Part shown: in pieces, positions 1 to 64,000 of the stretch
Numbering within the stretch: position 1 is the stretch's first letter
Layout: each line of letters opens with the position of its first letter
Source of the DNA: a phage
Direction: 5' to 3' (one strand)
DNA length: 64,000 nt
Sequence record: PZ019084.1
The notes under the pieces: generated by a model
Seen by the model: only the letters and a program-made list of their open reading frames with translations
Databases searched by the model: none
What the model was told of the DNA's origin: nothing
Translations under genes and position numbers: made by a program

Positions 1-535
1 GAATATTGTCACGCTCTCCTCGCGCCATCCAATAAACAGGAACACTTAATATTTCACTCGCATGGTCGCAGTGGTGAGCAAGATCGTCAATATAACAAAT
101 CACGTTATATTTCTCTTTTGCCTTTTTAAATAACTCTTCTTTTGAAGAATCATGACCACACATCATTACTTCTGAGAAGGCACCAGGAAAAAGAGCATTC
201 AAATTAAATTGACGATTCAGCAGAGCGTCAATAGAATCACCCAATGCTGTAACAGCTACAAAATTATAATCTTCTTTTAATTTGTTAATTACACACAGGG
301 CATCTTTATATGGAGACAAGTAACGAATAAAATCTGATCGATTGTATTTTTCAATTAGCTTGACACCGAGTTCTTCATCGCAATTAAAGAGTTTACCTGG
401 AGAAATAAATTTCTCATCTTGGATCATTTTTAAAATATGTTCTAACGGAAGATTATATTTCTGAGCAAAATAAGGAAGGCCTGATTGCCAGCTTAAACAT
501 ACTCCATCAATATCAGTTAAAATAGTAGGCTTCAT
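1..535 (-). CDS. HAD-superfamily hydrolase-like protein; start codon at 535..533, C-terminus lies beyond the window start
   Basis: Hand translation from the ATG at 535..533 gives MKPTILTDIDGVCLSWQSGLPYF... with a DxDGV motif typical of HAD phosphatases. Frame is open to position 1. The ATG overlaps the stop of the upstream ORF (ATGA). Confidence 0.5.
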   Translation of the reverse strand, partial: MKPTILTDIDGVCLSWQSGLPYFAQKYNLPLEHILKMIQDEKFISPGKLFNCDEELGVKLIEKYNRSDFIRYLSPYKDALCVINKLKEDYNFVAVTALGDSIDALLNRQFNLNALFPGAFSEVMMCGHDSSKEELFKKAKEKYNVICYIDDLAHHCDHASEILSVPVYWMARGERDNI

Positions 536-996
536 AGAGAGTCTCTTAATAGATTTAACACATCAATAAATTCAGCTTCGGTTAGTATTGTATCATCTTT
601 TGTTAGACCACTAGCCATGCTGTGCTTCAAAACTTTTCCTTTCGAGGCTTGTAATGCATCGCGAAAGCCCTTGTTTTGGAACGCTGCTTCAAAATATGCA
701 TTTGTGTATAATTCTTTCCACGCCGGGGAATATCTTGAAAACGGAGTTCCAAGCCAGAAGAGGGTCCCACGGTCCTGAGCTCTAGCATAAGACCTTCCAG
801 CTTGTTGGGCGGCAAGCCCGGATAACCCAAATATACGACGTTGCTGTTCAACATTTTTCACCTTACATCCTTGGAGGAATCCTTCGAGACCTCCGAATTG
901 AATACCATCCATGACGAAAGGCCATTGGGCGAAATTACTTAATGCGCATGATGGCCATCTAAAATTGCTTCTTATCTCTAACTCAGACATTTTCAA
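532..996 (-). CDS. NADAR (YbiA/DUF1768-like) domain protein
   Basis: 154-aa ORF; the SNFAQWP..DG..E..Q..K block and C-terminal region align by eye with E. coli YbiA. Recognition from memory, no search run. Confidence 0.55.
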   Translation of the reverse strand: MKMSELEIRSNFRWPSCALSNFAQWPFVMDGIQFGGLEGFLQGCKVKNVEQQRRIFGLSGLAAQQAGRSYARAQDRGTLFWLGTPFSRYSPAWKELYTNAYFEAAFQNKGFRDALQASKGKVLKHSMASGLTKDDTILTEAEFIDVLNLLRDSL

Positions 997-1189
997 TACT
1001 TATAATTTCAACATCAGCCCAATGACCATAGCAAGGAAGACGAAATTCAACTGGCCAGTTAGGGTCCTTTTCTAATATAATAGACTGAACTTGTGGCTCT
1101 TCATATTCATCGGTATACGGACCTTTATACGTTACTTTATATGTGACCTTAATATACTGAATTCCAAAAATCTTATTAATTATATTCAT
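983..1189 (-). CDS. hypothetical early protein (30.x-region)
   Basis: 68-aa ORF in the tightly packed minus-strand early gene array with overlapping start/stop codons. Confidence 0.45.
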   Translation of the reverse strand: MNIINKIFGIQYIKVTYKVTYKGPYTDEYEEPQVQSIILEKDPNWPVEFRLPCYGHWADVEIISIENV

Positions 1190-1383
1190 ACTAATTCCTT
1201 TAATCCGTAAATAGGAGATAATTCATCGCCCATACGAAGGTCTTCATTTCCATCTACCCAGGAAACAATATAAGCCTCTTTTATTTGAATACCGCTCCAT
1301 TTAAATGGAGGTAGAACCTTAGAAATTAATCCAGGTATACCAACTCCCTTTAATTCAACAGTTTGACCTAAAAAGAATTTCAT
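1186..1383 (-). CDS. hypothetical early protein
   Basis: 65-aa ORF, stop/start overlap with neighbours. Confidence 0.45.
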   Translation of the reverse strand: MKFFLGQTVELKGVGIPGLISKVLPPFKWSGIQIKEAYIVSWVDGNEDLRMGDELSPIYGLKELV

Positions 1384-1670
1384 TAGAACCTCATCTGAAA
1401 ACCGTGCGATTTAACATTACCGCCGCCAATATCAGAAATGTTAATTTCACGCGCAATTGAAGGGTCAATGTCAATTTCACGATTGAGTTTAGTGATAGCT
1501 AAAGTATCGCGGCCATTTACAATACGGAACTCTAAAGGGCAGACTACATTAACATAGTTTTTAATCGATTCACTAGTAGGCTGCAAATGAGCAGGAAGGT
1601 CTTTAGGTGCCTTAGAGAAAACCACTTCACAGAAATTTTTGCGGGTATCAAAATAAGTAGTCATAAACAT
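1383..1670 (-). CDS. hypothetical early protein
   Basis: 95-aa ORF in the same early array. Confidence 0.5.
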   Translation of the reverse strand: MFMTTYFDTRKNFCEVVFSKAPKDLPAHLQPTSESIKNYVNVVCPLEFRIVNGRDTLAITKLNREIDIDPSIAREINISDIGGGNVKSHGFQMRF

Positions 1671-1711
1671 AGTATTTTCCTCAGTAAGGGGCCGAAGCCC
1701 CTCATTTTATT

Positions 1712-2077
1712 TTAAATATCAAATTCGTTAAGAACTACATCAAAGATTGCTTCAAGATGCTCAGGTTTAGCTCTGTTACTCAGAATATGACGAATCCAAG
1801 TTTTAACTAGAAGCTTACGATTAACGCCATTCCAGCAAGGATGAGTCCCTAAATCACGTTGACGGAAATCATCATCTAATGCGATTTTAAAAGAAGAACC
1901 TTCTTTCGTGATTGAAACCGTGATGCCATTTTCAAATCGCATATAAACGTAGTTAGGAGTCATATACTGTTCAATTTCGCATACTGATCCATTTTGATGT
2001 TTCCAAAGGCAGATAGTATCAATAGAACCTGCAATACCGTTAGAAACATATTTACGTTCAAAGTTGATGTAGTTCAT
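1712..2077 (-). CDS. hypothetical early protein
   Basis: 121-aa ORF; a GC hairpin (1690..1711) follows its stop. Confidence 0.5.
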   Translation of the reverse strand: MNYINFERKYVSNGIAGSIDTICLWKHQNGSVCEIEQYMTPNYVYMRFENGITVSITKEGSSFKIALDDDFRQRDLGTHPCWNGVNRKLLVKTWIRHILSNRAKPEHLEAIFDVVLNEFDI

Positions 2078-2147
2078 TTTTATTCTCCGAGATGTTTAAT
2101 TGCGGTACAGGTATATAATATCATATCCTGTACCAAAGTAAACTATT

Positions 2148-2516
2148 TTATGCAACTTTAATCCAATTATCTAAATTTAATTCACCTTTGGCTTTCATTT
2201 TTTCAATCAAGAGGTCAGCGGTAATACGACCATTTTGATACCACGTAACATCTTCAGAGTAACCAGTTTCTTTATCTTCATAAGTCTCACAGCGAATTTT
2301 ACCAAGAATCAAAGTTTTTAATTCGTATGTATCTCCAGTAAAAAAGTTAGTTAACATTATTTTCCAAGAGAAATCATCAGAAGGACCTTCAGGAGTCATA
2401 CAATCTACGAATTCAAATTGTTCTTTATATAAATGCCACTGAAGTTCTTTAGTTTCGATAGCTTTATAGCCGTCGTGATCTTTACCTTTGATGTATGAGT
2501 TAAGATTGATTTTCAT
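2148..2516 (-). CDS. hypothetical early protein
   Basis: 122-aa ORF preceded by an early promoter (2544..2573) and an AAGGAG Shine-Dalgarno. Confidence 0.55.
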   Translation of the reverse strand: MKINLNSYIKGKDHDGYKAIETKELQWHLYKEQFEFVDCMTPEGPSDDFSWKIMLTNFFTGDTYELKTLILGKIRCETYEDKETGYSEDVTWYQNGRITADLLIEKMKAKGELNLDNWIKVA

Positions 2517-2543
2517 TTTATTCTCCTTTGTTTGTGTAAGATA

Positions 2544-2573
2544 ATACTATCACAAAGGAACCATACTGTAAAC
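2544..2573 (-). promoter_or_regulatory. T4-type early promoter (-35 GTTTAC, 18-nt spacer, -10 TAGTAT)
   Basis: Minus strand reads GTTTAC..N18..TAGTAT immediately upstream of the 2516 start. Confidence 0.6.
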
Positions 2574-2593
2574 AACTTTGTGCAATCTTTGGA

Positions 2594-2625
2594 AAATAAA
2601 AAAAAAAGGACTCCCGAAGGAGTCC
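2594..2625 (-). terminator. rho-independent terminator (GGACUCC-CGAA-GGAGUCC hairpin plus U-run)
   Basis: Perfect 7-bp stem with CGAA loop followed on the minus strand by a run of about 10 U; located just after the stop of ORF 2631..2849. Confidence 0.7.
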
Positions 2626-2630
2626 TCAAC

Positions 2631-2849
2631 TTATGCTTTCTGCTTACCAAAACGAGAAGCATCATCTCGAAGAACCGCACGTGCTCGACGCATGATCTTC
2701 TCAACAGTTTGATTGATACGAGAGTTCGACCCACGCTTGTAGCCAGCGCGTTTAGAATCACCAACTTTCTTTTCAACTGCTTTCTTTGCTTTAACTTGTT
2801 TTGCCATTATAAATTCTCTTTTAAATGAAAATGCAGGACTTATTGGCAT
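2631..2849 (-). CDS. small lysine/arginine-rich basic protein (alternative start at 2807 gives 58 aa)
   Basis: 72-aa ORF, highly basic (MAKQVKAKKAVEKKVGDSKRAGYKRG...), terminator directly downstream. Confidence 0.5.
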   Translation of the reverse strand: MPISPAFSFKREFIMAKQVKAKKAVEKKVGDSKRAGYKRGSNSRINQTVEKIMRRARAVLRDDASRFGKQKA

Positions 2850-3203
2850 TGCCTGCGCAAGCCCTCAAGGGGAACATAGGTTTTGGATATTTAACGACAG
2901 GATAACCATAAACCCGTCATCATACCTTATAGCTCTTATCTGTTGCACACCGTTAGCTTAAAGGTTCCGGGTCCGATTTCTCGAGGATAAGATATATACT
3001 GATGGATATATAGGCCTTGAGGCGTACTCCCGATTGGCCATCACCTCGGGGTAGCATGCACTTGCCGCTATAAGAATAACATTCAAGAGGTACACCGTAA
3101 AACTGCCGGGGTCTTAAAACTATAATGATTCGCAAATCATTAATCAGACAGTTCGACGGCTCCTCGTTTTAACTTCACACTAAGGCAGTGACTCTCCAAT
3201 AAA

Positions 3204-3452
3204 TTACTTCAGTGTTACCACAAAGTGACGAACTGCTTTTCGTGCGGCAGAAGCCAAAGGCTTAGCATATTTAAGTTCATCTTTTTCCTGAAGCTCAGCA
3301 GCTAATGCAGTTTGAGCGGGATTCAGATGTTTGAAATAACGCAGGATTTCAAGAGCTTCGGCTTCAACATCAATAGATGCGCCATAGTTTTCGTGACCAT
3401 TATTCCATGCGTTTCGTTGCAGTTCAAGAGCGTGTTGTAATTGTTTAATCAT
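3204..3452 (-). CDS. rIII: rIII lysis-inhibition accessory protein
   Basis: 82 aa; sequence MIKQLQHALELQRNAWNNGHENYG... matches T4 rIII from memory, and sits next to gene 31 as in T4. Confidence 0.85.
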   Translation of the reverse strand: MIKQLQHALELQRNAWNNGHENYGASIDVEAEALEILRYFKHLNPAQTALAAELQEKDELKYAKPLASAARKAVRHFVVTLK

Positions 3453-3599
3453 TTAAAAATTCTCGTTAGAGATTAAAACTCGGTAGTCACGTTCTTCTGA
3501 ATTTCATCTTCTTTCGACAGATCTCTCAGTTGTAGACTACCACGTAGAATTGTTCGGTTAACTTATTATTCCGACACCCAATTCATATTATTATTTATA

Positions 3600-3935
3600 T
3601 CACTTATAAAGACACGGAATAGCTTTATAGTGACAGGTAACAAATTTTTGTTTAATTTCTTTTGGCTGCTTAAGACCCAGAGCTACAAAAGGATGCGGAA
3701 CGTTTCGAATTTGACCAACTGGAAGAGAAGTCAAATCACCAACTTCGCAGAAACCTTCAGGAACATCAGGACCAACAGAGTGAATTACACACAGTTCGGG
3801 AACTTCACCTTGAACACGTTTACCGATAATAAGTCCTGATTCTGTAACTTCTTCATCACCGGCTTGTGCAGGTTCAGAAACTAAAATAACATATTCACCG
3901 ACAGCACGAATTGGTAGCTGTTGTACTTCAGACAT
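3600..3935 (-). CDS. 31: gp31 co-chaperonin (GroES analogue for capsid folding)
   Basis: 111 aa, same length as T4 gp31; adjacent to rIII. Confidence 0.85.
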
Positions 3936-3991
3936 CGTTTTTCCTTTTTGTTAACAGATGAGTTAATAATAACAAATAATTCTTAAAGCAT

Positions 3992-4300
3992 TTATTTACC
4001 AATAAATTGAAGCAAATGCTCAACTTTCATACCATTAACGGAAATCAATTTGTTAATAGAAAAACCTCGCCATGCACCAAGTTCAACATCAAATACTGGA
4101 ATCATATCAGTAGATTCTTTCCGAGTAGATTCAGTCAATTTACCGGTTTGCATGGTTGGCATAAAGTCAGCATCGCGAGTACCTTTCATAGTACGAATAG
4201 TACCATCAGACTTTTCAAAAACCACGTTTGAAATACCCATGGACAATTTAGTTTTCAAAATTTCACGAATTGCTACTTTTTGTTCAGTCGTCAGTTTCAT
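3992..4300 (-). CDS. hypothetical early protein (31.1-like position)
   Basis: 102-aa ORF between gene 31 and cd. Confidence 0.5.
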   Translation of the reverse strand: MKLTTEQKVAIREILKTKLSMGISNVVFEKSDGTIRTMKGTRDADFMPTMQTGKLTESTRKESTDMIPVFDVELGAWRGFSINKLISVNGMKVEHLLQFIGK

Positions 4301-4537
4301 TTATTTACCTATTACAGTTTTAATATGGGTTGTTCCACGTTCTTTAAGAGTGGAAAGCAATTTTTGGCATTTTTCTAAATCAGATTTCCAACTATATGGT
4401 CTATCAATACAAACCCATTCTGACTTATAATACTGTTTCCATTTAGAGAAAAAATATTTCTTATACTCTACAGCAAATGAAATATTCTCATTAGAATAAG
4501 AACTAATTGCTGTGAGTTGTACCAAACGAAATTTCAT
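4301..4537 (-). CDS. hypothetical early protein (31.2-like position)
   Basis: 78-aa ORF, start overlaps upstream stop. Confidence 0.45.
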   Translation of the reverse strand: MKFRLVQLTAISSYSNENISFAVEYKKYFFSKWKQYYKSEWVCIDRPYSWKSDLEKCQKLLSTLKERGTTHIKTVIGK

Positions 4538-5118
4538 TATTCACCACAGAATTCGTTGATATTTTCCCAGTTTAACTTATTCAAGTTTTTCTTAGGAACA
4601 TTAAACACTTCAATACCTGCATTTCGCAGAATATCATCCCAGCCAGGTTTATTCTTATCGTATGTTTCGCAATAAACCAGCTTTTTAATTCCAGATTGAG
4701 CTATGGCTTTTGCACAATCTGGGCAAGGAGAAAGTGTTACATACATAGTAGCACCTTCAATTGAAGAACCGTTTCGCGCAGCAAACAAAATTGCATTTAG
4801 CTCAGCATGAATTTCATTTTTAGACGACCATTCAGAGTGAGCGCCGCGATGTTCTTTCGCCAAAACAAAACGATCAGTTGAACCAAACGATACACATTCG
4901 GGCTTATGACCTTGAATGATAGTATGTTTAGGTTTATTCAACAACCAACCTTGCTCGGCAGCATAATCGCAGCAGTTCACACCACCTGCCGGAGAACCAT
5001 TATATCCGGTAGAAATAATACGTCCATTCTTTTCAATTACTGCTCCTACCTTCCAGGAGCAACATTTGGATTCTTGTGATACTAAATATGCAATTTGAAG
5101 TACTGTACTCGCTTTCAT
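4537..5118 (-). CDS. cd: dCMP deaminase
   Basis: 193 aa, same as T4 Cd; zinc-binding cytidine-deaminase motifs HAE...PCPDC present. Confidence 0.9.
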   Translation of the reverse strand: MKASTVLQIAYLVSQESKCCSWKVGAVIEKNGRIISTGYNGSPAGGVNCCDYAAEQGWLLNKPKHTIIQGHKPECVSFGSTDRFVLAKEHRGAHSEWSSKNEIHAELNAILFAARNGSSIEGATMYVTLSPCPDCAKAIAQSGIKKLVYCETYDKNKPGWDDILRNAGIEVFNVPKKNLNKLNWENINEFCGE

Positions 5119-5453
5119 TTCATAATCACCAGATAAGCAGATTTAGCAGTTTCAACACGATAAATTTCATGACGAAGTTTAGTTATACTTTTAATAACAG
5201 AACTAATTATATTCTGCCCATCTTTAAAGCGGTTTTTCTTATCAATAAAAATTGCACCAACCATCTTTTTGTGAAGCTCAACTGGATACTTCGTCACAAT
5301 AATAGCATCATACACAGAAGGATGAATACTATTCACTAGAGTGTCATTCATTAAAGTTATTCTAATGAACTGTGCTGTGTCAGAGTCAAGCGCTCTATGA
5401 TCGCCAGTATCATTTTCAAGACAATTATCAATTATATCAGTTAAATTCATCAT
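5115..5453 (-). CDS. hypothetical protein (cd.x region)
   Basis: 112-aa ORF with overlapping stop/start. Confidence 0.45.
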   Translation of the reverse strand: MMNLTDIIDNCLENDTGDHRALDSDTAQFIRITLMNDTLVNSIHPSVYDAIIVTKYPVELHKKMVGAIFIDKKNRFKDGQNIISSVIKSITKLRHEIYRVETAKSAYLVIMK

Positions 5454-5686
5454 AGTACGCCATACACCCTTTGTGCTTCAACTAATCCATCAAAATCCAA
5501 TTTGAGATGCGTTATTTGGTCACCATCACCTGGATTCACAATTACTAATACTGAACGAGGAGTTTCGGTAATAACGCGAACCGATGTTTCAGGAAATCGT
5601 TCAGAAACCTTATTTACCAATTCCTGAGCAAATAGTTTAACTTTTTCTTGGAATTCTTTAATAGTAATTGGTTTTTCACTTAGCAT
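5450..5686 (-). CDS. hypothetical protein (cd.x region)
   Basis: 78-aa ORF. Confidence 0.45.
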   Translation of the reverse strand: MLSEKPITIKEFQEKVKLFAQELVNKVSERFPETSVRVITETPRSVLVIVNPGDGDQITHLKLDFDGLVEAQRVYGVL

Positions 5687-6207
5687 GTTGATCCCAGCTC
5701 CTTACTTTCAACGTTTTTAACTAATTTGACAGAAACTAATTCGGCATCTTGGGTAATCATTACCGGGCCTTCTTTATACTCTTCAAGATATTCTAGAGCT
5801 TTCTTTTTAGCTTCTTCCTTCGTATCAGTTTGAGCATAGATATAAAACATGCAACCAGTAATACCTACTACTTTCCACTTAATTTCTTTATCAGTTTTAA
5901 TTTCAAATTTACTAACAGAATCATCTTTTTGAACTTCTTCGAAAAAAGAATATTCTAACATATAAGCAATTGAAAATAACGGGCTAACTTTATAGGATTC
6001 GCCCATTACATCAACAGCTTTATACCAACAGTCATCAATTTCGCGTTTAATGCTAATAACATTTTTCGCAGGATCTATTTTTACTTTAAATGAATTTTCC
6101 CCAATAAACTGGGCAATTCGTTTATTAGCCCCGCAAGTTTCATTAAAAATATCTTTATATCCAGCTTTAAAGCGATAAACCTTATCTTCTTCAAACCATT
6201 CGCTCAT
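5680..6207 (-). CDS. hypothetical protein (cd.x region)
   Basis: 175-aa ORF preceded by an early promoter at 6238..6267. Confidence 0.5.
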   Translation of the reverse strand: MSEWFEEDKVYRFKAGYKDIFNETCGANKRIAQFIGENSFKVKIDPAKNVISIKREIDDCWYKAVDVMGESYKVSPLFSIAYMLEYSFFEEVQKDDSVSKFEIKTDKEIKWKVVGITGCMFYIYAQTDTKEEAKKKALEYLEEYKEGPVMITQDAELVSVKLVKNVESKELGSTC

Positions 6208-6237
6208 TTCAATTTCCTCATTTGTTTTGGTAGAGCT

Positions 6238-6267
6238 ATAATATCACAACTCTACTGTAAAGTAAAC
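6238..6267 (-). promoter_or_regulatory. T4-type early promoter (GTTTAC-N18-TATTAT)
   Basis: Minus-strand GTTTAC and -10 hexamer with 18-nt spacer. Confidence 0.5.
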
Positions 6268-6269
6268 TA

Positions 6270-6545
6270 TTAAATTGCTTTGAATTCTGATGTCTGCGAT
6301 TCAAAACTAATATCGCCTTTGATAACTAACTCAGCATCAAGACCGAATACGACAATGATATGCGCGGAACCTGGATACAGCGTAATTGCAATAGAATCCA
6401 CCTGGTCTGGAAGCAAAGTGTTCAATACATGAGTAACTTGAGCATGAATTCGAAGCTCAGCTGCATTATCAAACTTTTCAAACATATTATTAGCGATAAT
6501 TTGGCTAAACACTACTTCTACGATTTTAGAGTAAGTCGGAAACAT
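6270..6545 (-). CDS. hypothetical protein
   Basis: 91-aa ORF. Confidence 0.45.
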   Translation of the reverse strand: MFPTYSKIVEVVFSQIIANNMFEKFDNAAELRIHAQVTHVLNTLLPDQVDSIAITLYPGSAHIIVVFGLDAELVIKGDISFESQTSEFKAI

Positions 6546-6547
6546 AT

Positions 6548-6748
6548 TTACCTCACATAATTTTCTTCAAGCCAATCAATAACATCCAACGCATTATCAA
6601 AAGTTGAACCATCTACTCTGTCTTCTGTTTCATAATCAAGAACATCTAAGCCTACTCTTCCATCAACAATAGGCCATAAACAAAATAGATATTTCTTTTC
6701 TTTTTCAATTTTATCACAAAGTTGATAAATCTTTTCTATGTTATTCAT
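6548..6748 (-). CDS. hypothetical protein
   Basis: 66-aa ORF. Confidence 0.4.
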   Translation of the reverse strand: MNNIEKIYQLCDKIEKEKKYLFCLWPIVDGRVGLDVLDYETEDRVDGSTFDNALDVIDWLEENYVR

Positions 6749-6937
6749 AAGTTTTCCATGGTAAAGGCAGTTTAGTTTTCTTTACTGTTAGTTCAACATC
6801 AGGATTCTTTTCTCTTAATTTAAGACATTCCTCCCAAGCTCTGTATTCACTAGTGAATACACAAAATTGCCCATTACTAGTACCAACTAAACCGCTATTT
6901 ACAATAACAATAGACCAAGTTTCATGATGCCACGCCA

Positions 6938-6938
<1 letters not shown>
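6741..6938 (-). CDS. hypothetical protein
   Basis: 65-aa ORF with Cys/Trp-rich sequence. Confidence 0.4.
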
Positions 6939-8163
<1,225 letters not shown>

Positions 8164-8166
8164 TTA

Positions 8167-8397
8167 TTATTTCTCAACTAATGATTGAATATAATCATGC
8201 AGGTCTTTAGATGCTTTACCCCACTTATTTTGGTATTCATTTTTAAGATTAGCCCGAGATTGAGCTAATAAAACATCATTAGTTGGAGGTAAAGATTCTA
8301 ATCGTTGAATCTGGCGTCCATAAATCATTGCAGCCATCTCGGATTCATAAATCAATCCTTTGAGATGTTCAAATTGATGCCATGAAATCATTTGCAT
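8167..8397 (-). CDS. hypothetical protein (pseT.2-like position)
   Basis: 76-aa ORF. Confidence 0.45.
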   Translation of the reverse strand: MQMISWHQFEHLKGLIYESEMAAMIYGRQIQRLESLPPTNDVLLAQSRANLKNEYQNKWGKASKDLHDYIQSLVEK

Positions 8398-8687
8398 TTA
8401 TCCTCTTTTAACTCTTGGCGATAATAACATATCATAGTTTTCTGATCATGTACATATCGTTTTACATCATTGAGCCAAATACGAAATTCCTGGGAATCTT
8501 CGAATGGCATACCGACCCAAGCTTTACCATCAATAACTTTAACTTGCCAGGATAGTTTAGCTTCATCGTATGACTTTATTTGTACTGGCCAATTAGGATG
8601 AACTGTTTCTTTCTTTACTTCTAGAGGCTTTGTCGAACAACCAACTAGAAGACCAATAGATAATATTACTGCTGATAGTCTAATCAT
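8388..8687 (-). CDS. predicted lipoprotein
   Basis: 99 aa; N-terminal signal peptide with lipobox LLVGC. Confidence 0.5.
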   Translation of the reverse strand: MIRLSAVILSIGLLVGCSTKPLEVKKETVHPNWPVQIKSYDEAKLSWQVKVIDGKAWVGMPFEDSQEFRIWLNDVKRYVHDQKTMICYYRQELKEDKCK

Positions 8688-9037
8688 TTAGAAAGGTCCT
8701 GGATGTCTTCTGCGAACTTGTTGAAGGAGTTGTTGATTTGTTTTTCAACCAATCCTGGCTTATGAGCCACCACATCCGCCTTCTTTGCGTCTTTGCGCAG
8801 TTTTTCATTTTCACGCTCAATAGCAGCAATTGCCTCACGATTTTTATTATTCATCGCATCAATATAATTATATTGAATTTTTAAATCATTTAATGCTAAA
8901 GCGTTTTCATTGGCCGTTTTTGTAATTTCTACAACAGACGTTTCTAATCTTTCAATTTTACTTTTTAAAATTAAAGAAGTTCCGCCCAATGCAATTACAA
9001 TTAATAGCAAGCCTGCTGTCGTATTACTTAATTGCAT
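8684..9037 (-). CDS. predicted membrane-anchored coiled-coil protein
   Basis: 117 aa; N-terminal hydrophobic segment then charged helical region. Confidence 0.45.
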   Translation of the reverse strand: MQLSNTTAGLLLIVIALGGTSLILKSKIERLETSVVEITKTANENALALNDLKIQYNYIDAMNNKNREAIAAIERENEKLRKDAKKADVVAHKPGLVEKQINNSFNKFAEDIQDLSK

Positions 9038-9534
9038 AAAGTTTTAATAACCTCTACAATATCGTCTTGAGAAAGACCGTTAATTAAAATATGATGTTCA
9101 GCCGGAGATTTAGAAATTTTAAAGCATGCCTCAACATCTTCTGCCATATCTGATGCGCTACGATTTGGATTACTAATTCCAAGACGATGTTTTCCCGTTA
9201 AAGGATTAACGATGATATAACATTTACAGTTGTTAATATGAACATTAGGTTGAGTCTGATTAATGAACACTTCGCAGTCGTATTTCGCAAGCTGATTTTC
9301 TAAAAAGACTTTCATCTCCTCAACCGCATCAGGAAGCATATCACGGGCTTGCTCAAGACGACGATTTCGATATTCTTTAATGGTCGTTTTCCGCTTTGCT
9401 TTCTTAGCTAAATCTTTCTTAAGATCAGTGATATATCCAACTCGACGATTTCCTTTAAATACAGAAATCCCATCTGTAGTATCACCGTATGCTTCAACGA
9501 CCATCTCAGTAGTAATAAGCTGCAAATCCATCAT
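9028..9534 (-). CDS. alc: Alc-like protein (host transcription shutoff on cytosine DNA)
   Basis: 168 aa versus 167 in T4, in the T4 alc position between pseT and rnlA. Confidence 0.65.
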   Translation of the reverse strand: MMDLQLITTEMVVEAYGDTTDGISVFKGNRRVGYITDLKKDLAKKAKRKTTIKEYRNRRLEQARDMLPDAVEEMKVFLENQLAKYDCEVFINQTQPNVHINNCKCYIIVNPLTGKHRLGISNPNRSASDMAEDVEACFKISKSPAEHHILINGLSQDDIVEVIKTLCN

Positions 9535-9562
9535 AAAGTCCTCATGTTATGTCAGTAAGATT

Positions 9563-9592
9563 ACTATAACACAACACGAGGGACTTGTAAAC
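9563..9592 (-). promoter_or_regulatory. T4-type early promoter (GTTTAC-N18-TATAGT)
   Basis: Minus-strand GTTTAC and -10 upstream of alc. Confidence 0.55.
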
Positions 9593-9595
9593 AGC

Positions 9596-11183
<1,588 letters not shown>

Positions 11184-11210
11184 AATAAAATGGGCCTTGC
11201 GGCCCACTCC

Positions 11211-12380
11211 TTAAAAATATTTTTTAAAACTCATCATAACTTTATCATCAACATCATTATCAATCTGTGCTACAAGATAAGATGATAGTTCTACTTCTTG
11301 TGGCGCGGATTGAACATTATCAGAATTAAGATATTCACGAATCCAAGGATACGGGTGTTTAACCGGAGCATCGGTAATTGGGCATGGAAGACCGCACTGT
11401 TTCATACGAGATACAGTTAAGTAATCAATAAAGCTCCACATGCTATTTGTATTTAATCCAGGAACATCGCCATCTTTAAATAAATGAACTGCCCAGTCTT
11501 TTTCTTGACGGTTAACTTCCATGAAAATATCAACTGCTTCTTGTTCACACTCTTGGGCAATTTTAACCCATTCATCGCCATCAGTGCCAAGTTGAAGTTG
11601 ACGAATAATATATTGAGTGCCTTTAAGGTGAAGCTGTTCATCACGAGCAATGAACTTCATAATCTTGGCATTACCTTCCATGATTTCCATGTTTTTATGG
11701 AAGTTAAAGGTACATGCGAAAGATACATAAAAACGAATAGCTTCCAATGCGTTGATTACATGAAGGCAAAGATAAAGAGATTTCATTAATGCTCGTTTAG
11801 TACATTCAACAACTTTGCCTAACTCTTCTTTACGAAATCCTTCTGATAAAATTCCTTCATAATCTTCAACCGCATTCTGATATTCACGAGTCTTAACTAG
11901 AACATCATCATAATAGCGACCAATGGACTCGGCACGTTTCATAATAGCTTTATCTAATACAATCTCATCAAACACCTTTGACGGATCAGTATAAAGATTT
12001 CGCATAATATGAGTGTATGAACGACTGTGAATAGTTTCACTAAAAGTCCATGTAGCAACCCATGTATCAAGGCTTGGGTCTGAAATTAATGACATAAGTA
12101 CAGCAGACGGTGCACGACCCTGAATGCTATCCAAAAGTGATTGATACTTCAGGTTATTAGTAAAAATATCTTGCTGATACTGAGGAAGCTTGTTAAATTG
12201 TGCAGCATCCATCATTAAGTTTACTTCTTCAGGACGCCAGAAAAATGACAACTGCTTTTCAGTTAAATCTTCAAAAACTTTATGGCGTTGAATATCATAA
12301 CGCGCAATACCAAGACCTGAACCGAAGAACATAGGTTCTTTTAAAACATCAACTGGATTTGTATTAAAAACTGTAGACAT
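11211..12380 (-). CDS. nrdB: ribonucleotide reductase small subunit, no intron
   Basis: 389-aa continuous ORF; T4 NrdB is 388 aa but interrupted by a group I intron there. Confidence 0.9.
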   Translation of the reverse strand: MSTVFNTNPVDVLKEPMFFGSGLGIARYDIQRHKVFEDLTEKQLSFFWRPEEVNLMMDAAQFNKLPQYQQDIFTNNLKYQSLLDSIQGRAPSAVLMSLISDPSLDTWVATWTFSETIHSRSYTHIMRNLYTDPSKVFDEIVLDKAIMKRAESIGRYYDDVLVKTREYQNAVEDYEGILSEGFRKEELGKVVECTKRALMKSLYLCLHVINALEAIRFYVSFACTFNFHKNMEIMEGNAKIMKFIARDEQLHLKGTQYIIRQLQLGTDGDEWVKIAQECEQEAVDIFMEVNRQEKDWAVHLFKDGDVPGLNTNSMWSFIDYLTVSRMKQCGLPCPITDAPVKHPYPWIREYLNSDNVQSAPQEVELSSYLVAQIDNDVDDKVMMSFKKYF

Positions 12381-12414
12381 ATTATTCTCGCTTATTATAG
12401 GTTTAAATATTTAA

Positions 12415-13206
12415 TCACATATTATGTATAAGCACTTCAGTCTGAAATGATGCACCTTTCTTTTGCTTCCTGTACATGGTTTCAAAATATTCGATTTTGA
12501 AATTATTAGAAAGGGCCCAATCTTTTAGAATATAATTATTAATATCGTCTGATAGATTATTAGTGATAATAAATTTAGACTTTGAGCGTTTAATTTTATC
12601 TAATAATTCTAATTCATCCTTTTCTTCCCATCCTGAATATTTAAATTTAGTAGAAAGATATGGCGGGTCAATGAATAAATTTTTGTTTTCAAAATCTAAA
12701 TCTTTGAATGATTTATTACTAAATGTAAATCGGTGCTGTCTATTTTTAAATTCAGAAAATTTATCCTGTTGAGACTTATTAAAAGAAGTTCTAGAATACT
12801 TGGCTCTATTGGCGAAAGCCGCATTATAGTTACCATTACTAGAAAATCGGATTAACGAACTGAATGAAAATAAATGTAAAACATAAAGATATAGTCCATT
12901 TTTGGTTTTATCATACTCTTTTGACAGATTATAAAAGGGTGCTGAATCTTTGTCATTCAAATTGAAGTCTTCAATAATTTGAACTATATCATTGATTGAA
13001 GATACTTTCATCTTTTTATACATGTCTATAAGAGGAGTGTTAATATCATTACATATAACATCTCTCTGGCAATTCATAGAAAATCCAAGACCGCCACAAA
13101 AAGCATCCAAAACAGGCTTATCGTCAAAGCGGTTTGAAAATTGTCTAATAAATGGCATATACTTGTGCTTTGCACCCGGATATGTTATTGCAGGTAGGTC
13201 TTTCAT
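12415..13206 (-). CDS. Dam-family N6-adenine DNA methyltransferase
   Basis: 263 aa with FCGGLGFS (AdoMet motif I) and DPPY (motif IV); overall resemblance to T4 Dam by eye. Sits between nrdA and nrdB. Confidence 0.8.
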   Translation of the reverse strand: MKDLPAITYPGAKHKYMPFIRQFSNRFDDKPVLDAFCGGLGFSMNCQRDVICNDINTPLIDMYKKMKVSSINDIVQIIEDFNLNDKDSAPFYNLSKEYDKTKNGLYLYVLHLFSFSSLIRFSSNGNYNAAFANRAKYSRTSFNKSQQDKFSEFKNRQHRFTFSNKSFKDLDFENKNLFIDPPYLSTKFKYSGWEEKDELELLDKIKRSKSKFIITNNLSDDINNYILKDWALSNNFKIEYFETMYRKQKKGASFQTEVLIHNM

Positions 13207-13250
13207 GTTATTTCTCGTTTGTTAGTGACTCGTCCGTGAGTCAAATTATA

Positions 13251-15515
13251 TCATAATTTACAGGATGAACAATCTTCAGCTTTTGGAGTTTCTATTTCAT
13301 AATCATCAGTACCGGAACCATCACGAGTATTATGATAATAGAAGTTTTTAATGCCATAATACCATCCGTATAGCATGTCATCAATCATTACAGACATTGG
13401 AACCTTTCCTTTTGGAAAAATCTGCGGGTCATAATATGTATTAGCTGAAGCTGATTGACATACCCATTTCAGCATAATAGCTACCTGCGTAAGATAAGGT
13501 TTATTGCCTTTCTTAGCTAATTTCCACGTATAATCATAGAGGTCTATGTTATGCTCAATATTGGGCACGACTTGATTAAAGGAACCCTCTTTTGATTCTT
13601 TAACAGAGACTGGTCCACGTGGAGGCTCGATACCGTTTGTACTGTTAGAAACTTGGGAAGATGACTCACATGGCATAAGTGCTGATAATGTGCTATTACG
13701 GATGCCAAAGAGCTTAAGGTCTTCCCGCAGCGACGACCAGTCACAAACGTATTTTGGAGCTGCGATTTGGTCAATCTTTTTATTGTACCAGTCGATAGGT
13801 AATTCGCCTCGAGACCAACGAGTGTCTGAATAATATTCGCAAGGTCCTTTTTCTTTGGCGAGCTTAATGGATGCTTTAATGAGTCCATACTGTAATCTCT
13901 CAAATAGTTCATGTGTTAAATCGTTAGCATCTTCATAAGAAGCAAAATTACTTGCCAACCAAGCTGCATAGTTAGTAACACCTACACCGAGATTTCGACG
14001 CTTTTTAGCTTTTTCTGCTTCAGGAACTGGATATCCTTGGTAATCCAAAAGATTATCAAGAGCACGAACTTGGACTTCTGCCAATTCGTTAATTTTATCT
14101 TGGTCTTGCCAATCGAAGTTATCTAACACAAATGCAGATAACGTACACAATCCAATTTCAGCATCAGGACTATTCACGTCATTTGTTGGAATAGCAATTT
14201 CACAACACAAGTTACTCTGACGAATAGGTGCCTTTTCACGAATAAATGGAGTATAGTTATTCGTATTATCAATGAACTGTACATAAATCCTTGCTGTTCC
14301 TGATCGTTCAGTCATGAGCAATTCAAACAGTTCACGGGCTTTAATGCGCTTTTTACGAATATTAGGGTCTTTTTCTGCGGCTTCGTACAATTCACGGAAA
14401 CGGTCTTGGTCTTTAAAATAAGAATAATAAAGTTCGCCACCCATTTCATGTGGACTGAACAGAGTAATGTAGTCGTTCTTTCCAAAACGTTCCATCATCA
14501 AATCATTCAGCTGGACGCCATAATCCATATGACGGATACGGTTTTCTTCTACACCTTTGTTATTTTTCAAAACGAGAAGATTTTCAACTTCCAAATGCCA
14601 AATAGGATAATAAGCAGTAGCAGCGCCGCCACGAATTCCGCCTTGTGAACATGATTTAACAGCAGTCTGAAAATGTTTCCAAAAAGGAATAACACCAGTA
14701 TGACGCACTTCACCTGTGCCAATCTTAGAACCTTCAGCACGAATCATACCAACGTTAATGCCAATTCCAGCGCGTTTGGAGATATATTCAACAATTGAAG
14801 CAGAAGCCTTATTGATAGACTTCAGCGAATCACCTGCTTCAATAACAACGCATGAACTAAACTGTCGAGTTGGAGTACGACAACCAGCCATAATAGGAGT
14901 TGGTAATGAAATCTGTCGAGTAGATACCGCTTCATAAAAACGAATAACGTGTTTTAGTCTATCAACAGGTTCATCTTGATGCAGTGCCATTCCAATAGTC
15001 ATAAATGCAAACTGTGGAGTTTCATAAATTTGACCAGTGGTTTTATCTTTAACTAGATATTTTTCTTTTAATTGCATCGCCCCGGAATAAGTAAATTCCA
15101 TATCCCGCTCGTGCTTAATTTTTGATTCTAAAAATGTAATTTCTTCTGCTGAATATTTTGACAACAATTCAGGGTCATATTTACCTTCATTTACACAGTA
15201 AGAAATATGGTCAATAAATGAACGTGGTTCATATTGTCCGTAAACATGCTTACGAAGAGCAAACATTAAACAGCGAGCGGCTACGTATTGATAATCAGGC
15301 TCTTCAACTGAAATAGAATTCGCAGCAGCCTTAATTACAATGGTTTGAATGTCATCAGTTGTCATTCCATCACGGAGATATGATTTAATATTTTCATATA
15401 ATTCATAAGGATCTACAGATGTTCCTTCGGCTGCCCAAGATAAAACTTTAATAATTTTTTGCGGGTCAAAGCTCTGAGAAACACCACTACTTTTGATAAC
15501 ATTAATTAATTGCAT
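13251..15515 (-). CDS. nrdA: ribonucleotide reductase large subunit
   Basis: 754 aa, same as T4 NrdA; class I RNR features including the C-terminal Cys pair. Confidence 0.95.
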   Translation of the reverse strand: MQLINVIKSSGVSQSFDPQKIIKVLSWAAEGTSVDPYELYENIKSYLRDGMTTDDIQTIVIKAAANSISVEEPDYQYVAARCLMFALRKHVYGQYEPRSFIDHISYCVNEGKYDPELLSKYSAEEITFLESKIKHERDMEFTYSGAMQLKEKYLVKDKTTGQIYETPQFAFMTIGMALHQDEPVDRLKHVIRFYEAVSTRQISLPTPIMAGCRTPTRQFSSCVVIEAGDSLKSINKASASIVEYISKRAGIGINVGMIRAEGSKIGTGEVRHTGVIPFWKHFQTAVKSCSQGGIRGGAATAYYPIWHLEVENLLVLKNNKGVEENRIRHMDYGVQLNDLMMERFGKNDYITLFSPHEMGGELYYSYFKDQDRFRELYEAAEKDPNIRKKRIKARELFELLMTERSGTARIYVQFIDNTNNYTPFIREKAPIRQSNLCCEIAIPTNDVNSPDAEIGLCTLSAFVLDNFDWQDQDKINELAEVQVRALDNLLDYQGYPVPEAEKAKKRRNLGVGVTNYAAWLASNFASYEDANDLTHELFERLQYGLIKASIKLAKEKGPCEYYSDTRWSRGELPIDWYNKKIDQIAAPKYVCDWSSLREDLKLFGIRNSTLSALMPCESSSQVSNSTNGIEPPRGPVSVKESKEGSFNQVVPNIEHNIDLYDYTWKLAKKGNKPYLTQVAIMLKWVCQSASANTYYDPQIFPKGKVPMSVMIDDMLYGWYYGIKNFYYHNTRDGSGTDDYEIETPKAEDCSSCKL

Positions 15516-15832
15516 AAGTCCTCAACTTGAAAATCGTCTTTAAACAATCGGTTAACTATATGAGCTATTATATCACCATGACACGGCTTTGGTTTACATG
15601 TGCATCCTAGCCTCATTCCACGTAAAGGCTCTAAATGTGCTTTAGTTATTTCTCCGGATTTAATTCGACGTATAAAATCTTTTTTGAATAATTCAATGGC
15701 AGCCTCCCGGCTGCCAGCATCTTTACCGACGTAATTTCCCCAAAATGTACCACGGTGAATATTAACATCAAAGTCGGATTTATATTTATTCACTACCTGG
15801 CATAGACGGCCCGCGCGGTAATAATTCTTCAT
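15506..15832 (-). CDS. hypothetical protein with CxC..PCHGD motif (nrdA.1-like position)
   Basis: 108-aa ORF; possible metal-binding motif [12 protein letters not shown]. Confidence 0.5.
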
Positions 15833-16061
15833 ATTGTTGTTCCGTTAAAACAGTAATATCATAGTAGCAATCAGAAGAAGTTTTAACTGTGGAAATTTTA
15901 TTATCAAAATACTCACGAGTCATTTTATGAGTATAATACTTTTTACCATAAATGATAATAGGTTGTTCTGGTCCTGGAACTTCTAACTCGCTTGGATTAG
16001 GAAGTGTAAAAAGAACGACACCAGAAGTATCCTTAAATCGTAAAATCATATATCCTCTCAA
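15786..16061 (-). CDS. hypothetical protein (nrdA.2-like position)
   Basis: 91-aa ORF overlapping the next ORF by 47 nt in another frame. Confidence 0.45.
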
Positions 16062-16072
16062 TTAAATTAAAA

Positions 16073-16933
16073 TTACACCGCCATCTTTCCTTTCAAGACA
16101 CCGTGGGACTGATAATCTTTGAGAACGAAATCCCGTGCTGTCATATATTCAGTTAACCAATACATTTGAGTTTCAGTATCGCATTGACTGAATCCATTAG
16201 GCCAATTAATACTAAGTTTGCATAGATCCATAGGAGTTCTATTTAATATCTCTTTGCATTGCTCAATATGGTTAGAATAAATGTGTGTATTACCACCCGA
16301 GAATACCAAATCGCCCGGAACTAGTTCACACATGTCAGCAACAATATGTAAAAGAGCAGCATAACTCGCGATGTTAAATGGAAGACCGAGGAAAACATCT
16401 ACCGAACGTTGATACCATTGTAGGTCAAGGTATCCGTTACGCACATTAAACTGATAGAACATATGACAAGGTGGTAATGCCATCTGCTTGAGTTCAGCTG
16501 GATTCCATGCCGACACAATTTGACGTCTATCATTGGGAAATGTTTTAATACGATTAACAACTTCTACAATTTGATCTACACCACCAAAATCACGCCACTG
16601 TTTTCCGTAAATTGGACCAAGTTCACCACTATGATAACCTAAGTCTTTGGCCTGGTTTTCGTAGTTTTCATCCCAAATTGTTTTTCCTGCAATTAAAGAC
16701 CCATGAGTACGTTGACGTAAATCATTTACGTTAGTACTTCCTGATAAGAACCACAATAACTCAGAAATACATGCATTCCAGGCGAGCTTCTTAGTCGTTA
16801 CTGCAGGAAAACCTTTAGTTAAATCCCAGCGTAATTTAGTACCGAACAAAGCAATTGTTCCTGTGCCTGTTCGGTCATCAGTTTCATAGCCATTTTCAAA
16901 AATGTCTTTAATTAAATCTTGGTATTGTTTCAT
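16073..16933 (-). CDS. td: thymidylate synthase, no intron
   Basis: 286-aa continuous ORF with classic ThyA motifs; T4 td carries a group I intron, absent here. Confidence 0.95.
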   Translation of the reverse strand: MKQYQDLIKDIFENGYETDDRTGTGTIALFGTKLRWDLTKGFPAVTTKKLAWNACISELLWFLSGSTNVNDLRQRTHGSLIAGKTIWDENYENQAKDLGYHSGELGPIYGKQWRDFGGVDQIVEVVNRIKTFPNDRRQIVSAWNPAELKQMALPPCHMFYQFNVRNGYLDLQWYQRSVDVFLGLPFNIASYAALLHIVADMCELVPGDLVFSGGNTHIYSNHIEQCKEILNRTPMDLCKLSINWPNGFSQCDTETQMYWLTEYMTARDFVLKDYQSHGVLKGKMAV

Positions 16934-16977
16934 TTAGTACCTTATATAAATTATAATACATTTTATGAAGCTAATAA

Positions 16978-17325
16978 TCAATACGGTTTAGCATCAAATT
17001 TTCTTTCGATTTCAGGAGTAAAATATAATTCTTTACCACGTTTGGAAAAACGACCAATAATATGATAATTATTCTCATCAAACGTGATATTGCCGATATC
17101 CATAGCTTTCAACCAAATATCGATATTTCTGTCAAGCTTTATATCAAAATTCCAATACGGAGAACTGTTACCAAAAATACTGCAAGCGGATTCAGTGAAA
17201 CAACTGCTATAAATTTTGTCTTTAGGAACTACTAATTGATAGACGCCTTTAATAAACTGAGGACCCTGCCATTTTGGTTGTTTTGCGTCTTTTTCTAATA
17301 GAATAGGATAATAATTAAAGTTCAT
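16978..17325 (-). CDS. hypothetical protein inserted between frd and td
   Basis: 115-aa ORF occupying a spacer that I recall as a direct frd-td junction in T4. Confidence 0.5.
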   Translation of the reverse strand: MNFNYYPILLEKDAKQPKWQGPQFIKGVYQLVVPKDKIYSSCFTESACSIFGNSSPYWNFDIKLDRNIDIWLKAMDIGNITFDENNYHIIGRFSKRGKELYFTPEIERKFDAKPY

Positions 17326-17344
17326 ATTTCCGCCACGCGTTATT

Positions 17345-18171
<827 letters not shown>

Positions 18172-18181
18172 ATTATTTTCC

Positions 18182-18424
18182 TTAAACAGACTTTTTCACA
18201 ATTTTCCAATCAGCTTTAAACTGATCAACGTCAGAATGATAAATCCAGAATCCTGCGCTTTCTCCATCCTCATAAAGAGGGCATCCATCGCATTCATCTT
18301 CCCATCCCATATCACGCAAAAGACGTTCAGCTTTTTCAACAAGTTCAGAATCTTTACCGATGATATTAAAATACCATTTACCTCTAACTTCTGAATCTTT
18401 AATGCTCTGACGTTGTAATCTCAT
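18182..18424 (-). CDS. hypothetical protein (frd.2-like)
   Basis: 80-aa ORF preceded by an early promoter. Confidence 0.5.
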   Translation of the reverse strand: MRLQRQSIKDSEVRGKWYFNIIGKDSELVEKAERLLRDMGWEDECDGCPLYEDGESAGFWIYHSDVDQFKADWKIVKKSV

Positions 18425-18449
18425 TTTATTCTCCTTAGTTTATAGGGTA

Positions 18450-18479
18450 ATAGTATCACACTACTACCCTTCTGTAAAC
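18450..18479 (-). promoter_or_regulatory. T4-type early promoter (GTTTAC-N18-TACTAT)
   Basis: Minus-strand motif match. Confidence 0.55.
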
Positions 18480-18844
18480 TACTTTTTGAAAGTTTTTCGC
18501 AAAAGTTCAATGATTTCATCTACATTGTTTTCGTCTACAATGCAGTGAATTTTTGTTACGCCAGAAACCTTGTCTTCGATTTCATCTTCTTCAGAAGTCG
18601 GTTCTTTATACTCACGAAAACAATGAAATTCATCTTCGCAGACGTTGAAGTAAAAATGCTTTCCATTGGCGCATTCTACGTGTTTTACTACTTTAAATCC
18701 ATCAGCAAAGAAAACTTCTTTAACTTCAAACCATCCGCCATTTTCTTGAATAGCTTTAACTATTAATGAATTAGAACGCGGGCGATAATTAATAAATGTA
18801 TCAATAAGTCTTGGAACAAGTTCGTACTTTTTATCAATATACAT
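18479..18844 (-). CDS. hypothetical protein (frd.3-like)
   Basis: 121-aa ORF. Confidence 0.5.
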   Translation of the reverse strand: MYIDKKYELVPRLIDTFINYRPRSNSLIVKAIQENGGWFEVKEVFFADGFKVVKHVECANGKHFYFNVCEDEFHCFREYKEPTSEEDEIEDKVSGVTKIHCIVDENNVDEIIELLRKTFKK

Positions 18845-18888
18845 TATGTTTTCCTCATTTTAATAGGGGCTTGATAGCCCCTCGATAA

Positions 18889-19140
18889 TTACTGTTCAAT
18901 CAATCCCATGTAAAATTCTGCATCTTCAGCATCCATACCATCACAGTATTCATTAGCCATAAATCGTTCAAGAACTTCTAAAGGACCTTCAATAACAATA
19001 GAAAAATTGCAATAATTGGGATCATCATGAATACTTGTGATACTAAGTTCAGGATAACGATTACGAATAATTTCTTCAATATATTCAAAATCAACGATGT
19101 CAATATCAACTTTAGCCATATTGTTTTCCTCTTTAATCAT
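18889..19140 (-). CDS. hypothetical acidic protein
   Basis: 83-aa ORF between an early promoter and a hairpin. Confidence 0.5.
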
Positions 19141-19162
19141 CAGCAGTATTGCCGATAGTTGT

Positions 19163-19182
19163 ATAGTACCACAGTATGCTTT
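19163..19182 (-). promoter_or_regulatory. T4-type early promoter (GTTTAC-N18-TACTAT)
   Basis: Minus-strand motif match with the conserved leader element. Confidence 0.55.
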
Positions 19183-19205
19183 GGTTGTAAACCGTTTTGT
19201 GAAAA

Positions 19206-19241
19206 AAATTTTGAAATAAAAAGGGGACCTCTAGGGTCCCC
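19206..19241 (-). terminator. rho-independent terminator downstream of gene 32
   Basis: GGGGACC/GGUCCCC hairpin followed on the minus strand by a U-rich run. Confidence 0.65.
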
Positions 19242-19263
19242 AATTAATTAGTAATATAATCTA

Positions 19264-20172
19264 TTAAAGGTCATTCAAAAGGTCATCCAGGTCCGTGTCA
19301 TCAGCACTAGATGAACTGCCAGAGCTTGAGCTCATAAAATCATCTTCAGTTTTTGTTTTGAAGTCATCAACATTAAATGCATCCAAATCATCAGCAACTT
19401 TATCAGCTTTCTTAGCGGCAGTCGCTGCGGCACCACCCATAGCAGCAGTTCCCATAACTTGACTGAACTTAGTGCTCAATTCTTCAAACGATTTGAATTT
19501 ATCTTTAGAAGTCATTTCAGAAAGGTCAACCATTTGTTCGAACAGTTCTTTCTGGAAAGATTCATCATCAATGTTTGGAATCGCAGATTGATTCAGGAAT
19601 TTAGATTCGTCGTAGTTACTAAAACCAGAAACTTGTTTAACTTTCAGTACAAAGTTAGCACCTTCCCACGGACAAGTTACATCAACCGGAGTTTCACCCA
19701 TTTCAACATCAACTGCAATCATTGCATTGATTTTGTCCCAGATTTTCTTGCCGAAACGGTATTTAAATACTTTACCTTCATTTTCTGGAGCAGCTGGGTC
19801 TTTTACAACAAGAATGTTAGCCCAGTAAGAAGTTTTACGTTTAACAAGACCGTATTCTTTATTGTCAGTGTTGTACAAATCATTTTTATTGATGTACTGA
19901 CATACTGGGCAAGAATCGTAATCACCGTGGGTAGATGAACAGTTTTCAATATACCATTTACCGTTTTTCTTGAAACCGTGATTTACAAGAATTGCGAATG
20001 GTGCTTGTTCATCATTTTTAGACGGAAGAAAACGAATTACTGCTTGACCGTTACCCGCATTGTCGAGTTTCAGTTTCCACTCGCCTTTATCTTCAGAAGA
20101 AAAACCACCTTTATTTCCAGCCAGTTTAGCCATTTGTGCAGCGAGTTCAGCAGTAGATTTACGTTTAAACAT
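19264..20172 (-). CDS. 32: gp32 single-stranded DNA-binding protein
   Basis: 302-aa ORF; [50 protein letters not shown]... matches T4 gp32 from memory; acidic C-terminal tail. Confidence 0.95.
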
Positions 20173-20271
20173 TTTTATTTCCTTTTTAATTTAATTAACA
20201 GTTGGTGCTATGACGATGTATGACCTCATAGCTGGTCAGTGAGATAATTATAATCTATTTATAATAAGCAA

Positions 20272-20925
20272 TTAATACTTACAAGATTTCACAGTTTCAA
20301 TGAAAACATTTTTAGCTTTTTGTGAATCAATATTTAAAATTTTTCTATAAGCCTTTAACTTTATAGAATAATTATTCCAGACTAAATTATCAGTCTGTTC
20401 ATCATGTTTATCAATTATATTTAAAAACGAATCAAGCAAGATAAACGTCTCAAACGAAATTATATTCGATTGAAGTAGTTTAAAAATATAACTTGATTGA
20501 ACTTTTGGATTATATTCAAAAATTTCTTTAAAAGCAGAAACTTCAACTTTTTTACTAAAATAATAAATGTTGCGAATATCTTCTTCAAACTTAAATTTAA
20601 TTTGCTTTAAGCGTCCGATATATTCACGATAAAACACAAGTGCATCAGCGTCAGAGATGTCACCAATCCAAGCATCTTGGTTAGCAACCAGATTGCTTAT
20701 AAAGATTAAAGCAAGTTCCTTTAATTTATATTTTTCTGATAACTTCTGGAAAAAATACTTATCCCTTCGCTTTTGATAAGCGGCATCAGACACCCGCATG
20801 CACCAATTATACTTAATTACATCATACTTTCCATTCATATGTTGTTTTATCATTAAGTATAATTTATAAACTGATTTACCATCAATGTATCTTTCACCAC
20901 CAGCAGGCATGCGGAGTTTAATCAT
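20272..20925 (-). CDS. 59: gp59 helicase loader
   Basis: 217 aa, same as T4 gp59; sequence recognised. Confidence 0.9.
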   Translation of the reverse strand: MIKLRMPAGGERYIDGKSVYKLYLMIKQHMNGKYDVIKYNWCMRVSDAAYQKRRDKYFFQKLSEKYKLKELALIFISNLVANQDAWIGDISDADALVFYREYIGRLKQIKFKFEEDIRNIYYFSKKVEVSAFKEIFEYNPKVQSSYIFKLLQSNIISFETFILLDSFLNIIDKHDEQTDNLVWNNYSIKLKAYRKILNIDSQKAKNVFIETVKSCKY

Positions 20926-21260
20926 AATAGAAAATCTAATGTATTAGTTTTTTCACAACGAACAACAGAAGGACGTAAAAGATTTTCGTCGATAGCTTCT
21001 GACTGAATTTTTTCAATTATACCCGAAGGAATAAATTTAGCAAATTGAGTTTCAGGAATAGAATTTTCTTCTAAGAATGCTGTTGTAGCTTCAAGATAAC
21101 TCATTCCAAACTCTTCTACCATTTTTTCAATAATAAATCCATTTTCTTGACGGTCAAGAAGCTTTGCTATTTCATCCTTTTCTTTCTTAATTGAAAGTTC
21201 TTTTTCTGAAAGACCGGTCTCATCGACCGGACGAATATCATTTAGAGAAAACTGTGTCAT
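20922..21260 (-). CDS. 33: gp33 late-transcription co-activator
   Basis: 112 aa from MTQFSLNDIRPV; acidic C-terminus. Confidence 0.85.
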   Translation of the reverse strand: MTQFSLNDIRPVDETGLSEKELSIKKEKDEIAKLLDRQENGFIIEKMVEEFGMSYLEATTAFLEENSIPETQFAKFIPSGIIEKIQSEAIDENLLRPSVVRCEKTNTLDFLL

Positions 21261-21507
21261 AAAGTTCAACTACCTCTTCAGTTTCAGCTTCAAACACATC
21301 ACGGTTATCTTTATGATACAAAGCTAACAGACGATTAAACATCTTACCATCAACGCCAAGTTCATCTTTGGCACGAATTCGAATATCTTTAATCAATTCA
21401 TTATAACCAGAAATTTTCAGTTTATGGTCAGATGCTTCTTTAATAAATTTAGCTAAGTCTTCGCCATGGATAGCTTCATCAAATTCAACCATTTCTTTTT
21501 TAGCCAT
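21238..21507 (-). CDS. dsbA: DsbA double-stranded DNA-binding protein
   Basis: 89 aa, same as T4 DsbA, between rnh and 33. Confidence 0.85.
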   Translation of the reverse strand: MAKKEMVEFDEAIHGEDLAKFIKEASDHKLKISGYNELIKDIRIRAKDELGVDGKMFNRLLALYHKDNRDVFEAETEEVVELYDTVFSK

Positions 21508-21515
21508 TATTCACC

Positions 21516-22433
21516 TCAAAATTCATTAATGCTATTAGTTAATTTAGAAAGACCCGCTTTTACAAAATATGAATAAATTTTGCCACGCGGTGGTAATTTA
21601 TATGAATTATAGTAATTCACAATGTTTGAAGCAATATTATCAGGAATATAATCAAAATCAATTAGAACTAAATTTTCTTTATAACGATTATATTCAGATT
21701 CAGTGAGAAGCACCTTAGCTTGCTCACGGTCATTAGCAATAGCTTCAACAATAGAGGTTTTCATTGAAGGAGTTCGTTCACCTTCAACTCTAGTAAACCA
21801 AAAATCAGATCGTACTTTAACTGAAGCAACGTTATCCTTTTTGTCGCCTTTAAGGATTTTAGTCATACAGTCAATTTCAGCAGAACCGCTTTTAATTTTA
21901 ACCCATTTCTTATGCATCGGTGACCATTGCTTAACATTTGGATATTTGTGAAGTTGAGTAAAGTCACCATCCGATGAAATGATTAAAATCTTATGTCCTT
22001 CTAAAGAGAACTTTTTAACAAGAACAGCAATGTGGTCATCTGCTTCATACTTATCAATATCCATAACAATGTATGGCATATAAGCTTTCAATTCATCTAT
22101 AACTTTATGGCTGGATTCAAAATAACCTTCCCAGTCCCAAGTAGATTCTTCTCGTGCTTTTCCGCGGTTTTTCTTATAATAATAAGCGAAATCACGACGC
22201 CAGTATCCAGATTTCGCGTTATCAATACACAATACAATTTTAGTGTATCCAAGAGTTTTTGCTTTTTTGACATTAAACTTAATTGAGTTCAATATCAAAT
22301 GACGAACCATTGATAAATTAATTTTTTCTTTATCTGGGAAGTTTACTAAAGCGGTTGAAAGCGCAATTTGACTAAAGTCAATTAAGCAGATTCCTTCTTT
22401 GTAATCTTCATCCAGCATCATTTCTAAATCCAT
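21516..22433 (-). CDS. rnh: RNase H (5'-3' exonuclease, FEN family)
   Basis: 305 aa from MDLEMMLDEDYKEG, matching T4 RNase H. Confidence 0.9.
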   Translation of the reverse strand: MDLEMMLDEDYKEGICLIDFSQIALSTALVNFPDKEKINLSMVRHLILNSIKFNVKKAKTLGYTKIVLCIDNAKSGYWRRDFAYYYKKNRGKAREESTWDWEGYFESSHKVIDELKAYMPYIVMDIDKYEADDHIAVLVKKFSLEGHKILIISSDGDFTQLHKYPNVKQWSPMHKKWVKIKSGSAEIDCMTKILKGDKKDNVASVKVRSDFWFTRVEGERTPSMKTSIVEAIANDREQAKVLLTESEYNRYKENLVLIDFDYIPDNIASNIVNYYNSYKLPPRGKIYSYFVKAGLSKLTNSINEF

Positions 22434-22460
22434 ATGAACCTCGTTCAATTAGTGAGATTT

Positions 22461-22492
22461 CTATTATATACCATCCAATCTTAAAGTAAACA
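22461..22492 (-). promoter_or_regulatory. early promoter for rnh (GTTTAC...TATAAT)
   Basis: Minus-strand GTTTAC at 22486..22491 with a -10 hexamer 17 nt downstream; divergent from the gene 34 late promoter. Confidence 0.45.
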
Positions 22493-22494
22493 AG

Positions 22495-22502
22495 TATAAA
22501 TA
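22495..22502 (+). promoter_or_regulatory. late promoter TATAAATA for gene 34
   Basis: Exact TATAAATA 35 nt upstream of the gene 34 ATG; GGAG Shine-Dalgarno follows. Confidence 0.8.
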
Positions 22503-22536
22503 CTTATTATTGAAAACACAATAGGAGCCCGGGAGA

Positions 22537-25500
22537 ATGGCCGAGATTAAAAGAAAGTTCAGAGCAGAAGATGGTCTGGACGCAGGTGGTGATAAAATAA
22601 TCAACGTAGCTTTAGCTGATCGTACCGTAGGAACTGACGGTGTTAACGTTGATTACTTAATTCAAGAAAATACAGTTCAACAATACGATCCAACTCGTGG
22701 ATATTTAAAAGATTTTGTAATCATTTATGATAACCGCTTTTGGGCTGCTATAAATGATATTCCAAAACCAGCAGGAGTTTTTAATAGCGGACGCTGGAGA
22801 GCATTACGTACGGACGCAAACTGGATTACGGTTTCATCTGGTTCATATCAATTAAAATCCGGTGAAGCAATTTCGGTTAACACTGCAGCTGGTAATGACA
22901 TCACGTTTACTTTACCGTCTTCTCCAATTGATGGTGATACTATCGTTCTCCAAGATATTGGAGGAAAACCTGGAGTTAACCAAGTTTTAATTGCAGCTTC
23001 AGTACAAAGTATTGTAAACTTTAGAGGTGAACAAGTACGTTCAGTACTAATGACTCATCCAAAGTCACAGTTAGTTTTAATTTTTAGTAATCGTCTGTGG
23101 CAAATGTATGTAGCTGATTATAGTAGAGAAGCTGTAGTTGTAACACCAGCGAATACTTATCAAGCGCAATCAAACGATTTTATCGTGCGTAGATTTACTT
23201 CTGCTGCACCGATAAATATTAAACTTCCGAGATTTGCTAATCACGGCGATATTATTAATTTCGTTGATTTAGATAAACTAAATCCGCTTTATCATACAAT
23301 TATTACTACATACGATGAAACTACTTCAATACAAGAAGATGGAACTCATTCAATTGAAGGCCGTACATCGATTGACGGTTTCTTGATGTATGATGATAAT
23401 GAGAAATTGTGGAGATTGTTTGACGGGGACAGTAAAGCACGTTTACGCATTATAACGACTAATTCAAACATTCGTCCAAATGAAGAAGTCATGGTATTTG
23501 GTGCGAATAACGGAAAAGCTCAGACAATTGAACTTCAGCTTCCAACTAATATTTCTGTTGGTGATACTGTTAAAATTTCCATGAATTACATGAGAAAAGG
23601 ACAAACAGTTAAAATCAAAGCTGCCGGTGAAGATAAAATTGCTTCTTCAGTTCAATTACTGCAATTCCCAAAACGCTCAGAATATCCGCCTGAAGCTGAA
23701 TGGGTGACTGTTCAAGAATTAGTTTTTAACGGTGAAACTAATTATGTTCCAGTTTTACAACTTGCTTATATAGAAGATTCTGACGGAAAATACTGGGTTG
23801 TACAGCAAAACGTTCCAACCGTAGAAAGAGTAGATTCTTTAAATGATTCTACTAGAGCAAGATTAGGCGTAATTGCTTTAGCTACACAAGCTCAAGCTAA
23901 TGCCGATTTAGAAAATTCTCCACAAAAAGAATTAGCAATTACTCCAGAAACATTAGCTAACCGTACTGCTACAGAAACTCGTAGAGGTATCGCAAGAATA
24001 GCAACTACTGCTCAAGTGAATCAGAACACTACATTCTCTTTTGCTGATGATATTATCATCACTCCTAAAAAGCTGAATGAAAGAACTGCCACAGAAACTC
24101 GTAGAGGTGTTGCTGAAATTGCTACGCAGCAGGAAACTAATGCAGGTACTGATGATACTACAATCATCACTCCTAAAAAGCTTCAAGCTCGTCAAGGTTC
24201 TGAATCATTATCTGGTATTGTAACCTTTGTATCTACTGCAGGAGCTACTCCAGCTTCTAGTCGTGAATTAAATGGTACAAACGTTTATAATAAAAACACT
24301 AATAATTTAGTTGTTTCGCCTAAAGCTCTGGATCAGTATAAAGCTACTCCAACACAACAAGGTGCAGTAATTTTAGCAGTTGAAAGTGAAGTAATTGCTG
24401 GAAAAAGTCAAGAAGGATGGGCAAATGCTGTTGTAACGCCAGAAACGTTACATAAAAAGACATCAACTGATGGAAGAATTGGTTTAATTGAAATTGCTAC
24501 GCAAAGTGAAGTTAATACAGGAACTGATTATACTCGTGCAGTCACTCCTAAAACTTTAAATGACCGTAAAGCAACTGAAAGTTTAAGTGGTATAGCTGAA
24601 ATTGCTACACAAGTTGAATTCGACGCAGGCGTCGACGATACTCGTATCTCTACACCATTAAAAATTAAAACTAGATTTAATAGTACTGATCGTACTTCTG
24701 TTGTTGCTCTATCTGGATTAGTTGAATCAGGAACTCTCTGGGACCATTATACCCTTAATATTCTTGAAGCAAATGAGACACAGCGTGGTACACTTCGTGT
24801 AGCTACACAGGTTGAAGCTGCTGCAGGAACATTGGATAATGTTTTAATAACTCCTAAAAAGCTTTTAGGTACTAAATCTACCGAATCGCAAGAAGGTGTT
24901 ATTAAAGTTGCAACTCAGTCTGAAACTGTGACTGGAACGTCAGCAAATACTGCTGTATCTCCAAAAAATTTAAAATGGATTGTGCAGAGTGAACCTACTT
25001 GGGCAGCTACTACTGCGATAAGAGGCTTTGTTAAAACTTCATCTGGTTCAATTACATTCGTTGGTAATGATACAGTTGGTTCAACCCAGTCATTAGAATT
25101 ATACGAGAAAAATAGCTATGCAGTATCACCATATGAATTAAACCGTGTATTAGCAAATTATTTGCCGTTAAAAGCAAAAGCCGCTGACGCAAATTTATTA
25201 GATGGTCTAGATTCATCTCAATTCATTCGTAGGGATATTGCACAGACAGTTAATGGTTCACTAACCTTAACCCAACAAACGAATCTGAGTGCCCCTCTTG
25301 TATCATCTAGTACTGCTACGTTTGGTGGATCAGTTTCGGCAAACAGCACATTAACTATTTCTAATACTGGAACAGCAACTCGTCTGATTTTTGAGAAAGG
25401 ACCTCAAACTGGAACTAACCCAGTACAGACGATGACTATCAGAGTTTGGGGAAATCAGTTCGGTGGCGGTTCAGATACAACACGTTCTACTGTATTTGAA

Positions 25501-26406
25501 GTTGGTGATGAAACGTCTAATCACTTTTATTCTCAACGCAATAAAGCTGGGAATATAACGTTTAGTATCAATGGTACTGTAATGCCAATAAATGTTAATG
25601 CTTCGGGTTCTTTGAATGCGAACGGCGTTGCAACATTTGGTAGTTCAGTTACAGCCAATGGTGAATTCATCAGCAAGTCTGCAAATGCTTTCAGAGCAAT
25701 AAATGGCGATTATGGATTCTTTATTCGCAATGATGCTGCTAACACCCATTTTATGCTTACTGCATCGGGTGATCAGACTGGCGGATTTAATGGATTACGT
25801 CCTTTAGCTATTAATAATGCATCTGGTCAAGTAACGATTGGTGAAAGCTTAATCATTGCCAAAGGTGCTACTATAAATTCAGGTGGTTTAACTGTTAACT
25901 CGAGAATTCGTTCTCAGGGCACTAAAACATCTGACTTATATACCCGTGCGCCAACATCTGATACTATAGGATTCTGGTCAATCGATATTAATGATTCAGC
26001 TACTTATAACCAGTTCCCAGGTTATTTTAAAATGGTTGAAAAAACTAATGAAGTGACTGGACTTCCATACTTAGAACGTGGTGAAGAAGTTAAATCTCCT
26101 GGTACATTGACTCAGTTTGGTAACACACTTGATTCGCTTTACCAAGATTGGATTACTTATCCAACGACTCCAGAAGCACGTACCACTCGCTGGACGCGTA
26201 CATGGCAGAAAACCAAAAACTCTTGGTCGAGTTTTGTTCAGGTATTTGACGGAGGTAACCCTCCACAACCATCTGATATCGGTGCTTTACCATCTGATAA
26301 TGCTACAATGGGGAATCTTACTATTCGTGATTTCTTACGAATTGGTAATGTTCGCATTGTTCCTGACCCAGTGAATAAAACGGTTAAATTTGAATGGGTT
26401 GAATAA
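22537..26406 (+). CDS. 34: gp34 long tail fibre proximal subunit
   Basis: 1289 aa, identical length to T4 gp34; internal repeats of the ITPKKL...TETRRG...IATQ motif. Confidence 0.95.
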   Translation: MAEIKRKFRAEDGLDAGGDKIINVALADRTVGTDGVNVDYLIQENTVQQYDPTRGYLKDFVIIYDNRFWAAINDIPKPAGVFNSGRWRALRTDANWITVSSGSYQLKSGEAISVNTAAGNDITFTLPSSPIDGDTIVLQDIGGKPGVNQVLIAASVQSIVNFRGEQVRSVLMTHPKSQLVLIFSNRLWQMYVADYSREAVVVTPANTYQAQSNDFIVRRFTSAAPINIKLPRFANHGDIINFVDLDKLNPLYHTIITTYDETTSIQEDGTHSIEGRTSIDGFLMYDDNEKLWRLFDGDSKARLRIITTNSNIRPNEEVMVFGANNGKAQTIELQLPTNISVGDTVKISMNYMRKGQTVKIKAAGEDKIASSVQLLQFPKRSEYPPEAEWVTVQELVFNGETNYVPVLQLAYIEDSDGKYWVVQQNVPTVERVDSLNDSTRARLGVIALATQAQANADLENSPQKELAITPETLANRTATETRRGIARIATTAQVNQNTTFSFADDIIITPKKLNERTATETRRGVAEIATQQETNAGTDDTTIITPKKLQARQGSESLSGIVTFVSTAGATPASSRELNGTNVYNKNTNNLVVSPKALDQYKATPTQQGAVILAVESEVIAGKSQEGWANAVVTPETLHKKTSTDGRIGLIEIATQSEVNTGTDYTRAVTPKTLNDRKATESLSGIAEIATQVEFDAGVDDTRISTPLKIKTRFNSTDRTSVVALSGLVESGTLWDHYTLNILEANETQRGTLRVATQVEAAAGTLDNVLITPKKLLGTKSTESQEGVIKVATQSETVTGTSANTAVSPKNLKWIVQSEPTWAATTAIRGFVKTSSGSITFVGNDTVGSTQSLELYEKNSYAVSPYELNRVLANYLPLKAKAADANLLDGLDSSQFIRRDIAQTVNGSLTLTQQTNLSAPLVSSSTATFGGSVSANSTLTISNTGTATRLIFEKGPQTGTNPVQTMTIRVWGNQFGGGSDTTRSTVFEVGDETSNHFYSQRNKAGNITFSINGTVMPINVNASGSLNANGVATFGSSVTANGEFISKSANAFRAINGDYGFFIRNDAANTHFMLTASGDQTGGFNGLRPLAINNASGQVTIGESLIIAKGATINSGGLTVNSRIRSQGTKTSDLYTRAPTSDTIGFWSIDINDSATYNQFPGYFKMVEKTNEVTGLPYLERGEEVKSPGTLTQFGNTLDSLYQDWITYPTTPEARTTRWTRTWQKTKNSWSSFVQVFDGGNPPQPSDIGALPSDNATMGNLTIRDFLRIGNVRIVPDPVNKTVKFEWVE

Positions 26407-26414
26407 GAGGTATT

Positions 26415-27530
26415 ATGGAAAAATTTATGGCAGAGTTTGGACAAGGATACGTCCAAACGCCATTTTTATCGGAAAGTAATTCAGTAAGATACAAAATAAG
26501 CATAGCGGGTTCTTGCCCGCTTTCTACAGCAGGACCGTACGTTAAATTTCAAGATAATCCTGTTGGAAGCCAAACATTTAGCGCAGGACTTCATTTAAGA
26601 GTTTTTGACCCTTCCACCGGAGCATTAGTTGATAGTAAGTCATATGCTTTTTCGTCTTCAAATGATACTACATCAGCTGCTTTTGTTAGTTTCATGAATT
26701 CTTTGACGAATAATAGACTTGTTGCTATATTAACTAACGGAAAAGTTAATTTTCCTCCTGAAGTAGTGTCTTGGTTAAGAGCCGCAGGAACGGCTGCTTT
26801 TCCATCTGATTCTATATTGTCAAGATTCGACGTATCATATGCTGCTTTTTATACTTCTTCTAAAAGAGTTATCGCGTTAGAGCATGTTAAACTAAGTAAT
26901 AGAAAAAGCACAGATGATTATCAAACTATTTTAGATGTTGTATTTGATAGTTTAGAAGACGTTGGAGCTACCGGGTTTCCAAGAAGAACGTATGAAAGCG
27001 TTAAGCAATTCATGTCAGCGGTTGGTGGAACTAATAATGAAATTGCACGTTTTCCAACTTCAGCTGCTATAAGCAAACTCTCTGATTATAATTTAGTTCC
27101 TGGTGATGTTCTTTATCTTAAAGCTCAGTTATATGCTGATGCGGATTTACTTGCGCTTGGAACCACAAATATATCCATCCGTTTTTATAATGCATCTAAT
27201 GGATATATTTCTTCAACACAAGCTGAGTTCACCGGACAAGCTGGGTCTTGGGAATTAAAGGAAGATTATGTAGTTGTTCCAGAAAACGCTGTGGGATTTA
27301 CGATATACGCACAAAGAACTGCACAAGCTGGTCAAGGTGGCATGAGAAATTTAAGCTTTTCTGAAGTGTCAAGAAATGGAGGTATTTCGAAACCTGCTGA
27401 ATTTGGCGTCAATGGCATTCGTGTTAATTATATCTGTGAATCTGCTTCACCTCCGGATATAATGGTACTTCCTACGCAAGCATCGTCTAAAACTGGTAAA
27501 GTGTTTGGACAAGAATTTAGAGAAGTATAA
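26415..27530 (+). CDS. 35: gp35 long tail fibre hinge protein
   Basis: 371 aa versus 372 in T4, in the conserved position. Confidence 0.85.
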   Translation: MEKFMAEFGQGYVQTPFLSESNSVRYKISIAGSCPLSTAGPYVKFQDNPVGSQTFSAGLHLRVFDPSTGALVDSKSYAFSSSNDTTSAAFVSFMNSLTNNRLVAILTNGKVNFPPEVVSWLRAAGTAAFPSDSILSRFDVSYAAFYTSSKRVIALEHVKLSNRKSTDDYQTILDVVFDSLEDVGATGFPRRTYESVKQFMSAVGGTNNEIARFPTSAAISKLSDYNLVPGDVLYLKAQLYADADLLALGTTNISIRFYNASNGYISSTQAEFTGQAGSWELKEDYVVVPENAVGFTIYAQRTAQAGQGGMRNLSFSEVSRNGGISKPAEFGVNGIRVNYICESASPPDIMVLPTQASSKTGKVFGQEFREV

Positions 27531-27535
27531 ATTGA

Positions 27536-27562
27536 GGGAGCCTTCGGGTTCCCTTTTTCTTT
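27536..27562 (+). terminator. rho-independent terminator after gene 35
   Basis: GGGAGCC-UUCG-GGUUCCC hairpin followed by UUUUUCUUU. Confidence 0.65.
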
Positions 27563-27569
27563 ATAAATA
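27562..27569 (+). promoter_or_regulatory. late promoter TATAAATA for gene 36
   Basis: Exact TATAAATA 24 nt upstream of the gene 36 ATG. Confidence 0.75.
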
Positions 27570-27592
27570 CTATTAAAATAAAGGGGCATACA

Positions 27593-28258
27593 ATGGCTGA
27601 TTTAAAAGTAGGTTCAACAACCGGAGGCTCTGTCATTTGGCATCAAGGAAATTTTCCATTGAATCCAGCCGGTGACGATGTACTCTATAAATCATTTAAA
27701 ATATATTCAGAATACAATAAACCACAAGCTGTTGATAACGATTTTGTTTCTAAAGCTAATGGTGGTACTTATGCATCAAAGGTAACATTTAACGGTGGCG
27801 TTCAAGTCCCATATGCTGTAAACAATACAAACCCATGCGGTATTTATCCAGGTAACGGTGATAATGCTACTTTTGCTGTGGCGAATATTGACATCGTTTC
27901 GTGGAATGGTATTGGTTTTAAATCATCACAAGGTTCAGCAGACCGAACTGTTGTAATTAATGCACGTAATGGTGATATTAGTACAAAAGGCGTTGTGACA
28001 GCAGTAGGTCAAATACGAAGTAATGCAGTTTCTCCTGTAGCAGCGAATGACCTTACTAGAAAGGACTATGTTGATGGAGCAATAAATACTGTTACGGCAA
28101 ATGCGAACTCTAGAGTGTTACGATCTGGTGACACTATGATTGGTAATTTAACCGCACCAAACTTTTTCTCGCAGAATCCTGCATCTCAACCTTCACATGT
28201 TCCGCGATTTGACCAAATCGTAATTAAGGATTCTGTTCAAGATTTCGGCTATTATTAA
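27593..28258 (+). CDS. 36: gp36 long tail fibre distal connector
   Basis: 221 aa, same as T4 gp36. Confidence 0.9.
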   Translation: MADLKVGSTTGGSVIWHQGNFPLNPAGDDVLYKSFKIYSEYNKPQAVDNDFVSKANGGTYASKVTFNGGVQVPYAVNNTNPCGIYPGNGDNATFAVANIDIVSWNGIGFKSSQGSADRTVVINARNGDISTKGVVTAVGQIRSNAVSPVAANDLTRKDYVDGAINTVTANANSRVLRSGDTMIGNLTAPNFFSQNPASQPSHVPRFDQIVIKDSVQDFGYY

Positions 28259-28266
28259 GAGGACTT

Positions 28267-31200
28267 ATGGCTACTTTAAAACAAATACAATTTAAAAGAA
28301 GCAAAACCGCAGGTGCACGTCCTGCTGCTTCAGTATTAGCCGAAGGTGAATTGGCTATAAACTTAAAAGATAGAACAATTTTTACTAAAGACGATTTAGG
28401 AAATATCATTGATCTGGGTTTTGCTAAAGGCGGGCAGGTTGATGGAAATATCACTCAAACTGGTGATTATTTACAAAATGGAACATATAATCTTAATGGA
28501 AACCAGTTTGTTTATGCAGGAAAATATATTGAATTTTTACCTAAAACAGCTGGTAATGGCGCTTGGGCAAATCAACACCTAAATAAAGCCCCTATCTTTA
28601 CAGATTTAAGTTCAACTACTTCTACTTCAGAATACCATCCGCTAATTAAGCAGCGTTATAAAGATGGGACTTTTTCTGTTGGCACGTTAGTAAACGAAGG
28701 AAGTTTTAAAATTCATTATATCGATGAAACCGGCGATTCGAAATATTGGACGTTTCGACGTGACGGTGGATTTGTTGTTGATGCAGGAAGTTTAACAGTA
28801 ACAAAAGGAAATATTTCTGCTTCTGGTAATATTAATTCAGCTACTGGGATAGTTTCTGCTCCACAGATTAATACAAAAACTATAGTTTTTGATACAAAAG
28901 CATTCGGACAATATGATTCACAATCATTAGTTCAATATGTTTATCCTGGAACAGGTGAAGAAAATGGTATAAACTATCTTCGTAAAGTTCGAGCTAAATC
29001 AGGCGGAACTATTTACCATGAAATTGCTTCTGCGCAGACCGGTAAGAATGATGAAATTTCTTGGTGGACCGGAAACTCGCTTACCACTAAATTAATGGGT
29101 CTTCGTAATGATGGCGCAATGGTATTACGTCGTTCGCTTGCTATTGGCACAATTACCACTGATGAAAATACCAATAACTATGGCTCTCCTACTCCAATGG
29201 GAGAAAGATATATTGCTTTGGGTGATGCTGCAACCGGTTTAAAATATATTAAGCAAGGTGTTTATGATTTGGTAGGTAATTGGAATTCTGTTGCTTCTAT
29301 TACTCCTGATAGTTTCCGTAGTACTCGCAAAGGTTTATTTGGACGTTCAGAAGACCAAGGCGCTACATGGAACATGCCTGGAAACAACGCCGCGCTTTTA
29401 TCGGTTCAAACACAAGCTGATGGAAACACTGCTGGTGACGGTCAAACCCACATTGGATATAATTCTGGCGGTAAAATGAACCATTATTTCCGTGGTACAG
29501 GTCAGATGAATATCAATACCCAACAAGGTATGGAAGTTAACCCGGGTATTTTGAAATTGGTAACCGGTGCTAACAGTATTAGCTTTAATGCCGCAACTGG
29601 AAATATTAATTCTACATTAGCTTTTCGTCTTAATAAAGGCATAATTATTGATGGATCTGATAATCAGGGATTCCAGTTTAACGCCCCGACGGCTGCAGAT
29701 GGTACTAGAAGTATATACTGGAATAGTGGTACTCGCGAAGGTCAAAACAAAAACCCTGTTACAGTTAAAGTGTGGGGTAATTCATTTAATGCCAGCGGTG
29801 GAACAGATAGACAAACTGTATTTGAAGTTTCTGACTCTCAAGGATATTATTTTTATGCTCAACGCACTACTCCTGCATCAGGTCAAACAGTAGGTCCGGT
29901 TAACTTTAAATTTAACGGAACTGTTGAAACAGGCCATATCATAGGCCTTGGAAATATAAGTGCCTCCGGTACAGGTTCTTTTGGTGGCAATGTTACCATG
30001 TCTAACGGTTTGTTTGTCCAAGGTGGTTCTTCTATTACTGGACAAGTTAAAATAGGCGGAACTGCTGATGCATTAAGAATTTGGAATGCTGAATACGGTG
30101 CTATTTTCCGTCGTTCAGAAAGTAATCTTTATATTATCCCGACTCCTAAAGATGCTGGAGAATCAGGTGGTATAAGTAATCTTAGACCATTTATAATAGA
30201 ACTGAACACTGGCACGGTTAAAATGTCGCATGATGTTCATTTAGGAGATTCCGGATCTGGTACAGGATTATTACAAGTAAGTAATAGTCTTAAAACTATT
30301 AAAATGATATGTCCAGTAACTATTAATGAACGTAATGCAGCGCTTACTCTAGATTCTCCTTCATCTTCTTCTGCTAATTATTTGCAGGGTTCTAAAGCTG
30401 GAACTAGATCGTGGTATGTTGGTCTTGGTGGTGCTGGAAATGATTTATCACTTTATAGCCAATCTTATGGACATGGTCTTGTTATAAGTGATAATTTCGT
30501 GTCAATCACTAAACCCTTTAAAGTCGGAAATGCCCAACTAGGAACTGACGGTAATATTACCAACGGTTCTGGTAATTTTGCTAACTTAAACACCACGCTA
30601 AATCGTAAAGTTAATTCTGGATTTATTACTTATGGAGCAACTGCTGGATGGTATAAGTTTGCAACAGTAACAATGCCACAATCCACTTCAACAGTCTTCT
30701 TTAAAATAGTTGGAGGTTCTGGATTTAATAGCGGAATATTCACCCAATGTAATATTGCTGAAATTGTTTTACGTACTAGTAATGAAAGACCTTCTGACTT
30801 AAATGCTGTATTATACACAAGAACAACTGGAATGTATAGCGCAGCATTTAGAAATATTGCAGTTAACAATGTCTCTGGAGATACATATGACATTTATGTT
30901 TATGCCGGAACATATTGTAATCAACTAGTTTGTGAATGGTCATGTACCGAAAATGCTACTGTTAGCGTTATTGGTATTAACTCATCTACGCAGTCGCCTG
31001 TGGATGCTCTTCCAGATACAGCAGTTGATGGGCAAGTTGCTAATGTTCTTAATAACTTGGTTGATCGTGGTAAAGTTAAGCGTTATGAAGCTGATTCTGA
31101 AATAGCTATCAATAGTCAAACTGGTATTCGTATTAAAAGCAATGGCGATAAAACTGGTTCTGTTGCTACAATGCTACGAAATGATGGCGGTAGTTTTTAT

Positions 31201-32055
31201 ATTCTATTTACAGATAAAAATGCCACCGATGGTGAAGCAACTGTTAACGGTGATTGGAATAGTAAGCGTCCTTTCGCAATTAACTTAACAACCGGCGAAG
31301 TACTAATGAATAATGGCATAGCTGTTCGCAGCGCAGCTTTATTCTATGATAGTATAAATGTCAAAGATAATGGTTCTATTAACTTTGATAAGTCTGGTGC
31401 TAACCCGAGAAATATGAGAATATTTCATGCTGGCGATGCTTCTCGCGGTAACCGCATTGAAATTGCAGATGAAACTAACTATATTGCTTACTTTGAAAAA
31501 ACTCCAGGTGGAGCTAACCGCTTTGTAGTAAATAATGCTACTATAGCTGGTGTTAACCAAATGAATTCATTTGGTATTAATATCAATAACGCACTTGGTG
31601 GAAATAGTATAGCATTTGGTGATAATGATACTGGAATTAAACAATCCGGTGACGGAATTCTTGATATCATTACTAACGCCGCACGCAGAATGAGATTCCA
31701 AACAGGTGACACCTATTCTGACATGAATATAAATGCCCCAAACGTTTATATTCGTTCTGATATTCGTTTGAAATCTAATTTCAGACCTATTGAAAATGCT
31801 CTTGAAAAGGTTGAACAGCTTGATGGTTTAATCTATGATAAAGCTGACTATATAGGCGGTGAAATTGTTCAGACTGAAGCGGGTATTGTGGCTCAAACAC
31901 TGCAAGATGTTTTACCAGAAGCAGTTCGTGAAGTTGAAGATATTAAGGGTAATAAAATACTCACTGTTTCTTCTCAATCCCAGATTGCTCTTCTAGTTGA
32001 AGCTGTGAAAACACTTTCTGCTCGTGTAAAAGAACTTGAATCTAAACTTATGTAA
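28267..32055 (+). CDS. 37: gp37 long tail fibre distal subunit with C-terminal intramolecular chaperone domain (about 31756..32052)
   Basis: 1262 aa; conserved N-terminal fibre region, then a C-terminal S-D-I-R-L-K motif followed by about 99 aa resembling the self-cleaving chaperone of endosialidase-type fibres. Confidence 0.9.
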   Translation: MATLKQIQFKRSKTAGARPAASVLAEGELAINLKDRTIFTKDDLGNIIDLGFAKGGQVDGNITQTGDYLQNGTYNLNGNQFVYAGKYIEFLPKTAGNGAWANQHLNKAPIFTDLSSTTSTSEYHPLIKQRYKDGTFSVGTLVNEGSFKIHYIDETGDSKYWTFRRDGGFVVDAGSLTVTKGNISASGNINSATGIVSAPQINTKTIVFDTKAFGQYDSQSLVQYVYPGTGEENGINYLRKVRAKSGGTIYHEIASAQTGKNDEISWWTGNSLTTKLMGLRNDGAMVLRRSLAIGTITTDENTNNYGSPTPMGERYIALGDAATGLKYIKQGVYDLVGNWNSVASITPDSFRSTRKGLFGRSEDQGATWNMPGNNAALLSVQTQADGNTAGDGQTHIGYNSGGKMNHYFRGTGQMNINTQQGMEVNPGILKLVTGANSISFNAATGNINSTLAFRLNKGIIIDGSDNQGFQFNAPTAADGTRSIYWNSGTREGQNKNPVTVKVWGNSFNASGGTDRQTVFEVSDSQGYYFYAQRTTPASGQTVGPVNFKFNGTVETGHIIGLGNISASGTGSFGGNVTMSNGLFVQGGSSITGQVKIGGTADALRIWNAEYGAIFRRSESNLYIIPTPKDAGESGGISNLRPFIIELNTGTVKMSHDVHLGDSGSGTGLLQVSNSLKTIKMICPVTINERNAALTLDSPSSSSANYLQGSKAGTRSWYVGLGGAGNDLSLYSQSYGHGLVISDNFVSITKPFKVGNAQLGTDGNITNGSGNFANLNTTLNRKVNSGFITYGATAGWYKFATVTMPQSTSTVFFKIVGGSGFNSGIFTQCNIAEIVLRTSNERPSDLNAVLYTRTTGMYSAAFRNIAVNNVSGDTYDIYVYAGTYCNQLVCEWSCTENATVSVIGINSSTQSPVDALPDTAVDGQVANVLNNLVDRGKVKRYEADSEIAINSQTGIRIKSNGDKTGSVATMLRNDGGSFYILFTDKNATDGEATVNGDWNSKRPFAINLTTGEVLMNNGIAVRSAALFYDSINVKDNGSINFDKSGANPRNMRIFHAGDASRGNRIEIADETNYIAYFEKTPGGANRFVVNNATIAGVNQMNSFGININNALGGNSIAFGDNDTGIKQSGDGILDIITNAARRMRFQTGDTYSDMNINAPNVYIRSDIRLKSNFRPIENALEKVEQLDGLIYDKADYIGGEIVQTEAGIVAQTLQDVLPEAVREVEDIKGNKILTVSSQSQIALLVEAVKTLSARVKELESKLM

Positions 32056-32056
32056 A

Positions 32057-32074
32057 AGAGGGCTTCGGCCCTCT
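32057..32074 (+). other. GC hairpin (AGAGGGC-UUCG-GCCCUCU) between genes 37 and 38
   Basis: Perfect 7-bp stem with UUCG loop; weak U-run, so more likely a partial terminator or RNA stability element. Confidence 0.45.
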
Positions 32075-32085
32075 AAGGATTTTTA

Positions 32086-32880
32086 ATGGCAATTGTAGGT
32101 GTTCCTGGCTGGATTGGTGAATCTGCCGTGAATGAAACTGGACAACGTTGGATGGATGCTGCAATGAAAGCAGTTCGTGTTTCAGTTCCTGGCTGGATGA
32201 GCTCAATGGCTGGGCAATCTAAAGAAGTATATTACAGTATTGGTGCTAGCAATTCTTATAATAAAGACACACTAATAAATTATCTCAAATCTCAAGGTAG
32301 TACTCCTGTTGTTGTTACTATTACTGGTAACTTAGTTTCTTCATCTGCAAGGCAACCTTGCTTAGATTTTCCTAGCTCATTAACTAATGCTTATGTAACG
32401 CTTATTATAAATGGCGGTGTAACAGTATACGGTCGCGGAGGACGCGGCGCGCAAGCGGGAAACCAGGCGGGTGAAGCTGGTGGTACTGCAATTAACAATG
32501 GTATAGGTACTCGTCTACGAATCACTAACAATGGAGCAATCGCCGGCGGCGGAGGTGGTGGTGGCGCCCAATCAACTGATAATGGGTGGGGAGGTAAATA
32601 TGTTTCTGGCGGGGGCGGCGGACGTCCTTTCGGAGCTGGTGGTAATAATGGAGCAAAAGCTCCGGGTGCATCAGCATCTTTAACATCTCCAGGCGCAGGC
32701 GGAAAAATGTATTCCGGCGTTGGATACTACGGCGGTGACGGTGGTAATGTTGGTGAACGAGGTAAGGATGCGGTTAGATTGAACGGCTATTCGAACTCAC
32801 CTGGCGCAGCAGGTAAAGCTGTTACTGGTAACGCACCAACTTGGACTAAAGTTGGTACAATATATGGTTCAAGAGTATAA
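32086..32880 (+). CDS. 38: gp38 receptor-binding adhesin, T2 type with glycine-rich motifs
   Basis: 264 aa with several poly-Gly blocks (GGGGGGGAQS, GGGGGRPFGAGG, GGDGGN) separating variable segments. T4 gp38 is a 183-aa chaperone instead. Confidence 0.8.
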   Translation: MAIVGVPGWIGESAVNETGQRWMDAAMKAVRVSVPGWMSSMAGQSKEVYYSIGASNSYNKDTLINYLKSQGSTPVVVTITGNLVSSSARQPCLDFPSSLTNAYVTLIINGGVTVYGRGGRGAQAGNQAGEAGGTAINNGIGTRLRITNNGAIAGGGGGGGAQSTDNGWGGKYVSGGGGGRPFGAGGNNGAKAPGASASLTSPGAGGKMYSGVGYYGGDGGNVGERGKDAVRLNGYSNSPGAAGKAVTGNAPTWTKVGTIYGSRV

Positions 32881-32911
32881 TTTTGAATAAATATCCTTAA
32901 AAGGAGGGTCT

Positions 32912-33568
32912 ATGGCAGCACCTAGAATATCATTTTCGCCCTCTGATATTCTGTTGGGTGTTCTAGATCGCTTATTCAAAGATAACGCTACCGGGAAGGT
33001 TCTTGCTTCCCGAGTAGCTGTCGTAATTCTTTTATTTATGATGGCGATTGTTTGGTATAGGGGAGATAGTTTCTTTGAGTACTATAAGCAATCAAAGTAT
33101 GAAACATACAGTGAAATTATTGAAAAGGAAAGAAACGCACGCTTTGAATCTGTCGCCCTGGAACAACTCCAGATAGTTCACATATCATCTGAGGCAGACT
33201 TTAGTGCGGTGTATTCTTTCCGCCCTAAAAACTTAAACTATTTTGTTGATATTATAGCATATGAAGGAAAATTACCTTCAACAATAAGTGAAAAATCACT
33301 TGGAGGATATCCTGTTGATAAAACTATGGATGAATATACAGTTCATTTAAATGGACGTCATTATTATTCCAACTCAAAATTTGCTTTTTTACCAACTAAA
33401 AAGCCTACTCCCGAAATAAATTACATGTACAGTTGTCCATATTTTAATTTGGATAACATCTATGCTGGAACAATAACCATGTACTGGTATAGAAATGATC
33501 ATATAAGTAATGACCGCCTTGAATCAATATGTTCTCAGGCGGCCAGAATATTAGGAAGGGCTAAATAA
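32912..33568 (+). CDS. t: holin T
   Basis: 218 aa; MAAPRISFSPSDILLGVLDRLFKDN... with a single transmembrane segment, matching T4 T. Confidence 0.9.
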   Translation: MAAPRISFSPSDILLGVLDRLFKDNATGKVLASRVAVVILLFMMAIVWYRGDSFFEYYKQSKYETYSEIIEKERNARFESVALEQLQIVHISSEADFSAVYSFRPKNLNYFVDIIAYEGKLPSTISEKSLGGYPVDKTMDEYTVHLNGRHYYSNSKFAFLPTKKPTPEINYMYSCPYFNLDNIYAGTITMYWYRNDHISNDRLESICSQAARILGRAK

Positions 33569-33841
33569 TTATTTGTTCGTATACATCTCTAGATATCGAT
33601 ATACACTCTCAAAACCCTCGTTGAATTCGTCGATGAGGGTTTTCTTATCTTCTTGGGTTAATTCAGAAACAATTTTACGGAATGAATTCTGATTTAATTT
33701 TTTACCTTCATGCGTTACTCCAATCTCATTCAGAAATGCAATAAAATTAGCACGATTCTCAACAATATCTTCTCTGGAAAATTTAATCAAAATAGACGCA
33801 ACAGTAATAATTTCACGAACTGTATCAATGTTTTTATTCAT
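33569..33841 (-). CDS. asiA: AsiA anti-sigma70 factor
   Basis: 90 aa; MNKNIDTVREIITVASILIKFSREDIVENRANFIAFLNEIGVTHEGKKL... matches T4 AsiA. Confidence 0.9.
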   Translation of the reverse strand: MNKNIDTVREIITVASILIKFSREDIVENRANFIAFLNEIGVTHEGKKLNQNSFRKIVSELTQEDKKTLIDEFNEGFESVYRYLEMYTNK

Positions 33842-33853
33842 TAACTATACCAC

Positions 33854-34006
33854 TCAATTAGTTGACTTTATTATAATATCATCAGACACTTGATTTGTAA
33901 ACTGGTCTGTGTTATTTTCTTCAAAAATTTTTTCTACGAATTCCTTGAACGATTCACGTTCCTGAGCTACATTATGCTCGATTACCTTTTCAAGATTATG
34001 ACTCAT
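33854..34006 (-). CDS. small hypothetical ORF (50 aa) overlapping the asiA promoter
   Basis: ATGA overlap with the arn stop; uncertain because it spans the asiA early promoter. Confidence 0.3.
   Translation of the reverse strand: MSHNLEKVIEHNVAQERESFKEFVEKIFEENNTDQFTNQVSDDIIIKSTN
33873..33902 (-). promoter_or_regulatory. T4-type early promoter for asiA (GTTTAC-N18-TATTAT)
   Basis: Minus-strand motif match upstream of asiA. Confidence 0.55.
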
Positions 34007-34281
34007 TCGAAATAATCTTCAATTTCGTAATCATGGACATAAATCATTATAGTTTTTAATACATCATCAATACTTTTTCCTGGAGCTGGAATTACGTAAA
34101 AATATCCCGCCTTTAAGTTATCTTTATAAGTTCCAACCAAGAAATCATTATTCTCGAGATGTAGTTCTTCAACTAATTCATTAACAATTGAGTGGTATAA
34201 ATTTGGTAGAAACTTATATAGCTTTTCTAGAATATCAATTTTGATTGTATATTGAACCACAGATTGAGAATCAATAATCAT
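34003..34281 (-). CDS. arn: Arn anti-restriction protein (McrBC inhibitor)
   Basis: 92 aa, same as T4 Arn; acidic, in the conserved position after asiA. Confidence 0.7.
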   Translation of the reverse strand: MIIDSQSVVQYTIKIDILEKLYKFLPNLYHSIVNELVEELHLENNDFLVGTYKDNLKAGYFYVIPAPGKSIDDVLKTIMIYVHDYEIEDYFE

Positions 34282-34364
34282 AGACCTTCCCCTTATGTTT
34301 CTGTTTGCGATTAGATTCTTTAAACGCTTTCTTCTTATCCTTATGGACAGAAGCTTTATTAAAA

Positions 34365-34583
34365 TTATGTTTTGCGACTAAATTGTTCATAGTGCTGAAT
34401 TACCTCTCTCAAACATTTGCATGTGAATAAAAACTTTTTAGCTACACCACATTCAAATATATGTTCTCTTAAATCACGTGTGTCAGTATATCCCATCTCA
34501 ACAATAAAATGCCGTATTAGATTTTTATCTTTATCATTGAGAGAGTTAAAATAATCGGATTTTGAATTAATTTCCCTGGCCAA
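34365..34583 (-). CDS. hypothetical early protein (arn.x)
   Basis: 72-aa ORF with a CxxC..C..H-like motif. Confidence 0.45.
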   Translation of the reverse strand: MAREINSKSDYFNSLNDKDKNLIRHFIVEMGYTDTRDLREHIFECGVAKKFLFTCKCLREVIQHYEQFSRKT

Positions 34584-34863
34584 ATTGAATCACCTTCAGT
34601 TGACGTTTTAGTTCTTTTATCATCTCTTCGTTCATCGCAATATAAAGATCGCGTAAAGCAGGCTTTAGCATTCCATTTATTGGGGAACTAAATGGACATA
34701 CATAATCTTTTCCTACGAGCTTTTTAGTGAATTCCATATTACAGAACTGAAATGCCGGTTCATTGGCATAAATTCCCCATTTGGTTGACATCATTTTATT
34801 GGCATATTCCAATGCCTGGATTTGATTCATAATTCCATCAATTTGAAACTTTTTAATATTCAT
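34567..34863 (-). CDS. hypothetical early protein (arn.x)
   Basis: 98-aa ORF. Confidence 0.45.
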   Translation of the reverse strand: MNIKKFQIDGIMNQIQALEYANKMMSTKWGIYANEPAFQFCNMEFTKKLVGKDYVCPFSSPINGMLKPALRDLYIAMNEEMIKELKRQLKVIQFGQGN

Positions 34864-35324
34864 TAGTAAAGGTCCTCAGAGTAAAGTTCTTTTTCACTAC
34901 CACCACGTTCAATACGTACTTGTCCAGCGTAAGTTGCAATAATCATTGCTTCTTCACGTGTCCAATAATTACTATATTGGTCAATAAACCCTTGGTCATC
35001 ATCACAAACTTGGTGAGTAACTAATTGAGGTTTAACTACATCTAAAACTTCGGCCATATCTTTAGAATAATGACGAGCACCTGGAATAACAAGAGTTCGT
35101 CCATCTTTTAATTTAAAACGATTGGCTGCGCAAACAATTCGTCGTTGATACTTTTGGTTTTCATCCCAATACGCAGACTGCCAGCAGATTTCAGGAACTT
35201 CTTTTAAAATATCTTCTTCTGTGCATTTATAGCCATGCGCTTTAAATTTTTCAACAAGACTTTCTGGAGTTTCACGGGATAAAGGAACATTCAGCATTTT
35301 TAAACGATTAATAAATGGGTTCAT
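34863..35324 (-). CDS. hypothetical early protein (arn.x)
   Basis: 153-aa ORF with ATGA-type coupling to neighbours. Confidence 0.5.
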
Positions 35325-35650
35325 TTAAACCATCCTTTAATACGCTGCCACAAAGTTTTCTGTTGAGCTTTGTTTACGCCAATTGAGCGAATAACTGGTT
35401 GAGATTCCTGGAATTCTTTATAATCAGCAAGGTAAATTTCATAAGCTGCATCTGTAAATGAACTTATCGCTGACATAAAATTATTGCGAATACCTACTGG
35501 AGCATCTTTACTTTCACGAATAATCATGTATTTACCAGTTTTAATCTTTACGATAGTTCCAAGATAAGCTCCGTGGTACCAGATATCCCACCCCTCTTGA
35601 GTGGGTTCTGCACAACGACGAAGTTCATTGATAATTTCTAACTTGTTCAT
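35321..35650 (-). CDS. hypothetical early protein (motA.1-like)
   Basis: 109-aa ORF. Confidence 0.5.
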
Positions 35651-35660
35651 TATTTATTCC

Positions 35661-36296
35661 TCACAGTTTAGATGCTACGGTGATTACTGCTTCAATGTTT
35701 TCTGCCGAGCGTTTAATGTCAAGATACACATTACCGTTTTTAGCGATTTTACATGACATTCCGATATCAGTAAATTTCTGAATATGATGTTCCATCATTT
35801 TGTATCCAAAAATTCGCATATTTCCATTGTTGTTAATTTCAAAATTACGAATTCCGTGAGTGCGTTTTTCTAAAATAGCGAGATAGTTACTGCGATAAGT
35901 TTCAACCTTTTTAAGAACAAATCCATTTTCATCTAAAAGTTTTAACATGAAGTCTTTATCTTCTTCCATATCGGAAGTAATCTCACGAGCTTTACGAGTT
36001 GCTCGTTTTTTCAGCAGTTCAGGAGCATTTTCCTGTGCGTATAAAGTTGCTGCATTTGAAATAATATCCTGAGCTTCACCTGTAATGATTAATCCATCAC
36101 CAGATTTCTCCACCAGGCCTTTTTTAATCAATACCCCAATATTACTATTAACTACTGCATTACCTAAATCTGGATGCACCTCACGAACTTCTGCAGCTGT
36201 AATGAAATCTTTCTTAGCAATGGTAATTAAAATCGCAGCAGTTTTTTCATTCAGAACATCGTTAGAAGCTTTGATGATGTAAGTTACTTTAGACAT
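35661..36296 (-). CDS. motA: MotA middle-transcription activator
   Basis: 211 aa, same as T4 MotA; sequence recognised. Confidence 0.9.
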   Translation of the reverse strand: MSKVTYIIKASNDVLNEKTAAILITIAKKDFITAAEVREVHPDLGNAVVNSNIGVLIKKGLVEKSGDGLIITGEAQDIISNAATLYAQENAPELLKKRATRKAREITSDMEEDKDFMLKLLDENGFVLKKVETYRSNYLAILEKRTHGIRNFEINNNGNMRIFGYKMMEHHIQKFTDIGMSCKIAKNGNVYLDIKRSAENIEAVITVASKL

Positions 36297-36337
36297 TTTC
36301 TAATCTCCGTAATTCTGTATCAGTAGTTGATAGTTGT

Positions 36338-36367
36338 ATAGTACCATAGTATGCTTTGGTTGTAAAC
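36338..36367 (-). promoter_or_regulatory. T4-type early promoter for motA (GTTTAC-N18-TACTAT)
   Basis: Minus-strand motif match plus the conserved leader AACTATCAACTACTGATA. Confidence 0.6.
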
Positions 36368-36390
36368 CGTTTTGTGAAAAAATTTTTGAA

Positions 36391-36418
36391 ATAAAAAAGG
36401 GAGAGCCGAGGCTCTCCC
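36391..36418 (-). terminator. rho-independent terminator
   Basis: GGGAGAGCC-GAG-GCUCUCCC hairpin followed on the minus strand by a U-run. Confidence 0.65.
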
Positions 36419-36423
36419 TAAAA

Positions 36424-36573
36424 TTACTGCATGACTGTGATAACTGTCATGATAACACGTTGAATTCCGAACGCAAGAAGACCTCCTGCTACGGCAGGAA
36501 CAACACCTAAACCCGCCAGTAAAATGCCACCAGATACTAATGCAGCGCTTGTAATACCTATGAATGGACTCAT
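36424..36573 (-). CDS. small hydrophobic membrane peptide (49 aa)
   Basis: ATGA overlap with the gene 52 stop; glycine/alanine-rich transmembrane-like sequence. Below the ORF-track size cutoff, translated by hand. Confidence 0.4.
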   Translation of the reverse strand: MSPFIGITSAALVSGGILLAGLGVVPAVAGGLLAFGIQRVIMTVITVMQ

Positions 36574-37898
36574 TTGATTTCCTCTAAATCTTTGGTGTAT
36601 TCTGTAACTACATCAGTAGTTTTCCAATATTCGTTTTCTTCTTTCTTAGCTTTAGCTTCTTCAGCAAGTTTCTTTGCTTCGTCGGAAGTCATATGAAAAA
36701 TATTCATTCCAACTAGTTTATCAACATAAGAAGAATACATATCAATTTTAGAAAGTTCTTCGGTCAGTTCTTTGCGAGTTTTACCTTGCACAACAATTTC
36801 ACCTGAAATTACTTTCTTAATGAAATGTGCCTTGGCAAAGGCTAAACGAAATGCTGATTCAGTTTCTTTGATTTTGTTATCAATTCGTTTTTGGACATAA
36901 GTTTTACGAACTTCAACGAAGTCTTTAATTAAATCAACTACGTTATCGTAAACTTGTAGTTTTCCTTTCTCATTAATAACGGTAATATTCTGGGAACGAC
37001 GCTCAATCAACCCGAAGTCTTTCATGATTTTTGCATGGCGTTCTTCTTCGTTATCACTCAAAGAGTATTCTTTGCGGAATTTAACTTTAAAGCCAAAACC
37101 ATGCTCACCACAAGCATCATCCCATGTAATGAAGCCTTTATCTTCAAGCGGGTCTAAGATTTTACTCACATAAGTTTCACGATCATACTTATACGGAATC
37201 TCAGTGATATTCATTTGAGTTCGTGAAGTAAACTTGTACGTTCCACGAATTTCATATTGACCGTCAATTTCAACGACTTCACCGCGAAATTCTGGGAATT
37301 CTACCTTCGGTTTAGTTACTTTCTTTCCTTGAAGAGCTTGTAGTACAGCTTTCTTGACAGAAGAAACACTATGAGGAAGAATGTAAGTTGCATAACCAGT
37401 TGCAATACCGGAAACACCATTAAGAAGAACGGTAGGAATAATAGGCAAATAGAAAGCAGGCGGAATGTGTTCTTTATCTTGATGTACCGGAGCATATTCA
37501 GTATCTTTATATACGTTATAGAAATTTTTACTTACACGAGCAAAAATATAACGACTTGCCGCTGCTTTTTGAACAGTACGAGAACCAAAGTTTCCTTGAC
37601 CATCTAACAAAGGAAAGTTATTATTCCAAGTATTAGCCATCAAAGCCCCCGCGTCTTGCGCAGAGTTTTCGCCATGATGATATCCAAGGTCCGCTACACC
37701 GCCTGCAATAGAAGCGAGTTTGTGAAACTTATCTTTATTTCCTCGTGCCAAATCAAGAGCTCGAGCAATAACAAATCGTTGAACTGGCTTAAATCCATCA
37801 ATCATATTTGGAATAGCACGATTTTCAACCGTGTACATAGCATAAGCCAGTGCTTCATTATCAATGATACTTTTTAAATCGCGATTGTTCAGTTGCAT
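36570..37898 (-). CDS. 52: gp52 topoisomerase II medium subunit (GyrA-like)
   Basis: 442 aa, same as T4 gp52; GyrA-type cleavage/religation region. Confidence 0.9.
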   Translation of the reverse strand: MQLNNRDLKSIIDNEALAYAMYTVENRAIPNMIDGFKPVQRFVIARALDLARGNKDKFHKLASIAGGVADLGYHHGENSAQDAGALMANTWNNNFPLLDGQGNFGSRTVQKAAASRYIFARVSKNFYNVYKDTEYAPVHQDKEHIPPAFYLPIIPTVLLNGVSGIATGYATYILPHSVSSVKKAVLQALQGKKVTKPKVEFPEFRGEVVEIDGQYEIRGTYKFTSRTQMNITEIPYKYDRETYVSKILDPLEDKGFITWDDACGEHGFGFKVKFRKEYSLSDNEEERHAKIMKDFGLIERRSQNITVINEKGKLQVYDNVVDLIKDFVEVRKTYVQKRIDNKIKETESAFRLAFAKAHFIKKVISGEIVVQGKTRKELTEELSKIDMYSSYVDKLVGMNIFHMTSDEAKKLAEEAKAKKEENEYWKTTDVVTEYTKDLEEIK

Positions 37899-38035
37899 AA
37901 ATTTACCATACTAGTGAATGTAGTGCCATAATAACATCAGAAATGAAAAGCACGACTTGAATTAATCCGAACATTACTCCATAATATAGTGCTATCAATA
38001 AAATAGCAAGGGCTAATGAATAGCCCAAGATTTTC

Positions 38036-38194
38036 TTAATCATTAGTAGATAACAACACAAATGTTAAATATGCACACATACCCTGAGCTAAAGCTTGTG
38101 AAAACACACTGCTAGCATCAATACAGATAGTTAAAACACATGCTACTATCCAACAAATAAATGAAATAACTCCTAATAGTTTCGCAATATTCAT
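38036..38194 (-). CDS. ac: Ac-like small membrane protein (acriflavine sensitivity)
   Basis: Hand-translated 52-aa hydrophobic ORF (MNIAKLLGVISFICWIVACVLTICIDASS...) between 52 and stp, matching T4 ac position and approximate size (51 aa). Confidence 0.55.
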   Translation of the reverse strand: MNIAKLLGVISFICWIVACVLTICIDASSVFSQALAQGMCAYLTFVLLSTND

Positions 38195-38201
38195 ATTTTC
38201 C

Positions 38202-38282
38202 TCACTGGCGTCCGAAGACGCCTTTAGTTTTAAGATTGTTACGATAGAACTGCATCACATGTTCGTTATGGAAATTGCTCAT
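38202..38282 (-). CDS. stp: Stp peptide (suppressor of three-prime phosphatase; activates the PrrC anticodon nuclease)
   Basis: Hand translation gives [26 protein letters not shown] (26 aa), which I recognise as T4 Stp; its ATG overlaps the ndd stop (TAATG). Confidence 0.85.
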
Positions 38283-38740
38283 TAATATGCCTGCAAAACA
38301 AATTTAAAATTATCAGCCAACATACGGTTCATTTCTTCAAGTGTTTGATACTCAGAATGATGATTACGAGTAAACGCTAAAGCTAACTGACCTTTTCCAA
38401 ATCCAGTCGTCAGAGGTTTCATCTTAGAAGCAGGTAGATAAAATACCGTGTATGGAACATTGTTATTTGCAATAGTACGCGCAAGCTGAGATCGACATTG
38501 GCGAATATGACTTAGAACTGCACTGAATCCTTGCTTAGAGCGCTGATTACCTACATAAAATCGTGCAGACACACATGGATTACTAAATAGACGACCATCT
38601 AATTTACTTACTAAAAAGTAAAATCCAGGTTTAGATAAAATATCTTTATGTGGAACTCCCAAAAACCATTCACCGTTCTTGATTGTACCAATAACAGTTG
38701 CGCCTGCATTGTTCAAATCAGTAACAGTCATATATTTCAT
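38282..38740 (-). CDS. ndd: Ndd nucleoid-disruption protein
   Basis: About 152 aa from [18 protein letters not shown], preceded by a GAGGAA Shine-Dalgarno; matches T4 Ndd. The ORF track adds 16 codons upstream. Confidence 0.8.
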
Positions 38741-38800
38741 TTTAATTTCCTCTAAATTATTTTCTACTCCAAGGCCGCATGAATACACACGGCCGATAAA

Positions 38801-39016
38801 TTAATCGTCGCAGTCGACGCTCAATTCCCAGAACTCTTCTACGGTATAAGTTTCAGTATCATTTTCAATACAGAAACGTTCATTGCTGTTATTTGCTAAA
38901 GTAGCATTAACTGTCATTTTCTCGCTAGTGCTCTTAAGAGGTGAAATACGAATTAACTGATCACCATTATCTAAGCAAAAAATTTCACCAACTTTTACAT
39001 CTTTAAAGATTTTCAT
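38801..39016 (-). CDS. hypothetical protein (ndd.x)
   Basis: 71-aa ORF. Confidence 0.45.
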   Translation of the reverse strand: MKIFKDVKVGEIFCLDNGDQLIRISPLKSTSEKMTVNATLANNSNERFCIENDTETYTVEEFWELSVDCDD

Positions 39017-39131
39017 AATTCACCTCAAGGAGTATAAAATCCGAATGCAGTTGTTGACCATCCCATCCAATATGGGAAATTTGCACCAATGTAAAACATA
39101 AGAATATAAAACCAAATGCTTAGTAAATTCA

Positions 39132-39350
39132 TTATTTTACACCATTCCAAATTGTTTCAACCACAGATTTTAAGCCATTTTGGTGAATATCCATTCCGAC
39201 AACTGCCATCAAATAGATTCCAACTACAACTGAACCTAAGGCAAAAATCAGCATGAAAATGAATAAAGCTGGAAAAATATTATCGAAAAACCATTCAATA
39301 AATGTAAAAGCACTGCGTTTACGCTTCATATTTTCCTCACATAAATCCAA
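39132..39350 (-). CDS. small membrane protein (ndd.x)
   Basis: 72 aa with a long hydrophobic segment. Confidence 0.45.
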   Translation of the reverse strand: MDLCEENMKRKRSAFTFIEWFFDNIFPALFIFMLIFALGSVVVGIYLMAVVGMDIHQNGLKSVVETIWNGVK

Positions 39351-39450
39351 AGTAAGCGTTTAATACATCAATCATTAAAACGATTGGGAATATACTCAAA
39401 ACTACTAGTATTATAACTACATTCCATATAGCTTTAACAATCTTTTTCAT
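39337..39450 (-). CDS. small membrane peptide (37 aa)
   Basis: Internal start MKKIVKAIWNVVIILVV... preceded by GGAGG; the longer ORF-track version overlaps the promoter at 39479..39508. Confidence 0.4.
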   Translation of the reverse strand: MKKIVKAIWNVVIILVVLSIFPIVLMIDVLNAYFGFM

Positions 39451-39478
39451 TTTCTGTTCCTCCGTAGTTGATAGGGTA

Positions 39479-39508
39479 ATAATACCACAGAGGAACAGTC
39501 TTGTAAAC
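39479..39508 (-). promoter_or_regulatory. T4-type early promoter (GTTTAC-N18-TATTAT)
   Basis: Minus-strand motif match. Confidence 0.5.
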
Positions 39509-39693
39509 AACTTTTTTAAAAATATTCGTAATAAATGTGAATACCAACTACTACCGCTGAAACTTGTGCAACCCACCACGCACAAGCAATAAGTACAGAA
39601 TTCAAAATTTTCATAATAACCTCATCACAAAAGTAAATACTAAACAAATCAATGGAATACTAATTAACCAAACAAAACACCACCACAACGAAC

Positions 39694-39966
39694 TCATAGT
39701 TCAATCTCAGCGATTTTCATTTCATTACTATTAATAGCCGCTTTAAGACTATCTGAAAGAATTACATTCCAGTGGTCATTCATATGACCATTAACTAAAC
39801 GTGTAATTTCTTCGGGAGTTGAAAAATAAGGCGTATCAGACTCCCAGTGCGATAACCCTAAGCGAGTATAAATCATACCTTCATCATCGCTAGAATATTC
39901 AACTGACACAAACTCATCAGTTATTTTATGTTTAGCGTAATAAAATTTAAATTTCATTTTACTCAA
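39694..39966 (-). CDS. hypothetical protein (ndd.x)
   Basis: 90-aa ORF. Confidence 0.5.
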   Translation of the reverse strand: MSKMKFKFYYAKHKITDEFVSVEYSSDDEGMIYTRLGLSHWESDTPYFSTPEEITRLVNGHMNDHWNVILSDSLKAAINSNEMKIAEIEL

Positions 39967-40169
39967 TAATCCGCTAAAAGATCGACGATTGCATCACGAA
40001 GACACTTATTCGCAATACGCTTAAGAGCAATTTCAGTTTCTGGAGCATTTTGAATAATCATTGAATTCAATTCAGCCTCAGCAAACTGAAGTTCTTTAAC
40101 TAATTCAGCTTTATATTTTCCTTGCCCTTTCTTAGCTTTTGCTCGTTTTAATTCAGCTGTAGTAAACAT
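39963..40169 (-). CDS. hypothetical lysine-rich protein (68 aa)
   Basis: Start moved to the internal Met (MFTTAELKRAKAKK) preceded by GGAG, because the ORF-track N-terminus covers the promoter at 40204..40233. Confidence 0.45.
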   Translation of the reverse strand: MFTTAELKRAKAKKGQGKYKAELVKELQFAEAELNSMIIQNAPETEIALKRIANKCLRDAIVDLLADY

Positions 40170-40203
40170 TTTATTCTCCAAATCCGTATCAGTTGATAGT
40201 TGT

Positions 40204-40233
40204 ATAGTACCACAGTCCTTGTGGTATGTAAAC
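40204..40233 (-). promoter_or_regulatory. T4-type early promoter (GTTTAC-N18-TACTAT)
   Basis: Minus-strand motif match with the conserved leader. Confidence 0.55.
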
Positions 40234-40249
40234 TGTTTTGTGAAAATTT

Positions 40250-40807
40250 TTAAATGGAAAGATACCATCCGTTGTAGTTGCTTTTTCTTACAACCTTACG
40301 AAGGTCTTCTCTATCACCGATGAACTTCGGAGTGTACTGGATGACACCTGGATGAATTTCTTTAGTGTTGAATATAATTATACAGTCAGCGACCTGATGA
40401 TTCAGAATGGGCCCTAGATTTATTCCAGAACCGTATGGATACTCTCCGCTGCATCCGGTTGTTACCGAAATCCAGCGTGAGTCAGTTTGGTGTGTTTTGA
40501 CTTCTACACGAAGCCCGCAATATCTTGGATGCGCCAATACATCCCATGCGTATGTATACGGGTCATTAACATCCTCTTGGCCTTTGTTAACATACCCGCT
40601 CAGCCAATCTGCTACAAAAAACTCTGCATACACAGCGATACGGCATCTTTCGATGACTTCTGCTTTATCCTGATTAGGATTTTGTTTTAAAGAGTATCTT
40701 GCTGTATCAGCAATTTTGACCTTCATTTCACTAGTCAAGTCATTGTTCGATAGGGTAAATGTCGGAATCTGAAATAGTCTCTGTAAACCCGGATTCGTTT
40801 TCTGCAT
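40250..40807 (-). CDS. denB: endonuclease IV
   Basis: 185 aa, same as T4 DenB, between ndd and rIIB. Confidence 0.75.
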   Translation of the reverse strand: MQKTNPGLQRLFQIPTFTLSNNDLTSEMKVKIADTARYSLKQNPNQDKAEVIERCRIAVYAEFFVADWLSGYVNKGQEDVNDPYTYAWDVLAHPRYCGLRVEVKTHQTDSRWISVTTGCSGEYPYGSGINLGPILNHQVADCIIIFNTKEIHPGVIQYTPKFIGDREDLRKVVRKSNYNGWYLSI

Positions 40808-40863
40808 TAAACTTTCCTTTTACGTCGGAATCACTGATGTTAATATAATAAATCATAGTTTCC

Positions 40864-40890
40864 CTTAAAACAAAAGGGCCGAAGCCCTTT
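40864..40890 (-). terminator. rho-independent terminator
   Basis: AAAGGGC-CGAA-GCCCUUU hairpin followed on the minus strand by a U-run. Confidence 0.55.
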
Positions 40891-40893
40891 ACT

Positions 40894-41088
40894 TTATTTG
40901 AATTGTGCAATTCTTTTCTCTAAACAATCTGCGTAAGATTTCATTGAGATAAACTGCGAAAGCAGTAATTCTTGCTCAACTGCATTAACCGTTGAAAACT
41001 TTTCACTTTCTAAAAATTTGCTCAGTGCATTAATTTTGAGCATTAATTGATCGTATTCTTCTTTTACTCGTGCTTGATAACCTAACAT
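40894..41088 (-). CDS. hypothetical protein (denB.1-like)
   Basis: 64-aa ORF. Confidence 0.45.
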   Translation of the reverse strand: MLGYQARVKEEYDQLMLKINALSKFLESEKFSTVNAVEQELLLSQFISMKSYADCLEKRIAQFK

Positions 41089-41116
41089 AATTTTCCTTAG
41101 TTAAGGGCCGAAGCCC

Positions 41117-42055
41117 TTATTTAAATTGTTCAGTAACGTCTTCAACTACTTCGTATTGGCAGGTACGCATTTTAGCATCGTTGTAATCAATCGGAATTGA
41201 TACTACATCGCGAGGATGTACTTTAACTTTTACAACTCGGCTGGTTGAACTGCCAAAGTGACGAATATAAGATTTAGAACACACATGCAGACCACGAGAA
41301 CAAGTTTGTGTATCATCGTCATTCACACGAGTACGTGGCATTTTAACTACTTTACCAGGACTGTTATCAAAAGTATTTGAATGGCAGTCAAAGTAATTGC
41401 TGCGAACTACTTTCCAGGCATAGAAGTAGCCGTCTTCTGTAATTTCAATATCGTTTGCTACCAAGAAATCAAAGAGTCGAGATACCGCTTTTTGGCTCGG
41501 GTTTTCTAACAGATTTTCCAAGAACGGAAAATAAAATTCAAAGTTTTCGCCTTTTTCCATCGAATCGAGAATACGATCAACTAAACCAGATCGCAATTCA
41601 ATATTTTGATAGAACAAGCTTCCACCTTCAATTCGAACATCACCGGAAATATATTTTTCAACAGCGCGACGAACGTTAATTTTTTGCGCCGCTTCTTCCA
41701 ATTTATCTGCAACAAGCAGATTAAGAATTTCTTGGAAGTTTGAATGAGTATTAGGAGTTGCGTTATAAGTTACACCGTCAACAGTAATTGAAATGAATTT
41801 TTTAGATGCATTCCAAATAATGTCAGATTTAGCAACTGGAGCAATAGCTGCATCGCTCTTAACTGTAACTGTAATGTCACCGCTAATGGTAACTTTGGAG
41901 CGCTCAGCTTCTTCAGCATTTTTCAAAACACGACGGATTGTGTCCACCGATACACCTTGCCAATCAGCCAATTCCTGTTGGGTGTAATTACCACTTGAAT
42001 ACAGTTTGACAATTTCAGCTTGTTCGTTTTTGGTCAGGCATTTAATATTGTACAT
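41117..42055 (-). CDS. rIIB: rIIB membrane-associated protein
   Basis: 312 aa, same as T4 rIIB, adjacent to rIIA. Confidence 0.9.
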   Translation of the reverse strand: MYNIKCLTKNEQAEIVKLYSSGNYTQQELADWQGVSVDTIRRVLKNAEEAERSKVTISGDITVTVKSDAAIAPVAKSDIIWNASKKFISITVDGVTYNATPNTHSNFQEILNLLVADKLEEAAQKINVRRAVEKYISGDVRIEGGSLFYQNIELRSGLVDRILDSMEKGENFEFYFPFLENLLENPSQKAVSRLFDFLVANDIEITEDGYFYAWKVVRSNYFDCHSNTFDNSPGKVVKMPRTRVNDDDTQTCSRGLHVCSKSYIRHFGSSTSRVVKVKVHPRDVVSIPIDYNDAKMRTCQYEVVEDVTEQFK

Positions 42056-42066
42056 AATTTTCCTTA

Positions 42067-44244
42067 TTAGGCCGCAAGGGCCTTCATAGTTTTAGCGATT
42101 TGGGAAACTTCATCATCACTTAAAGAGTTGCGATAACCGATGAAGTCGGAAACAATACGGAATTTCTTGGTAAACTCAGCAACCATTTTATCACTGTTTT
42201 TTAAAGCATTACGTGACAATTCATCAAAAAGATTAGTTACGGTCCAGATGTCATGACCGATGGTATCTTTTCCACCATTGAAATATACACCCCGCAATGA
42301 ACTAACCATATTACCAAGGCGAGTATATTCTTCGGAAACTTCATCTGTACTGAAATATTTCATCATAAAATTAAGTTCAGGATACTTAATAATTTTATCA
42401 ATATATCGCTGAGCTGAACTTGAATAACCTACATACTTATCATAATCTACATCGTCAAAAGCATCTACATATAAATCACGTAGAGTTTCAAAAATACATT
42501 GACACTGGCCGAGTTCTTTTACCTTTTTCTGCAAAAGCGGACGAATAACATAAAATTCATTAATGCCAATAATATTAGCCATACGAGTCAAAATACTCGT
42601 AGATGGATGACAAAGCGATGTAGTACCATCCATAGAGAAAATATCAGAACGATGCATATACGCTACATAACCAGTAATTTCATCTGCTTCTGACGTAAGT
42701 GTAAACAGTTCCTCTTTTTCCCAGCGCCCGTCTTTAATTTCAAACTTAAATGCAGTAGCAGCTTTAGGACGAGGAGCTGTACTTTTTACTGCCTTTGGAA
42801 TATAACTTTTAACTAAAGCTTCAATTTCTGACAAATAATGAATGTTAACTTCATCACTTTCAAACATTGCCATAATATCAGGGAGTAAATCAATCTGCGA
42901 TTCTACTTCCGGATTAATAAACAAAAGGCGTTCATTGTGATGAATATTCAAAGTGTTATTAAATTCACTATCATCTAACGCGCGTGCTAATCCACGGACA
43001 ATATTAACACGATTTTTAGTATTATCAATAACAATATTAATTTTTGTCGTATTAATACCAAACAGACGATAGCTTGATGCAACGGCTGAAGTTTCATGAC
43101 TTTGCTTAATGCGTTTCAGTCGAGGGTCAAGATTTACTTCATACACAACCCCTGCATTGCATAACTTACTGTCAGGTTCAAACATGCTCTGCATCTTTTT
43201 ATATGACAGATTTTTAGTCGTGAATTTGACTGAATTGCTAATCATATAATCTCGAGCAGAATATCCCATCTTCATCAATTCACGGTATGTATGACGAGGA
43301 GATGTAGATTCTTTAAATCGTTTTACATCTTCATTGAATGCCTTCTCACTAAGCTCTTTAACACGCTCAATAATATTTTTACGAGTACGATCATCTAGTG
43401 AAAGAGCCTCGCGCGATGGAGCAATATCAAGTGAACCCATTGGAAACTTAATATAATTCACTTCATTGCGAATGCTTAACCAATTACGGTCTCTAATAAC
43501 ACCTTCGATAGGATAAACAATGCCGCCATAGATAGCATACAATCCACCACGATCGGGCCAGTATCTTTCTGGATTTACGCCGTAATAGTCATCAAAATCT
43601 GGAAAATAATCAATTTCGCGGTCAAGACCATTAATGATAGCCAAATCTTTGAATGGTCGCATGATATAAGAAACTTCATAAGCAAAGTTTCTAAAGTCCT
43701 TTTCTTCAACTGGAACTACAATTTCAATACCAGTTTTATCGTCTGGACCCATTTCTTTTACGAATGTAGGTTTAATTTGCGGACCATCACCATCCATGTA
43801 AGCTACATAACCACGAATTTCACCTTTATGATATGAAGTAATACTAAATGTATCAGTATAACTAAACGGAGATTTAGAACCTAAACCAAATCCACCAATG
43901 AAATCATTAGATTCAGCCTTAGATGAACTAAAGTATGAATTATACAACCCAGGAGAATTATCATCACCCTGAATATCAAAATCGCTCATACCTGGACCAA
44001 AATCTCGGCAAACAAATCGCGGATCTAATCGTCCTGGAACTTGAATGATAAATTTTTCAGGATTTCCATTAAGAGCATGGGCATCAATCATGTTGGTAAT
44101 CAATTCACGGACTACTGCGCGAATCTTGTTTGTATACAAATCAGATGACAGAATTTTGAATACTTTAGGAGATGCTGTGATGCTAAATGCCTTTGATTTA
44201 GAACCATTGCCAAGAATTGTTTCTTTTTCAGTGGTGATAATCAT
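42067..44244 (-). CDS. rIIA: rIIA protein
   Basis: 725 aa, same as T4 rIIA; N-terminal GHKL-type ATPase-like motifs. Confidence 0.9.
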
Positions 44245-44254
44245 AATTTCCTCA

Positions 44255-44458
44255 TTAATTCATATTGCGTTTAATAACTTCAGCAACTTCTAGTAATTCA
44301 TCTTTAGTTGCGGTGTCGGATTGAATTTTATCTCTAATATCCTTAAAGCGGTTTTTAAACTCTTCGGCTTCTCCCATATCGAAAAAGCGTTGAATGATTC
44401 TATATTCTCGATGAACTGCTTTATCAAAAAGTTCTAAATTTACTCTATATGATTTCAT
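44255..44458 (-). CDS. hypothetical protein (rIIA.1-like)
   Basis: 67-aa ORF driven by the promoter at 44484..44513. Confidence 0.5.
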
Positions 44459-44483
44459 TTCAATATCCTCATTTGCCCAATTA

Positions 44484-44513
44484 ATTATACCACATCCTTG
44501 TGGTAAAGTAAAC
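44484..44513 (-). promoter_or_regulatory. T4-type early promoter (GTTTAC-N18-TATAAT)
   Basis: Perfect -10 TATAAT and -35 GTTTAC on the minus strand. Confidence 0.6.
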
Positions 44514-46333
44514 TATTGGCTCATCCATTCTTTACGAAGGTCAGCATTATCTCCCATGAGCATTTCAAAAAGCTCTTTCCAGTTCTCAGGAAGTTTAACA
44601 ACATCATATACTGGGTTTTGAATCATCTCACGATATTCAGATTTTTCCAAAGAGCCAAGTCCCTTAATATAACGGATGCTATGTTTAGGTAGAGCATCCT
44701 TGACACTCTCATATTCAGCGACTGTATAAAACCATTCTTGTTTTTTACCGACCTGAGCGATGATTACAGGAGTTTTGACGAAGCGAATTCTTCCTTGATC
44801 AAACAGTTCTGGCCAATTACTAAAAAATCCGAGCAGAGAAGGATAAATGCTCCCTAGACCATCATGGTCAGCATCAGTCATAATAGCAATATTATGATAA
44901 TTCAAGTTTTCAGCTTTTTCACCAAGAACTAATCCAGTGATTGCGCAAATGTCAAACAGTTCTTTGTTTTTAAGCATATCAGCATATGACATACCCCAGC
45001 TATTAAGAACTTTACCACGCAATGGATAACCACCATGAAGTTCTTTATCACGAACATCAATAAGATATCCGATAGCGGAATCACCCTCAGTCAAGAAAAG
45101 AGTAGTGTCAGCATCTTTACCACAAAGATTCGCTTTAATATGTTTATGAACCTTAGCTTTAGAAGCCTTTTTAGCTGCTTTAGTTTCTGCTGCTTTTTCT
45201 GCCGCCAATTTACGAGCCAAGGCAGCTTCAATGATTGGCATTAAAATTGCTTCATTATTTAAAATAGCGCGTGAAATCTTTTTAGCATCAAGCTGAATAT
45301 GACTACGAATTTCACCAAAAGGAGAAGTCAAACGCTCTTTAGTCTGAGAATCAAATCGCATGTTTTTCATATCACGAACAAACATAACGATAGTCAAACA
45401 TTCTTTAACACGTGCTTTAGTTACATCAATTTTGAACTTGCGTTTGATTTGTGGAATAAGGTCTTCACAAATATCATCCATAACACAGTCAATATGATGG
45501 CCACCATTCTTAGTATGAATGTTATTGACGTATGTTAATTGACGAAAACCATCAGGTGAACGACCAACCGCAATAGAACAATTTTCTTGTTCTTGAACGA
45601 TAGCATGCTCATCATATTGGCGTGCATATTTCTTAAAATTACCCTGAACCTTTTTACCGTTAAAGGTAAATTGAATATCAGGATAAACTACTGCAAGCGT
45701 CTGGAGACGATCCAGTGTAATGTCAAGATAAACTTGAGATAGCTCATTAGTTTCAAATGACATAAAATCAGGAATGAAAGTAACACGAGTTCCTTTCCAT
45801 TTTCCAGGAATAGTTTCCCATGATTTATTTTCCATGCCATTTGAACAACGAACTACAATATTATTTTGACCGTCGCCAGTTTCACCGACAAACATCACAG
45901 AAAAAATGTTAGTTAAACTAGAACCAACACCATTCATACCGCCAGTGACGCGTTCTTTATCATCACCAAAGTTACCACCTGCTTTTGGAATAGTCCAGGC
46001 AGCAACAGGACCAGGAATTTCTTCACCAGTAGGTGTTTTAACCATCGCTTGTGGAATACCACGACCATTATCTTCAACTGTTACTTGATTGTTTTTAATA
46101 GTAACATTAATTTTATTTGCGAATTTAAACTTAGTACGAATACCTTCATCTACTGAGTTATCGATAATTTCATCAATAAGCTTAACAAGACCAGGTACAT
46201 ACTGAACACTTTCCCATTTACCAAACAGAAAGCGCTCATGCATTTCATTAGCAGAAGAGCCAATATACATGCCGCTACGCTTTTTGATATGTTCAATATC
46301 GCTCAGAATTTTAATTTCATTCTTAATCATCAC
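44513..46333 (-). CDS. 39: gp39 topoisomerase II large subunit (GyrB-like), single ORF with no gene 60 split
   Basis: 606 aa with GHKL ATPase motifs (DNGRGIP, GGMNGVGSS) and a TOPRIM motif (LFLTEGDSA). T4 splits this protein into gp39 plus gp60. Confidence 0.9.
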   Translation of the reverse strand: MMIKNEIKILSDIEHIKKRSGMYIGSSANEMHERFLFGKWESVQYVPGLVKLIDEIIDNSVDEGIRTKFKFANKINVTIKNNQVTVEDNGRGIPQAMVKTPTGEEIPGPVAAWTIPKAGGNFGDDKERVTGGMNGVGSSLTNIFSVMFVGETGDGQNNIVVRCSNGMENKSWETIPGKWKGTRVTFIPDFMSFETNELSQVYLDITLDRLQTLAVVYPDIQFTFNGKKVQGNFKKYARQYDEHAIVQEQENCSIAVGRSPDGFRQLTYVNNIHTKNGGHHIDCVMDDICEDLIPQIKRKFKIDVTKARVKECLTIVMFVRDMKNMRFDSQTKERLTSPFGEIRSHIQLDAKKISRAILNNEAILMPIIEAALARKLAAEKAAETKAAKKASKAKVHKHIKANLCGKDADTTLFLTEGDSAIGYLIDVRDKELHGGYPLRGKVLNSWGMSYADMLKNKELFDICAITGLVLGEKAENLNYHNIAIMTDADHDGLGSIYPSLLGFFSNWPELFDQGRIRFVKTPVIIAQVGKKQEWFYTVAEYESVKDALPKHSIRYIKGLGSLEKSEYREMIQNPVYDVVKLPENWKELFEMLMGDNADLRKEWMSQ

Positions 46334-46399
46334 TTATCCTCGTTTGGTTTCGGGAATATTATACTCCGGTAATCATAAAGCTAAAGGCCCGAAGGCCTT

Positions 46400-46672
46400 T
46401 TATTTAAAACGGATAGTCGAATCCTTGAAGAATAGACCAGAACATACAGTTCCTTCTACTTTCTGCCCGGTAGGTCCAATAGCACGAAATCCAGTATGTT
46501 GGAAATCATTTTCAGAGCAACCGAACCAATTATATCCAGTGATTTCAATATTAGTAAAACCACTTGAAGACAAAACTTTGGTTGCATTATCAGCATCAGT
46601 ACATCCTACTAAAGATACTGCTAATACTAATGCCGCGATAGAACGATTAACATATTTCATAATTTCACTCAA
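46400..46672 (-). CDS. predicted lipoprotein
   Basis: Signal peptide with lipobox LVGC. Confidence 0.5.
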   Translation of the reverse strand: MSEIMKYVNRSIAALVLAVSLVGCTDADNATKVLSSSGFTNIEITGYNWFGCSENDFQHTGFRAIGPTGQKVEGTVCSGLFFKDSTIRFK

Positions 46673-47036
46673 ATTTAATGGCTTGAAGAAGACTAATAAT
46701 TCTCAAGCGGCTTCTTTCATCTTTAACCGTAAAAGAAAGAGGGTCGCCAGATTTCATAGTGATGGTGCATTCAAAACTAAAATCTTCAGGAACTTCTTCG
46801 AAGAAGTCAAATTCTTCATCATATATTAGAACATTACTCTGAAAACTGTGAAGAATTTTTCCGTCATTTCCAGATGCTGTACTAATCATTGTAACATTAT
46901 TACCTTTCATATCTTCAACGATAAATTCGCTTGTAGATATTACGGCATTAATAGAACCATTCCTATAAATAGAAGAAAGCAGATATTTCTTTTCTTCACC
47001 TTCACGAACACGATATTTCTTACCGATTTTAAACAT
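46665..47036 (-). CDS. hypothetical protein
   Basis: 123-aa ORF. Confidence 0.5.
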   Translation of the reverse strand: MFKIGKKYRVREGEEKKYLLSSIYRNGSINAVISTSEFIVEDMKGNNVTMISTASGNDGKILHSFQSNVLIYDEEFDFFEEVPEDFSFECTITMKSGDPLSFTVKDERSRLRIISLLQAIKFE

Positions 47037-47038
47037 AA

Positions 47039-47215
47039 TTATCCTTTAAGTAAGTCGTAAAATCCACCATTCACATGCTTAGGAGCAGAAGGCCGACGAG
47101 TAGACAGACGATGACATTTAGGGCAAACATCATTTTCTCGTTCAGAAATCTTTTTAATTTTTTCGTATTCATGCCCGCAATCTTCGGATTGGCATTTATA
47201 ATCATACATTGGCAT
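47039..47215 (-). CDS. zinc-ribbon protein (58 aa, CxxC...CxxC)
   Basis: Hand translation MPMYDYKCQSEDCGHEYEKIKKISERENDVCPKCHRL...; tightly packed between neighbouring ORFs. Below the ORF-track size cutoff. Confidence 0.45.
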   Translation of the reverse strand: MPMYDYKCQSEDCGHEYEKIKKISERENDVCPKCHRLSTRRPSAPKHVNGGFYDLLKG

Positions 47216-47217
47216 AA

Positions 47218-47637
47218 TTATTCCTTAAAGTGTGCTTTCAACATCTGATACAAGGACCATGCCTGTTCATTATTTTCAATAGTAACTTTCATGACAGGAA
47301 ATTCTGTGAAATCTTCTATTTGTTCTTGCTCTTCCTGCTCTTGCTCTTCAGATGCCTGATATGGATTTTCAACTTCATCAAAGAACCCAGCTTCGTTAGT
47401 AGAGAGCCAGATAAAGTTTTCGTCAAGGATATCACCATGTGTTGCATATCCAACTGTGCCGGTAGATGTCACAATTTTAGTAGGACGCCCGTAATAGTCA
47501 ACATCTAAAATTTTAAAAGGTTCCATACCTAAACGTCGTGCATAGATTCCGTTATCAGTATGGTCTTTAATAAAATTTTCTTGAGCCTGTTTATTTTTAA
47601 ATTGATACCATTTATTAACTTCAAATTTAATAGCCAT
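47218..47637 (-). CDS. hypothetical acidic protein
   Basis: 139-aa ORF with an acidic [10 protein letters not shown] stretch. Confidence 0.5.
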
Positions 47638-47852
47638 TAATAAATTTCCTTCCAGTAAGTTGTACCGTCTTCAGTGATTTCACGGAATACACCATAAATC
47701 GGTTGTTTATCACCAACCTTTTCATACACATAAACCGAAGTCAAGTGAGTAAACTTAGCAGTGTGCTCCTTTTGAACTACTACCAAATCTGGATCGAATA
47801 ATACATCTTCAAATTCGTCATTAGTGCATTTCTGAACAGTTTTACGTTTCAT
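47637..47852 (-). CDS. hypothetical protein
   Basis: 71-aa ORF. Confidence 0.45.
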
Positions 47853-47947
47853 TACAATTTCCTCATTAATTGAACAGTGGAGCGATGCGTTTCAGAAGAG
47901 TCAGTACCTTTGGCAAATTTTCCATTTTATTCTCCAAGTTGTTTTCT

Positions 47948-47992
47948 ATATCAGTAGTTGATATTGATATAGTACCATAATCAACTACTGAT
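47948..47992 (-). promoter_or_regulatory. 13-bp perfect inverted repeat (ATCAGTAGTTGAT / ATCAACTACTGAT) flanking a TGGTACTAT -10-like core
   Basis: Arms at 47950..47962 and 47980..47992, 17-bp spacer; the arm sequence equals the conserved early-leader element seen downstream of other early promoters. Confidence 0.4.
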
Positions 47993-48032
47993 GTATATAG
48001 TTTTATGAAAAAATTTTAAGCTTTATGCAAAT

Positions 48033-48452
48033 TTATGCTAAAGCTGCTTCGCACCATTTTTTAATTTGGAATTCAGGAACTACCATGAACTGGCCTGCAA
48101 AAACAATATTGTAGAGCTTGACGCCATCTTCTACCCAACGGTCCGAAATAAAACCAGCGACTTGATTCGTTGTCCATGGAGTTCCATCTGTTGCTGCCGC
48201 AATTGTGAATTTATGGTCTTTTACAACTAAAACTGAAGAACAAAGTTTCCATTTAAACGCGCTTTCTTCTGGCTCAATGAATTGGCTTGAGACATAACCA
48301 ATGTTACCATCAGCGTCACGAACTTTAACCTCGTTACGACCAAAAACTGGATCACTTACAGAAAGAACTTCAACCAGCTTTCCTGCAACTTTAGAACGAG
48401 AAGCAACGGATACATATACGTAATCACCGGTAGATAGATTTACAATATTCAT
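48033..48452 (-). CDS. MotB-like protein, paralog of the next gene
   Basis: 139 aa; shares SRSK.AGKLVE and C-terminal D.WVEDGVKLYN.VF.G blocks with ORF 48469..48957. Confidence 0.5.
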   Translation of the reverse strand: MNIVNLSTGDYVYVSVASRSKVAGKLVEVLSVSDPVFGRNEVKVRDADGNIGYVSSQFIEPEESAFKWKLCSSVLVVKDHKFTIAAATDGTPWTTNQVAGFISDRWVEDGVKLYNIVFAGQFMVVPEFQIKKWCEAALA

Positions 48453-48468
48453 AATAATTCCTTAAACT

Positions 48469-48957
48469 TTATGCATAGAGAGCTTTGCTATAGTGTTTAA
48501 TCCAGCTTTCAGGAATGACTTTATATGTTCCTAAAAATACCACATTATACAGCTTAACACCGTCTTCTACCCACTGGTCGGTAATGTATGCACACATAGC
48601 ACGAGTATAAACAGCCGCTCCATCATCTTTGATAAATTTAAATTCACAAGGAGCAATGAACTTAATAGCCTGACCGAGTTTCCACTTAAAGTCTACACCT
48701 ACATGCGAAGTATCAATCGTTTCAATTCCTTTAGCAGGAACAGCTTTCAAAAACGCAGACTCAAGAAATTTCGCACGAACATAGCCAAACTGAGGTTTAG
48801 ACTTTCCATCTTTAGGAATGATACGCACTTTTACTTCAGAATCTTCATCTTTAACACCGTGTTTAAGCTGAATGCTTACAATTTCAACCAATTTTCCTGC
48901 TGCTTTAGAGCGGGATTTATCAGATACACGAGCTAATTCACCAATATTAATAATCAT
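48469..48957 (-). CDS. motB: MotB-like DNA-binding protein
   Basis: 162 aa, the length I recall for T4 MotB, in the T4 motB position between 39 and dexA; assignment from memory. Confidence 0.5.
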   Translation of the reverse strand: MIINIGELARVSDKSRSKAAGKLVEIVSIQLKHGVKDEDSEVKVRIIPKDGKSKPQFGYVRAKFLESAFLKAVPAKGIETIDTSHVGVDFKWKLGQAIKFIAPCEFKFIKDDGAAVYTRAMCAYITDQWVEDGVKLYNVVFLGTYKVIPESWIKHYSKALYA

Positions 48958-49001
48958 AGTTATCTCTCACTTGTTAAAAAGATTTTATACTCCACAGGAC
49001 C

Positions 49002-49031
49002 ATTATACTCTGGTCCCAAGAGTTTGTAAAC
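49002..49031 (-). promoter_or_regulatory. T4-type early promoter (GTTTAC-N18-TATAAT)
   Basis: Minus-strand motif match upstream of the motB-like gene. Confidence 0.55.
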
Positions 49032-49054
49032 TATTAATTCAAAATAGCTACTTT

Positions 49055-49738
49055 TTATCGTTTTGTTGGAAGGGATAGAGGATCGCAATCTTCCTCTGAC
49101 GGAGCATCTTCAAGACCCATAGCATATCGTAAAGCATACTTCATCATCAGGATGTCTTTCGCACAGTCATGAATAGAATCATGTGCAACGAATCCATCTA
49201 AAGTTCCCTTTGGAAGAGGACACGTGGTCATATCACGAACAAGAAGAAGTGCTTCAATTCTGGTACGAATATCACGCTGATTCCAGAATTTACATGGTTC
49301 TAACTTAAATGTGTCAAGTTCATTCTCAGAAACGCCATTAAGACGTTGAATATCGCGAATGAGATCGACTAAAATTGGAAAATCAAATGACATTCCACGG
49401 CACCAGCCTTGAGATTTCCAAGGATCGATGTTATGCGCATTGATGTAATCATTAAATTTTGCAATACCATCGATGGTGCTTACATCTTCATCTGATGGTG
49501 CAATATTTTTTCGAGCTTCAGGAGACTGATTTTTCCACCATTCAATAGTGCTTTTAGTAAAAAGACGATGTCCTTTTTGGCTTTTTAAATCAAATTTGAT
49601 TTTAATGCCACGTGAAACTAATTCATCAAATGTTTCAACTACTTCTGGATTAGGGTCAAAGGCAATAACAGCCAAATCAATAACAGCTGCTTTTTCACCA
49701 CTTCCCATTGTTTCAAAATCTATAATAAAATCAAACAT
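49055..49738 (-). CDS. dexA: exonuclease A (DnaQ-like 3'-5' exonuclease)
   Basis: 227 aa, same as T4 DexA; exo motif I FDFETMG near the N-terminus. Confidence 0.85.
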   Translation of the reverse strand: MFDFIIDFETMGSGEKAAVIDLAVIAFDPNPEVVETFDELVSRGIKIKFDLKSQKGHRLFTKSTIEWWKNQSPEARKNIAPSDEDVSTIDGIAKFNDYINAHNIDPWKSQGWCRGMSFDFPILVDLIRDIQRLNGVSENELDTFKLEPCKFWNQRDIRTRIEALLLVRDMTTCPLPKGTLDGFVAHDSIHDCAKDILMMKYALRYAMGLEDAPSEEDCDPLSLPTKR

Positions 49739-50013
49739 TAAATTTTCCTCGCTAAATCGCGAATTTGACCTACAGTATAATCTTGGATATAAACTTTATT
49801 AATGGGCTCATCAATAAATTTTGCCATAGATTCAATATCTTTTTGTATCTCTTCAAGACTGTATACTATCTTTAAAGCTTTTTCGCGAATAGTAACATTA
49901 TCAGGTCCTGAATTTTCTTGGATGACAGCTTTAACATTTGTCATAAGAGATTTAAACTGATGCAAACTTAATTCAATCATTAATAACCGCCTTATAAAGA
50001 TGGCTAATTTCAC
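49738..50013 (-). CDS. hypothetical protein (dexA.1-like)
   Basis: 91-aa ORF. Confidence 0.45.
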   Translation of the reverse strand: MKLAIFIRRLLMIELSLHQFKSLMTNVKAVIQENSGPDNVTIREKALKIVYSLEEIQKDIESMAKFIDEPINKVYIQDYTVGQIRDLARKI

Positions 50014-50218
50014 CTAAAACATAATCACTGATTGTAACAGTTTTCACTTCACCGCAAAAGAATTCTAATGCAATCAAATCTCGTTCAATTTCTTCCAATT
50101 GAAGCATTAACTTGCCTGATTCAATTTTCACGTTTTTGCGATTTTTACTATAAGCTATTTCATAAATTTCGCTCACTTTATCTTGAAGTAGATAAAACTG
50201 GTCTTTAGTTATTTCCAC
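49973..50218 (-). CDS. hypothetical protein (dexA.2-like)
   Basis: 81-aa ORF. Confidence 0.45.
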   Translation of the reverse strand: MEITKDQFYLLQDKVSEIYEIAYSKNRKNVKIESGKLMLQLEEIERDLIALEFFCGEVKTVTISDYVLGEISHLYKAVIND

Positions 50219-50239
50219 GAATAGCTTCCTCGAATTTAA

Positions 50240-51559
50240 TCATACGTAAAACACATCATAACGACCACGAGTGACACCAACATAAAGAAGCTGCTGAGCT
50301 AGTTCAGCATCTGCATAATGAATACAAGGCGTATAGATAAAAGCACGGTCTACAGACATGCCCTGAGCTTTGTGGAATGTTGATGCAGGAAGTGCTTTCA
50401 CTTTACTAAACTGTGATTTAGCATCCCAAAAATCACTCCACGGAGCTTTTCCACCTTTATTCCAATTTTTATAAGTTTCTGCCGTTTTACCTAAAAATAA
50501 GTTAAACTTATACAGCTCTTCATCAGATGAAATTATTTTAATCTTTTCACGATAATATTCATCATCGCCGTAAGTTTCTACTGTTAAATCCCAATGACGA
50601 ATTAGATATTCTCCAGGAACACCACGAGCTTTAACAAATGTTGATGTATACTCTGCTTCTATAATACGAACTAATTGTCCGTTATTAAAAATAATTTCTG
50701 ACACAGGCTTTCCATCAATTTTATATGTTTTAATTAACGGTTCCTGCATTACAATAATTTCACCGACAATAAAATCTTTATCAGTTTCAAAAATCTTTTT
50801 GCGAATAATGCTATTTAACTTATCAACAGATTTATTCGTAAATGCCATTACACGATTTTCAAACAAATCATCTAGTGATTTTACGATTGAAAAATAATTT
50901 ACCATAAAATCGCGTAAAGCGGTATCACCGGTAAATCCACGTACTCCATGCCCGTCAACAACTTTATCATAAATCCACTTACCGTTGCGAACATCAGTAG
51001 CTACATCAATAATAGGAGCATTACTACGTTTAACTTCAGTGAGTTCACACTGATAAAAATCTTTATGTGTAAAGAACGGACTGATATAAGCAGTGTTTTC
51101 TCCTGGGTCAACAGGTCTAATTTGCTTATTATCGCCTATTCCAATTATAGTACACCACGGCGGGATAGTTGAAAGCAGAATTTTAAATAGCTTTCTATCA
51201 TACATTGACACTTCGTCGCAGATTAATACTCTACATTTAGCTAAATCCGGTACTTCTTTTTGTTCAAAAAGAACGTTTTCTTCATATGTTACTGGGTTAA
51301 TTTTGAGAATACTGTGAATAGTACTCGCTTCTTTCCCTGACAGTTTTGAAAGAATCTTTTTAGCTGCATGAGTAGGAGCTGCTAAAATAATGCCAGTTTC
51401 GCCCGTAGATATTAAAGCTTCAATGATGAACTTAGTAAGAGTAGTTTTACCAGTACCAGCAGGTCCATTAATAGTTACATGATGTTTCTTTTCTTTAATA
51501 GCCCTCATAACGATGTTAAAGGCATTTTTCTGGCCTTCGGTCAAATCATCAAATGTCAT
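50240..51559 (-). CDS. dda: Dda DNA helicase (SF1B)
   Basis: 439 aa, same as T4 Dda; Walker A GPAGTGKTT. Confidence 0.9.
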   Translation of the reverse strand: MTFDDLTEGQKNAFNIVMRAIKEKKHHVTINGPAGTGKTTLTKFIIEALISTGETGIILAAPTHAAKKILSKLSGKEASTIHSILKINPVTYEENVLFEQKEVPDLAKCRVLICDEVSMYDRKLFKILLSTIPPWCTIIGIGDNKQIRPVDPGENTAYISPFFTHKDFYQCELTEVKRSNAPIIDVATDVRNGKWIYDKVVDGHGVRGFTGDTALRDFMVNYFSIVKSLDDLFENRVMAFTNKSVDKLNSIIRKKIFETDKDFIVGEIIVMQEPLIKTYKIDGKPVSEIIFNNGQLVRIIEAEYTSTFVKARGVPGEYLIRHWDLTVETYGDDEYYREKIKIISSDEELYKFNLFLGKTAETYKNWNKGGKAPWSDFWDAKSQFSKVKALPASTFHKAQGMSVDRAFIYTPCIHYADAELAQQLLYVGVTRGRYDVFYV

Positions 51560-51867
51560 CGTAAATTCCCTGCAATTGGTATACTAACAATACGCCCAGT
51601 ATCTAAAATTCGCCGATATAATCTTTGTGTGTCTACATCAGGCTTAACATGTTTAACTTCTATTTTATTAAACCAAAACTTACGTGGAGTCTCAACTAAT
51701 CTCGGAATTCCCATACCTAAAGCTAGTCGATACTGCTCTTTAAGAGTGGTAAATACTTTATCAGCAATTTCCCTTTCAAAAAATACAGCAGGGCGGTGTT
51801 CATCAAGAGGAACAGGCACTGCAAATCCATCTTTATCTCTGTACACTATCGCATATACATAAAACAT
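51556..51867 (-). CDS. hypothetical protein (dda.1-like)
   Basis: 103-aa ORF. Confidence 0.5.
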   Translation of the reverse strand: MFYVYAIVYRDKDGFAVPVPLDEHRPAVFFEREIADKVFTTLKEQYRLALGMGIPRLVETPRKFWFNKIEVKHVKPDVDTQRLYRRILDTGRIVSIPIAGNLR

Positions 51868-51868
51868 A

Positions 51869-52615
51869 TTATCCTCGGATAAGTTTAAAAATTGAACAAT
51901 TTAGCGGGTATCCTCTTTTCAGTTTAAGTTTATCAATAAAAGACAAGTTTTGATACCGCTCTACACCTTGAATAATTTTATCACACATATCATATTGCAT
52001 TTCTGCTTCTGACAACTTTTTCACAGTTTTCCAATCAGAGCCTTTAAGAAGAACGTTCAATTTAACAACTTCAGCGCCTTCTGCTATACGAGAACCATCA
52101 ATACGAGCTTTGAGTGCTATAATCGTTAGCTTAATATCAGAGGTTTGTTTTGATTTAGAAAGCTGAGAAATGTGTTCAATTCGGTTTTCACGTTTTTTCT
52201 GTATAGCTTTAATTTGATTATAAGTCTTTTTGATTTTAGCCCATTTCTTTTCATCTAAATTTAGTTTATGAACTTTTTTCGCAGATGAACGACCAATTCG
52301 CAAAGCAAATAAATCACGCTTTTCAATCAACTCTTCTAAAGTATAATCAGAACGAAATGTATTATACTTTTTCTTTACTGCAATAACATTCCCTTTAATG
52401 TATCCAACGTTATTATCAAAACGTTCTAATGATAATTTCTCTCCTTCAATACGATTATCAAAAGGTTCTCCCGAGTAAGCGCAAACTTTCTGATCTAAAA
52501 TGTTCTTAATGTAATTGAAGTCTAAGTTAAAATCTTTAGAACGTCTTTTGGCAGATGCCTGAGTATGCTCTAGACGACGTTTAATTTTACGAATTTGATT
52601 TTTAGACAGTTTCAT
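51869..52615 (-). CDS. basic protein with a degenerate HNH-like motif (possibly Srd-like)
   Basis: 248 aa; CAYSGEPFDN...LSLERFDNNVGYIKGNV resembles HNH_3-type motifs but lacks the His pair. Sits in the T4 srd position. Confidence 0.4.
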   Translation of the reverse strand: MKLSKNQIRKIKRRLEHTQASAKRRSKDFNLDFNYIKNILDQKVCAYSGEPFDNRIEGEKLSLERFDNNVGYIKGNVIAVKKKYNTFRSDYTLEELIEKRDLFALRIGRSSAKKVHKLNLDEKKWAKIKKTYNQIKAIQKKRENRIEHISQLSKSKQTSDIKLTIIALKARIDGSRIAEGAEVVKLNVLLKGSDWKTVKKLSEAEMQYDMCDKIIQGVERYQNLSFIDKLKLKRGYPLNCSIFKLIRG

Positions 52616-52645
52616 ATTTTTCTCACGGACGGGTTAACTACTTAT

Positions 52646-52675
52646 ACTATAACATTTTTACTTCAGCTTGTAAAC
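52646..52675 (-). promoter_or_regulatory. T4-type early promoter (GTTTAC-N18-TATAGT)
   Basis: Minus-strand motif match. Confidence 0.55.
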
Positions 52676-52731
52676 AACTTTATGAAAAATGCTTTAAAAC
52701 TTTCATGGTATAATGAATCTAAGTCCTTCCA

Positions 52732-53334
52732 TTATAGATTAAATCCTTCAAAGTCAAGAGTATAGATAGTGTATGTTGAATACTTTTTATACTCATATCT
52801 ATCCGCAATTCTAAATATACTTCCAGCTGGTATCATTACTTCCTGTTCATCTGAAACTAATTCCATATTACGATAGCGATGACTATCCGGAAACTTAAAA
52901 CTTGGACTATATTCTTTACAACGTAGAGCTTTTATAGCATACTCCTGGAAATTAAACACCATAGGAGCTTTGAATTCAAAAATAACTTGTGTGTTGTATT
53001 CTAATCCAGAAGCAAAATGTAGAGCTATATTTTTATCATATGAAGCTGATACTACTTTATCAAATGTAATAATATCAATTCCTTGATTTAACACCTGCTT
53101 AGTCTCAACTGGAACACCTCTCCAAAGAGGTTTATCGTTTGGTTCCAAACGAGATTTGATTATTTCATTTAACCAAGAATGATCGTCTGGCTTATTAGTA
53201 ATACAATGAATTAAAAGTTCAATTTCGGATAAATTAAATCCTTCAGAAAGTAATTCTTCACGAATAGAAGCACGCACCGATGCATCCATTGATTTGATTT
53301 TAAAATCTTTTAATTGCATTGCTGAATATTTCAT
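52732..53334 (-). CDS. modA: ModA ADP-ribosyltransferase
   Basis: 200 aa, same as T4 ModA; arginine-specific ART-like motifs, adjacent to modB. Confidence 0.7.
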   Translation of the reverse strand: MKYSAMQLKDFKIKSMDASVRASIREELLSEGFNLSEIELLIHCITNKPDDHSWLNEIIKSRLEPNDKPLWRGVPVETKQVLNQGIDIITFDKVVSASYDKNIALHFASGLEYNTQVIFEFKAPMVFNFQEYAIKALRCKEYSPSFKFPDSHRYRNMELVSDEQEVMIPAGSIFRIADRYEYKKYSTYTIYTLDFEGFNL

Positions 53335-53966
53335 TCAACTACCTCAATATCATACACTTTAAATGTTCCAAATGAATCGTGTAATTTTTCTTTTGAAATA
53401 GAAGTTATTTTATACTTTCCAATTGGAATCATCCATTCTTGTTCACGTACAATCATCATTAAGTTATCAGTACGTTCTGAATCTAATCCATCAGTATCTT
53501 CATATGTATACTTAAACTCAGTATTAGGAGAAGAAAGTATAATATCGCTGATATGGTCAGAGTAATTAAAAGCTTTATCAGTTTTTAAGCGAAGTACTAT
53601 TTCAGTGAAATATTCAGCATAAGAAAAAGAACACGCTGTATGCAAACTAGTAGTAAATGAATCTACTCTGTTCGTTGAAAACACTTCTCCGACTTGTAAA
53701 TCTTTAATGAGTTCTTTTGTCGATTTTGATATACCACGATATAGCTGATAAGGCGATTTAGTTAAATGCTTTTTAATGATTTTATTCAACTGCCGATGAA
53801 GAGCTTCATTCTTTTTGGCTTCCATACATTGCCAAAGAACTGACTGTTCAAAGTCAGTAAATTTTTCACAGACCTTTTTATACATATCATATTGAAAATC
53901 GACACTTTCAGCTTTTATAGATAACTGTTCAACATCTGTAAGATTAATAATCATGATAGCCTCCAT
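53331..53966 (-). CDS. modB: ModB ADP-ribosyltransferase
   Basis: 211-aa ORF (about 207 from the internal Met), paralogous architecture to ModA. Confidence 0.7.
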   Translation of the reverse strand: MEAIMIINLTDVEQLSIKAESVDFQYDMYKKVCEKFTDFEQSVLWQCMEAKKNEALHRQLNKIIKKHLTKSPYQLYRGISKSTKELIKDLQVGEVFSTNRVDSFTTSLHTACSFSYAEYFTEIVLRLKTDKAFNYSDHISDIILSSPNTEFKYTYEDTDGLDSERTDNLMMIVREQEWMIPIGKYKITSISKEKLHDSFGTFKVYDIEVVE

Positions 53967-54021
53967 ATACTTCAGAAGCTATCATATCATTGTTAGGAAG
54001 GAAAGTAAACAACTTTTTGAA

Positions 54022-54204
54022 TTATTTTGCCCATGGAGCCCAGGGCGGAGGGTCAAGATGGTATGAAGCTAGTTCTTCTAGAAGAGCATCTGGGGCTTCA
54101 ATTCCATAATTCTGTAATACTATACGGTACTCTTTCTTATAATCACTAGAATCATTCTGGATATTCGTAGAATGATTATCTTCTAACATCTCAAATAAAT
54201 CCAT
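54022..54204 (-). CDS. hypothetical protein
   Basis: 60-aa ORF. Confidence 0.4.
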   Translation of the reverse strand: MDLFEMLEDNHSTNIQNDSSDYKKEYRIVLQNYGIEAPDALLEELASYHLDPPPWAPWAK

Positions 54205-54212
54205 ATTAATTC

Positions 54213-54683
54213 CTAGCGATAAAAACCAAACCGACGATTAGTTTCAATAATCTTTCTTTCTTCTTCGGACATTCTCCAGCGTAGTCCAACATCAAAATGA
54301 GCCCAGACCATCTTAACAAATGCATTTATATCTTTAATATCTTCAATAATGAATGTTTTACTTTTAGAAGGTTGACTAGCTAATTTAACTTTATCGTCTT
54401 CAAACAGGTCAAAAAGACCATATTCATGAGCTCTTTTATAGCCTTTAATAGTTAAAGCTTCAGAAGAAGAAAATGGTGAATCAGTATTCTGCAAAATATC
54501 TTCAGTATGCTTTATAATTAGAATAACATTTTCTGGATATTTTCTTTCTTTTATATCTTTAATTAAAATATCCGGATTTTCTGCTAAAGGAATAATTAAT
54601 GAGCACTTTTTGTCAAGTGTATTTACCGATTTACCTTCTTTAGACATAAATTCTATTGAATAATGTTTTGCTACTTCAATCAT
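54213..54683 (-). CDS. hypothetical protein (mrh-region)
   Basis: 156-aa ORF. Confidence 0.5.
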
Positions 54684-54836
54684 GTGATTTCCTCTTGCCT
54701 ACTAATGGGCCGTCAGGAATTTTGTTTTCCTGGATATATTTCTCATTTTCTTCCATCATTTTACTACCGACTTTAAGAAGCAAATCCAGTGCTTCATTTG
54801 CTTTAGCTTTAGCCTCTTCTAACGTCATATCTCTGT

Positions 54837-55040
54837 TCACGATTTATCCCCATAGATGTCTCTCATCAATTTAAGCGCTGAGCGTTCTAATTTCTTTTCT
54901 TTCTCAGCACTAATCATTGATTTCATCCATTCTTCTGATTCGTTTTGCATTTCTTTATTTGCCTGTTCAACCCAACCATCGTCAATGTACATTGAGTTTG
55001 GTCTACTGAACCATTCAAGCATTTTCTTCAGAACTTTCAT
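54837..55040 (-). CDS. hypothetical protein
   Basis: 67-aa ORF. Confidence 0.4.
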
Positions 55041-55512
55041 CTGTTTTACCTAAAACAACAGTAGGAGCATCATCAAATTCATGAATTTTTAGCAAATTTG
55101 GATGTAAACTATTCCATACAGAAGAAATAAAGTATGATAAAGCATCTTCGTCCACAATTATAAATTTATTTCCTTTATCTATTTTCCAACTATATACTGA
55201 ATCGTACGAATAAAAAGATAAAGGTTCATCATTATATTTTTCTGTGTTAACATTAATGTATTCTGATTTAGTAAATGCTTCAATTGCTCTAAATGGAATA
55301 TTTGGCACAGTTTCAATAATACCAATCTTTTTAAGTTTTATTTCAGCATCTTCTGGAACTGGCATTGAAACGAAATTTTCTACGAGATACATTGGGTCGC
55401 AATAACCCTTATCAATCATTACTGCTACGGTAATTGGAACATCTTTAGCAAACGACATACTATTACTGCTAATATACATTTCAAACAAAATCGCTTCCAT
55501 AATTTTCCTCAA
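55015..55512 (-). CDS. hypothetical protein
   Basis: 165-aa ORF. Confidence 0.5.
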
Positions 55513-55847
55513 TCACAAGATGTAGATGAACAACTAGAATCACAAGAACTTCCACACGAATCGCCCGTCCATACATGAACAGGAACATTAGTGTCATATG
55601 AATCAGAACTAGACTGTGTATTCTGCGTATTAGATGATGTAGGTGTTGACCAACGCCAAGGATTTTTATAATATTCTTGGGCTTCTTCATAAGTCATAGT
55701 AACTGCTTCTACTGTTCCATCTCCCATATAAACATATTCAACTACAGTTAAAGGAAGGTAATCATTTGAAATAGGAACTACACCTTCTCCGGGAGTTGTA
55801 GAGAAAAAATCTGTAAAGAAGCTTTTAAACCAATTAAAGATAAACAT
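55509..55847 (-). CDS. hypothetical protein with Cys/Ser-rich C-terminus
   Basis: 112 aa ending ...[18 protein letters not shown]. Confidence 0.45.
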
Positions 55848-56053
55848 TACAAAAAGCCTCTTTTGAATTCGACTTGCTTTTCGCCATAATCATATCGAAT
55901 CTCTGCATTAAATTCGACAGAACCATCTGCGTACATCATAAATGAATGCACAACAACTTCTGTAGACCATGGCTGCAGTTCATATTTCTTCATTACATGC
56001 CGTGAAATGATAATATCTAAATCTTCATTTGGTTTAATCCAGCGATTTAACAT
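55847..56053 (-). CDS. hypothetical protein
   Basis: 68-aa ORF preceded by the promoter at 56069..56098. Confidence 0.45.
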   Translation of the reverse strand: MLNRWIKPNEDLDIIISRHVMKKYELQPWSTEVVVHSFMMYADGSVEFNAEIRYDYGEKQVEFKRGFL

Positions 56054-56068
56054 AGTGCTCTCCTCTAT

Positions 56069-56098
56069 AAGATAATTCTATTATACCATACTCATTTT
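56069..56098 (-). promoter_or_regulatory. T4-type early promoter (GTTTAC-N18-TATAAT)
   Basis: Minus-strand motif match. Confidence 0.55.
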
Positions 56099-56116
56099 GG
56101 AAAGTAAACCGGTAAA

Positions 56117-56146
56117 ATGAAAAAAGGACTCCCGAAGGAGTCCTTG
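56117..56146 (-). terminator. rho-independent terminator after soc (same hairpin sequence as at 2608..2625)
   Basis: GGACUCC-CGAA-GGAGUCC hairpin followed on the minus strand by a U-run. Confidence 0.65.
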
Positions 56147-56150
56147 AATT

Positions 56151-56384
56151 TTAACCTATTTCTGTAGGCGTAAACATTGCAGCATTCTTAGTTTTCCAAG
56201 TTGCTGCATCGGAAACTACATCAGAATAAGCTGCTTTTTCTGACGGAAAGATTTGATAATGAGAATCTGCGATACGATGCTCGTTAGAATAAATTTCAAA
56301 CGGAACAGAAACTTCCATGCCTTTAACTTCTTTGCCTTCACCTGCTGGATGAGTAAAGGTCTTGATGTTAACGAAACCACCCAT
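56151..56384 (-). CDS. soc: Soc small outer capsid protein
   Basis: 77 aa; VNIKTF and HYQ.FPSEKAAYS blocks resemble T4 Soc; late promoter upstream. Confidence 0.75.
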   Translation of the reverse strand: MGGFVNIKTFTHPAGEGKEVKGMEVSVPFEIYSNEHRIADSHYQIFPSEKAAYSDVVSDAATWKTKNAAMFTPTEIG

Positions 56385-56415
56385 AATAAACTCCTTTATT
56401 GTTTAATTACAGGTG

Positions 56416-56423
56416 TATTTATA
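56416..56423 (-). promoter_or_regulatory. late promoter TATAAATA for soc
   Basis: Exact TATAAATA on the minus strand about 30 nt upstream of the soc ATG. Confidence 0.7.
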
Positions 56424-56593
56424 TCAGTCTTCAATGAAAACTTGTGCTAGGAATTCGTGTTCATCATGAATTTGTTTATATAAAGCCATTACAGCATTTA
56501 TATTAGAGCTATCTACTTTAAGCTGATAAGCATACCACTCGTGTAAATTAATTAAAGCTTTTTGTCGTCTAATAAATTCTTCTTTGGATATTT

Positions 56594-56794
56594 TCATTTT
56601 GAATGCTCTATAATTAATTTTAAGGCTTCTTCACTGACAAAAATTTCATCAAGACCTTCTTCTACACCCCAATCAACCACACGAAGCTGATTAGATAAGA
56701 GCTCACATACGAGCTCCTTGTCATAATTTTTAAATAGCTGGTCAATACGTTTCTTGTGGGCTTTCTTAAGTTGTCGTTTATTTAAACGAGCCAT
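56594..56794 (-). CDS. hypothetical protein
   Basis: 66-aa ORF. Confidence 0.45.
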   Translation of the reverse strand: MARLNKRQLKKAHKKRIDQLFKNYDKELVCELLSNQLRVVDWGVEEGLDEIFVSEEALKLIIEHSK

Positions 56795-57312
56795 TAATAA
56801 CCTCGGTCTTGGCGAGCGAAGTTTTCAGCATTTTTCAGATAATAAAGTTTAAAGATTTCTTCAGCCGTAAGACCGAGACCTTGGAACATGTTCAGAACGA
56901 AATGAAGAATATCAATCATTTCGAATTTAATTTCCAACTGGTCTTGTGGAGACAAATCAGTAATTAAAGTTTCACGACGTTCACCATGTTGAGCTTTCCA
57001 TGGCTTCCATACAGCAGATGCATCTTTTTCACCATTGCTCATACCACCAAGAGAAGTCAGAAGTTCGCGGAATTCATCATCAATATAATCTTTTTGATTA
57101 CGCAGCCAATCAACAACTTCGCCTGCAGTAGCCAAATCATCAGGATGACGGTTATATTCAGGTTTATCTTTAGCTAAACGAACCTGCAGAGATTTCTGCA
57201 TATCAAGCATAACCTGCAGCGGGTCTTTTTCATCACCGAGAATATCCCAGTATTCATTTTGAGCTTTATCAGCGCCTTCAATCAGTTGTGAACATTCATT
57301 AAAGTATGCCAT
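56794..57312 (-). CDS. 56: dCTPase/dUTPase (gp56)
   Basis: 172 aa from MAYFNECSQLIEGADKAQNEYWDILGD, matching T4 gp56; the ORF track adds 31 codons upstream. Confidence 0.85.
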   Translation of the reverse strand: MAYFNECSQLIEGADKAQNEYWDILGDEKDPLQVMLDMQKSLQVRLAKDKPEYNRHPDDLATAGEVVDWLRNQKDYIDDEFRELLTSLGGMSNGEKDASAVWKPWKAQHGERRETLITDLSPQDQLEIKFEMIDILHFVLNMFQGLGLTAEEIFKLYYLKNAENFARQDRGY

Positions 57313-57383
57313 TATTTTTCCTTTCAATTCATGGGTTAGTAGATTAATTATACAATAAATATATAAAGCAATAAGGAGGACAT

Positions 57384-57584
57384 ATGGTACAAAAATTAAT
57401 GGCACTTGTTAATGCCATAAAAGGTAATAAAAAACGTATAGCTTTTACTATTTCTGCTATGGTAGGAATTTTACTCTGGAATTTTGTTTTATCGCCAATT
57501 GCTATTGCTCATGGTGTTAATATTCCAGTAATTACTCTTGATACATTCGTAGATTTAGCATTTGCTTTAGTTGGGTTAATTTAA
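57384..57584 (+). CDS. small hydrophobic protein on the opposite strand between genes 56 and 61
   Basis: 66-aa ORF with a strong AAGGAGG Shine-Dalgarno 4 to 5 nt before the ATG; predicted transmembrane segments. Uncertain. Confidence 0.4.
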   Translation: MVQKLMALVNAIKGNKKRIAFTISAMVGILLWNFVLSPIAIAHGVNIPVITLDTFVDLAFALVGLI

Positions 57585-58609
57585 ATCTTAGCATATTTAG
57601 ATAGCCGCATTTTAGCCATCAACCCTTGGGCAATATTATTTTTCATATATTCCATAATTTGTTCAGGGGTTGCACCTTCCTTTCTAATCATATCATTAAC
57701 ATCTTTTGATTTCCAGGGAGATTTGTCCCAAAACATAACCCTTTCTCCTGCATCAACCAATTTAGTCATTCGTTTAATAGTGTCAGGGTGACGAGGTTCA
57801 TTATCTAAAACCCACACACGTCTATCTTTAAATGGAACAATTTCTAGGTCTAATTGACCACCCGTAATAGCTATACCATTTTCAATAAAAAGTGAATCTA
57901 TAGGTCCTTCTAGAACATATACATCACCATCTTTGACTCGTTCAACTCCATAGATTTTTGTTGCCTCAGGATAAGCTTTGATGGTGATATATTTTTGAGG
58001 AGCATCTTTCTTTAATGCACGTCCTTGAAAAGACTCAGCTTTTCCATTAGCATTATAAATTGGAATAACAAGACGAGGCTCAGGTATTTCCTTTTTATAT
58101 GTTCCTGGCGCTATACTATTAACTAATTTAGGCCATTCGGTTGTAAACCAAAGATATTTCCATTTATCCTTTGGAATACAACGAGCTTTTACGTATTTTA
58201 TAATTGGATGGTCTTCCGTCAGTTTATCTAATCTAATGCATGACGGAAGAGATTTAATTATTTTCTTCTCAGGTTGTTTAGGAAGTTCTTTAGGTTTTTC
58301 TACTGGACGACTTTTACCTTTTTCTTTTCTTATTTCAAAGATATACTCACGATATAAATCAGGTTCAAACTCCTTTAAATATATTCCGATTGGTGCATGA
58401 TAGTTGCAGTTATAACAATGAATATTTCCTTCATTATTATCACCATAATACCATCCACGGGCTTTATTTTGGTCGGTTTTTGAATCTCCACAAACGGGGC
58501 ATCTAAACCGTAATTTAAAAGTTGAACTATTATTTACTTGTGCGAATTTAGGTAAATGAGCCAATGCACGGTATGCAAACTCATTATCAATCCAAGGTAT
58601 TGATGACAT
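57581..58609 (-). CDS. 61: gp61 DNA primase
   Basis: 342 aa, same as T4 gp61; N-terminal zinc ribbon (CPVCGDSK...CYNC) and a TOPRIM region. Confidence 0.9.
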   Translation of the reverse strand: MSSIPWIDNEFAYRALAHLPKFAQVNNSSTFKLRFRCPVCGDSKTDQNKARGWYYGDNNEGNIHCYNCNYHAPIGIYLKEFEPDLYREYIFEIRKEKGKSRPVEKPKELPKQPEKKIIKSLPSCIRLDKLTEDHPIIKYVKARCIPKDKWKYLWFTTEWPKLVNSIAPGTYKKEIPEPRLVIPIYNANGKAESFQGRALKKDAPQKYITIKAYPEATKIYGVERVKDGDVYVLEGPIDSLFIENGIAITGGQLDLEIVPFKDRRVWVLDNEPRHPDTIKRMTKLVDAGERVMFWDKSPWKSKDVNDMIRKEGATPEQIMEYMKNNIAQGLMAKMRLSKYAKI

Positions 58610-58611
58610 TT

Positions 58612-58776
58612 TTTACTCTTCTTTTTCTTTAGATTCCTCTTTTTTCTTTTTAGGAATCTGTTCAGGACCTTTATTTACTACAGCACCTGACGTTGTTCCA
58701 GTAGAGATATTTTCAGGATTACCACCCGAATCTCCAGCTACCATATCTTCTTTAATAAATTCTTTATATGTTTTCA
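58612..58776 (-). CDS. small charged protein (54 aa)
   Basis: Hand-translated ORF immediately upstream of gene 61, lysine/glutamate-rich tail. Below the ORF-track cutoff. Confidence 0.35.
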
Positions 58777-58778
58777 TA

Positions 58779-59405
58779 TTAACCTCTATTCATAAAAGCA
58801 TTAAAAATTTGGTCATCAATAGAAACATCTACTTTAGACTGTTTTTCTGACGGTAATTCATATCCACATATTACAATTTTGTGATCAATATCAAAATACA
58901 CAGAAGCAATATGATTAATGATGTTTTCAGTAAAGTCTAAATCAACATCAATATCTTTTTGACCACAGCCCAAAGGATAAATAATGCGAGTAATTCGATT
59001 ATCTTTAACAAAGATTCCACCGACATACTCTGTGCTGCGTTCAAAATCTACACGCCGACGAAATGAAAAATATTCAGGCTCTTTATGAGCTCTGCTCATA
59101 GGACACAACGAGTAACTAGAATAAGAGATGTCAAATCCTACGCCTTCGATATGAGCCAAAGTGTCATGATTAAACCAATTATAATCGTACGCCAAGTCCA
59201 TTAGATTATAATATGTAAAAGGCACCGGATTAACATCATTAGTCACAAGCATATAATTAGCAACTGCTATAATTTCATTGTTTTTAACGAATACAAACCG
59301 TGATTGATGCGAATGACCTGGACCCGCGTTTTCACGATTAATGATATAACACTGGGCACCTTTATATTTGTATGTATCTTTGCACTTGTGCATTTGATAG
59401 AGCAT
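58779..59405 (-). CDS. hypothetical protein (61.1-like)
   Basis: 208-aa ORF. Confidence 0.5.
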   Translation of the reverse strand: MLYQMHKCKDTYKYKGAQCYIINRENAGPGHSHQSRFVFVKNNEIIAVANYMLVTNDVNPVPFTYYNLMDLAYDYNWFNHDTLAHIEGVGFDISYSSYSLCPMSRAHKEPEYFSFRRRVDFERSTEYVGGIFVKDNRITRIIYPLGCGQKDIDVDLDFTENIINHIASVYFDIDHKIVICGYELPSEKQSKVDVSIDDQIFNAFMNRG

Positions 59406-59698
59406 TATTCACCTACCACTTCAGCGATGATATTTTTATTATTAAAGTTTTTATCGCAATACAGAACATAATTATACTGCATTACACCACCAGACTTAAG
59501 TTGTTTTTGCACTTCAGCTTTCATTTCAGGACGATCACGCTCAACGATATTCATAATATCGGCTTCAATTTGAGTTTCAACTTCAGTCTGATCTGCAGTC
59601 ATAGACCACTCACACAAATCTTTGTCATAACCCGCCATAGCAGGCTGAGCAACGCAAGAAGATAAAGCAAAAATTGCAGCAAAGATAAATTTTTTCAT
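59405..59698 (-). CDS. predicted secreted or lipoprotein (61.2-like)
   Basis: 97 aa with an N-terminal signal peptide (MKKFIFAAIFALSSC...). Confidence 0.5.
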   Translation of the reverse strand: MKKFIFAAIFALSSCVAQPAMAGYDKDLCEWSMTADQTEVETQIEADIMNIVERDRPEMKAEVQKQLKSGGVMQYNYVLYCDKNFNNKNIIAEVVGE

Positions 59699-59726
59699 GA
59701 TAATCTCCTCAGTAGTTTATGTTTAT

Positions 59727-59756
59727 ATAGTATCTCAATTTCCACTAAAAGTAAAC
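59727..59756 (-). promoter_or_regulatory. T4-type early promoter (GTTTAC-N18-TACTAT)
   Basis: Minus-strand motif match. Confidence 0.55.
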
Positions 59757-59758
59757 AG

Positions 59759-60058
59759 TTATTTTAAAACTTCTGCATAATCACATGTTACAAACTGTTT
59801 CTCTAACTTGACGATTTTACGAAAGTATCTTTTGCATTGGCGAATCTGTCGCTTCGTAGGGCGCACAGCAAACTTAATAAATTCCACTCGACCAAATGGA
59901 GGACTTTCTTCTGCTGGAATATCTAACACCAATTCCCACGTATCTGCAATAAGTGCTTTGAATTGAGTATTTTTCCTGACGTTATACGGAGTAGGTTTAA
60001 ATAAAACGATATGCATATTATCCTCGGCAATCCACTTCACATACTTTCTTGTCATCAA
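59759..60058 (-). CDS. hypothetical protein (61.4-like)
   Basis: 99-aa ORF. Confidence 0.45.
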   Translation of the reverse strand: MMTRKYVKWIAEDNMHIVLFKPTPYNVRKNTQFKALIADTWELVLDIPAEESPPFGRVEFIKFAVRPTKRQIRQCKRYFRKIVKLEKQFVTCDYAEVLK

Positions 60059-60200
60059 TGAAAGCTTTAACTAGCGCTTTATTAACTTCAGCATATTGAG
60101 TAGTAGCCCATTGAACGTCATCTTTCATCATTGTGATTTCTTTAGTAAACATGCTTTCATTCTTAAACCACCCCATAAAAACTACCTTTACCAATTCCAT
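60018..60200 (-). CDS. dmd: Dmd antitoxin (inhibitor of host RnlA/LsoA mRNA endoribonucleases)
   Basis: 60 aa, the size of T4 Dmd, adjacent to gene 41 with its own early promoter. Confidence 0.75.
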   Translation of the reverse strand: MELVKVVFMGWFKNESMFTKEITMMKDDVQWATTQYAEVNKALVKAFIDDKKVCEVDCRG

Positions 60201-60229
60201 AAAAATCTCCTCATTTAACCAACAAGACT

Positions 60230-60259
60230 ACTATACCATAGTCTTGTCAGCTTGTAAAC
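60230..60259 (-). promoter_or_regulatory. T4-type early promoter for dmd (GTTTAC-N18-TATAGT)
   Basis: Minus-strand motif match. Confidence 0.55.
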
Positions 60260-61686
60260 TAAAATTTTAATTCATTCGCTAAAGCATCTAACTGAGCTCG
60301 AGCGGATTCGTTTCTTTGATAACGATTCTGCTCAGCCTGAATCTGCTGTGAACCTGCTACTTCGTTCACTTCGGTTGGAGTAGAATCTTGTTCAATTTCT
60401 ACCCATTTCTGATTTCCTTTTTGAACACCCATTAAAAACTTATTCCATTTATTCTTATCACCGTATCGTGATTTGATTTGCTTAATGAGTTGTTGTTCAG
60501 CAGCTGCTAACTCCTCGGTTTCAATGACCGCAAGCATAAAATCGGCTGTTGCTGGAAGACCGGCAGATTCTGCAATATCGCTCATGTTAACATCAGAAGA
60601 ATCCCAAGCTTGCTTACCAACCTGTGCTGCAGTCCAAAGAACAGTTTCAGTTTCAACAGCCAGAGCACGCAATTCTTCTGCGATGGCTTTAACAGTTGTG
60701 TAACTATTTTCTGAGTAAACTCTGATGCGGCAAGATTTACAAATACCCAGATAGTCAACAATAATGATTGTTGGAACAAAATTCTTCTTGAGCTTTAATT
60801 CATTTAAAAGCGACCGAAATGTATTAGCGTCTGCTCCACCAGTAGGATATTGCTTAACGATTAAACGACCGAGAGTAGATTTCTCACGCCATTTTTCCAT
60901 CTTTCCTTTATACTCAGCGTAAGAAATATGCCCATCATCAATGTCATCAAGAGAAACATCAAGCATATTAGCATCAATACGCTTAGCACAGACTTCTTCT
61001 GCCATTTCCATGGAAATGTAAAGAACATTATGTCCGAGCTGCAAATAATCTGCTGCCAATGAACACAGACCTAATGACTTACCAACGTTAACACCAGCCA
61101 TTAAAACGTTCAGTGTTCCAGTTTCAGCTCCGCCTTTAGTAATTTTATTTAGAATTTTGAGTTTAAATGGAACCTTACGAGCTTTATTCATATAAGATAG
61201 CCAACGTGCTTCGTAGTCATCCATCCAATCATGACCAACGTAACTATCAAATGAAATTGATAATGCTTGGCGCATGATGTCAGGAATAGCACCTACATCT
61301 GGCATTTTCTTATTTCGTTTTTCCGGAGGAAGCTCAGCATTGGTTTGAATTTCAATTATTTTAGATGTGGCGTTAAACATCGCCCTTTGCTGAACATATT
61401 TTTCTGTTTCTTTTACTAACCAGCTGTGGTCTTCTGGAGAATCGGTTAGTTTCGAAATAAGTGTTTTTACACCAGAATATTCTGTTTCAGTAAATGAACT
61501 ATTTTCTAACGCAACATTTAACGCATTAATAGATGGAACGCTATGGTACTCATTAACATGAGATTTAATTAATTTGAATGTATTTTTAGCTGGACCACTT
61601 TCAAAATATTCTGAATCCATATATGGCCAAACTTTTGAAAAATAAGCTTGATCAAATATGAGATGAGAAAGAATAATTTCTACCAC
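60259..61686 (-). CDS. 41: gp41 replicative helicase (DnaB-like)
   Basis: 475 aa, same as T4 gp41; Walker A GVNVGKS. Confidence 0.9.
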   Translation of the reverse strand: MVEIILSHLIFDQAYFSKVWPYMDSEYFESGPAKNTFKLIKSHVNEYHSVPSINALNVALENSSFTETEYSGVKTLISKLTDSPEDHSWLVKETEKYVQQRAMFNATSKIIEIQTNAELPPEKRNKKMPDVGAIPDIMRQALSISFDSYVGHDWMDDYEARWLSYMNKARKVPFKLKILNKITKGGAETGTLNVLMAGVNVGKSLGLCSLAADYLQLGHNVLYISMEMAEEVCAKRIDANMLDVSLDDIDDGHISYAEYKGKMEKWREKSTLGRLIVKQYPTGGADANTFRSLLNELKLKKNFVPTIIIVDYLGICKSCRIRVYSENSYTTVKAIAEELRALAVETETVLWTAAQVGKQAWDSSDVNMSDIAESAGLPATADFMLAVIETEELAAAEQQLIKQIKSRYGDKNKWNKFLMGVQKGNQKWVEIEQDSTPTEVNEVAGSQQIQAEQNRYQRNESARAQLDALANELKF

Positions 61687-61695
61687 ACTTACTCC

Positions 61696-62058
61696 TTAAA
61701 AGAATTTAAATTTTTTCTTTGACCTTTTATTAAATGCATCTTGTAGTTGCATTGTAATACATTTTTCTACATGAGGAGCTAACTCAGCTTTTCTTTCTTG
61801 GTCAAGAACAGCAAAGTCCATTACGACTTTTCCATCAACCCAATCTAATTTTGTCACATACACAATGTGTGTAGAACCATCTTCTAGTTTAATGACAATC
61901 TCCTGGATAACATTTTCCATAGCGGATTTAATTATCTTAAGAGACTCATTAAAAAGACGTTCTTTTCTTTCTTCTTCCCCCTCCGAAGAGGGGGATTCAT
62001 CGATAATTTCTAGATCTAAATCTAAATCATCTTTATTCATTAAATTCTTCCATATCAC
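61696..62058 (-). CDS. 40: gp40 head-vertex assembly chaperone
   Basis: 120-aa ORF between 41 and uvsX. Confidence 0.65.
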   Translation of the reverse strand: MIWKNLMNKDDLDLDLEIIDESPSSEGEEERKERLFNESLKIIKSAMENVIQEIVIKLEDGSTHIVYVTKLDWVDGKVVMDFAVLDQERKAELAPHVEKCITMQLQDAFNKRSKKKFKFF

Positions 62059-63214
62059 TTAACTGATCTAGGTCAGTTTCTAAATCAGCTGCTGATTTAC
62101 TTTTACTTTCTGGAGATTTAAATTTTTCAACCTTTGAGTTAATCAATTCATCAACTTCAGCTTCAACAATTTCATTACTATCAATAGCACCTAACTGATA
62201 AGCACGTTTAATAGCATCTCGGAATGGCTGATGCTTAAATAAAGGACCCCAGAATGTAGTGCAATTGGTATCTTTTGCGCGCCAAGATTTTTCTTCGCGA
62301 ATCATCTCGCCGGTTTCTTCGTCAAGAAATTCACGAGCATACCAGCCATTTTTAGGTTTTACTACAAATCCTAATTCAAGAGCCATATCTAACAATCCAG
62401 AATAAGGATCGATACCACCGTCAAATTTAACATCAATAAAGAATTTACTTTTTTCTTTAACGGTACGAGATTTTTCTACATTTAGAACAAATTGATACCC
62501 CTGAAGATCAGAACCATCTTTAATCTGGCGCTTGCCGATAATGAATACAGTATCAGCCGAATACATTACGCCTGTACCACCTGTCATCACGGTTTTACTA
62601 AACATTTCAATTGTTTCAATTGTATGGTTAACCGCAACACATGGAATGTTTTTAATACTAAAATAAGGAGTAACAATACGGAATAATGACTTCAGTGATT
62701 TAGCACGAGTCATATCTGCCACAGATTTTTCATTCAAGGCATCTTCCGTTTCTTTCTTAGAAGCCATATTACCAATTGAGTCGATGAATACAATAACTTT
62801 TTCGCCGCGCTCAATAGCTTCAAGCTGATTCACCATATCAATTTTCAGCTGTTCAACTGACTGGATTGGTGTATGAATTACTCGTTCAGGGTCAACTCCC
62901 ATGGATCGCAAATAAGCTGGAGTAATACCAAATTCACTATCATAAAATAGACAAACCGCGTCAGGATATTTGTTCAAATACGCCGCAACCATAGTCAAAG
63001 ACATATTTGATTTAAAGTGTTTAGAAGGACCTGCAAAAATGGTTAAACCAGACTGCATACCACCATCAATCGCACCTGAAATAGCGATATTGAGCATTGG
63101 AATTTTTGTACGGATTACATCCTTTTCATTAAAGAATTTAGATGTAGTCAGTTCAGCAGTCATTTTAGAAGTGGAAGCTTTAATCAAACGGGATTTTAAA
63201 TCTGCAATAGACAT
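62033..63214 (-). CDS. uvsX: UvsX recombinase (RecA-like)
   Basis: 393-aa ORF closely matching T4 UvsX throughout, including the acidic C-terminus. Confidence 0.9.
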   Translation of the reverse strand: MSIADLKSRLIKASTSKMTAELTTSKFFNEKDVIRTKIPMLNIAISGAIDGGMQSGLTIFAGPSKHFKSNMSLTMVAAYLNKYPDAVCLFYDSEFGITPAYLRSMGVDPERVIHTPIQSVEQLKIDMVNQLEAIERGEKVIVFIDSIGNMASKKETEDALNEKSVADMTRAKSLKSLFRIVTPYFSIKNIPCVAVNHTIETIEMFSKTVMTGGTGVMYSADTVFIIGKRQIKDGSDLQGYQFVLNVEKSRTVKEKSKFFIDVKFDGGIDPYSGLLDMALELGFVVKPKNGWYAREFLDEETGEMIREEKSWRAKDTNCTTFWGPLFKHQPFRDAIKRAYQLGAIDSNEIVEAEVDELINSKVEKFKSPESKSKSAADLETDLDQLSDMEEFNE

Positions 63215-63291
63215 TCATTTTTTCCATAGGCATCATTATATTTTCCTCACTGGTTAAAGATAGGGTAATTATAACACAATAAATTTAGGCA

Positions 63292-64000
63292 TTAATCAAC
63301 TGCTATTGGATGAATAGCATTAAACTTATGAAACGCTTCTGATTTTTCTTTGCGCGAAACACACATACGAAGAACCTTTAATGGCTCGTCTTCTTCACCT
63401 AACGATTTTCTCTTTTCAATATTCGATGTTTTCCAACGAGCTTGCTCTGGAAACTCTCTATTGATTTGCTCAAGAGCTCTATTATGTTTTGAATTACTAC
63501 GAATTGAACTACATCCACCGGGAGCCTGTGCTTTTCCAGATACAACCAGATATTTGAACAAAGCCAAATGCGGATAACCTTGATTAATTAAATTGAGAAA
63601 TGCATACATATCTTCGCATAAATCAATTTTTCCATACCCAATTTGTTCTGTTGTAAGTTTTCCAAGGTCATACCAGGTATTCGTGAATCCATATGAATTT
63701 TCACGATAATTACCCCAAGATGAAGTAATTTTAAAAATTGGTAGACGAGCATGACCATGATAATACCCACAATCCATGGCATCTTCAACGTATTGAATCA
63801 ATTCATAGAACTGTTCACGAGTTAATTGATTAATTTTATCTACGCAGCGACGATCATCTTTCTTTCGCATTGAACTCATACGAATAGTAGTATCATCATC
63901 AATCATCCAGATTCGTTGACCTGCATACATATCAGTAATTGCTTTACGAGTACCAGCAATTCCGTTAACATCATCAGGAATAGTTATAATTTTAGCTCTA
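63292..64000 (-). CDS. glycosyltransferase-like protein in the T4 beta-gt position; stop at 63292, N-terminus beyond the window end
   Basis: Frame open to position 64000; DDD acidic motif (IWMIDDD); no resemblance to my recollection of T4 beta-glucosyltransferase. Confidence 0.4.
   Translation of the reverse strand, partial: RAKIITIPDDVNGIAGTRKAITDMYAGQRIWMIDDDTTIRMSSMRKKDDRRCVDKINQLTREQFYELIQYVEDAMDCGYYHGHARLPIFKITSSWGNYRENSYGFTNTWYDLGKLTTEQIGYGKIDLCEDMYAFLNLINQGYPHLALFKYLVVSGKAQAPGGCSSIRSNSKHNRALEQINREFPEQARWKTSNIEKRKSLGEEDEPLKVLRMCVSRKEKSEAFHKFNAIHPIAVD

Follow-up and report, generated by a model that had tools for sequence, protein, structure and literature searches.

NADAR proteins hydrolyse the N2-guanine ADP-ribose that is made by DarT1 (Schuller et al., Mol Cell 2023, PMC11543638), and the position in their last strand is held by His in phage NADARs, Glu in YbiA and Asp in DarG1-type proteins (PMC11543638; PMC11125620). 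An E. coli phage NADAR (gp30.3) was active in vitro on guanine-ADP-ribosylated DNA and inactive on thymidine-ADP-ribosylated DNA, and T4 is named among the phages that carry it (Toxins 2024, PMC11125620). Mapping in T-even phages traced their resistance to DarTG1 to gene 30.3, which then received the name adfN, for “anti-DarT factor NADAR,” a factor both necessary and sufficient for these phages against DarTG1 (Johannesman et al., PMC11257639; Nat Commun 2025, PMC11825919). Deletion of 30.3 in T4 or T2 lowers plating on DarTG1 by ~4 logs, and RB69, in which a frameshift has cost the resident allele its last 15 residues—a defect that correlates with DarTG1 sensitivity—is fully rescued by AdfN supplied ectopically (PMC11257639; PMC11825919). 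Purified T4 AdfN strips ADP-ribose from DarT1-modified DNA (PMC11257639; PMC11825919), and the T4 mutants E36A and K43A are inactive (PMC11257639). In an independent T4 transposon screen (HIDEN-SEQ preprint; control vs. DarTG1), insertions in 30.3 were lost (log2FC -7.25, adjusted p 0).

In one study, uninfected E. coli was left unprotected from DarT1 by a phage NADAR (PMC11125620). AdfN cannot replace DarG1 outside infection, and its activity in vivo is context dependent (i.e., seen in T-even infection), with hydroxymethylated DNA only hypothesised as the cause.

Source phage and gene layout

The window—the whole stretch of DNA analysed here, 64,000 nucleotides of the phage record PZ019084.1—derives from a Tequatrovirus (T4-like) genome, as judged by DNA matches and gene order. 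A total of 988 phage records matched its first 3 kb, with 97.7% identity for the top match, and nearly all of them were T4-like phages of Escherichia, Shigella or Klebsiella, mostly Escherichia. Every gene of the first 6 kb in the ORF list is carried on the minus strand, and the gene order is that of T4 (30.2, 30.3, 30.4 ... 30.9, rIII, 31, 31.1, 31.2, cd, on to pseT). At its left edge the window covers 30.4–30.3–30.2, part of the early cluster that lies between rIII and the DNA ligase gene and is transcribed from the minus strand. The features of this edge are as follows.

983..1189, minus strand: gene 30.4, encoding 68 aa and lying directly 5' of 30.3 (ORF list, sequence and T4 annotation)
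532..990, minus strand: gene 30.3 (adfN), 152 codons, stop TGA at 534..532; NADAR-fold protein and predicted DNA ADP-ribosylglycohydrolase
883..885, minus strand: codon GAA of E36, a catalytic glutamate of AdfN (from the sequence; invariant in the 45-sequence alignment)
862..864, minus strand: codon AAG of K43, a catalytic lysine of AdfN (from the sequence; at least 90% conserved in the 45-sequence alignment)
622..624, minus strand: codon CAC of H123, the last-strand His that marks the phage gp30.3 NADAR subfamily (invariant in the 45 sequences)
535..579, minus strand: final 15 codons of 30.3, encoding the C-terminal helix (138-151 in the AF2 model)
532..535, minus strand: ATGA overlap between the 30.2 start (535..533) and the 30.3 stop (534..532), read from the sequence and kept in T4 and close relatives
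1..535, minus strand: gene 30.2, first 178 of ~278 codons, cut by the window edge; predicted phosphatase-like member of the HAD superfamily, its cap helical and of C1 type

The reading frame at 532..996 from which the original prediction set out is thus real, with the minus strand to be added and the start corrected: the listed frame begins at a TTG, whereas the start annotated in T4 corresponds to the ATG at 990 and yields 152 aa (MSELEIRS...LLRDSL). The ATGA overlap with a second gene that runs off the window, as first described, was also confirmed, with 178 codons of that gene inside the window as against 278 in T4.

Upstream, 30.4 runs 8 nt into 30.3, whose ATG is not preceded by a clear Shine-Dalgarno sequence. 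In the published T4 HIDEN-SEQ data, insertions in 30.4 were partly depleted under DarTG1 (log2FC -1.79, adjusted p 0.014), and besides 30.3 this was the only significant gene. Because of the 8-nt overlap and the lack of a clear Shine-Dalgarno sequence, we infer that this depletion is probably due to polarity on 30.3 or to translational coupling with it and not to a function of 30.4 itself.

Promoter and terminator scans of positions 1..1000 returned no minus-strand site and no excess over shuffles, after which the idea of either element lying between 30.3 and 30.2 was dismissed. Farther along the cluster, a strong terminator-like hairpin of nine pairs (2606..2627, minus strand; GAGGACTCCTTCGGGAGTCCTT, then a T run) is found immediately 3' of the 30.9 stop codon and is kept in T4. 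The intergenic region between rIII and 30.9 holds an insertion of ~153 nt relative to T4 and phage 310Ecol104PP (window ~2924-3077); the alignments of most close relatives end at 2923-2926, and phage Ge15 alone spans the whole stretch. For this insertion, an Rfam search matched no family, an ARAGORN search gave no tRNA, and the predicted RNA folding was no better than that of shuffles (z -0.98).

NADAR identity and proposed role of gp30.3

The window gp30.3 and T4 gp30.3 are of equal length and identical at 149 of 152 residues (98%). The three differences from T4 (V82T, I104F and I125M) are conservative or fall at variable columns of the 45-sequence family alignment, and none is at a known catalytic residue, with M125 two residues past H123. 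The protein is full length and ends ...LNLLRDSL exactly as in T4, with the C-terminal helix intact. In the AF2 model (pLDDT 93, pTM 0.89), H123 lies within LKHS, in the strand formed by residues 120-123. The window protein thus has both marks of the AdfN subfamily, the last-strand His and a full-length C-terminal helix.

The NADAR relationship itself emerged at the level of the family. Used alone, the window protein gave no match to Pfam NADAR (PF08719) at E <= 1, because Pfam keeps a separate family for gp30.3 (Phage_30_3, PF08010), which the window protein matches at E 1.2e-69. Likewise, a phmmer search of the PDB returned no NADAR chain at E <= 1 (only a chance match, E 1.4), an NCBIfam search with the single sequence gave no match, and PHROGs labels the gp30.3 family “unknown function.” As single-sequence searches were uninformative, linking gp30.3 to NADAR by sequence required a family profile, together with the structure model. 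The HMM built from an alignment of 45 gp30.3 family sequences had E. coli YbiA (2b3w) as its sole match in the PDB (E 0.007), in an alignment that spans the SNFA..WP..DG..E..Q..K block (LSNFakhpFvldG...EGFlQslK vs. FSNFAAWPIKVDG...EHYFQAQK) and pairs the window block LSNFAQWPFVMDG with FSNFAAWPIKVDG of YbiA. Taken individually, 17 of the 45 family members matched PF08719 (best E 1.5e-7), and in their source annotation several metagenomic members are labelled “YbiA (DUF1768 family).” Both a relation to the NADAR profile and the catalytic Glu/Lys pair (E36, K43) are therefore found in gp30.3 or its family. Database homologues of gp30.3 include truncated or fused fragments (P0004-P0007, P0013-P0018).

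These results bear out most of what the original prediction had said of this gene. The alignment with YbiA across SNFA.WP..DG, made there by eye, is reproduced by the family HMM, and the NADAR identity drawn from it is sustained by the match of the family profile to YbiA, the PF08719 matches of individual members and the confident AF2 model. The proposed check against the Pfam NADAR profile gave a divided answer: it failed for the window protein alone, and it held through the match to PF08010 and through the family members that reach PF08719. Loss of the conserved catalytic residues, named as a result that would speak against the assignment, did not occur, with E36, K43 and H123 all intact. 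Finally, the suggestion of a counter-defence acting on ADP-ribosylated guanine has been demonstrated experimentally for the 98%-identical T4 AdfN (PMC11825919; PMC11125620). The gene is T4 30.3/adfN, characterised in 2023-2025, and in that sense what is said here of the window gene was already known.

We are highly confident that 532..990 (minus strand) is the orthologue of T4 gp30.3/AdfN, a stand-alone NADAR glycohydrolase directed against DarTG1, and that the downstream 30.2 encodes a HAD protein that acts independently of it. The orthology, the fold, the catalytic residues and the C-terminal helix were observed in the window copy itself; enzyme activity and protection from DarTG1 would be expected of it by analogy with the T4 protein. 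In infected cells that carry DarTG1, DarT1 would place ADP-ribose on guanine (N2) of the single-stranded phage DNA and so block replication, and AdfN would cleave the bond between ribose and guanine, using E36, K43 and the phage-type H123, to free ADP-ribose and restore replicable DNA. The phage would, in effect, carry its own copy of the antitoxin activity.

Two other readings of the window copy were weighed. It might be an inactive allele that no longer protects, given that such alleles occur naturally (e.g., the RB69 frameshift that removes the last 15 residues), that several database homologues are truncated or fused, and that the window protein carries three substitutions relative to T4. 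However, its frame of 152 aa is full length and includes the C-terminal helix, all three catalytic positions are retained, and the substitutions are conservative or lie in variable columns, so that we give this reading next to no credence. It is also very improbable, in our judgement, that gp30.3 acts mainly on small molecules and not on DNA—whether soluble ADP-ribose-derived immune signals or intermediates of the riboflavin pathway—as was proposed for YbiA-type N-glycosidases and, before 2023, for phage NADARs generally. Such a role would fit the failure of a phage NADAR to rescue uninfected cells from DarT1, but for the T4 orthologue there is direct biochemistry and genetics for DNA de-ADP-ribosylation and a DarTG1-specific phenotype, and a second, small-molecule activity is unnecessary for explaining the data.

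Within 30.3, a 75-codon internal ORF in another frame (627..854, minus strand) corresponds to 30.3' of the T4 annotation. In close relatives this frame is open, with its ATG often replaced by a Thr or Ile codon and with a stop in one relative; in distant 30.3 homologues it is full of stops. This is hardly the pattern of a conserved gene.

Gene 30.2 and its relation to adfN

The window fragment of gp30.2 is identical to T4 gp30.2 at 175 of the first 178 of 278 residues. It matches PHROG 420 (E 8.7e-72), a family listed as “unknown function,” and literature searches returned nothing specific to gp30.2. Neither the fragment nor its relative P0105 matched a curated Pfam or NCBIfam model at threshold; thiamine pyrophosphokinase models, which appeared in the single-sequence Pfam and NCBIfam searches, were dismissed as matches at chance level. 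Among the 40 sequences of the gp30.2 homologue alignment, weak sub-threshold matches were found to Pfam HAD (PF00702; 12 sequences) and NT5C (PF06941; 6 sequences), and the family profile matched mouse 5'(3')-deoxyribonucleotidase.

As the matches to curated models are only weak and sub-threshold, the superfamily call rests on fold and motifs, and a specific HAD family is not assigned. The HAD motifs all lie inside the window fragment (D8-I-D10-G-V, T96, K132 and D150-D151); in the 40-sequence alignment, DxDGV, K132 and D150-D151 are invariant and T96 is conserved in at least 90%. The structure was modelled on P0105, a full-length near-identical relative, and in the resulting model residues 1-190 form a core of high confidence (pLDDT > 90), helices located between motifs I and II make up a cap, and the tail is of low confidence (pLDDT below 50 for 226-231 and 239-279). 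With a Rossmann-like core fold in this model and all four catalytic motifs present, membership of gp30.2 in the HAD superfamily appears well supported, in line with the HAD-family call originally made for this second gene.

Most likely, gp30.2 would be a Mg2+-dependent phosphatase that acts on a nucleotide or another small phosphomonoester. The 5'(3')-deoxyribonucleotidases appear to be its closest relatives, and a nucleotidase is our best guess. The C-terminal ~90 residues (L001:3672-3950; ~190-279 of P0105), which lie outside the window, vary in length and sequence; a short motif shared by many homologues close to the terminus, G-(I/T)-E-Y-L-x-(R/Q)-Q-P-T, may serve for docking.

From the ATGA overlap, the original prediction had suggested that the two genes form a functional pair, and it is this part that is not supported. 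As a two-enzyme module, AdfN would free ADP-ribose or a phosphorylated derivative, and gp30.2 would then act on what is released or on a related intermediate, with the two proteins kept in fixed proportion by coupling at the ATGA. The overlap is indeed present, 30.2 directly follows 30.3 in all close relatives, and in 37 of the 78 loci with 30.2 a 30.3 gene lies at most 1.6 kb upstream, including some quite divergent T4-like phages; the restriction of AdfN activity in vivo to T-even infection, on its face, also allows for a phage-encoded helper. However, under DarTG1 in the HIDEN-SEQ screen, 30.2 was neutral over 71 insertion sites (log2FC -0.12, p 0.61) while 30.3 stood at -7.25, and AdfN alone strips ADP-ribose from DNA in vitro. 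These published T4 data thus do not point to one phenotype for which both genes are required, and 30.2 is dispensable both in the laboratory and under DarTG1. Given the neutrality of 30.2 insertions, we rejected gp30.2 as the AdfN helper that T-even dependence might suggest, and the same screen leaves no non-essential T4 gene in that role.

The linkage data tell against the module as well. Across the IMG/VR loci with a 30.3 homologue, 30.2 occurs within 6 kb in ~25 of 80 (close relatives and some divergent T4-like phages) and is absent from that range in the other ~55, most of the distant 30.3 homologues being without a neighbouring 30.2; conversely, 41 of the 78 loci with 30.2 have no 30.3 within 1.6 kb upstream, and in six genomes the two genes are 54-65 kb apart. 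No family-wide linkage was found beyond general synteny. An overlap of exactly 4 nt, moreover, is routine in this region and carries little meaning, being annotated at 8 of the 26 junctions from alt to alc in T4 (some overlap occurs at 15 of the 26) and recurring in the first 6 kb of the window at 30.4/30.5, cd/cd.1 and cd.1/cd.2. A two-enzyme module for DarTG1 is already largely refuted, and we consider it quite improbable. Rather, gp30.2 acts independently of the anti-DarTG1 role of AdfN, and the ATGA overlap comes from the compactness of a cluster in which translation is typically chained from gene to gene. In a different connection, gp30.2, with a nucleotidase-like active site and a disordered tail that bears the recurring motif, would itself be an enzyme of counter-defence or of the nucleotide pool, and its frequent adjacency to AdfN would stem from a shared role against an ADP-ribose- or nucleotide-based host system other than DarTG1; this seems to us unlikely.

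The six IMG/VR T4-like cases of wide separation between the NADAR and HAD genes (L042/L097, L047/L121, L079/L115, L068/L156, L081/L134 and L030/L145) have a layout unlike that of T4.

Comparison with characterised NADAR and HAD proteins

AdfN is a clear example of a phage “orphan antitoxin” enzyme, one that reverses a modification placed on DNA by host immunity, and with an intact adfN this Tequatrovirus should, by analogy with T4, resist DarTG1. The neighbouring gp30.2 is a conserved and widespread HAD phosphatase-like protein of a model phage. Its sequence relation to the 5'(3')-deoxyribonucleotidases (NT5C, HAD superfamily; 2jao, 6g2n, 3bwv) is marginal (E 0.015), and it differs from them by an extra, low-confidence C-terminal tail of ~90 residues; any membership in NT5C proper would be tentative.

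For the NADAR protein, the nearest described system is T4 gp30.3/AdfN, with which the window copy shares its neighbours (30.4 upstream with the 8-nt overlap, 30.2 downstream with the ATGA) and the residues E36, K43 and H123, and from which it differs by V82T, I104F and I125M only. E. coli YbiA (2b3w) stands farther away: its family, PF08719, is not reached by the window protein on its own, it has Glu at the last-strand catalytic position where the window protein has His, and it is a chromosomal gene product in a LexA-controlled operon that has been linked to N-glycosidase activity on riboflavin intermediates (PMC11125620). In contrast to the DarG1-type NADAR antitoxins (BC4488 family; e.g., Geobacter lovleyi NADAR, 8bat, and E. 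coli C7 DarG1), AdfN is an orphan, unlinked to any DarT; its last strand bears His and not Asp, it is shorter (152 vs. 219 aa), and it does not replace DarG1 in uninfected cells.

Follow-up and report, generated by a model that had tools for sequence, protein, structure and literature searches.

The stretch of phage DNA analyzed here (64,000 nucleotides; hereafter, the window) is a segment of a Tequatrovirus (T4-like) genome, its closest match being phage SA21RB (99–100% identity). Every gene in the vicinity of positions 2850–3203 is carried by the minus strand (Table 1), and this layout identified the region as the intercistronic spacer between rIII, which is 98.8% identical to T4 rIII at the nucleotide level, and a homologue of T4 gene 30.9, for which no relative was found in Pfam or the PDB. 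In T4, 30.9 is annotated as a 72-aa form, which corresponds here to 2631–2849 (minus strand) and begins at an upstream ATG (2849) inside the spacer. The start codon conserved across genera is that of the 58-aa form (MAKQ; 2807), and the non-coding spacer was therefore taken to be 2808–3203. A scan revealed no promoter-like or terminator-like site within it. The GC content of 2850–3203 was 44.4%, compared with 35.5% for the window, which is in the top 1% among segments of 354 nt; a 147-nt segment inside it, referred to below as the core, reached 46.9%. No conserved ORF was found in the core, as each of the six frames contained at least one stop codon in 29 of 29 homologues, and the only 60-aa ORF (2953–3135, minus strand) had no match in Pfam or PHROG. 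The region is thus, as an earlier note on this DNA had proposed, a GC-rich, non-coding island between rIII and the gene for a small basic protein. Another local rise in GC (46–48% in 200-nt segments) was observed at 600–1000, over an ORF of 154 aa (532–996, minus strand).

Table 1. Features of the rIII-30.9 locus and of the core RNA (window coordinates).
Feature	Coordinates	Strand	Evidence or remark
gp31	3600–3935	−	
rIII, upstream cistron	3204–3452	−	phrog_1457 "lysis inhibition accessory protein", E 4.7e-44
Complete rIII-30.9 intercistronic spacer	2808–3203	−	ORF list, PHROG hits, phage annotations
T4-type 3′ segment of rIII	3074–3203	−	Alignment with T4; fold of complete spacer
Hairpin AAUGAUUUGCGAAUCAUU within T4-type 3′ segment	3124–3141	−	
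Core, 147-nt structured RNA (main finding)	2927–3073	−	Covariance model R1, 180.6 bits
P1 closing stem, 5′ strand	3067–3071	−	Pairs with 2929–2933; 4 of 5 pairs covary
P2, 3 bp	3064–3066 with 3013–3015	−	C-G to U-A in fHe-Yen9-01
Internal loop between P2 and P3	AAGUGCAU (3056–3063) opposite CUCAAG (3016–3021)	−	
P3 hairpin arm, on top of P2	3022–3055	−	9 of 13 P3 pairs covary
Loop L3, GAUG	3039–3042	−	
P4 hairpin, 7 bp	2993–3012	−	
Loop L4, CCAUCA	3000–3005	−	CAUC of L4 pairs with L3 GAUG
3′ domain	2934–2992	−	P5 enclosing three-way junction
P5	2986–2992 with 2934–2940	−	2–3 covarying pairs
P6, loop GAAA here (mostly GNRA in family)	2973–2984	−	2–3 covarying pairs
P7	2968–2972 with 2947–2952	−	2–3 covarying pairs
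L7, 15-nt loop of P7, GAACCUUUAAGCUAA	2953–2967	−	
J7/5 linker, GCAACA	2941–2946	−	
Module (c), conserved hairpin	2877–2926	−	2 stem pairs with compensatory changes, 14 distinct sequences
Module (d), small hairpin GU(A/U)CCCnnnnGGGCUUGCG	2851–2878	−	Compensatory stem variants
Gene 30.9 homologue, downstream cistron, 58-aa lysine/arginine-rich protein	2631–2807	−	phrog_1427, E 3.5e-31; T4 annotation
Strong intrinsic terminator, 3′ of 30.9 homologue	2606–2627		Terminator scan

The island was compared by BLAST with ∼50,700 phage records. Its ends (2850–2927 and ∼3151–3203) matched T4, T6, and most Tequatrovirus phages; its middle (query positions 84–218) matched T4-like phages of Klebsiella, Enterobacter, Citrobacter, Serratia, Erwinia, Edwardsiella, and Yersinia, with 93–96% identity in Klebsiella and Enterobacter phages and 81% in Erwinia phage IT22. 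The rIII-30.9 spacer of T4 is just 202 nt long, and its alignment with the spacer studied here leaves a clean gap of ∼150 nt without direct repeats at the junction; the core is absent from both T4 and T6, which is why the island could not be assigned in the earlier note to any known T4 element. Between ∼400 and 417 of ∼1000 T4-like phage records, from at least 10 genera, carried the core, with one copy per genome and, in all cases examined, between the rIII and 30.9 homologues and on their strand. In IMG/VR, it was present at 15 of 40 rIII loci. When rIII loci without the core were searched with its covariance model (R1) with filters off, no weak or degenerate copy was detected, that is, presence was all-or-none; in the window, R1 matched the core only. 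A metagenome scan added only near-identical copies from T4-like phages. With respect to a host or plasmid origin, a pattern scan across 185,579 genomes of bacterial species yielded 37 hits, all of which were rejected by the model; BLAST found no match to the core in 5,426 E. coli genomes, and no copy was present among the PLSDB plasmids (two 30-nt chance matches only).

Across 20 sequences, 88 of the 147 positions of the core were invariant. Between this coliphage and phages of Klebsiella, Enterobacter, and Citrobacter, the core was 93–95% identical, compared with 70–84% nucleotide identity for rIII, gp31, and 30.9 in the same phages. A non-coding segment more conserved than its coding neighbors is typical of densely constrained RNAs, although recombination between co-infecting T4-like phages may inflate the apparent conservation. 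Within Tequatrovirus, the spacer was strongly mosaic and fell into discrete coverage classes (100%, 56–58% [T4 and T6], 48–50%, 36%, and ∼21%), which suggests repeated gain, loss, or replacement of cassettes.

The folding energy of the single sequence was unremarkable (z = −0.61 and −0.13 for the two strands, not significant), and the structural case therefore rests on covariation. From a plain MAFFT alignment of 20 sequences, RNAalifold predicted 44 pairs; compensatory double substitutions were seen at 15. For the final counts, 30 distinct sequences were used, collected via R1 and including the divergent copies of EcS1 and fHe-Yen9-01, in alignments fitted to the covariance model: 25 of the 44 pairs showed compensatory double changes, in contrast to three to six when the partners were slid by one to three columns, and none of 500 shuffles reached the observed value in any of five measures. 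Covariation was seen in all seven helices. Standard pairs occupied 99.2% of 1313 cells, a count that overstates the number of events because the homologues are closely related (effective sequence number 0.85; perhaps nine independent lineages). G·U cells outnumbered A·C cells 62 to 1, which indicates that the functional strand is the mRNA sense strand and which is not explicable by duplex DNA. Compensatory pairing above slid and shuffled controls is the generic mark of a conserved structured RNA, and the covariation analysis across homologous phages proposed earlier thus came out positive. Of the identities that the earlier note had offered, that of a structured RNA is strongly supported, by the covariation in the core and not by the helices cited there.

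The covariation-based fold (RNA position n = window coordinate 3074 − n) consists of seven helices, with a perfect four-way junction of P1, P2, P4, and P5, a three-way junction, and a hairpin whose cap is mostly a GNRA loop. P1, one pair of which was AU in 15 sequences, GC in 13, and UA in one, enters the four-way junction without linkers and is lengthened to 8 bp in this phage (CUUAUAGC/GCUAUAAG). The internal loop between P2 and P3 has the consensus AAGnGCAU opposite CUCAAG. Loops L3 and L4 are predicted to form a kissing interaction of 4 bp, spotted by eye, which ties the P2-P3 arm to the neighboring hairpin P4. It was paired in 100% of cases across the sequences, its outer pair being GC in 25, AU in two, and UA in two, and it comprises 5 bp in EcS1 and fHe-Yen9-01 (AAUGA/UCAUU). 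Further tertiary pairs were sought among the unpaired columns, which yielded just a possible mini-stem of 2–3 bp in L7. An alternative helix, GAGGCG/CGCCUC, which would form a pseudoknot with P3, was rejected because of uncompensated breaks in IT22, PS49, and EcS1. L7 has the consensus GA[A/C]CCUUUAAGCUAA; in the most divergent members, it was kept except for a short variable mini-stem in mid-loop. In these same members, the P3 arm was altered in length and sequence, whereas J2/3, the flanks of L7 (GA[A/C]CC and AGCUAA), and J7/5 were kept, which suggests that the functional surface is formed by the 3′ domain and the internal loop.

Overall, the spacer is a series of independently folding RNA modules. 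The T4-type 3′ segment is present in T4 and not in Klebsiella-type phages. Module (c), with the layout UAUGAUG-stem-loop(GUUnnnGGUUAUC)-stem-GU(U)AAA..AAACC, has an invariant loop and is found in T4 too; in some genera it lies on one side of the core and in others on the opposite side. Module (d), a CCCnnnnGGG hairpin followed by CUUGCG(G), is kept from T4 to the Erwinia and Serratia phages, with the stem variants CCC/GGG, GCC/GGC (IT22), and CCUC/GAGG (L055), and the Shine-Dalgarno sequence of 30.9 in Muldoon-type phages comes from the 3′ tail of this hairpin. The two short GC helices quoted in the earlier note do exist (CCCTCAAGGG at 2862–2871 and TGATTCGCAAATCA at 3126–3139); the first is part of module (d) and the second of the T4-type segment, so both lie outside the main element, and the dominant multi-helix RNA of 147 nt had been missed. 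The order of the modules differs between phages. Here, the T4-type segment is followed by the core, (c), (d), and the ribosome-binding site of 30.9; elsewhere, Klebsiella-type phages and Muldoon have the order (c)-core-(d), IT22 and Moonvirus-type phages have core-(c)-(d), and EcS1 has (d)-core-(c), with a (d)-like copy upstream of the core. Distances vary as well: the core starts ∼8–130 nt past the rIII stop codon (∼8–25 nt in Moonvirus-type phages, IT22, and EcS1; 130 nt in Tequatrovirus) and ends ∼40–170 nt ahead of the 30.9 start codon (∼40 nt in Muldoon). Such an arrangement, in which folding RNA modules are reshuffled between genera, appears to be little described.

In spacers of the Klebsiella/Moonvirus type (L049 1960–2030; L003 and L004), the sequence GGGAGCU 3′ of module (d) can pair with a distal GUGCUCCC, ∼45 nt apart, and another hairpin overlaps the ribosome-binding site of 30.9. 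Judged from these sequences, the two could possibly constitute an extra regulatory module, which is absent from the window.

The comparison with Rfam that had been proposed yielded no family match for the island, the core, or the window. Rfam 15 (4227 models) did not match the core at E ≤ 10 on either strand, a permissive search of the island was also empty, and no gathering-level hit was obtained anywhere in the window; the best score in the core (11.8 bits) was a chance match to a frameshift element with a gathering score of 55. ARAGORN detected 0 tRNA or tmRNA genes in the window, and a tRNA-like reading of the core was discarded because the contact between loops links arms 2 and 3 rather than the equivalents of the D- and T-arms. 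A similarity to the SAM-I riboswitch seen by eye was dismissed as chance or topologically incompatible, and so was a resemblance to loop B of the hairpin ribozyme (GUAUAU...UUAUC); these strings are base-paired and covary in the core. A full-text literature search turned up no description. The main text of a catalogue of more than 10,000 phage RNA candidates mentions neither T4-like phages nor rIII (PMC10690425).

The core is without a name or a model, and public records call it a terminator or small hypothetical proteins. These annotations look spurious; they comprise a "rho-independent terminator" in SA21RB and CDSs for a "hypothetical protein" in G4498, Marfa, and NM4.3 (sites: window 3009–3047 and 2953–3135; L002 1742–2039; L003 2056–2263; L026 1210–1335). 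The supposed intrinsic terminator at 3009–3047 has no U tract, P3 being followed by CUCAAGGCC.

Taken together, 2927–3073 (minus strand) encodes a 147-nt RNA domain of an uncatalogued family that is limited to T4-like phages of Enterobacterales. As a whole, this account is in our judgment probable; its further step, that the RNA is an autonomous module recognized by a partner, is the likeliest of the mechanisms considered, yet less likely than not. This step is suggested by the compact and strand-specific fold, the single copy in a fixed neighborhood, the restriction to Enterobacterales, and the dispensability in T4 and T6; the variable spacing and module order were likewise counted in favor of autonomy. 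Counted against it was the constant presence of 30.9 downstream, which is equally compatible with a cis-regulator.

As to mechanism, we tentatively favor a tightly folded, autonomous RNA module that is recognized by a conserved partner and acts as a decoy, sponge, or scaffold. Lacking a promoter and a terminator of its own, the core would be carried on the message that spans rIII and 30.9. Early, middle, and late promoters all serve rIII in T4 (PMC9409239), from which it follows that the core is probably transcribed throughout infection. The invariant unpaired surfaces would then be bound by the partner, for which an Enterobacterales-wide host factor, a phage protein, or a small ligand are candidates, and the core could act either inside the mRNA or, once excised, as a stable RNA. 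Its function would be accessory, as T4 and T6 manage without it. No antisense targets of L7 or J7/5 were found in the window outside the locus itself.

A bolder and slightly more speculative notion is that the core is the first known representative of a novel class of functional RNA, be it a self-cleaving ribozyme, a ligand-sensing aptamer, or a decoy that neutralizes a host factor or an anti-phage defense. No large virulent phages have been studied as thoroughly as the T4-like phages, and phage therapy makes wide use of them (Tequatrovirus and its Klebsiella or Enterobacter relatives). That such a family was overlooked is attributable to the model phage T4 having lost, or lacking, the core. 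The natural presence/absence pattern (T4 and T6 without the core, close relatives with it) offers near-isogenic comparisons for its role.

Among the other explanations, an element of mRNA processing or stability is the one that fares best, even if we regard it as unlikely. The core would be either a novel self-cleaving ribozyme, splitting the rIII message from that of 30.9, or a compact fold that blocks 3′-to-5′ exonucleases and thereby stabilizes the 31-rIII mRNA. Its intercistronic position and, in Moonvirus-type phages, IT22, and EcS1, its closeness to the rIII stop codon fit such a role, as does the architecture: combinations of a four-way junction, conserved internal loops, and contacting loops occur in natural ribozymes (hairpin, twister-sister, and VS), and phage intergenic regions often contain self-cleaving ribozymes. 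However, none of the ribozyme models of Rfam 15 matched, no cleavage site could be inferred from the core, and in Tequatrovirus rIII and the core are too far apart (130 nt) to sit easily with this role. Moreover, a simple hairpin would be enough for protection from exonucleases, which leaves the invariant loops unexplained.

Marginally less probable still is a cis-regulatory aptamer, either of the riboswitch kind or a leader bound by a protein, that tunes translation or stability of 30.9 to a ligand or a protein. A 30.9 homologue always lies downstream of the core, as expected for an aptamer with a constant target gene; complexity and invariant junction nucleotides recall riboswitch aptamers; and in Muldoon the distance from the core to the 30.9 start is short (∼40 nt), with hairpin (d) adjoining the Shine-Dalgarno sequence. 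On the other hand, no conserved expression platform (a terminator or a helix sequestering the Shine-Dalgarno sequence) was found, the distance to the 30.9 AUG ranges from ∼40 to ∼170 nt, and module (c), module (d), and the T4-type segment are interposed in lineage-specific order. T4, furthermore, expresses 30.9 without the core, and no Rfam riboswitch model matched. The earlier suggestion of a regulatory 5′ region of 30.9 keeps some ground on this account, weakened by the variability in distance and module order.

An element acting at the DNA level (a miniature mobile-element remnant, a PeSL-type recombination cassette, or a protein-binding or origin site) is very improbable. The clean presence/absence polymorphism of ∼150 bp among close relatives, the short inverted repeats at both ends, and the mosaic spacer may evoke such an element, and a degraded mobile-element remnant had been among the options of the earlier note. 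Yet, every genome holds a single copy in fixed synteny, the T4 junction has no direct repeats, and the bacterial species genomes, E. coli genomes, and PLSDB plasmids mentioned above hold no copies. What looked like a terminal inverted repeat covaries as an RNA stem, the internal helices covary too, and the strand-specific G·U bias is impossible from duplex DNA; a MITE-like element was rejected for these reasons, and the early-promoter and terminator consensus typical of PeSLs is lacking (PMC2839356). A protein-coding gene, decayed or very small, as the CDSs annotated over the core in G4498, Marfa, and NM4.3 and the 60-aa ORF in the window would imply, is scarcely credible, because all homologues have stops in all six frames and, in the longest frame, paired substitutions prove to be non-synonymous, and also in view of annotated ORFs that vary in frame and extent between phages, frame-breaking indels in EcS1, and the lack of any Pfam or PHROG hit.

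Among known systems, the PeSL cassettes of T4-type phages, which pair an early promoter with a terminator-like stem-loop and recur throughout the genome (PMC2839356, PMC4122927), resemble the core in being conserved non-coding modules of T4-like phages that lie at the borders of gained or lost genes and are shuffled by recombination. The core is not one of them, as it has neither promoter nor terminator signal and is single-copy; it contains seven covarying helices instead. A 10-nt identity links the core (GUGCAACAGA, 2941–2950, minus strand) to what we take to be CR-II of M1, the RNase P RNA of E. coli, and in the core this string lies in a conserved unpaired stretch. The flanking helices, however, differ in topology, other short matches occur in reversed order, and no RNase P model hit was obtained. 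The identity is thus probably due to chance (expectation ∼0.05 for one 10-mer) and serves as a lead only.

Also comparable are rnaC and rnaD, the species 1 and 2 RNAs of the T4 tRNA cluster. They differ from the core in locus (the tRNA cluster versus the rIII-30.9 spacer), and rnaC ends in a tRNA-like T arm, which the core lacks. Homology was rejected, as R1 with filters off scored at most 1.7 bits over rnaC/rnaD (locus 1888–2151), its best hit anywhere in the T4 tRNA cluster being a chance match of 7.2 bits (E 0.52). Like the core, they are phage-encoded RNAs of T-even phages (∼120–140 nt) without a promoter of their own; they are produced by processing of a longer transcript and have no known function.

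By architectural analogy, the core may also be likened to riboswitch aptamers, several of which contain kisses or junctions of this kind (the L5-L13 kiss of the cobalamin riboswitch, the L2-L3 kiss of the lysine riboswitch, and the four-way junction of SAM-I). They would share their size, a four-way junction, pairing between distant loops, junction nucleotides that do not vary, and a gene that is constant downstream, whereas the core differs in having no Rfam match, no recognizable expression platform, and no constant distance or module order toward the ORF. With the hairpin, twister-sister, and Varkud satellite ribozymes, it would share a perfect four-way junction, a tertiary contact between its adjacent arms, a conserved internal loop, and the site in a phage intergenic region, despite the fact that no Rfam ribozyme model matches it. 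The overall profile of the core, better conserved than the neighboring protein genes and endowed with junctions, a GNRA loop, and a covarying kiss, is that of ribozymes, riboswitches, and RNP scaffolds.

Follow-up and report, generated by a model that had tools for sequence, protein, structure and literature searches.

The spacer between nrdA and nrdB is a known homing-endonuclease hot spot of T-even phages. Cassettes carrying mobE occur there sporadically, embedded in the nrdA-nrdB transcription unit. The mobE gene is co-transcribed with nrdA, and in phages without mobE the nrdB middle promoter has been placed where the TATAAT element described below lies (Wilson & Edgell 2009). In T4 itself the spacer holds mobE and nrdB.1, and the dam gene lies between genes 56 and 61; both positions had been given in the original prediction for the locus described here and are borne out, with nrdB.1 as an addition.

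Two Dam-family enzymes serve as the reference points for the present study. T4 Dam (M.EcoT4Dam; PDB 1Q0S, 1YFJ, 1YFL) is a phage protein of 259 aa, and E. coli Dam (EcoDam; PDB 2G1P, 4RTJ) is encoded by a chromosomal housekeeping gene. EcoDam contacts GATC through the hairpin residues Y119 (by intercalation), N120, L122, R124 and P134; R124, the dominant determinant, reads the guanine in the fourth base pair, and P134 contacts the third base pair (PMC4417163).

Here we analyse a predicted adenine methylase gene that occupies the nrdA-nrdB spacer in phage sequence record PZ019084.1. The whole stretch analysed, 64,000 nucleotides of one strand, is referred to as the window.

A predicted Dam-family methylase gene between nrdA and nrdB

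Positions 11211..15515 of the window hold three collinear minus-strand genes, nrdA, the methylase gene and nrdB. The features of this region, the genes taken from the open reading frames and the motifs read from the sequence, are as follows.

13251..15515, minus strand: nrdA, the upstream flank, intact, 754 aa
12415..13206, minus strand: methylase open reading frame, 263 aa, ATG start
13078..13101, minus strand: motif I, FCGGLGFS, the AdoMet-binding FxGxG, residues 36-43
12658..12669, minus strand: motif IV, DPPY, catalytic, residues 180-183
11211..12380, minus strand: nrdB, the downstream flank, without intron, 389 aa

The intergenic gaps are short (44 nt between nrdA and the methylase gene, 34 nt between the methylase gene and nrdB), and the methylase is the sole ORF of the spacer. 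The original prediction of a Dam-family ORF with FCGGLGFS and DPPY at this place holds for the ORF at 12415..13206: its product matches Pfam PF02086, the D12-class N6-adenine DNA methyltransferases, with an E-value of 8e-24 and a score of 85.1 bits (cut-off, 22), over residues 9-245 and profile positions 1-251 of 253. It also matches PHROG 56, 'DNA methyltransferase' (E 4.5e-36), and among PADLOC models 'orphan methyltransferase' ranks first (E 4e-39). When solved structures are ranked by sequence, T4 Dam is at the top (E 4e-37), and E. coli Dam reaches about 3e-5.

The order of the motifs is that of the alpha class, with FCGGLGF at residues 36-42, the recognition hairpin at 113-134 and DPPY at 180-183, aligned with T4Dam and EcoDam; F36, G38 and DPPY are invariant in both of our alignments (A1 and A2). 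The AlphaFold2 model of the protein has a pLDDT of 87.5 and a pTM of 0.87, and a Foldseek search with it returns T4Dam at a TM-score of 0.83, EcoDam at 0.74 and DpnM at 0.72. With the NCBIfam model TIGR00571 'dam' the protein scores 92.8 bits, under the cut-off of 114.85, which T4 Dam clears with 239.5. The product is thus identified, by profile, motif order and modelled fold, as a predicted full-length D12/Dam-family N6-adenine DNA methyltransferase.

PADLOC models of Type II methyltransferases match the protein as well, as they would if it were the modification half of a restriction-modification system or part of another defence or exclusion system; in phage BGP, moreover, the canonical dam gene at 56-61 adjoins a gene described as restriction-enzyme-like. 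We give this reading almost no credence, given that PADLOC ranks the orphan model first and that the neighbours are nrdA and nrdB, at the gaps stated and with no other ORF between them, an arrangement that recurs at all 11 other loci. No adjacent cognate restriction endonuclease gene was found in the window or in the related loci, and the window's nrdA-nrdB spacer holds no HNH or GIY-YIG nuclease ORF. We considered both a restriction-modification partner and a homing endonuclease as further occupants of the spacer and set them aside, as neither is present.

We compared seven copies of the methylase gene, which are 76–99% identical. All of their ORFs are intact, their catalytic motifs are invariant, and pairwise dN/dS lies between 0.04 and 0.18 even at dS > 1: the gene is under purifying selection. 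These observations, together with the confident T4Dam-like fold of the model, argue against a decaying, non-functional remnant carried as a passive passenger in a hyperplastic spacer, a reading that could appeal to the rare and sporadic distribution of the gene and to the ACG that the window has in place of an upstream in-frame ATG used by some relatives (MRNNM...). The second ATG, the start at 13206, is conserved in every copy, and we find the remnant reading scarcely credible. As part of the joint explanation set out below, which we hold with good confidence as a whole, the gene is predicted to be functional and to encode an active stand-alone (orphan) methylase of the Dam family.

The -10-like element, the hairpin and the junctions

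Four elements surround the methylase ORF within the spacer.

13245..13250, minus strand: TATAAT, a -10-like element directly after the nrdA stop, an ancestral spacer element (empty-site comparison)
13226..13243, minus strand: hairpin TGACTC-ACGGAC-GAGTCA with a 6-bp stem, just upstream of the insertion point (fold and empty-site comparison)
13207..13225, minus strand: left junction and methylase translation-initiation region, ctaacaaacgagaaataac (empty-site comparison)
12381..12414, minus strand: right junction, the 34-nt spacer with the nrdB ribosome-binding region, kept in all carrier loci

The sequence TGATATAAT occupies 13245..13253, and its TGA is the stop codon of nrdA. The methylase gene had been credited with an extended -10 and a 5' hairpin of its own, and this assignment has to be given up: in phage vB_EcoM_HZ_ZJUN4, whose spacer is empty, TGATATAAT and the hairpin are present base for base, directly before nrdB, and thus do not belong to the inserted gene. 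In every genus, each carrier locus has both TATAAT and the hairpin, even where TATAAT lies outside the nrdA coding sequence. The empty-site comparison reassigns them, as ancestral spacer elements, to nrdB. Because they are identical in empty-site phages, the methylase gene is probably co-transcribed with nrdB.

Pattern scans revealed no strict MotA box upstream of TATAAT and nothing there that matches a sigma-70 -35 element; they also gave no intrinsic terminator around the methylase gene and no convincing promoter match at either junction. One sigma-70-like match at 11 of 12 positions lies inside the ORF and was treated as chance, 14 such matches being found against 8 expected. The hairpin folds at -7.5 kcal/mol, an unremarkable energy (z = -0.89). 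Over eight loci 87.5% of its cells are paired, with one compensatory change from A:U to G:C; as a covariation test this is weak, as 65 of 500 shuffles equal the one compensatory pair.

The homology between filled and empty sites stops after 'gagtcacta', just past the hairpin, and resumes at the nrdB ribosome-binding region. The nrdB gene starts with ATGtct in the carrier loci, whereas the empty site has ATGagc. In addition, the initiation region of the methylase gene (aaacgagaaataacATG) resembles that of nrdB (aagcgagaataatATG), so that a short imperfect direct repeat lies around the gene.

Distribution, exchange and relation to T4 dam

A methylase in the nrd spacer had been expected to be unusual for T-even phages, and it is. 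A megablast search with the spacer and its flanks finds the insert in 8 of 608 phage records; the majority among the matches listed align in the flanks only, over a length that fits a spacer without insert. The mobE/nrdB.1 spacer content of T4 is itself present, at a coverage of at least 80%, in 20 records only. At the protein level (tblastn), five records encode a homologue that is 98–99% identical (T4_ev240, 236Ecol005PP, EP02SG, ECO07P2 and NR1) and four encode one that is 76–80% identical (BGP, Salmonella phage CF-SP2, fDHCT2 and Klebsiella phage PhiKpNIH-6); all remaining matches are at most 41% identical. Several GenBank records already annotate the gene as 'DNA adenine methylase'.

Larger protein collections give the same picture. 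Among 5.8 billion clustered proteins the clade forms four clusters at 90% identity, and among 1.84 billion representatives only its own 50%-identity cluster is retrieved at E <= 1e-30, the next match being 34% identical. In a neighbour-joining tree with T4 Dam, EcoDam and 60-odd representatives, whose topology is star-like and unresolved, the clade falls outside the T4Dam group, separated by a long branch of its own. Within the Dam family, the methylase clade thus stands apart as a distinct and isolated lineage that has diverged deeply; it is also bound to one locus.

The order nrdA-methylase-nrdB is found in every copy with readable context. The carriers comprise six Tequatrovirus records, the Gelderlandvirus CF-SP2, the unclassified phage fDHCT2 and the Marfavirus PhiKpNIH-6, whose record ends inside the methylase gene, and the same order is seen in three metagenome contigs, two from Logan and one from ENA. 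The cassette is thus present in four lineages of the Tevenvirinae. Between the window and Marfavirus-type loci, NrdA, methylase and NrdB are all about 75–76% identical, which fits a long residence at the locus.

Within Tequatrovirus, two alleles of the methylase occur in nearly identical backgrounds. When the window is compared at the nucleotide level with BGP and with the contig L011, nrdA is 93–100% and nrdB 90–99% identical, whereas the first two-thirds of the methylase gene are only 73–81% identical. In the last third the identity rises again, to 95% and then 89% with BGP and to 94% and then 84% with L011. Conversely, the methylase alleles of BGP and CF-SP2 are 86–93% identical, and their nrdA and nrdB flanks about 80%. 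These identities form a recombination mosaic, with a single breakpoint where nrdA ends. The mosaic shows that phage lineages have exchanged the cassette by homologous recombination, which took place in the conserved flanks formed by nrdA and nrdB.

The relation to T4 dam was assessed in the 56-61 interval of the window by tblastn with T4 gp56, Dam and gp61. In this search gene 56 spans 56797..57312 and gene 61 spans 57584..58609.

57313..57583, no strand assigned: the 56-61 spacer, 271 bp, without dam (tblastn and ORF list)

The interval had been described as about 270 bp long and free of a methyltransferase. The search agrees on both counts: tblastn finds no Dam homologue there, and the gap holds one plus-strand ORF of 66 aa (57384..57584). 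No second Dam homologue was found by tblastn in the 64-kb window, in which the nrd-spacer ORF, some 44 kb away from the 56-61 gap, is the only match to T4 Dam. A 56-61 spacer without dam is not peculiar to this phage, and the same architecture is seen in 381 of 685 related phage records (matches over at least 80% of the length).

The likeness to T4 Dam had rightly been called loose. The identity is 34% by tblastn and 35% over 200 residues by BLASTP, whereas NrdA, DenA, RnlA and gp61 are 98–99% identical to their T4 counterparts (NrdA, 98.8% at the amino acid level). NrdB is 85% identical to T4 NrdB at residues 1-222 and 99% at residues 224-389. Together with its position, this supports the view that the methylase gene is neither a positional nor a near-identical orthologue of T4 dam.

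Could the gene nevertheless be the ancestral T4 dam, moved into the nrd spacer from its place between genes 56 and 61? T4 Dam is its best-scoring characterised relative, and in seven of the eight carriers tblastn, which gives one place per record, shows no second Dam homologue. Nevertheless, an identity of 34–35% amid genes that are about 98–99% identical to T4 is hard to reconcile with a relocation; in the star-like tree the T4Dam group does not enclose the clade; and BGP has both the nrd-spacer gene and a canonical dam at 56-61. Moreover, nearly all of the 381 records without dam at 56-61 also lack the nrd-spacer gene, so that the loss of dam is independent of it. A distribution complementary to that of canonical dam was considered and set aside, as seven of eight is not significant against a background of about 56% in genomes that are not independent of one another, and BGP carries both genes. 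We reject relocation, which we regard as very improbable, on the grounds of the low identity, the tree and the two genes of BGP. Of the proposal of a relocated or laterally acquired paralogue, the lateral half stands, through the mosaic and the presence in four lineages, and the relocated half falls. The comparisons support a putative deep paralogue that is laterally exchanged.

The explanation that we prefer combines these observations. A single-gene cassette would have been inserted between the pre-existing TATAAT/hairpin and the nrdB ribosome-binding site of a Tequatrovirus, where the methylase gene would most likely be transcribed with nrdB, both on transcripts that read through from nrdA and on others that start at the spacer promoter. 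The product, with AdoMet, would methylate adenine in the phage's own hydroxymethylcytosine DNA, most likely at GATC, and its role is probably that of other phage orphan methylases, namely to shield phage DNA from methylation-sensitive host nucleases. The cassette, found at the nrd locus only, spreads among several T4-like genera via recombination in the nrdA and nrdB flanks. We consider this overall account, an orphan Dam-family methylase cassette of an isolated lineage spread by recombination, to be likely.

Target specificity and comparison with known systems

The predicted target depends on the recognition hairpin and on the residues that follow it.

12805..12870, minus strand: predicted DNA-recognition beta-hairpin, residues 113-134, FSFSSLIRFSSNGNYNAAFANR, aligning with T4Dam 109-130 and EcoDam 117-138
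12787..12804, minus strand: clade-specific 6-residue insertion AKYSRT, residues 135-140, just past the hairpin (alignments A1 and A2)

In alignment A2, the EcoDam residues Y119, N120, L122, R124 and P134 correspond to F115, S116, L118, R120 and A130 in the window protein, and to F111, S112, M114, R116 and P126 in T4 Dam. In addition, the FAxR arginine of the window protein, R134, aligns with T4Dam R130, which contacts the first guanine. As most of the GATC-contacting residues of the hairpin are kept, GATC is the best guess for the target and the most likely one as predicted. The replacement of proline by alanine, the AKYSRT insertion and the NCBIfam score under the cut-off mean that this prediction is not secure. 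The insertion is confined to the clade in both alignments and lies in the block of lowest confidence in the model, with a pLDDT of 63.

These same features would be expected of a Dam-family methylase whose target has changed or been relaxed from strict GATC, in which case the two alleles may differ and give broader anti-restriction cover where dam is absent. The alanine replaces a proline that in EcoDam contacts the third base pair, and the T4 dam-h hypermethylating mutant, described by Miner and colleagues in 1989, is reportedly P126S. In the other allele (allele B), a lysine stands at the position of R120, the equivalent of EcoDam R124, a serine at that of A130, and the hairpin tip is rewritten, SMLKFSKDDKYIAS against SLIRFSSNGNYNAA; the divergent 5' two-thirds of the gene that have been exchanged by recombination include the hairpin. 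On the other hand, the window allele retains L118, R120, the intercalating aromatic residue and the arginine of FAxR, and lysine is also able to read guanine. Other T4Dam-like representatives naturally have S, K or Q at the proline position, so that the change to alanine by itself says little. We regard an altered target as rather unlikely. The fuller form of this reading, a natural specificity variant of the T4Dam fold with two or more recombining alleles (alanine in the window; serine and lysine in the other; the insertion in both) that would act on relaxed or non-GATC sites as an exchangeable anti-restriction module of T4-like phages whose canonical dam has been lost, we consider unlikely.

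In the papers on carrier phages we found no methylation data. The Durham-collection paper on NR1 and BGP covers cytosine modifications only, and the only Dam-like gene that it mentions is the canonical one of BGP, Geo and EL. In the literature searched, no experimental characterisation of the GenBank homologues was found.

Under the preferred account of an orphan methylase cassette, a methyltransferase would be a third kind of occupant of the nrdA-nrdB spacer, and the locus would illustrate clearly how a single-gene accessory cassette crosses phage genera by recombination in conserved flanks. For annotators, the nrd-spacer gene should not be equated with T4 dam. The isolated carriers NR1, BGP, EP02SG, 236Ecol005PP and ECO07P2 make an uncharacterised Dam branch accessible. 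Practical value is limited, and neither a new mechanism nor a new kind of system is involved.

The nearest annotated homologue is WWT49796.1 from phage 236Ecol005PP, a GenBank 'DNA adenine methylase' that is 98.5% identical and lies at the same locus. With T4 Dam the protein shares the D12/alpha-class architecture at a similar length (263 against 259 aa), the FxGxG and DPPY motifs, the fold and a recognition hairpin of the pattern F-S-x-x-x-R-F...F-(G/A)-x-R, and both are stand-alone phage genes without a nuclease partner. It differs from T4 Dam in its low overall identity, with a divergent C-terminal third, in its place between nrdA and nrdB instead of 56 and 61, in the alanine at the position of Pro126 and the 6-residue insertion after the hairpin, and in falling under the NCBIfam Dam cut-off that T4 Dam exceeds.

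With EcoDam the fold is alike, and the equivalents of the GATC-reading Y119 (as an aromatic), L122 and R124 are kept. The identity is however only about 17%, the nrd-spacer protein has no equivalent of K9 and carries alanine for P134, and it is encoded by a phage cassette in contrast to the chromosomal EcoDam gene.

The mobE cassette occupies the same intergenic hot spot and, like the methylase, moves along with the flanking nrd sequence. Unlike mobE-type cassettes, which encode HNH or GIY-YIG nucleases, the cassette described here encodes a predicted methyltransferase without self-mobilising activity, and its movement would be by passive homologous recombination. The orphan Dam-family methylase as a kind, the hyperplastic spacer and the public annotation are already known; what is new, as read from the comparisons above, is a distinct, isolated, locus-bound lineage exchanged among genera, and the reassignment of the putative promoter and hairpin to nrdB.

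The 3' end of the methylase gene

The two alleles of the Dam-family methylase gene, that of the window and that shared by phage BGP and the metagenome contig L011, are not equally divergent along their length. Over the first two-thirds of the gene their nucleotide identity is 73–81%, lower than in the 3' third (12415..12665), where it reaches 84–95% (95% and 89% in comparison to BGP, 94% and 84% in comparison to L011). The last 24 nt of the gene, gaagtgcttatacataatatgtga, are almost invariant across genera. This similarity could reflect a recombination breakpoint, or alternatively a signal for nrdB expression embedded in the methylase 3' end, for which the T4 nrdB promoter located inside mobE provides a parallel. 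One promoter-like match lies within the ORF:

12928..12956, (-) strand: sigma-70-like promoter match, 11/12 (ATGACA, 17-nt spacer, TATAAT), sense direction within the methylase ORF

This match is probably a chance occurrence in AT-rich DNA.

Divergent segments in nrdB and td

A sharp divergence patch is present at about nt 465–615 of nrdB (window about 11766..11916), a short way 5' of the intron site in T4 nrdB, with 55–72% nucleotide identity in all pairwise comparisons, even between phages that are otherwise 95–99% identical. The recombination point reported for mobE homing, at nt 505–515, is near this patch. Divergence is also found in td:

16073..16933: td, intron-less

Over residues 184–286, the Td of the window shares only about 60% identity with that of T4. 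Residues 186–286 are 100% identical to the metagenome contig L011, which carries only that part of td; identity to the Td of other genera is 78–85%. Judged from these alignments, the window looks to carry a divergent C-terminal td allele.

The spacer between genes 56 and 61

The dCTPase gp56 (gene 56, 56794..57312) is only 74% identical to its T4 counterpart, whereas the neighbouring gp61 (gene 61, 57581..58609) is 98% identical, and this difference points to a possible boundary between alleles at the spacer that lacks dam in the window. A promoter-like pattern lies in this spacer, just upstream of gene 56:

57347..57370, (-) strand: exact MotA-box plus -10 pattern, TGCTTTATATATTTATTGTATAAT

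In T4, the corresponding neighbourhood contains oriA and its primer promoter. The 56-61 region of BGP (L003 3104-4743; OZ035849.1 33103-34742) retains the small reverse ORF of the window spacer, and additionally carries the canonical dam and a 186-aa hypothetical gene. A 2026 paper describes the extra gene as resembling a restriction enzyme and as occurring exclusively in BGP, Geo and EL.

nrdA in the closest relative

In phage 236Ecol005PP (L001 5152-8320; PP434423.1 137855-141023), nrdA is present as two ORFs, split by a gene annotated as 'putative mobile endonuclease'. The window, in contrast to this otherwise closest relative, has an intact nrdA. A similar genes-in-pieces arrangement of nrdA has been described in phage Aeh1.

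Follow-up and report, generated by a model that had tools for sequence, protein, structure and literature searches.

A small, strongly constrained gene resident between frd and td of T4-like phages and probably lost from T4

Phage T4 is the reference for T-even biology, and in T4 the stop codon of frd overlaps the start codon of td in the sequence ATGA. In the phage DNA analysed here, a stretch of 64,000 nucleotides from sequence record PZ019084.1 (hereafter, the window), a 115-amino-acid (aa) open reading frame (ORF), which we call gene A, lies between the same two genes. The question is whether gene A was added to this phage or removed from T4, and what its product might do. The minus strand of the window carries gene 32, frd.3, frd.2, frd.1, an 81-aa ORF, frd, gene A, td, nrdA.2, nrdA.1, and nrdA, in that order. 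The upstream neighbor of gene A is frd (17345..17926, minus strand; dihydrofolate reductase, 193 aa), which shares 95.7% nucleotide identity with T4 frd, and its downstream neighbor is td (16073..16933, minus strand; thymidylate synthase, 286 aa). The 411-bp gap between the frd stop (17345) and the td start (16933), exactly 16934-17344, holds gene A (16978..17325, minus strand; ATG start, TGA stop) and two spacers, of 19 nt from the frd TGA to the gene A ATG and of 44 nt from the end of gene A to the td ATG. A putative Shine-Dalgarno-like GGCGG (17330..17334, minus strand) sits in the 19-nt spacer, 4 nt 5' of the gene A ATG, and is kept in CrRp10, slur11, and the recombinant phage OLB35. A second such motif read from the sequence, AAGG (16940..16943, minus strand), may serve td and would stand in for the ATGA coupling to frd that is present in T4. 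The td gene is an uninterrupted 286-aa ORF that aligns to T4 exon 1 (549 nt) and exon 2 without the intron, and the G+C content of gene A is 31.6% as compared with 38% in its neighbors. The first-pass annotation of this locus had described a 115-aa ORF occupying about 410 bp next to an intronless td and had pointed to the overlapping frd and td codons of T4, and all of this was confirmed. It had also taken the ORF to be an extra insertion at a locus known for mobile elements, and this interpretation is the one that we examine below.

Gene A is not peculiar to the present phage. A tblastn search with its protein matched 581 phage records, 363 of them in the 90%-100% band of protein identity (with values of 94%-100%), including T2, T6, RB3, RB14, AR1, and PP01. 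Pairwise comparisons by the Nei-Gojobori method gave dN=0, dS=0.219, and dN/dS 0.00 against CrRp10; dN=0.004, dS=0.534, and dN/dS 0.01 against slur11; and dN=0.033, dS=1.125, and dN/dS 0.03 against OLB35. Gene A is under very strong purifying selection (dN/dS 0.00-0.03) and is more constrained than frd, for which dN/dS is 0.2-0.3 in the same three genome pairs. The encoded protein (13.6 kDa, pI 8.5, 20 aromatic residues or 17%) matches the phrog_1928 profile with E=8.4e-36, residues 4-111 aligning to profile positions 2-125 of 126. All members of phrog_1928 are small proteins of T4-like phages labelled "hypothetical", and gene A belongs to this same family without any difference. Gene A is already catalogued as a hypothetical protein and is an ordinary member of the T4-like frd-td interval.

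The family is small and stands apart from known protein families. When 1.84 billion representative proteins were searched exhaustively with HMMER, only 22 clusters came up, 20 of which are stand-alone proteins of 95-116 aa. Two longer matches, P0021 (a reverse transcriptase by Pfam) and P0023, were rejected as family members, as they were matched through short repeated stretches of the profile only. Searches with a profile that combined gene A with a related gene, B (see below), found only stand-alone proteins of 113-148 aa and no domain fusions. The gene A protein had no match in Pfam, in NCBIfam (E up to 1), or in PADLOC, no Pfam family was matched by more than one member when all 23 family members were scanned at E up to 10, and sequence searches of the PDB with two family profiles (A1 and A2) gave chance-level matches only. 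The absence of a nuclease or other motif, noted at first pass, was therefore upheld in these database searches. Phrog_1928 has no Pfam or NCBIfam model and no solved structure, and our literature searches found no publication on the ORF; a preprint on the bNACHT11 trigger concerns other T2 proteins.

Names given to gene A in sequence records clash with one another. The gene was left unannotated in the original T2 record (AY310907), and elsewhere it is called a "putative homing endonuclease", a "glucose-1-phosphate adenylyltransferase", or a "dihydrofolate reductase", none of which has domain support. The first of these names appears in the BASEL phages KarlGJung (Bas37) and AdolfPortmann and, together with the position of the locus beside the I-TevI homing site, could suggest that gene A is a homing endonuclease or its remnant. 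The T-even homing endonucleases (I-TevI in td, Seg, and Mob; PMC2988022) do share with gene A a neighborhood of nucleotide-metabolism genes near the td intron site, a presence/absence polymorphism between T2 and T4, and an allele distribution that may have been shaped by I-TevI co-conversion. In contrast to them, the gene A protein has no GIY-YIG, HNH, LAGLIDADG, or PD-(D/E)xK domain and no invariant acidic, His, or Cys residues, it is much smaller (115 aa being too short for a nuclease plus a DNA-binding domain), and it occupies the same single slot across genera under strong constraint. The sporadic distribution of a selfish insert is not what we found, as gene A lies in the frd-td slot in at least 10 genera and in 14 of 14 IMG/VR loci. 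We therefore consider a homing endonuclease or its remnant highly improbable, and the same holds for the idea of a spurious ORF, which is excluded by a dN/dS of 0.01-0.03. Nor does gene A represent a novel type of mobile element or system; the analysis gave no sign that the ORF is itself mobile.

The distribution of the family across the Tevenvirinae bears directly on the age of the gene. In no fewer than nine further genera, homologues with 26%-63% aa identity immediately follow frd, the count being made up of eight named genera and a Klebsiella phage whose record gives no genus; Karamvirus, Winklervirus, and EcS1 were counted from hit tables only. Every genome examined has one or more homologues of gene A in the interval after frd and before td, and in all 14 of the IMG/VR loci that the family profile retrieved, gene A is preceded by frd and followed by td. 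The gene order is frd-A-td in Jiaodavirus Mineola (with overlaps of 17 and 8 nt), frd-A-B-td in Kanagawavirus PEi26, Gelderlandvirus STML-198, and Moonvirus Moon, frd-B-A-td in Roskildevirus Cronus, and frd-A-B-C-td in both Klebsiella phage Biddle_MM4 and the metagenomic T4-like phage L007, whose A protein is 63% identical to that of the window. Overlapping stop and start codons join gene A to frd and/or td in Mineola, PEi26, L007, STML-198, Moon, and Cronus, whereas in the window the codon overlap is replaced by the 19-nt and 44-nt spacers around gene A. Gene B encodes a protein of 113-144 aa, is often in tandem with gene A, and also matches phrog_1928, so that this family holds both the A and the B proteins of the interval; a profile-profile comparison of A with B by hhalign gave a probability of 99.1% (E=1e-18), and B is an old tandem paralogue of A. 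Gene C (68-69 aa, phrog_9550) is unrelated to A. Weak similarity to 157-161-aa proteins of Aeromonas phages was seen in BFVD, and a tblastn search with a B-type protein reached no Aeromonas phages.

The aa identities of A and Frd to their counterparts in the window are 63% and 50% in L007, 44% and 52% in PEi26, and 37% and 48% in Mineola, and this parallel divergence is as predicted if A descended together with its neighbors. It is well supported that gene A is a real protein gene and a long-term resident of the frd-td operon of the Tevenvirinae. The idea that the ORF might be a conserved member of the frd-td interval with a known function, raised in the first-pass annotation as a point against its own interpretation, thus holds as far as conservation is concerned and fails as far as a known function is concerned. 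In most genera the interval is a run of genes in the order frd-A-(B)-(C)-td, joined where stop and start codons overlap, and the Tequatroviruses carry reduced forms of it that consist of A only (the majority, with the window, T2, and T6), of C only, or of nothing (T4).

Three alleles of the slot are found in Tequatrovirus. The counts given here are approximate, coming from junction-specific or chimeric queries against the phage collection with RefSeq/GenBank duplicates included. The commonest is the A allele, with about 349 records by chimeric query (363 by tblastn), T2 and T6 among them; 94 of these records (27%) also have the td intron, the combination being counted as records with two matched places for a chimeric query of A plus intron. 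The C-only allele, in which an unrelated 68-aa ORF fills the slot, accounts for about 148 records (e.g., SHFML-26, fPS-90, and ACG-C40), with the td intron in 70 (47%). The empty T4-type junction occurs in 35 records; 31 of these share at least 99% identity across 120 nt, and T4 itself accounts for many of the 35. The td intron is present in 33 of the 35, the remaining two being short T4 sequence records, so the intron is found in all T4-type junction records long enough to reach it. The A allele is common and diverse, with dS up to 0.53 within the genus, and the empty one is rare and shows almost no variation. A strict link between loss of the ORF and the td intron was considered and rejected, as approximately 94 records have both the ORF and the intron. 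The first-pass annotation was therefore right that the difference from T4 is real and that the slot is polymorphic, and its interpretation is supported to that extent. Its view of the ORF as something extra is not supported: T2, T6, and most Tequatrovirus phages carry gene A, and homologues occupy the same slot elsewhere.

How the T4 junction arose can be approached through its sequence. When the window is aligned with T4, the flanks are 94%-97% identical up to a gap of 415 bp, which corresponds to 16928..17342 (minus strand) by pairwise alignment and by comparison of the junction sequences. This block comprises gene A, its leader, and the A-td spacer. At each end of the block stands one copy of a 9-nt direct repeat, TAAATGAAA; the two copies are identical, the block can be placed in any frame within the repeat, and when the next three bases are included 11 of 12 positions match. 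The first copy (17343..17351, minus strand) spans the frd stop (TGA at 17347-17345) and the second (16928..16936, minus strand) spans the td start (ATG at 16933-16931). The T4 junction, GTATATAAATGAAACAATACC, is the exact recombinant of the two TAAATGAAA copies, that is, the window minus 415 bp. Furthermore, the first 150 nt of T4 td are 93%-95% identical to those of A-type alleles as compared with 90.7% to C-type. Given this junction footprint and the distribution of alleles, a deletion in the T4 lineage is the most economical reading of the sequences. The ATGA overlap of frd and td in T4 would then be a young product of recombination between the TAAATGAAA repeats of an A-type allele, with the loss of 415 bp. 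T4 is probably the derived state, and to call gene A an extra insertion is probably to read the locus the wrong way round.

The same features can be read in the opposite direction, with the coupled frd/td junction as the ancestral state in Tequatrovirus and an A cassette inserted by illegitimate or short-homology recombination that duplicated TAAATGAAA. The repeat bounds the 415-bp block exactly at both gene junctions. The chance of this placement is about 1e-3 under base composition alone, or about 2e-3 when the observed frequency of TAA before ATG starts in the window is used, and with so low a chance the repeat could equally be a target duplication that an older insertion left behind. That some 9-mer is repeated in an A+T-rich segment of 600 bp is in itself expected by chance, and a second such repeat is present there. 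RB69, a Mosigvirus, has the same empty ATGA junction as T4, such that the empty state may be old or recurrent. In addition, gene A is not coupled to frd in the T2-type allele and lies behind a 19-nt spacer that begins with ATGAAATAA, a sequence resembling the remnant of a td or C start; the G+C content of gene A is below that of its flanks; and lateral transfer of cassettes is seen at this slot in JS10 and OLB35. Against an insertion, genes of the A family hold this slot in nine or more further genera and have diverged much as Frd has, the A allele is the common and diverse one, and no donor above 63% aa identity was found apart from the Tequatrovirus-type allele (itself present in recombinant Mosigvirus records such as OLB35 as well). 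On this evidence, an origin of the Tequatrovirus A allele by insertion is unlikely. Both events may have taken place at different times, an old re-insertion being followed by the recent deletion in T4. The explanation that we favor, and believe to be probably correct, is that gene A is a resident gene and that T4 lost it by deletion; a role of its product as an accessory of the Frd-Td module is a more tentative part of this explanation.

Cassettes at this slot also pass sideways between genera through recombination at conserved gene junctions. In JS10, a Dhakavirus, the C cassette is 97.6% identical to Tequatrovirus at the nucleotide level within clearly diverged frd and td flanks, and the switch points coincide with the two gene junctions, frd stop/C start and C stop/td start. 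OLB35 is classified as a Mosigvirus and has a Tequatrovirus-like frd 3' end together with gene A; its Frd is 86.5% identical to that of the window, as compared with 60.9% for the Frd of RB69. The conserved coupling junctions thus act as recombination points for cassette swaps. The locus thereby resembles the modular shuffling of small ORF cassettes in T4-type phages that is mediated by PeSLs (Arbiol et al. 2010, PMC2839356; Comeau et al. 2014, PMC4122927), in which small ORFs are gained, lost, or replaced at short conserved sequences, as seen here with three alleles in one slot and transfer between genera. It differs in that no promoter plus stem-loop flanks the 415-bp block and no terminator lies in 15400-19222, in that recombination runs through the junctions at which the stop and start codons of frd and td are coupled, and in that the slot lies inside a conserved nucleotide-metabolism operon and not in a hyperplastic region.

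The td intron offers one further route by which the empty allele could spread. I-TevI remains bound on the exon II side, and co-conversion is biased into exon I (PMC2988022). The frd-td junction is on the exon I side, approximately 550 bp from the td intron site, and with such a bias the empty allele could hitch-hike with intron homing. It is therefore possible that the empty T4 allele also rides along with the homing of the td intron driven by I-TevI. The association between allele and intron may serve as a lead only, as the records are not phylogenetically independent.

Signals for expression of gene A were examined by consensus scans. Two sites that match the T4 early-promoter consensus (TTTACA, 17 nt, TG-TACTAT) lie upstream at 19191 and 18478, and the scan placed no terminator-like sites between them and td. 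Within 15400-19400 the scan gave a single terminator-like site; it occupies 19241-19223, which is downstream of gene 32 and approximately 1.9 kb upstream of the 415-bp block. A putative promoter-like element in the A-td spacer (16948..16981, minus strand), recognized by consensus scan and sequence comparison, can be matched either as a sigma-70-like TTGATT-17-TATTAT or as a MotA-box-like AGCTTCA followed after 12 nt by TAATTT, and lies mostly in a 31-nt segment that is absent from OLB35. A search of Rfam over 15000-20000 gave nothing credible and no conserved RNA element near gene A. We propose that protein A would be produced together with Frd and Td via translational coupling.

Some indication of what protein A may do comes from its predicted structure and its conserved residues. 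An AlphaFold2 model built from an 18-sequence alignment is confident, has a pLDDT of 85 and a pTM of 0.78 (an earlier AlphaFold run with four close sequences, pLDDT 61.5, was discarded) and consists mostly of beta strand with one helix (68-76). The predicted elements are strands at 6-12 and 27-34, several short strands, the helix, and strands at 86-96 and 99-104, and a long C-terminal hairpin bears the motif GRFxKxG. A structural search with this model found no significant neighbor, the PDB included, and a Foldseek search against viral models (BFVD) matched only uncharacterized proteins of T4-like phages. Residues Q16, W19, G27, G91, K95, and G97 are invariant in the family, with the motif IIGRFxKxG; K18 is common and not invariant, and R92 and R96 occur in most sequences. 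The family alignment has no invariant His, Asp, Glu, or Cys, and this lack of invariant acidic, His, and Cys residues points to a binding protein rather than to a metal-dependent enzyme. Protein A could thus be a 13.6-kDa non-catalytic small beta-barrel with one helix, in which Q16 and W19 in the first long loop, together with G91, K95, and G97 in the IIGRFxKxG hairpin, would form a face for binding a ligand or partner.

The weak structural matches are mostly to OB folds and are enriched in OB and S1 folds. The predicted order of strands, one helix, and a long beta-hairpin is compatible with OB-fold domains (SSB/RPA, S1, HIN, and telomere OB), which protein A also resembles in that its first loop and its hairpin bear conserved aromatic and basic residues, but no significant superposition of the model on known OB folds was obtained. 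From these matches one might picture protein A as a small regulator that binds nucleic acid, such as one that represses or couples translation by acting on td or frd mRNA through an OB-like face. The conserved residues in the two loops (W19, F93, and K95, with R92 and R96 in most sequences) and the basic pI of 8.5 would suit such a role. With no structural match reaching significance and no conserved RNA element detected nearby, this purely inferential reading seems improbable to us.

A second possibility is that protein A is directed at the host, as an anti-defense factor or an inhibitor of a host enzyme, and rides in the early/middle operon without any link to Frd or Td. It belongs to a small, phage-restricted orphan family (22 clusters, no fusions), it shows presence, absence, and replacement within genera, a patchiness that is also typical of host-interaction or anti-defense genes, T4 and RB69 manage without it, and its G+C content is low. 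However, a dN/dS of 0.01-0.03, tighter than that of frd, gives no sign of arms-race diversification, and the slot is fixed between frd and td with overlapping codons in many genera and is not a variable island. There is also no structural match to solved anti-defense proteins; neither PADLOC nor the PDB linked protein A to known families of anti-phage defense or counter-defense, and the protein, with its pI of 8.5, is not acidic, unlike a DNA mimic. We regard a host-directed role, the chief competitor among the functional readings, as somewhat doubtful, and an accessory role in the Frd-Td module as more likely than an arms-race role in anti-defense.

Operon adjacency and codon-overlap coupling of gene A with the thymidylate and dNTP-synthesis module (Frd, Td, and NrdAB) are found across genera. 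The link of protein A to Frd and Td is one of position only. T4 and RB69 lack gene A and a C-type ORF replaces it in other phages, so the gene is dispensable. When purifying selection, fixed position, coupling to frd and td across genera, and dispensability are weighed together, protein A could tentatively be seen as an accessory to the Frd-Td module, non-essential and binding a partner or ligand by way of a face formed by the W19 loop and the hairpin. As a dispensable accessory of the thymidylate/folate module, it might, for example, tether Frd to Td or to the dNTP-synthesizing/replication complex. A more specific version, that the A/B family is an adaptor with a new fold that couples dihydrofolate reductase (DHFR) to thymidylate synthase (TS) non-covalently or docks the two onto the dNTP-synthesizing/replication complex, is quite unlikely in our estimation. 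If it were true, A and B would be the stand-alone counterpart of the linker in bifunctional DHFR-TS enzymes, and would have escaped notice for decades owing to the deletion of gene A in T4, the model phage.

At the frd-td locus T4 is the exception, as most of its relatives, including T2 and T6, encode a small and strongly constrained protein, often with a paralogue. The comparison corrects inconsistent names such as "homing endonuclease" and "glucose-1-phosphate adenylyltransferase", and flags protein A as a candidate accessory of phage nucleotide metabolism that is uncharacterized, probably non-catalytic, and without known fold relatives. The locus also shows cleanly how cassettes are lost and exchanged at junctions where translation is coupled, and it offers a case in which a deletion allele may be spreading together with a homing intron. 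Its lasting interest lies in an overlooked, tightly constrained orphan family that is embedded in the thymidylate-synthesis operon.

The frd-td slot, which is occupied by the 115-aa ORF (hereafter A) in the window, has a third allele, C, a basic ORF of 68-69 aa that is unrelated to A and belongs to phrog_9550. About 148 records carry C, and we located it in phages SHFML-26 (L008, 1745-1951), fPS-90 (L009, 1745-1951), and JS10 (L012, 2001-2208), in a metagenomic T4-like phage (L007, 6670-6879), and in comparison locus L013 (2148-2354). C overlaps its neighbours at both ends: the frd stop overlaps its start and the td start overlaps its stop. In the Dhakavirus JS10, C is present but unannotated in the record, and it shares 97.6% nucleotide identity with the Tequatrovirus copy despite diverged flanks, which points to a recent lateral exchange of the cassette. 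With respect to A, phage OLB35 (frd region at L010, 894-1511) is classified as a Mosigvirus, while the 3' end of its frd together with A forms a Tequatrovirus-like segment; judged from its sequence, OLB35 is therefore a cross-genus recombinant. A 2-nt insertion in OLB35 frd, changing TATAAATGA to TATAAAAATGA, displaces the stop codon, resulting in a predicted Frd of 205 aa and an 11-nt overlap with the start of A, and the OLB35 spacer between A and td does not contain the 31-nt promoter-like segment.

In several genera, A is adjoined by a tandem paralogue, B (113-144 aa), found in the metagenomic phage (L007, 6332-6673) and in comparison loci L005 (2817-3173), L013 (1748-2143), L014 (1809-2156), L015 (1787-2134), and L016 (1059-1493). 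The relation between A and B is supported by an hhalign probability of 99.1%, and B has an insertion of approximately 19 aa C-terminal to the QKKW motif. The gene order in Cronus is B-A and not A-B. The database names of A are inconsistent (MZ501089.1 [L017, 1201-1548], MZ501046.1, NC_054937.1, OR125554.1, MW749001.1, and OK272476.1) and include 'putative homing endonuclease', 'putative glucose-1-phosphate adenylyltransferase', and 'putative dihydrofolate reductase'; no domain evidence was found for any of these three names, and A was left unannotated in the 2003 T2 record (AY310907.2, 3525-3872).

A second direct repeat, the 10-nt TGGTTGAAAG, occurs on the minus strand in frd (17400-17409) and inside A (17106-17115), approximately as expected by chance for an A+T-rich segment of 600 bp. 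Recombination between its copies corresponds to no allele among those known.

Besides A, T4 also lacks an 81-aa ORF (17926-18171, minus strand) located between frd.1 (18182-18424) and frd, and has a gap of only 71 nt at this position. The stop of the 81-aa ORF is immediately adjacent to the start of frd. The ORF has a match in phrog_3183 (E=2e-43) and none in Pfam, and it is labelled hypothetical in CrRp10, SHFML-26, fPS-90, and slur11.

Relative to T4 td, the td gene of the window (16073-16933, minus strand) is a recombination mosaic. Its identity to T4 is 94% over the first 150 nt and only 83% over nt 150-549, several small indels are present at the 3' end, and 16 of the 70 positions compared in the I-TevI homing site region differ. 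Between td and nrdA, in the same operon as td, lie nrdA.2 and nrdA.1 (15506-16061, minus strand), small conserved genes of unknown function that overlap one another and nrdA; nrdA.2 begins at a TTG codon and specifies a 91-aa protein (DUF5496), and nrdA.1 encodes 108 aa (DUF4326).

The T4 empty frd-td junction is located at L002 5110-5113. In the phage collection, the td intron was present in all 33 genome records with this T4-type junction, in approximately 27% of those with A, and in approximately 47% of those with C, these being counts of phylogenetically non-independent records. Since I-TevI co-conversion is biased toward exon 1 (PMC2988022), the empty, deletion allele might spread together with the td intron.

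Follow-up and report, generated by a model that had tools for sequence, protein, structure and literature searches.

The region 28267–32880 of the window, a 64,000-nucleotide stretch of phage DNA (record PZ019084.1), is the receptor-recognition locus of a T2-like Tequatrovirus long tail fibre. We assign a probability of roughly 0.9 to the complete reading of this locus as a T2-type distal long-tail-fibre and adhesin module, including folding, cutting, docking, and OmpC binding. In the proposed mechanism, the gp37 precursor would trimerise to form the distal half-fibre, with its last 99 residues serving as an endosialidase-type (Peptidase_S74) intramolecular chaperone. Once folding is complete, Ser1164 and Lys1169 would cut the Arg1163–Ser1164 bond, so that the chaperone departs and the ...NVYIR tip is exposed. 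A single gp38 would dock onto the trimeric tip via its residues 1–42 (Trp9, Trp22, and Trp37). Its C-terminal domain would form a polyglycine-II sandwich made from conserved glycine-rich motifs and present five variable loops, which may bind OmpC, an outer-membrane porin of hosts of the Shigella/E. coli type. What the analysis establishes directly is the anatomy of the genes, their family membership, the conservation of the motifs, the fold predicted for gp38, and its near-identity with the adhesin of phage Sf22, and no evidence contradicting the module assignment was found.

Gene order and transcription signals

Genes 37 and 38 lie within the run g34-g35-g36-g37-g38-t of the ORF list. The flanking genes show Pfam family matches for gp36 and holin, and 24 kb of the region is 94–96% identical in nucleotide sequence to many Tequatrovirus genomes. 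Just upstream of g36, an exact-match scan detected the T4-type, late-promoter-like octamer TATAAATA (27562..27569, + strand), which probably marks the start of a g36-g37-g38 late transcript; one further + strand copy within 21000–34000 is located at 22495, upstream of g34. A hairpin (AGAGGGC-UUCG-GCCCUCU; 32057..32074, + strand; minimum-free-energy structure, -13.4 kcal/mol) is placed between the g37 stop codon and the g38 Shine-Dalgarno sequence (AAGGA). T6, PP01, and AugustSocin carry a hairpin with other stem sequences in the equivalent position, and the K3 record X04747 annotates the g37–g38 hairpin as a potential terminator.

The gp38 adhesin and its receptor

Gene 38 (32086..32880, + strand) encodes a T2-type tail-fibre tip adhesin of 264 aa, as indicated by Pfam, phrog, identity to Sf22 gp38, and the structural model. 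The protein matches both Pfam Gp38 families (PF05268, 245 bits; PF21721, 65 bits) as well as phrog_2056 ('tail fiber protein; host specificity'), and comparison with T4 gp38 revealed no similarity (E 0.81). An AF2 model (pLDDT 89, pTM 0.84) retrieved with Foldseek, at E<=0.001, only 9V85 and 6F45_D, the two solved gp38 adhesins (of PP01 and S16, respectively). Normalised to the solved chain, the TM-scores are 0.93 (rmsd 2.0 Å) and 0.86; the corresponding sequence matches in the PDB have E values of 6e-56 and 3e-45. Residues 1–42 (32086..32211, + strand; PF21721 Gp38_N) form an attachment domain at the N-terminus that includes Trp9, Trp22, and Trp37, the first two of which are invariant across 57 homologues; conserved gp38 tryptophans have been described as prongs inserting into gp37 (PMC7917993). 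Entry 6F45 contains a single gp38 chain alongside three of gp37, and by analogy with such relatives gp38 would be present in the virion at a 1:3 ratio to gp37.

Alignment and model assign residues 110–264 (32413..32877, + strand) to the receptor-binding domain, a predicted polyglycine-II sandwich with loops. Glycine accounts for 22% of gp38 overall and 32% of this domain, with runs at G154-160 and G175-179; the invariant columns of a 57-sequence alignment are mainly glycine blocks, between which lie columns without a majority residue. The initial annotation had described an adhesin whose poly-glycine motifs separate hypervariable segments, which agrees with the sequence and the predicted fold, and had ascribed host range to these segments, a role established in the literature (PMC3157838; PMC12032242; PMC12892980; bioRxiv 10.64898/2026.04.02.716166).

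The five loops were mapped from PP01 (all + strand). Loop A corresponds to residues 122–127 (AQAGNQ; 32449..32466; PP01 W119–I124). Loop B (164–173, TDNGWGGKYV; 32575..32604) is identical to that of PP01 at 6 of 10 positions, retaining K171/Y172 as counterparts of PP01 K168/Y169, and is modelled with less confidence than any other block (pLDDT 64). Loop C comprises residues 187–192 (NNGAKA; 32644..32661), loop D residues 207–214 (KMYSGVGY; 32704..32727), with two residues inserted compared with PP01 and the G-Y pair retained, and loop E residues 230–236 (VRLNGYS; 32773..32793), in which the counterpart of PP01 Tyr230 is retained and Asn takes the place of PP01 Ala228. Replacement of PP01 Y159 or A228 abolished infection (PMC12892980); since these positions are Gln and Asn here, the PP01 contact model is not simply transferable.

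A pointer to the receptor comes from two Shigella phages. The gp38 studied here is 99.6% identical to that of Sf22, with K28/R as the single difference and residues 110–264 100% identical, and 99.2% identical to that of KRT47. As PMC12892980 reports from an earlier study, ompC mutants are resistant to both phages, whose adsorption is impaired by mutating Shigella OmpC in loops 5 and 7. This near-identity to adhesins of phages reported there to require OmpC argues for OmpC as the likely receptor. Of the adhesins whose specificity is known, the OmpC-binding PP01 gp38 (9V85) has the nearest loops, and those of the reference adhesins for Tsx, OmpA, OmpF, and FadL differ throughout. The initial annotation had named no receptor, the OmpC proposal having been added in the follow-up. 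The earlier OmpC study used Shigella OmpC and phages with differing gp37 (71% identical overall in the case of Sf22).

It is unlikely, with odds well short of one in five, that the module is correctly assigned and yet its primary receptor is OmpA, Tsx, OmpF, FadL, an LPS sugar, or a dual receptor instead. Over its first 109 residues, gp38 shares 89–92% identity with the panel adhesins of the Tsx and OmpA types, C-domain identity barely separates PP01 (63%) from the OmpA-type PaulHMueller adhesin (62%), K171/Y172 match the PP01 residues for which contact with LPS sugars has been proposed (PMC12892980), and one substitution can switch a gp38 from OmpF to OmpW (bioRxiv 10.64898/2026.04.02.716166). 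However, the sole difference from Sf22 gp38 falls in the attachment domain, leaving the receptor-binding domain identical to that of a phage reported to require OmpC, and the divergence of the other reference loops likewise speaks for OmpC.

The gp37 precursor, its chaperone, and the cut site

Gene 37 (28267..32055, + strand) encodes the long tail fibre distal subunit precursor of 1262 aa, an assignment based on the ORF, phrog, and Pfam; the lengths initially given for gp37, gp38, and T4 gp37 (1026 aa) are exact. The protein matches phrog_1699 ('long tail fiber protein distal subunit') over its full length with 1054 bits and contains three Pfam domains (PF21446, PF20744, and PF13884). Identity to T4 gp37 is 49% over the N-terminal ~830 aa, and pairwise alignment with T4 gp37 gave no counterpart for the last ~430 aa. 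Residues 1–50 (28267..28416, + strand) are 88–98% identical in all 16 compared gp37 sequences, even those diverging everywhere else, and by analogy with T4 may form the junction to gp36. Residues 480–658 (29704..30240, + strand) are homologous to the gp34 C-terminal trimerisation domain (PF21446 Gp34_trimer, E 8.6e-10; PDB gp34 chains 4UXE, 5NXF, and 9X3R, E about 1e-15), and residues 693–767 (30343..30567, + strand) to the 'gp37 trimerisation region' (PF20744, E 4e-11; 'TAIL FIBER PROTEIN' chains of 4A0T/4A0U, E about 1e-6). The mature distal tip, residues 1106–1163 ending in ...NAPNVYIR (31582..31755, + strand), aligns with S16 gp37 (6F45_A) and is predicted to become the gp38 docking surface after chaperone release; in S16, the equivalent DVYIR strand is the docking tip (PMC7917993).

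Residues 1164–1262 (31756..32052, + strand) constitute the intramolecular chaperone. PF13884 (Peptidase_S74) matches residues 1164–1221 over its full length (model positions 1–58 of 58; 51.5 bits, cut-off 22; E 1.2e-13), so that the endosialidase-type likeness noted initially is a true family match; the chaperone gave no direct pairwise match to endosialidase chains in the PDB. As in endosialidase-type chaperones, a Ser-x4-Lys motif opens the domain, which lies at the very C-terminal end of a trimeric fibre, but the endosialidase domain sits on a sialidase/tailspike rather than on a T-even fibre shaft. SDIRLK occurs once in gp37, at residues 1164–1169. The initial annotation was right about the motif and the 99 residues but had the latter follow the motif, whereas SDIRLK starts them (S1164–M1262), with 93 residues beyond the Lys. 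Ser1164 and Lys1169 form the putative catalytic pair, and cleavage is predicted between Arg1163 and Ser1164, which would release a 99-aa piece. The pattern S-[DE]-x-R-x-K is found in 17/17 compared gp37 sequences with tails of 99–113 aa. In T2 gp37, the NVYIR^SDIRLK junction is identical and the tail has 99 aa, in keeping with the T2-type designation proposed at the outset; T2, K3, and 11 others share this junction. In addition, the alignment of gp37 to the S16 gp37 chain of 6F45 spans the SDRRIK site, and the cut-site context of the present gp37 matches S^SDRRIKK, where the S16 domain autocleaves to expose the docking surface (PMC7917993). Further weak PDB matches of the chaperone region are to S16 gp37 and the myelin regulatory factor chain 7DC3; a single-sequence model of the chaperone (pLDDT 43) was unusable. 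By analogy with these relatives, gp37 of the present phage would cleave itself, as initially suggested. It is highly improbable that the tail stays in the virion as an uncut folding aid and that gp38 is a mere T4-like assembly factor, as the name 'distal long tail fiber assembly catalyst' in several database records of gp38 homologues would have it, given that the Ser and Lys are intact in a T2-identical context, that published work reports processing of T2 gp37, and that gp38, with its predicted adhesin fold, belongs to a T2 subfamily described in the T4 RefSeq record as adhesins unrelated to T4 gp38.

Relation to known fibres

T2 gp37/gp38 is the archetype of this module, with FadL and OmpF as the T2 receptors. 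Architecture and gp38 attachment subtype are shared with T2, whose gp37 (1341 aa) is 62% identical, but the gp38 C-domains are only 57% identical and differ in loops and receptor. PP01, which binds OmpC of E. coli O157 (9V85), has the same gp38 fold and probably the same receptor class; its loops B, C, and D are the most similar among known-receptor adhesins, whereas loops A and E differ, its attachment domain is T6-like (39% identity over the N-terminal 109 residues of gp38), and its gp37 is 29% identical with a 111-aa chaperone and the cut site VYVR^SDIRVK. The Salmonella phage S16 (6F45) serves as structural template for the mechanism as a whole, its tip complex combining chaperone autocleavage, one gp38 per gp37 trimer, and the polyglycine-II sandwich, although its gp38 is 42% identical by structural alignment, its chaperone has 113 aa, and the sequence upstream of its cut site is unrelated.

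Sf22 and KRT47 share the gene order. Sf22 gp37 is 94–100% identical over residues 601–1050 and differs over residues 51–600 and 1051–1250. Tip and chaperone read SYKNIN...SNFKPIEN in these phages and SDMNIN...SNFRPIEN here, resembling slur07/SA20RB, while gp38 resembles Sf22. Judged by sequence comparison, gp37 is a mosaic of segments occurring in other phages. The locus represents textbook, well-studied biology, of which only the precise allele combination is unrecorded, and OmpC binding would be the reversible first step of adsorption that determines host range.

Organization of the locus

The initial annotation described a T2-type receptor-recognition module at 28267-32880. Its observation is confirmed and its interpretation supported: the region represents a textbook T2-type receptor-recognition locus. 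The two open reading frames, encoding the long tail fibre distal subunit precursor gp37 (28267..32055, + strand, 1262 aa) and the tip adhesin gp38 (32086..32880, + strand, 264 aa), lie exactly where claimed, within the canonical T-even long-tail-fibre block. This block comprises g34 (22537-26406, 1289 aa), g35 (26415-27530), g36 (27593-28258; Pfam Phage_T4_gp36), g37, g38, and the holin gene t (32912-33568; Pfam Phage_holin_T), beyond which the minus strand carries ORFs at sites annotated as asiA, arn, motA, and the gene-52 topoisomerase subunit in related records. Many Tequatrovirus genomes are 94-96% identical to the 24-kb stretch around the locus, and a search of the window for tRNA and Rfam families found none. 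Within gp35, residues 58-116 match PF15711 ('ILEI, interleukin-like EMT inducer'; 34.3 bits versus a curated threshold of 27, E 3.5e-8), an unexpected family for a phage fibre hinge protein.

Between 21000 and 34000, the T4-type late-promoter-like octamer TATAAATA occurs on the + strand only twice, at 22495-22502 and 27562-27569, in each case just upstream of a gene (g34 and g36, respectively). No copy directly precedes g37 or g38 on this strand and interval, so that g36-g37-g38 would constitute a single late transcription unit. Between the g37 stop codon (32053-32055) and the g38 start (32086), immediately ahead of the g38 Shine-Dalgarno sequence, lies a hairpin with a stem of 7 bp and a UUCG loop (AGAGGGC-UUCG-GCCCUCU, 32057-32074). 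Every relative examined has a hairpin at this position, with differing stems (AAGGGGC/GCCCCUU in T6, GAGGGGC/GCCCCUU in PP01, AGGGCC/GGCCCU in AugustSocin) and, in SholemSchwarzbard, a CGAA loop; this variation at a constant g37-g38 site looks like conservation of structure. Its folding energy is -13.4 kcal/mol, and the z-score of the 61-nt stretch against shuffled sequences is only -0.66. In the 1987 record of phage K3 the hairpin is annotated as a potential terminator; it may act as such, protect an mRNA end, or set the gp37:gp38 ratio. Further downstream, G+C content increases across the 3′ half of g38, from about 0.37 to 0.48; the abundance of GGN glycine codons is presumably responsible.

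In the T4-type arrangement, the adhesin resides in the gp37 C-terminus and gp38 acts as a chaperone only. Comparisons of both proteins with T4 rule this out. In BLASTP, T4 gp38 (183 aa) shows no similarity to the gp38 encoded here (best E 0.81 over 5 residues). T4 gp37, whose length of 1026 aa had been correctly stated, can be aligned (49% identity) no further than about residue 830 of the 1262; nothing significant aligns with the last ~430 residues, which thus have no T4 gp37 counterpart. A search with full-length gp37 against PDB sequences likewise returned no chain named as the T4 gp37 tip. The T2-type assignment therefore holds for both gp38 and the gp37 C-terminus, in line with the T4 RefSeq record, where the 'gp38' of the T2 subfamily is described as unrelated to T4 gp38 and as an adhesin.

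Domains and predicted cleavage of gp37

Full-length gp37 belongs to phrog_1699 ('long tail fiber protein distal subunit', 1054 bits; PHROGs) and carries three Pfam domains above threshold: Gp34_trimer (residues 511-644), gp37_trimer (693-765), and Peptidase_S74, 'chaperone of endosialidase' (PF13884, 1164-1221). The shaft region at residues 480-767 (29704-30567) includes a domain related by homology to the trimerisation domain at the C-terminus of gp34 (PDB 4UXE, E 1e-15) and, after it, a segment resembling the 'TAIL FIBER PROTEIN' chains 4A0T/4A0U (E about 1e-6), which we take to be T7 gp17. Judging from these matches, fibre domains are common to the proximal and distal half-fibres and, apparently, to another phage group.

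The resemblance of the gp37 C-terminus to endosialidase-type chaperones, proposed from the sequence at first reading, is borne out by the PF13884 match (51.5 bits versus a cut-off of 22, E 1.2e-13), which covers model positions 1-58 of 58. Members of this family occupy the end of trimeric fibres or spikes over about 100-150 residues, and in gp37 the domain constitutes the last 99 of 1262 residues, at the extreme C-terminus. The initial annotation had placed an SDIRLK motif before a tail of about 99 residues. The motif is indeed present, once, at 1164-1169; 99 residues are counted from Ser1164 and 93 follow the lysine, so the figure of 99 corresponds to the size of the predicted released fragment. 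Cleavage in the Peptidase_S74 family depends on a Ser/Lys catalytic dyad. Both residues reside within SDIRLK, with S1164 at the predicted cut site and K1169 five residues downstream.

Each of the 17 gp37 sequences compared, even the divergent ones of T6, PP01, and Mosigvirus, contains the motif S-[DE]-x-R-x-K followed by a tail of 99-113 aa, and T2, K3, Sf22, RB18, and nine further phages share the junction NAPNVYIR^SDIRLK unchanged. The last 160 residues can be aligned with the S16 gp37 chain of the crystallised gp37-gp38 tip complex (6F45_A), and this alignment spans the SDRRIK site of S16; the match has an E of 0.039 for the 99-aa tail alone and of 3e-10 with the tip included. At the sequence level, the tail also matches a chain of myelin regulatory factor (7DC3, E 0.019). 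A single-sequence AlphaFold2 model of residues 1112-1262 consisted of helices only and, with a pLDDT of 43, was unusable.

In S16, the last 113 residues of gp37 constitute an intramolecular chaperone, and autocleavage between the serines of DLNVS^SDRRIKK exposes the docking surface for gp38 (PMC7917993). The same cleavage has been predicted for DVYIR^SDGRLKI in T-even phages of Yersinia (PMC7917993). Autoproteolytic release of the chaperone has moreover been reported for gp37 of T2 and T6 (PMC3157838, which lists Drexler et al. 1986 on the processing of T2 gp37), and the T2 junction is identical to the one encoded here. Given these reports and the shared site, cleavage of gp37 in this phage is a strong inference from its relatives rather than an observation.

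The gp38 adhesin and its receptor

gp38 matches PF05268 over the entire model (245 bits, cut-off 25; positions 1-218 of 218), and its N-terminal domain (residues 1-42) matches PF21721 (64.7 bits; positions 1-40 of 40); in PHROGs it falls into phrog_2056 ('tail fiber protein; host specificity'). The poly-glycine motifs noted earlier are evident, as glycine makes up 22% of the protein and 32% of residues 110-264, with a G7 run at 154-160 and a G5 run at 175-179. The segments between the glycine blocks are hypervariable, as had been proposed: they lack a consensus in an alignment of 57 homologues, and the panel alignment agrees. Invariant columns among the 57 are chiefly the glycine blocks together with W9 and W22; W9, W22, and W37 are all present here. 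The N-terminus (MAIVGVPGWIGES...), common to T2, is paired with the NVYIR tip of gp37 common to T2 and K3, and a lock-and-key pairing of gp38 N-terminal subtypes with gp37 C-terminal subtypes has been described (PMC3157838).

A large protein search with gp38 retrieved 158 homologues, of which hardly any bore a phage name informative about the receptor. In NCBI, many homologues are labelled as bacterial 'receptor-recognizing protein', attributed to E. coli, Enterobacter, Salmonella, and even Bacillus cereus, and some of the contigs that carry them reach about 1.1 Mb. Contaminating phage DNA or wrong binning of contigs from bacteria may account for these entries. Only 9V85 (E 6e-56) and 6F45_D (E 3e-45) matched among PDB sequences. 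An AlphaFold2 model built on the 57-homologue alignment (pLDDT 89, pTM 0.84) recovered the same two entries, and no others, in a Foldseek search of the PDB at E<=0.001 (9V85, TM-score normalised to the solved chain 0.93, rmsd 2.0 A; 6F45_D, 0.86), and gp38 is accordingly modelled as a beta-helix plus polyglycine-II sandwich. Confidence is lower in blocks 121-130, 161-170, and 231-240, which overlap the loops mapped from PP01. In 6F45, a single gp38 chain is present together with three gp37 chains, in keeping with one adhesin on each trimeric tip, and by analogy a location of gp38 at the fibre tip of the virion is putative.

The receptor, left open by the initial annotation, was approached with a panel of phages whose receptors have been assigned experimentally (Table S1 of bioRxiv 10.64898/2026.04.02.716166), the loci of which were fetched. 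The N-terminal 109 residues of gp38 are 89-92% identical to the Tsx (except T6) and OmpA adhesins of the panel and 73% identical to T2 (FadL). Over residues 110-264, which form the receptor-binding domain, identity amounts to 57-62% with the Tsx (except T6), OmpA, and FadL references, 47-50% with T6 (Tsx) and the OmpF references, and 63% with PP01 (OmpC). A receptor call by overall identity is thus not decisive, since the C-terminal domain is 56-63% identical to Tsx, OmpA, FadL, and OmpC references alike.

Alignment of the variable segments with adhesins of known specificity, the check suggested at the outset, places the loops nearest PP01. The gp38 of that phage, represented by 9V85 (100% identity), has the OmpC of E. 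coli O157 as its receptor (PMC12892980), and its loop E is proposed to insert into a cleft between OmpC loops 5 and 7. Loop B (residues 164-173) reads TDNGWGGKYV versus QANNWAGKYV in PP01, loop C (187-192) NNGAKA versus NNGARW, and loop D (207-214) resembles PP01 in part; the other reference types are unalignable to this gp38 in loops B, C, and D. Of the PP01 residues known to be important for binding OmpC of O157, K168, Y169, G208, Y209, and Y230 are retained; Y159 is changed to Q, Q161 to T, and A228 to N. As Y159A, A228D, or deletion of A228 abolishes infection by PP01 (PMC12892980), the replacement of Y159 and A228 means that the fine contacts must differ from those of PP01.

The decisive match is that with Shigella phage Sf22, at 99.6% identity, followed by KRT47, CrRp10, ime09, and ECP2301 (99.2%). 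Sf22 gp38 departs from the present protein at a single position, K28/R, which belongs to the attachment domain, and agrees with it throughout residues 110-264 (100% identity). PMC12892980, in the part citing Tinney et al. 2022 (BBA Biomembranes 1864:183920), states that ompC mutants resist Sf22 and KRT47 and that adsorption of the two phages is impaired when loops 5 and 7 of Shigella OmpC are mutated. Near-identity to this characterised adhesin, together with the loop-level comparison, allows the receptor to be assigned: we estimate a probability of about 0.8 that it is OmpC.

Mosaic origin and implications for host range

None of 50,697 phage records closely matches g37-g38 as a whole (best 88% identity over 91% of the query), and this phage is therefore not among them; a collection of 15 billion protein sequences contains neither gp37 nor gp38 in identical form. 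Every segment, in turn, has close relatives. When gp37 was compared with the panel window by window, residues 1-50 proved universal, 51-200 and 501-600 were closest to slur07/NR1/SA20RB, 201-400 to PaulHMueller/RB18/T2, 601-1100 to Sf22/RB18/SP21535/SA20RB, and 1101-1250 to slur07/SA20RB (96-100%). Residues 401-500 had no good panel match, with none above 48% for 451-500; a new segment is ruled out there, as 451-500 are 84-93% identical to other Tequatrovirus gp37 proteins, e.g., pEK20. In the record of Shigella phage JK38 (MK962755.1, 301-4792), the gp37 annotation is split into two CDS that overlap (301-3021 and 3008-4792), which points to a frameshift or to a sequencing error there.

At the nucleotide level, 31400-32240 track slur07/SA20RB (91-100% per 60-nt bin) and 32240-32840 track Sf22 (98-100% in all bins but one, at 91%). 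The switch falls in the region formed by the conserved chaperone end, the spacer between the two genes, and the 5′ end of g38. The Sf22 lineage thus contributed the adhesin, and the tip and chaperone derive from a lineage in which gp38 itself carries other loops. Exchanges of this kind are the known way in which the locus evolves (PMC3157838) and no new phenomenon. It is quite improbable that the combination of a slur07/SA20RB tip/chaperone with a K28 Sf22-type OmpC adhesin, on a shaft drawn from at least five donor lineages, would render adsorption unpredictable from either parent; if true, possible effects would concern gp38 docking strength, fibre length or flexibility, or a second LPS-sugar contact via K171/Y172.

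Work on T2, S16, PP01, and Sf22 has already described the architecture, cleavage, adhesin fold, and receptor logic; the locus raises no new question, and only this exact combination of alleles is without a record. Because it determines the bacteria to which the phage can adsorb, the locus is the part to read or swap for the prediction or engineering of host range. The prediction is OmpC-dependent adsorption, with a host range resembling that of Sf22, KRT47, CrRp10, and ime09 (Shigella, E. coli, and Citrobacter rodentium).
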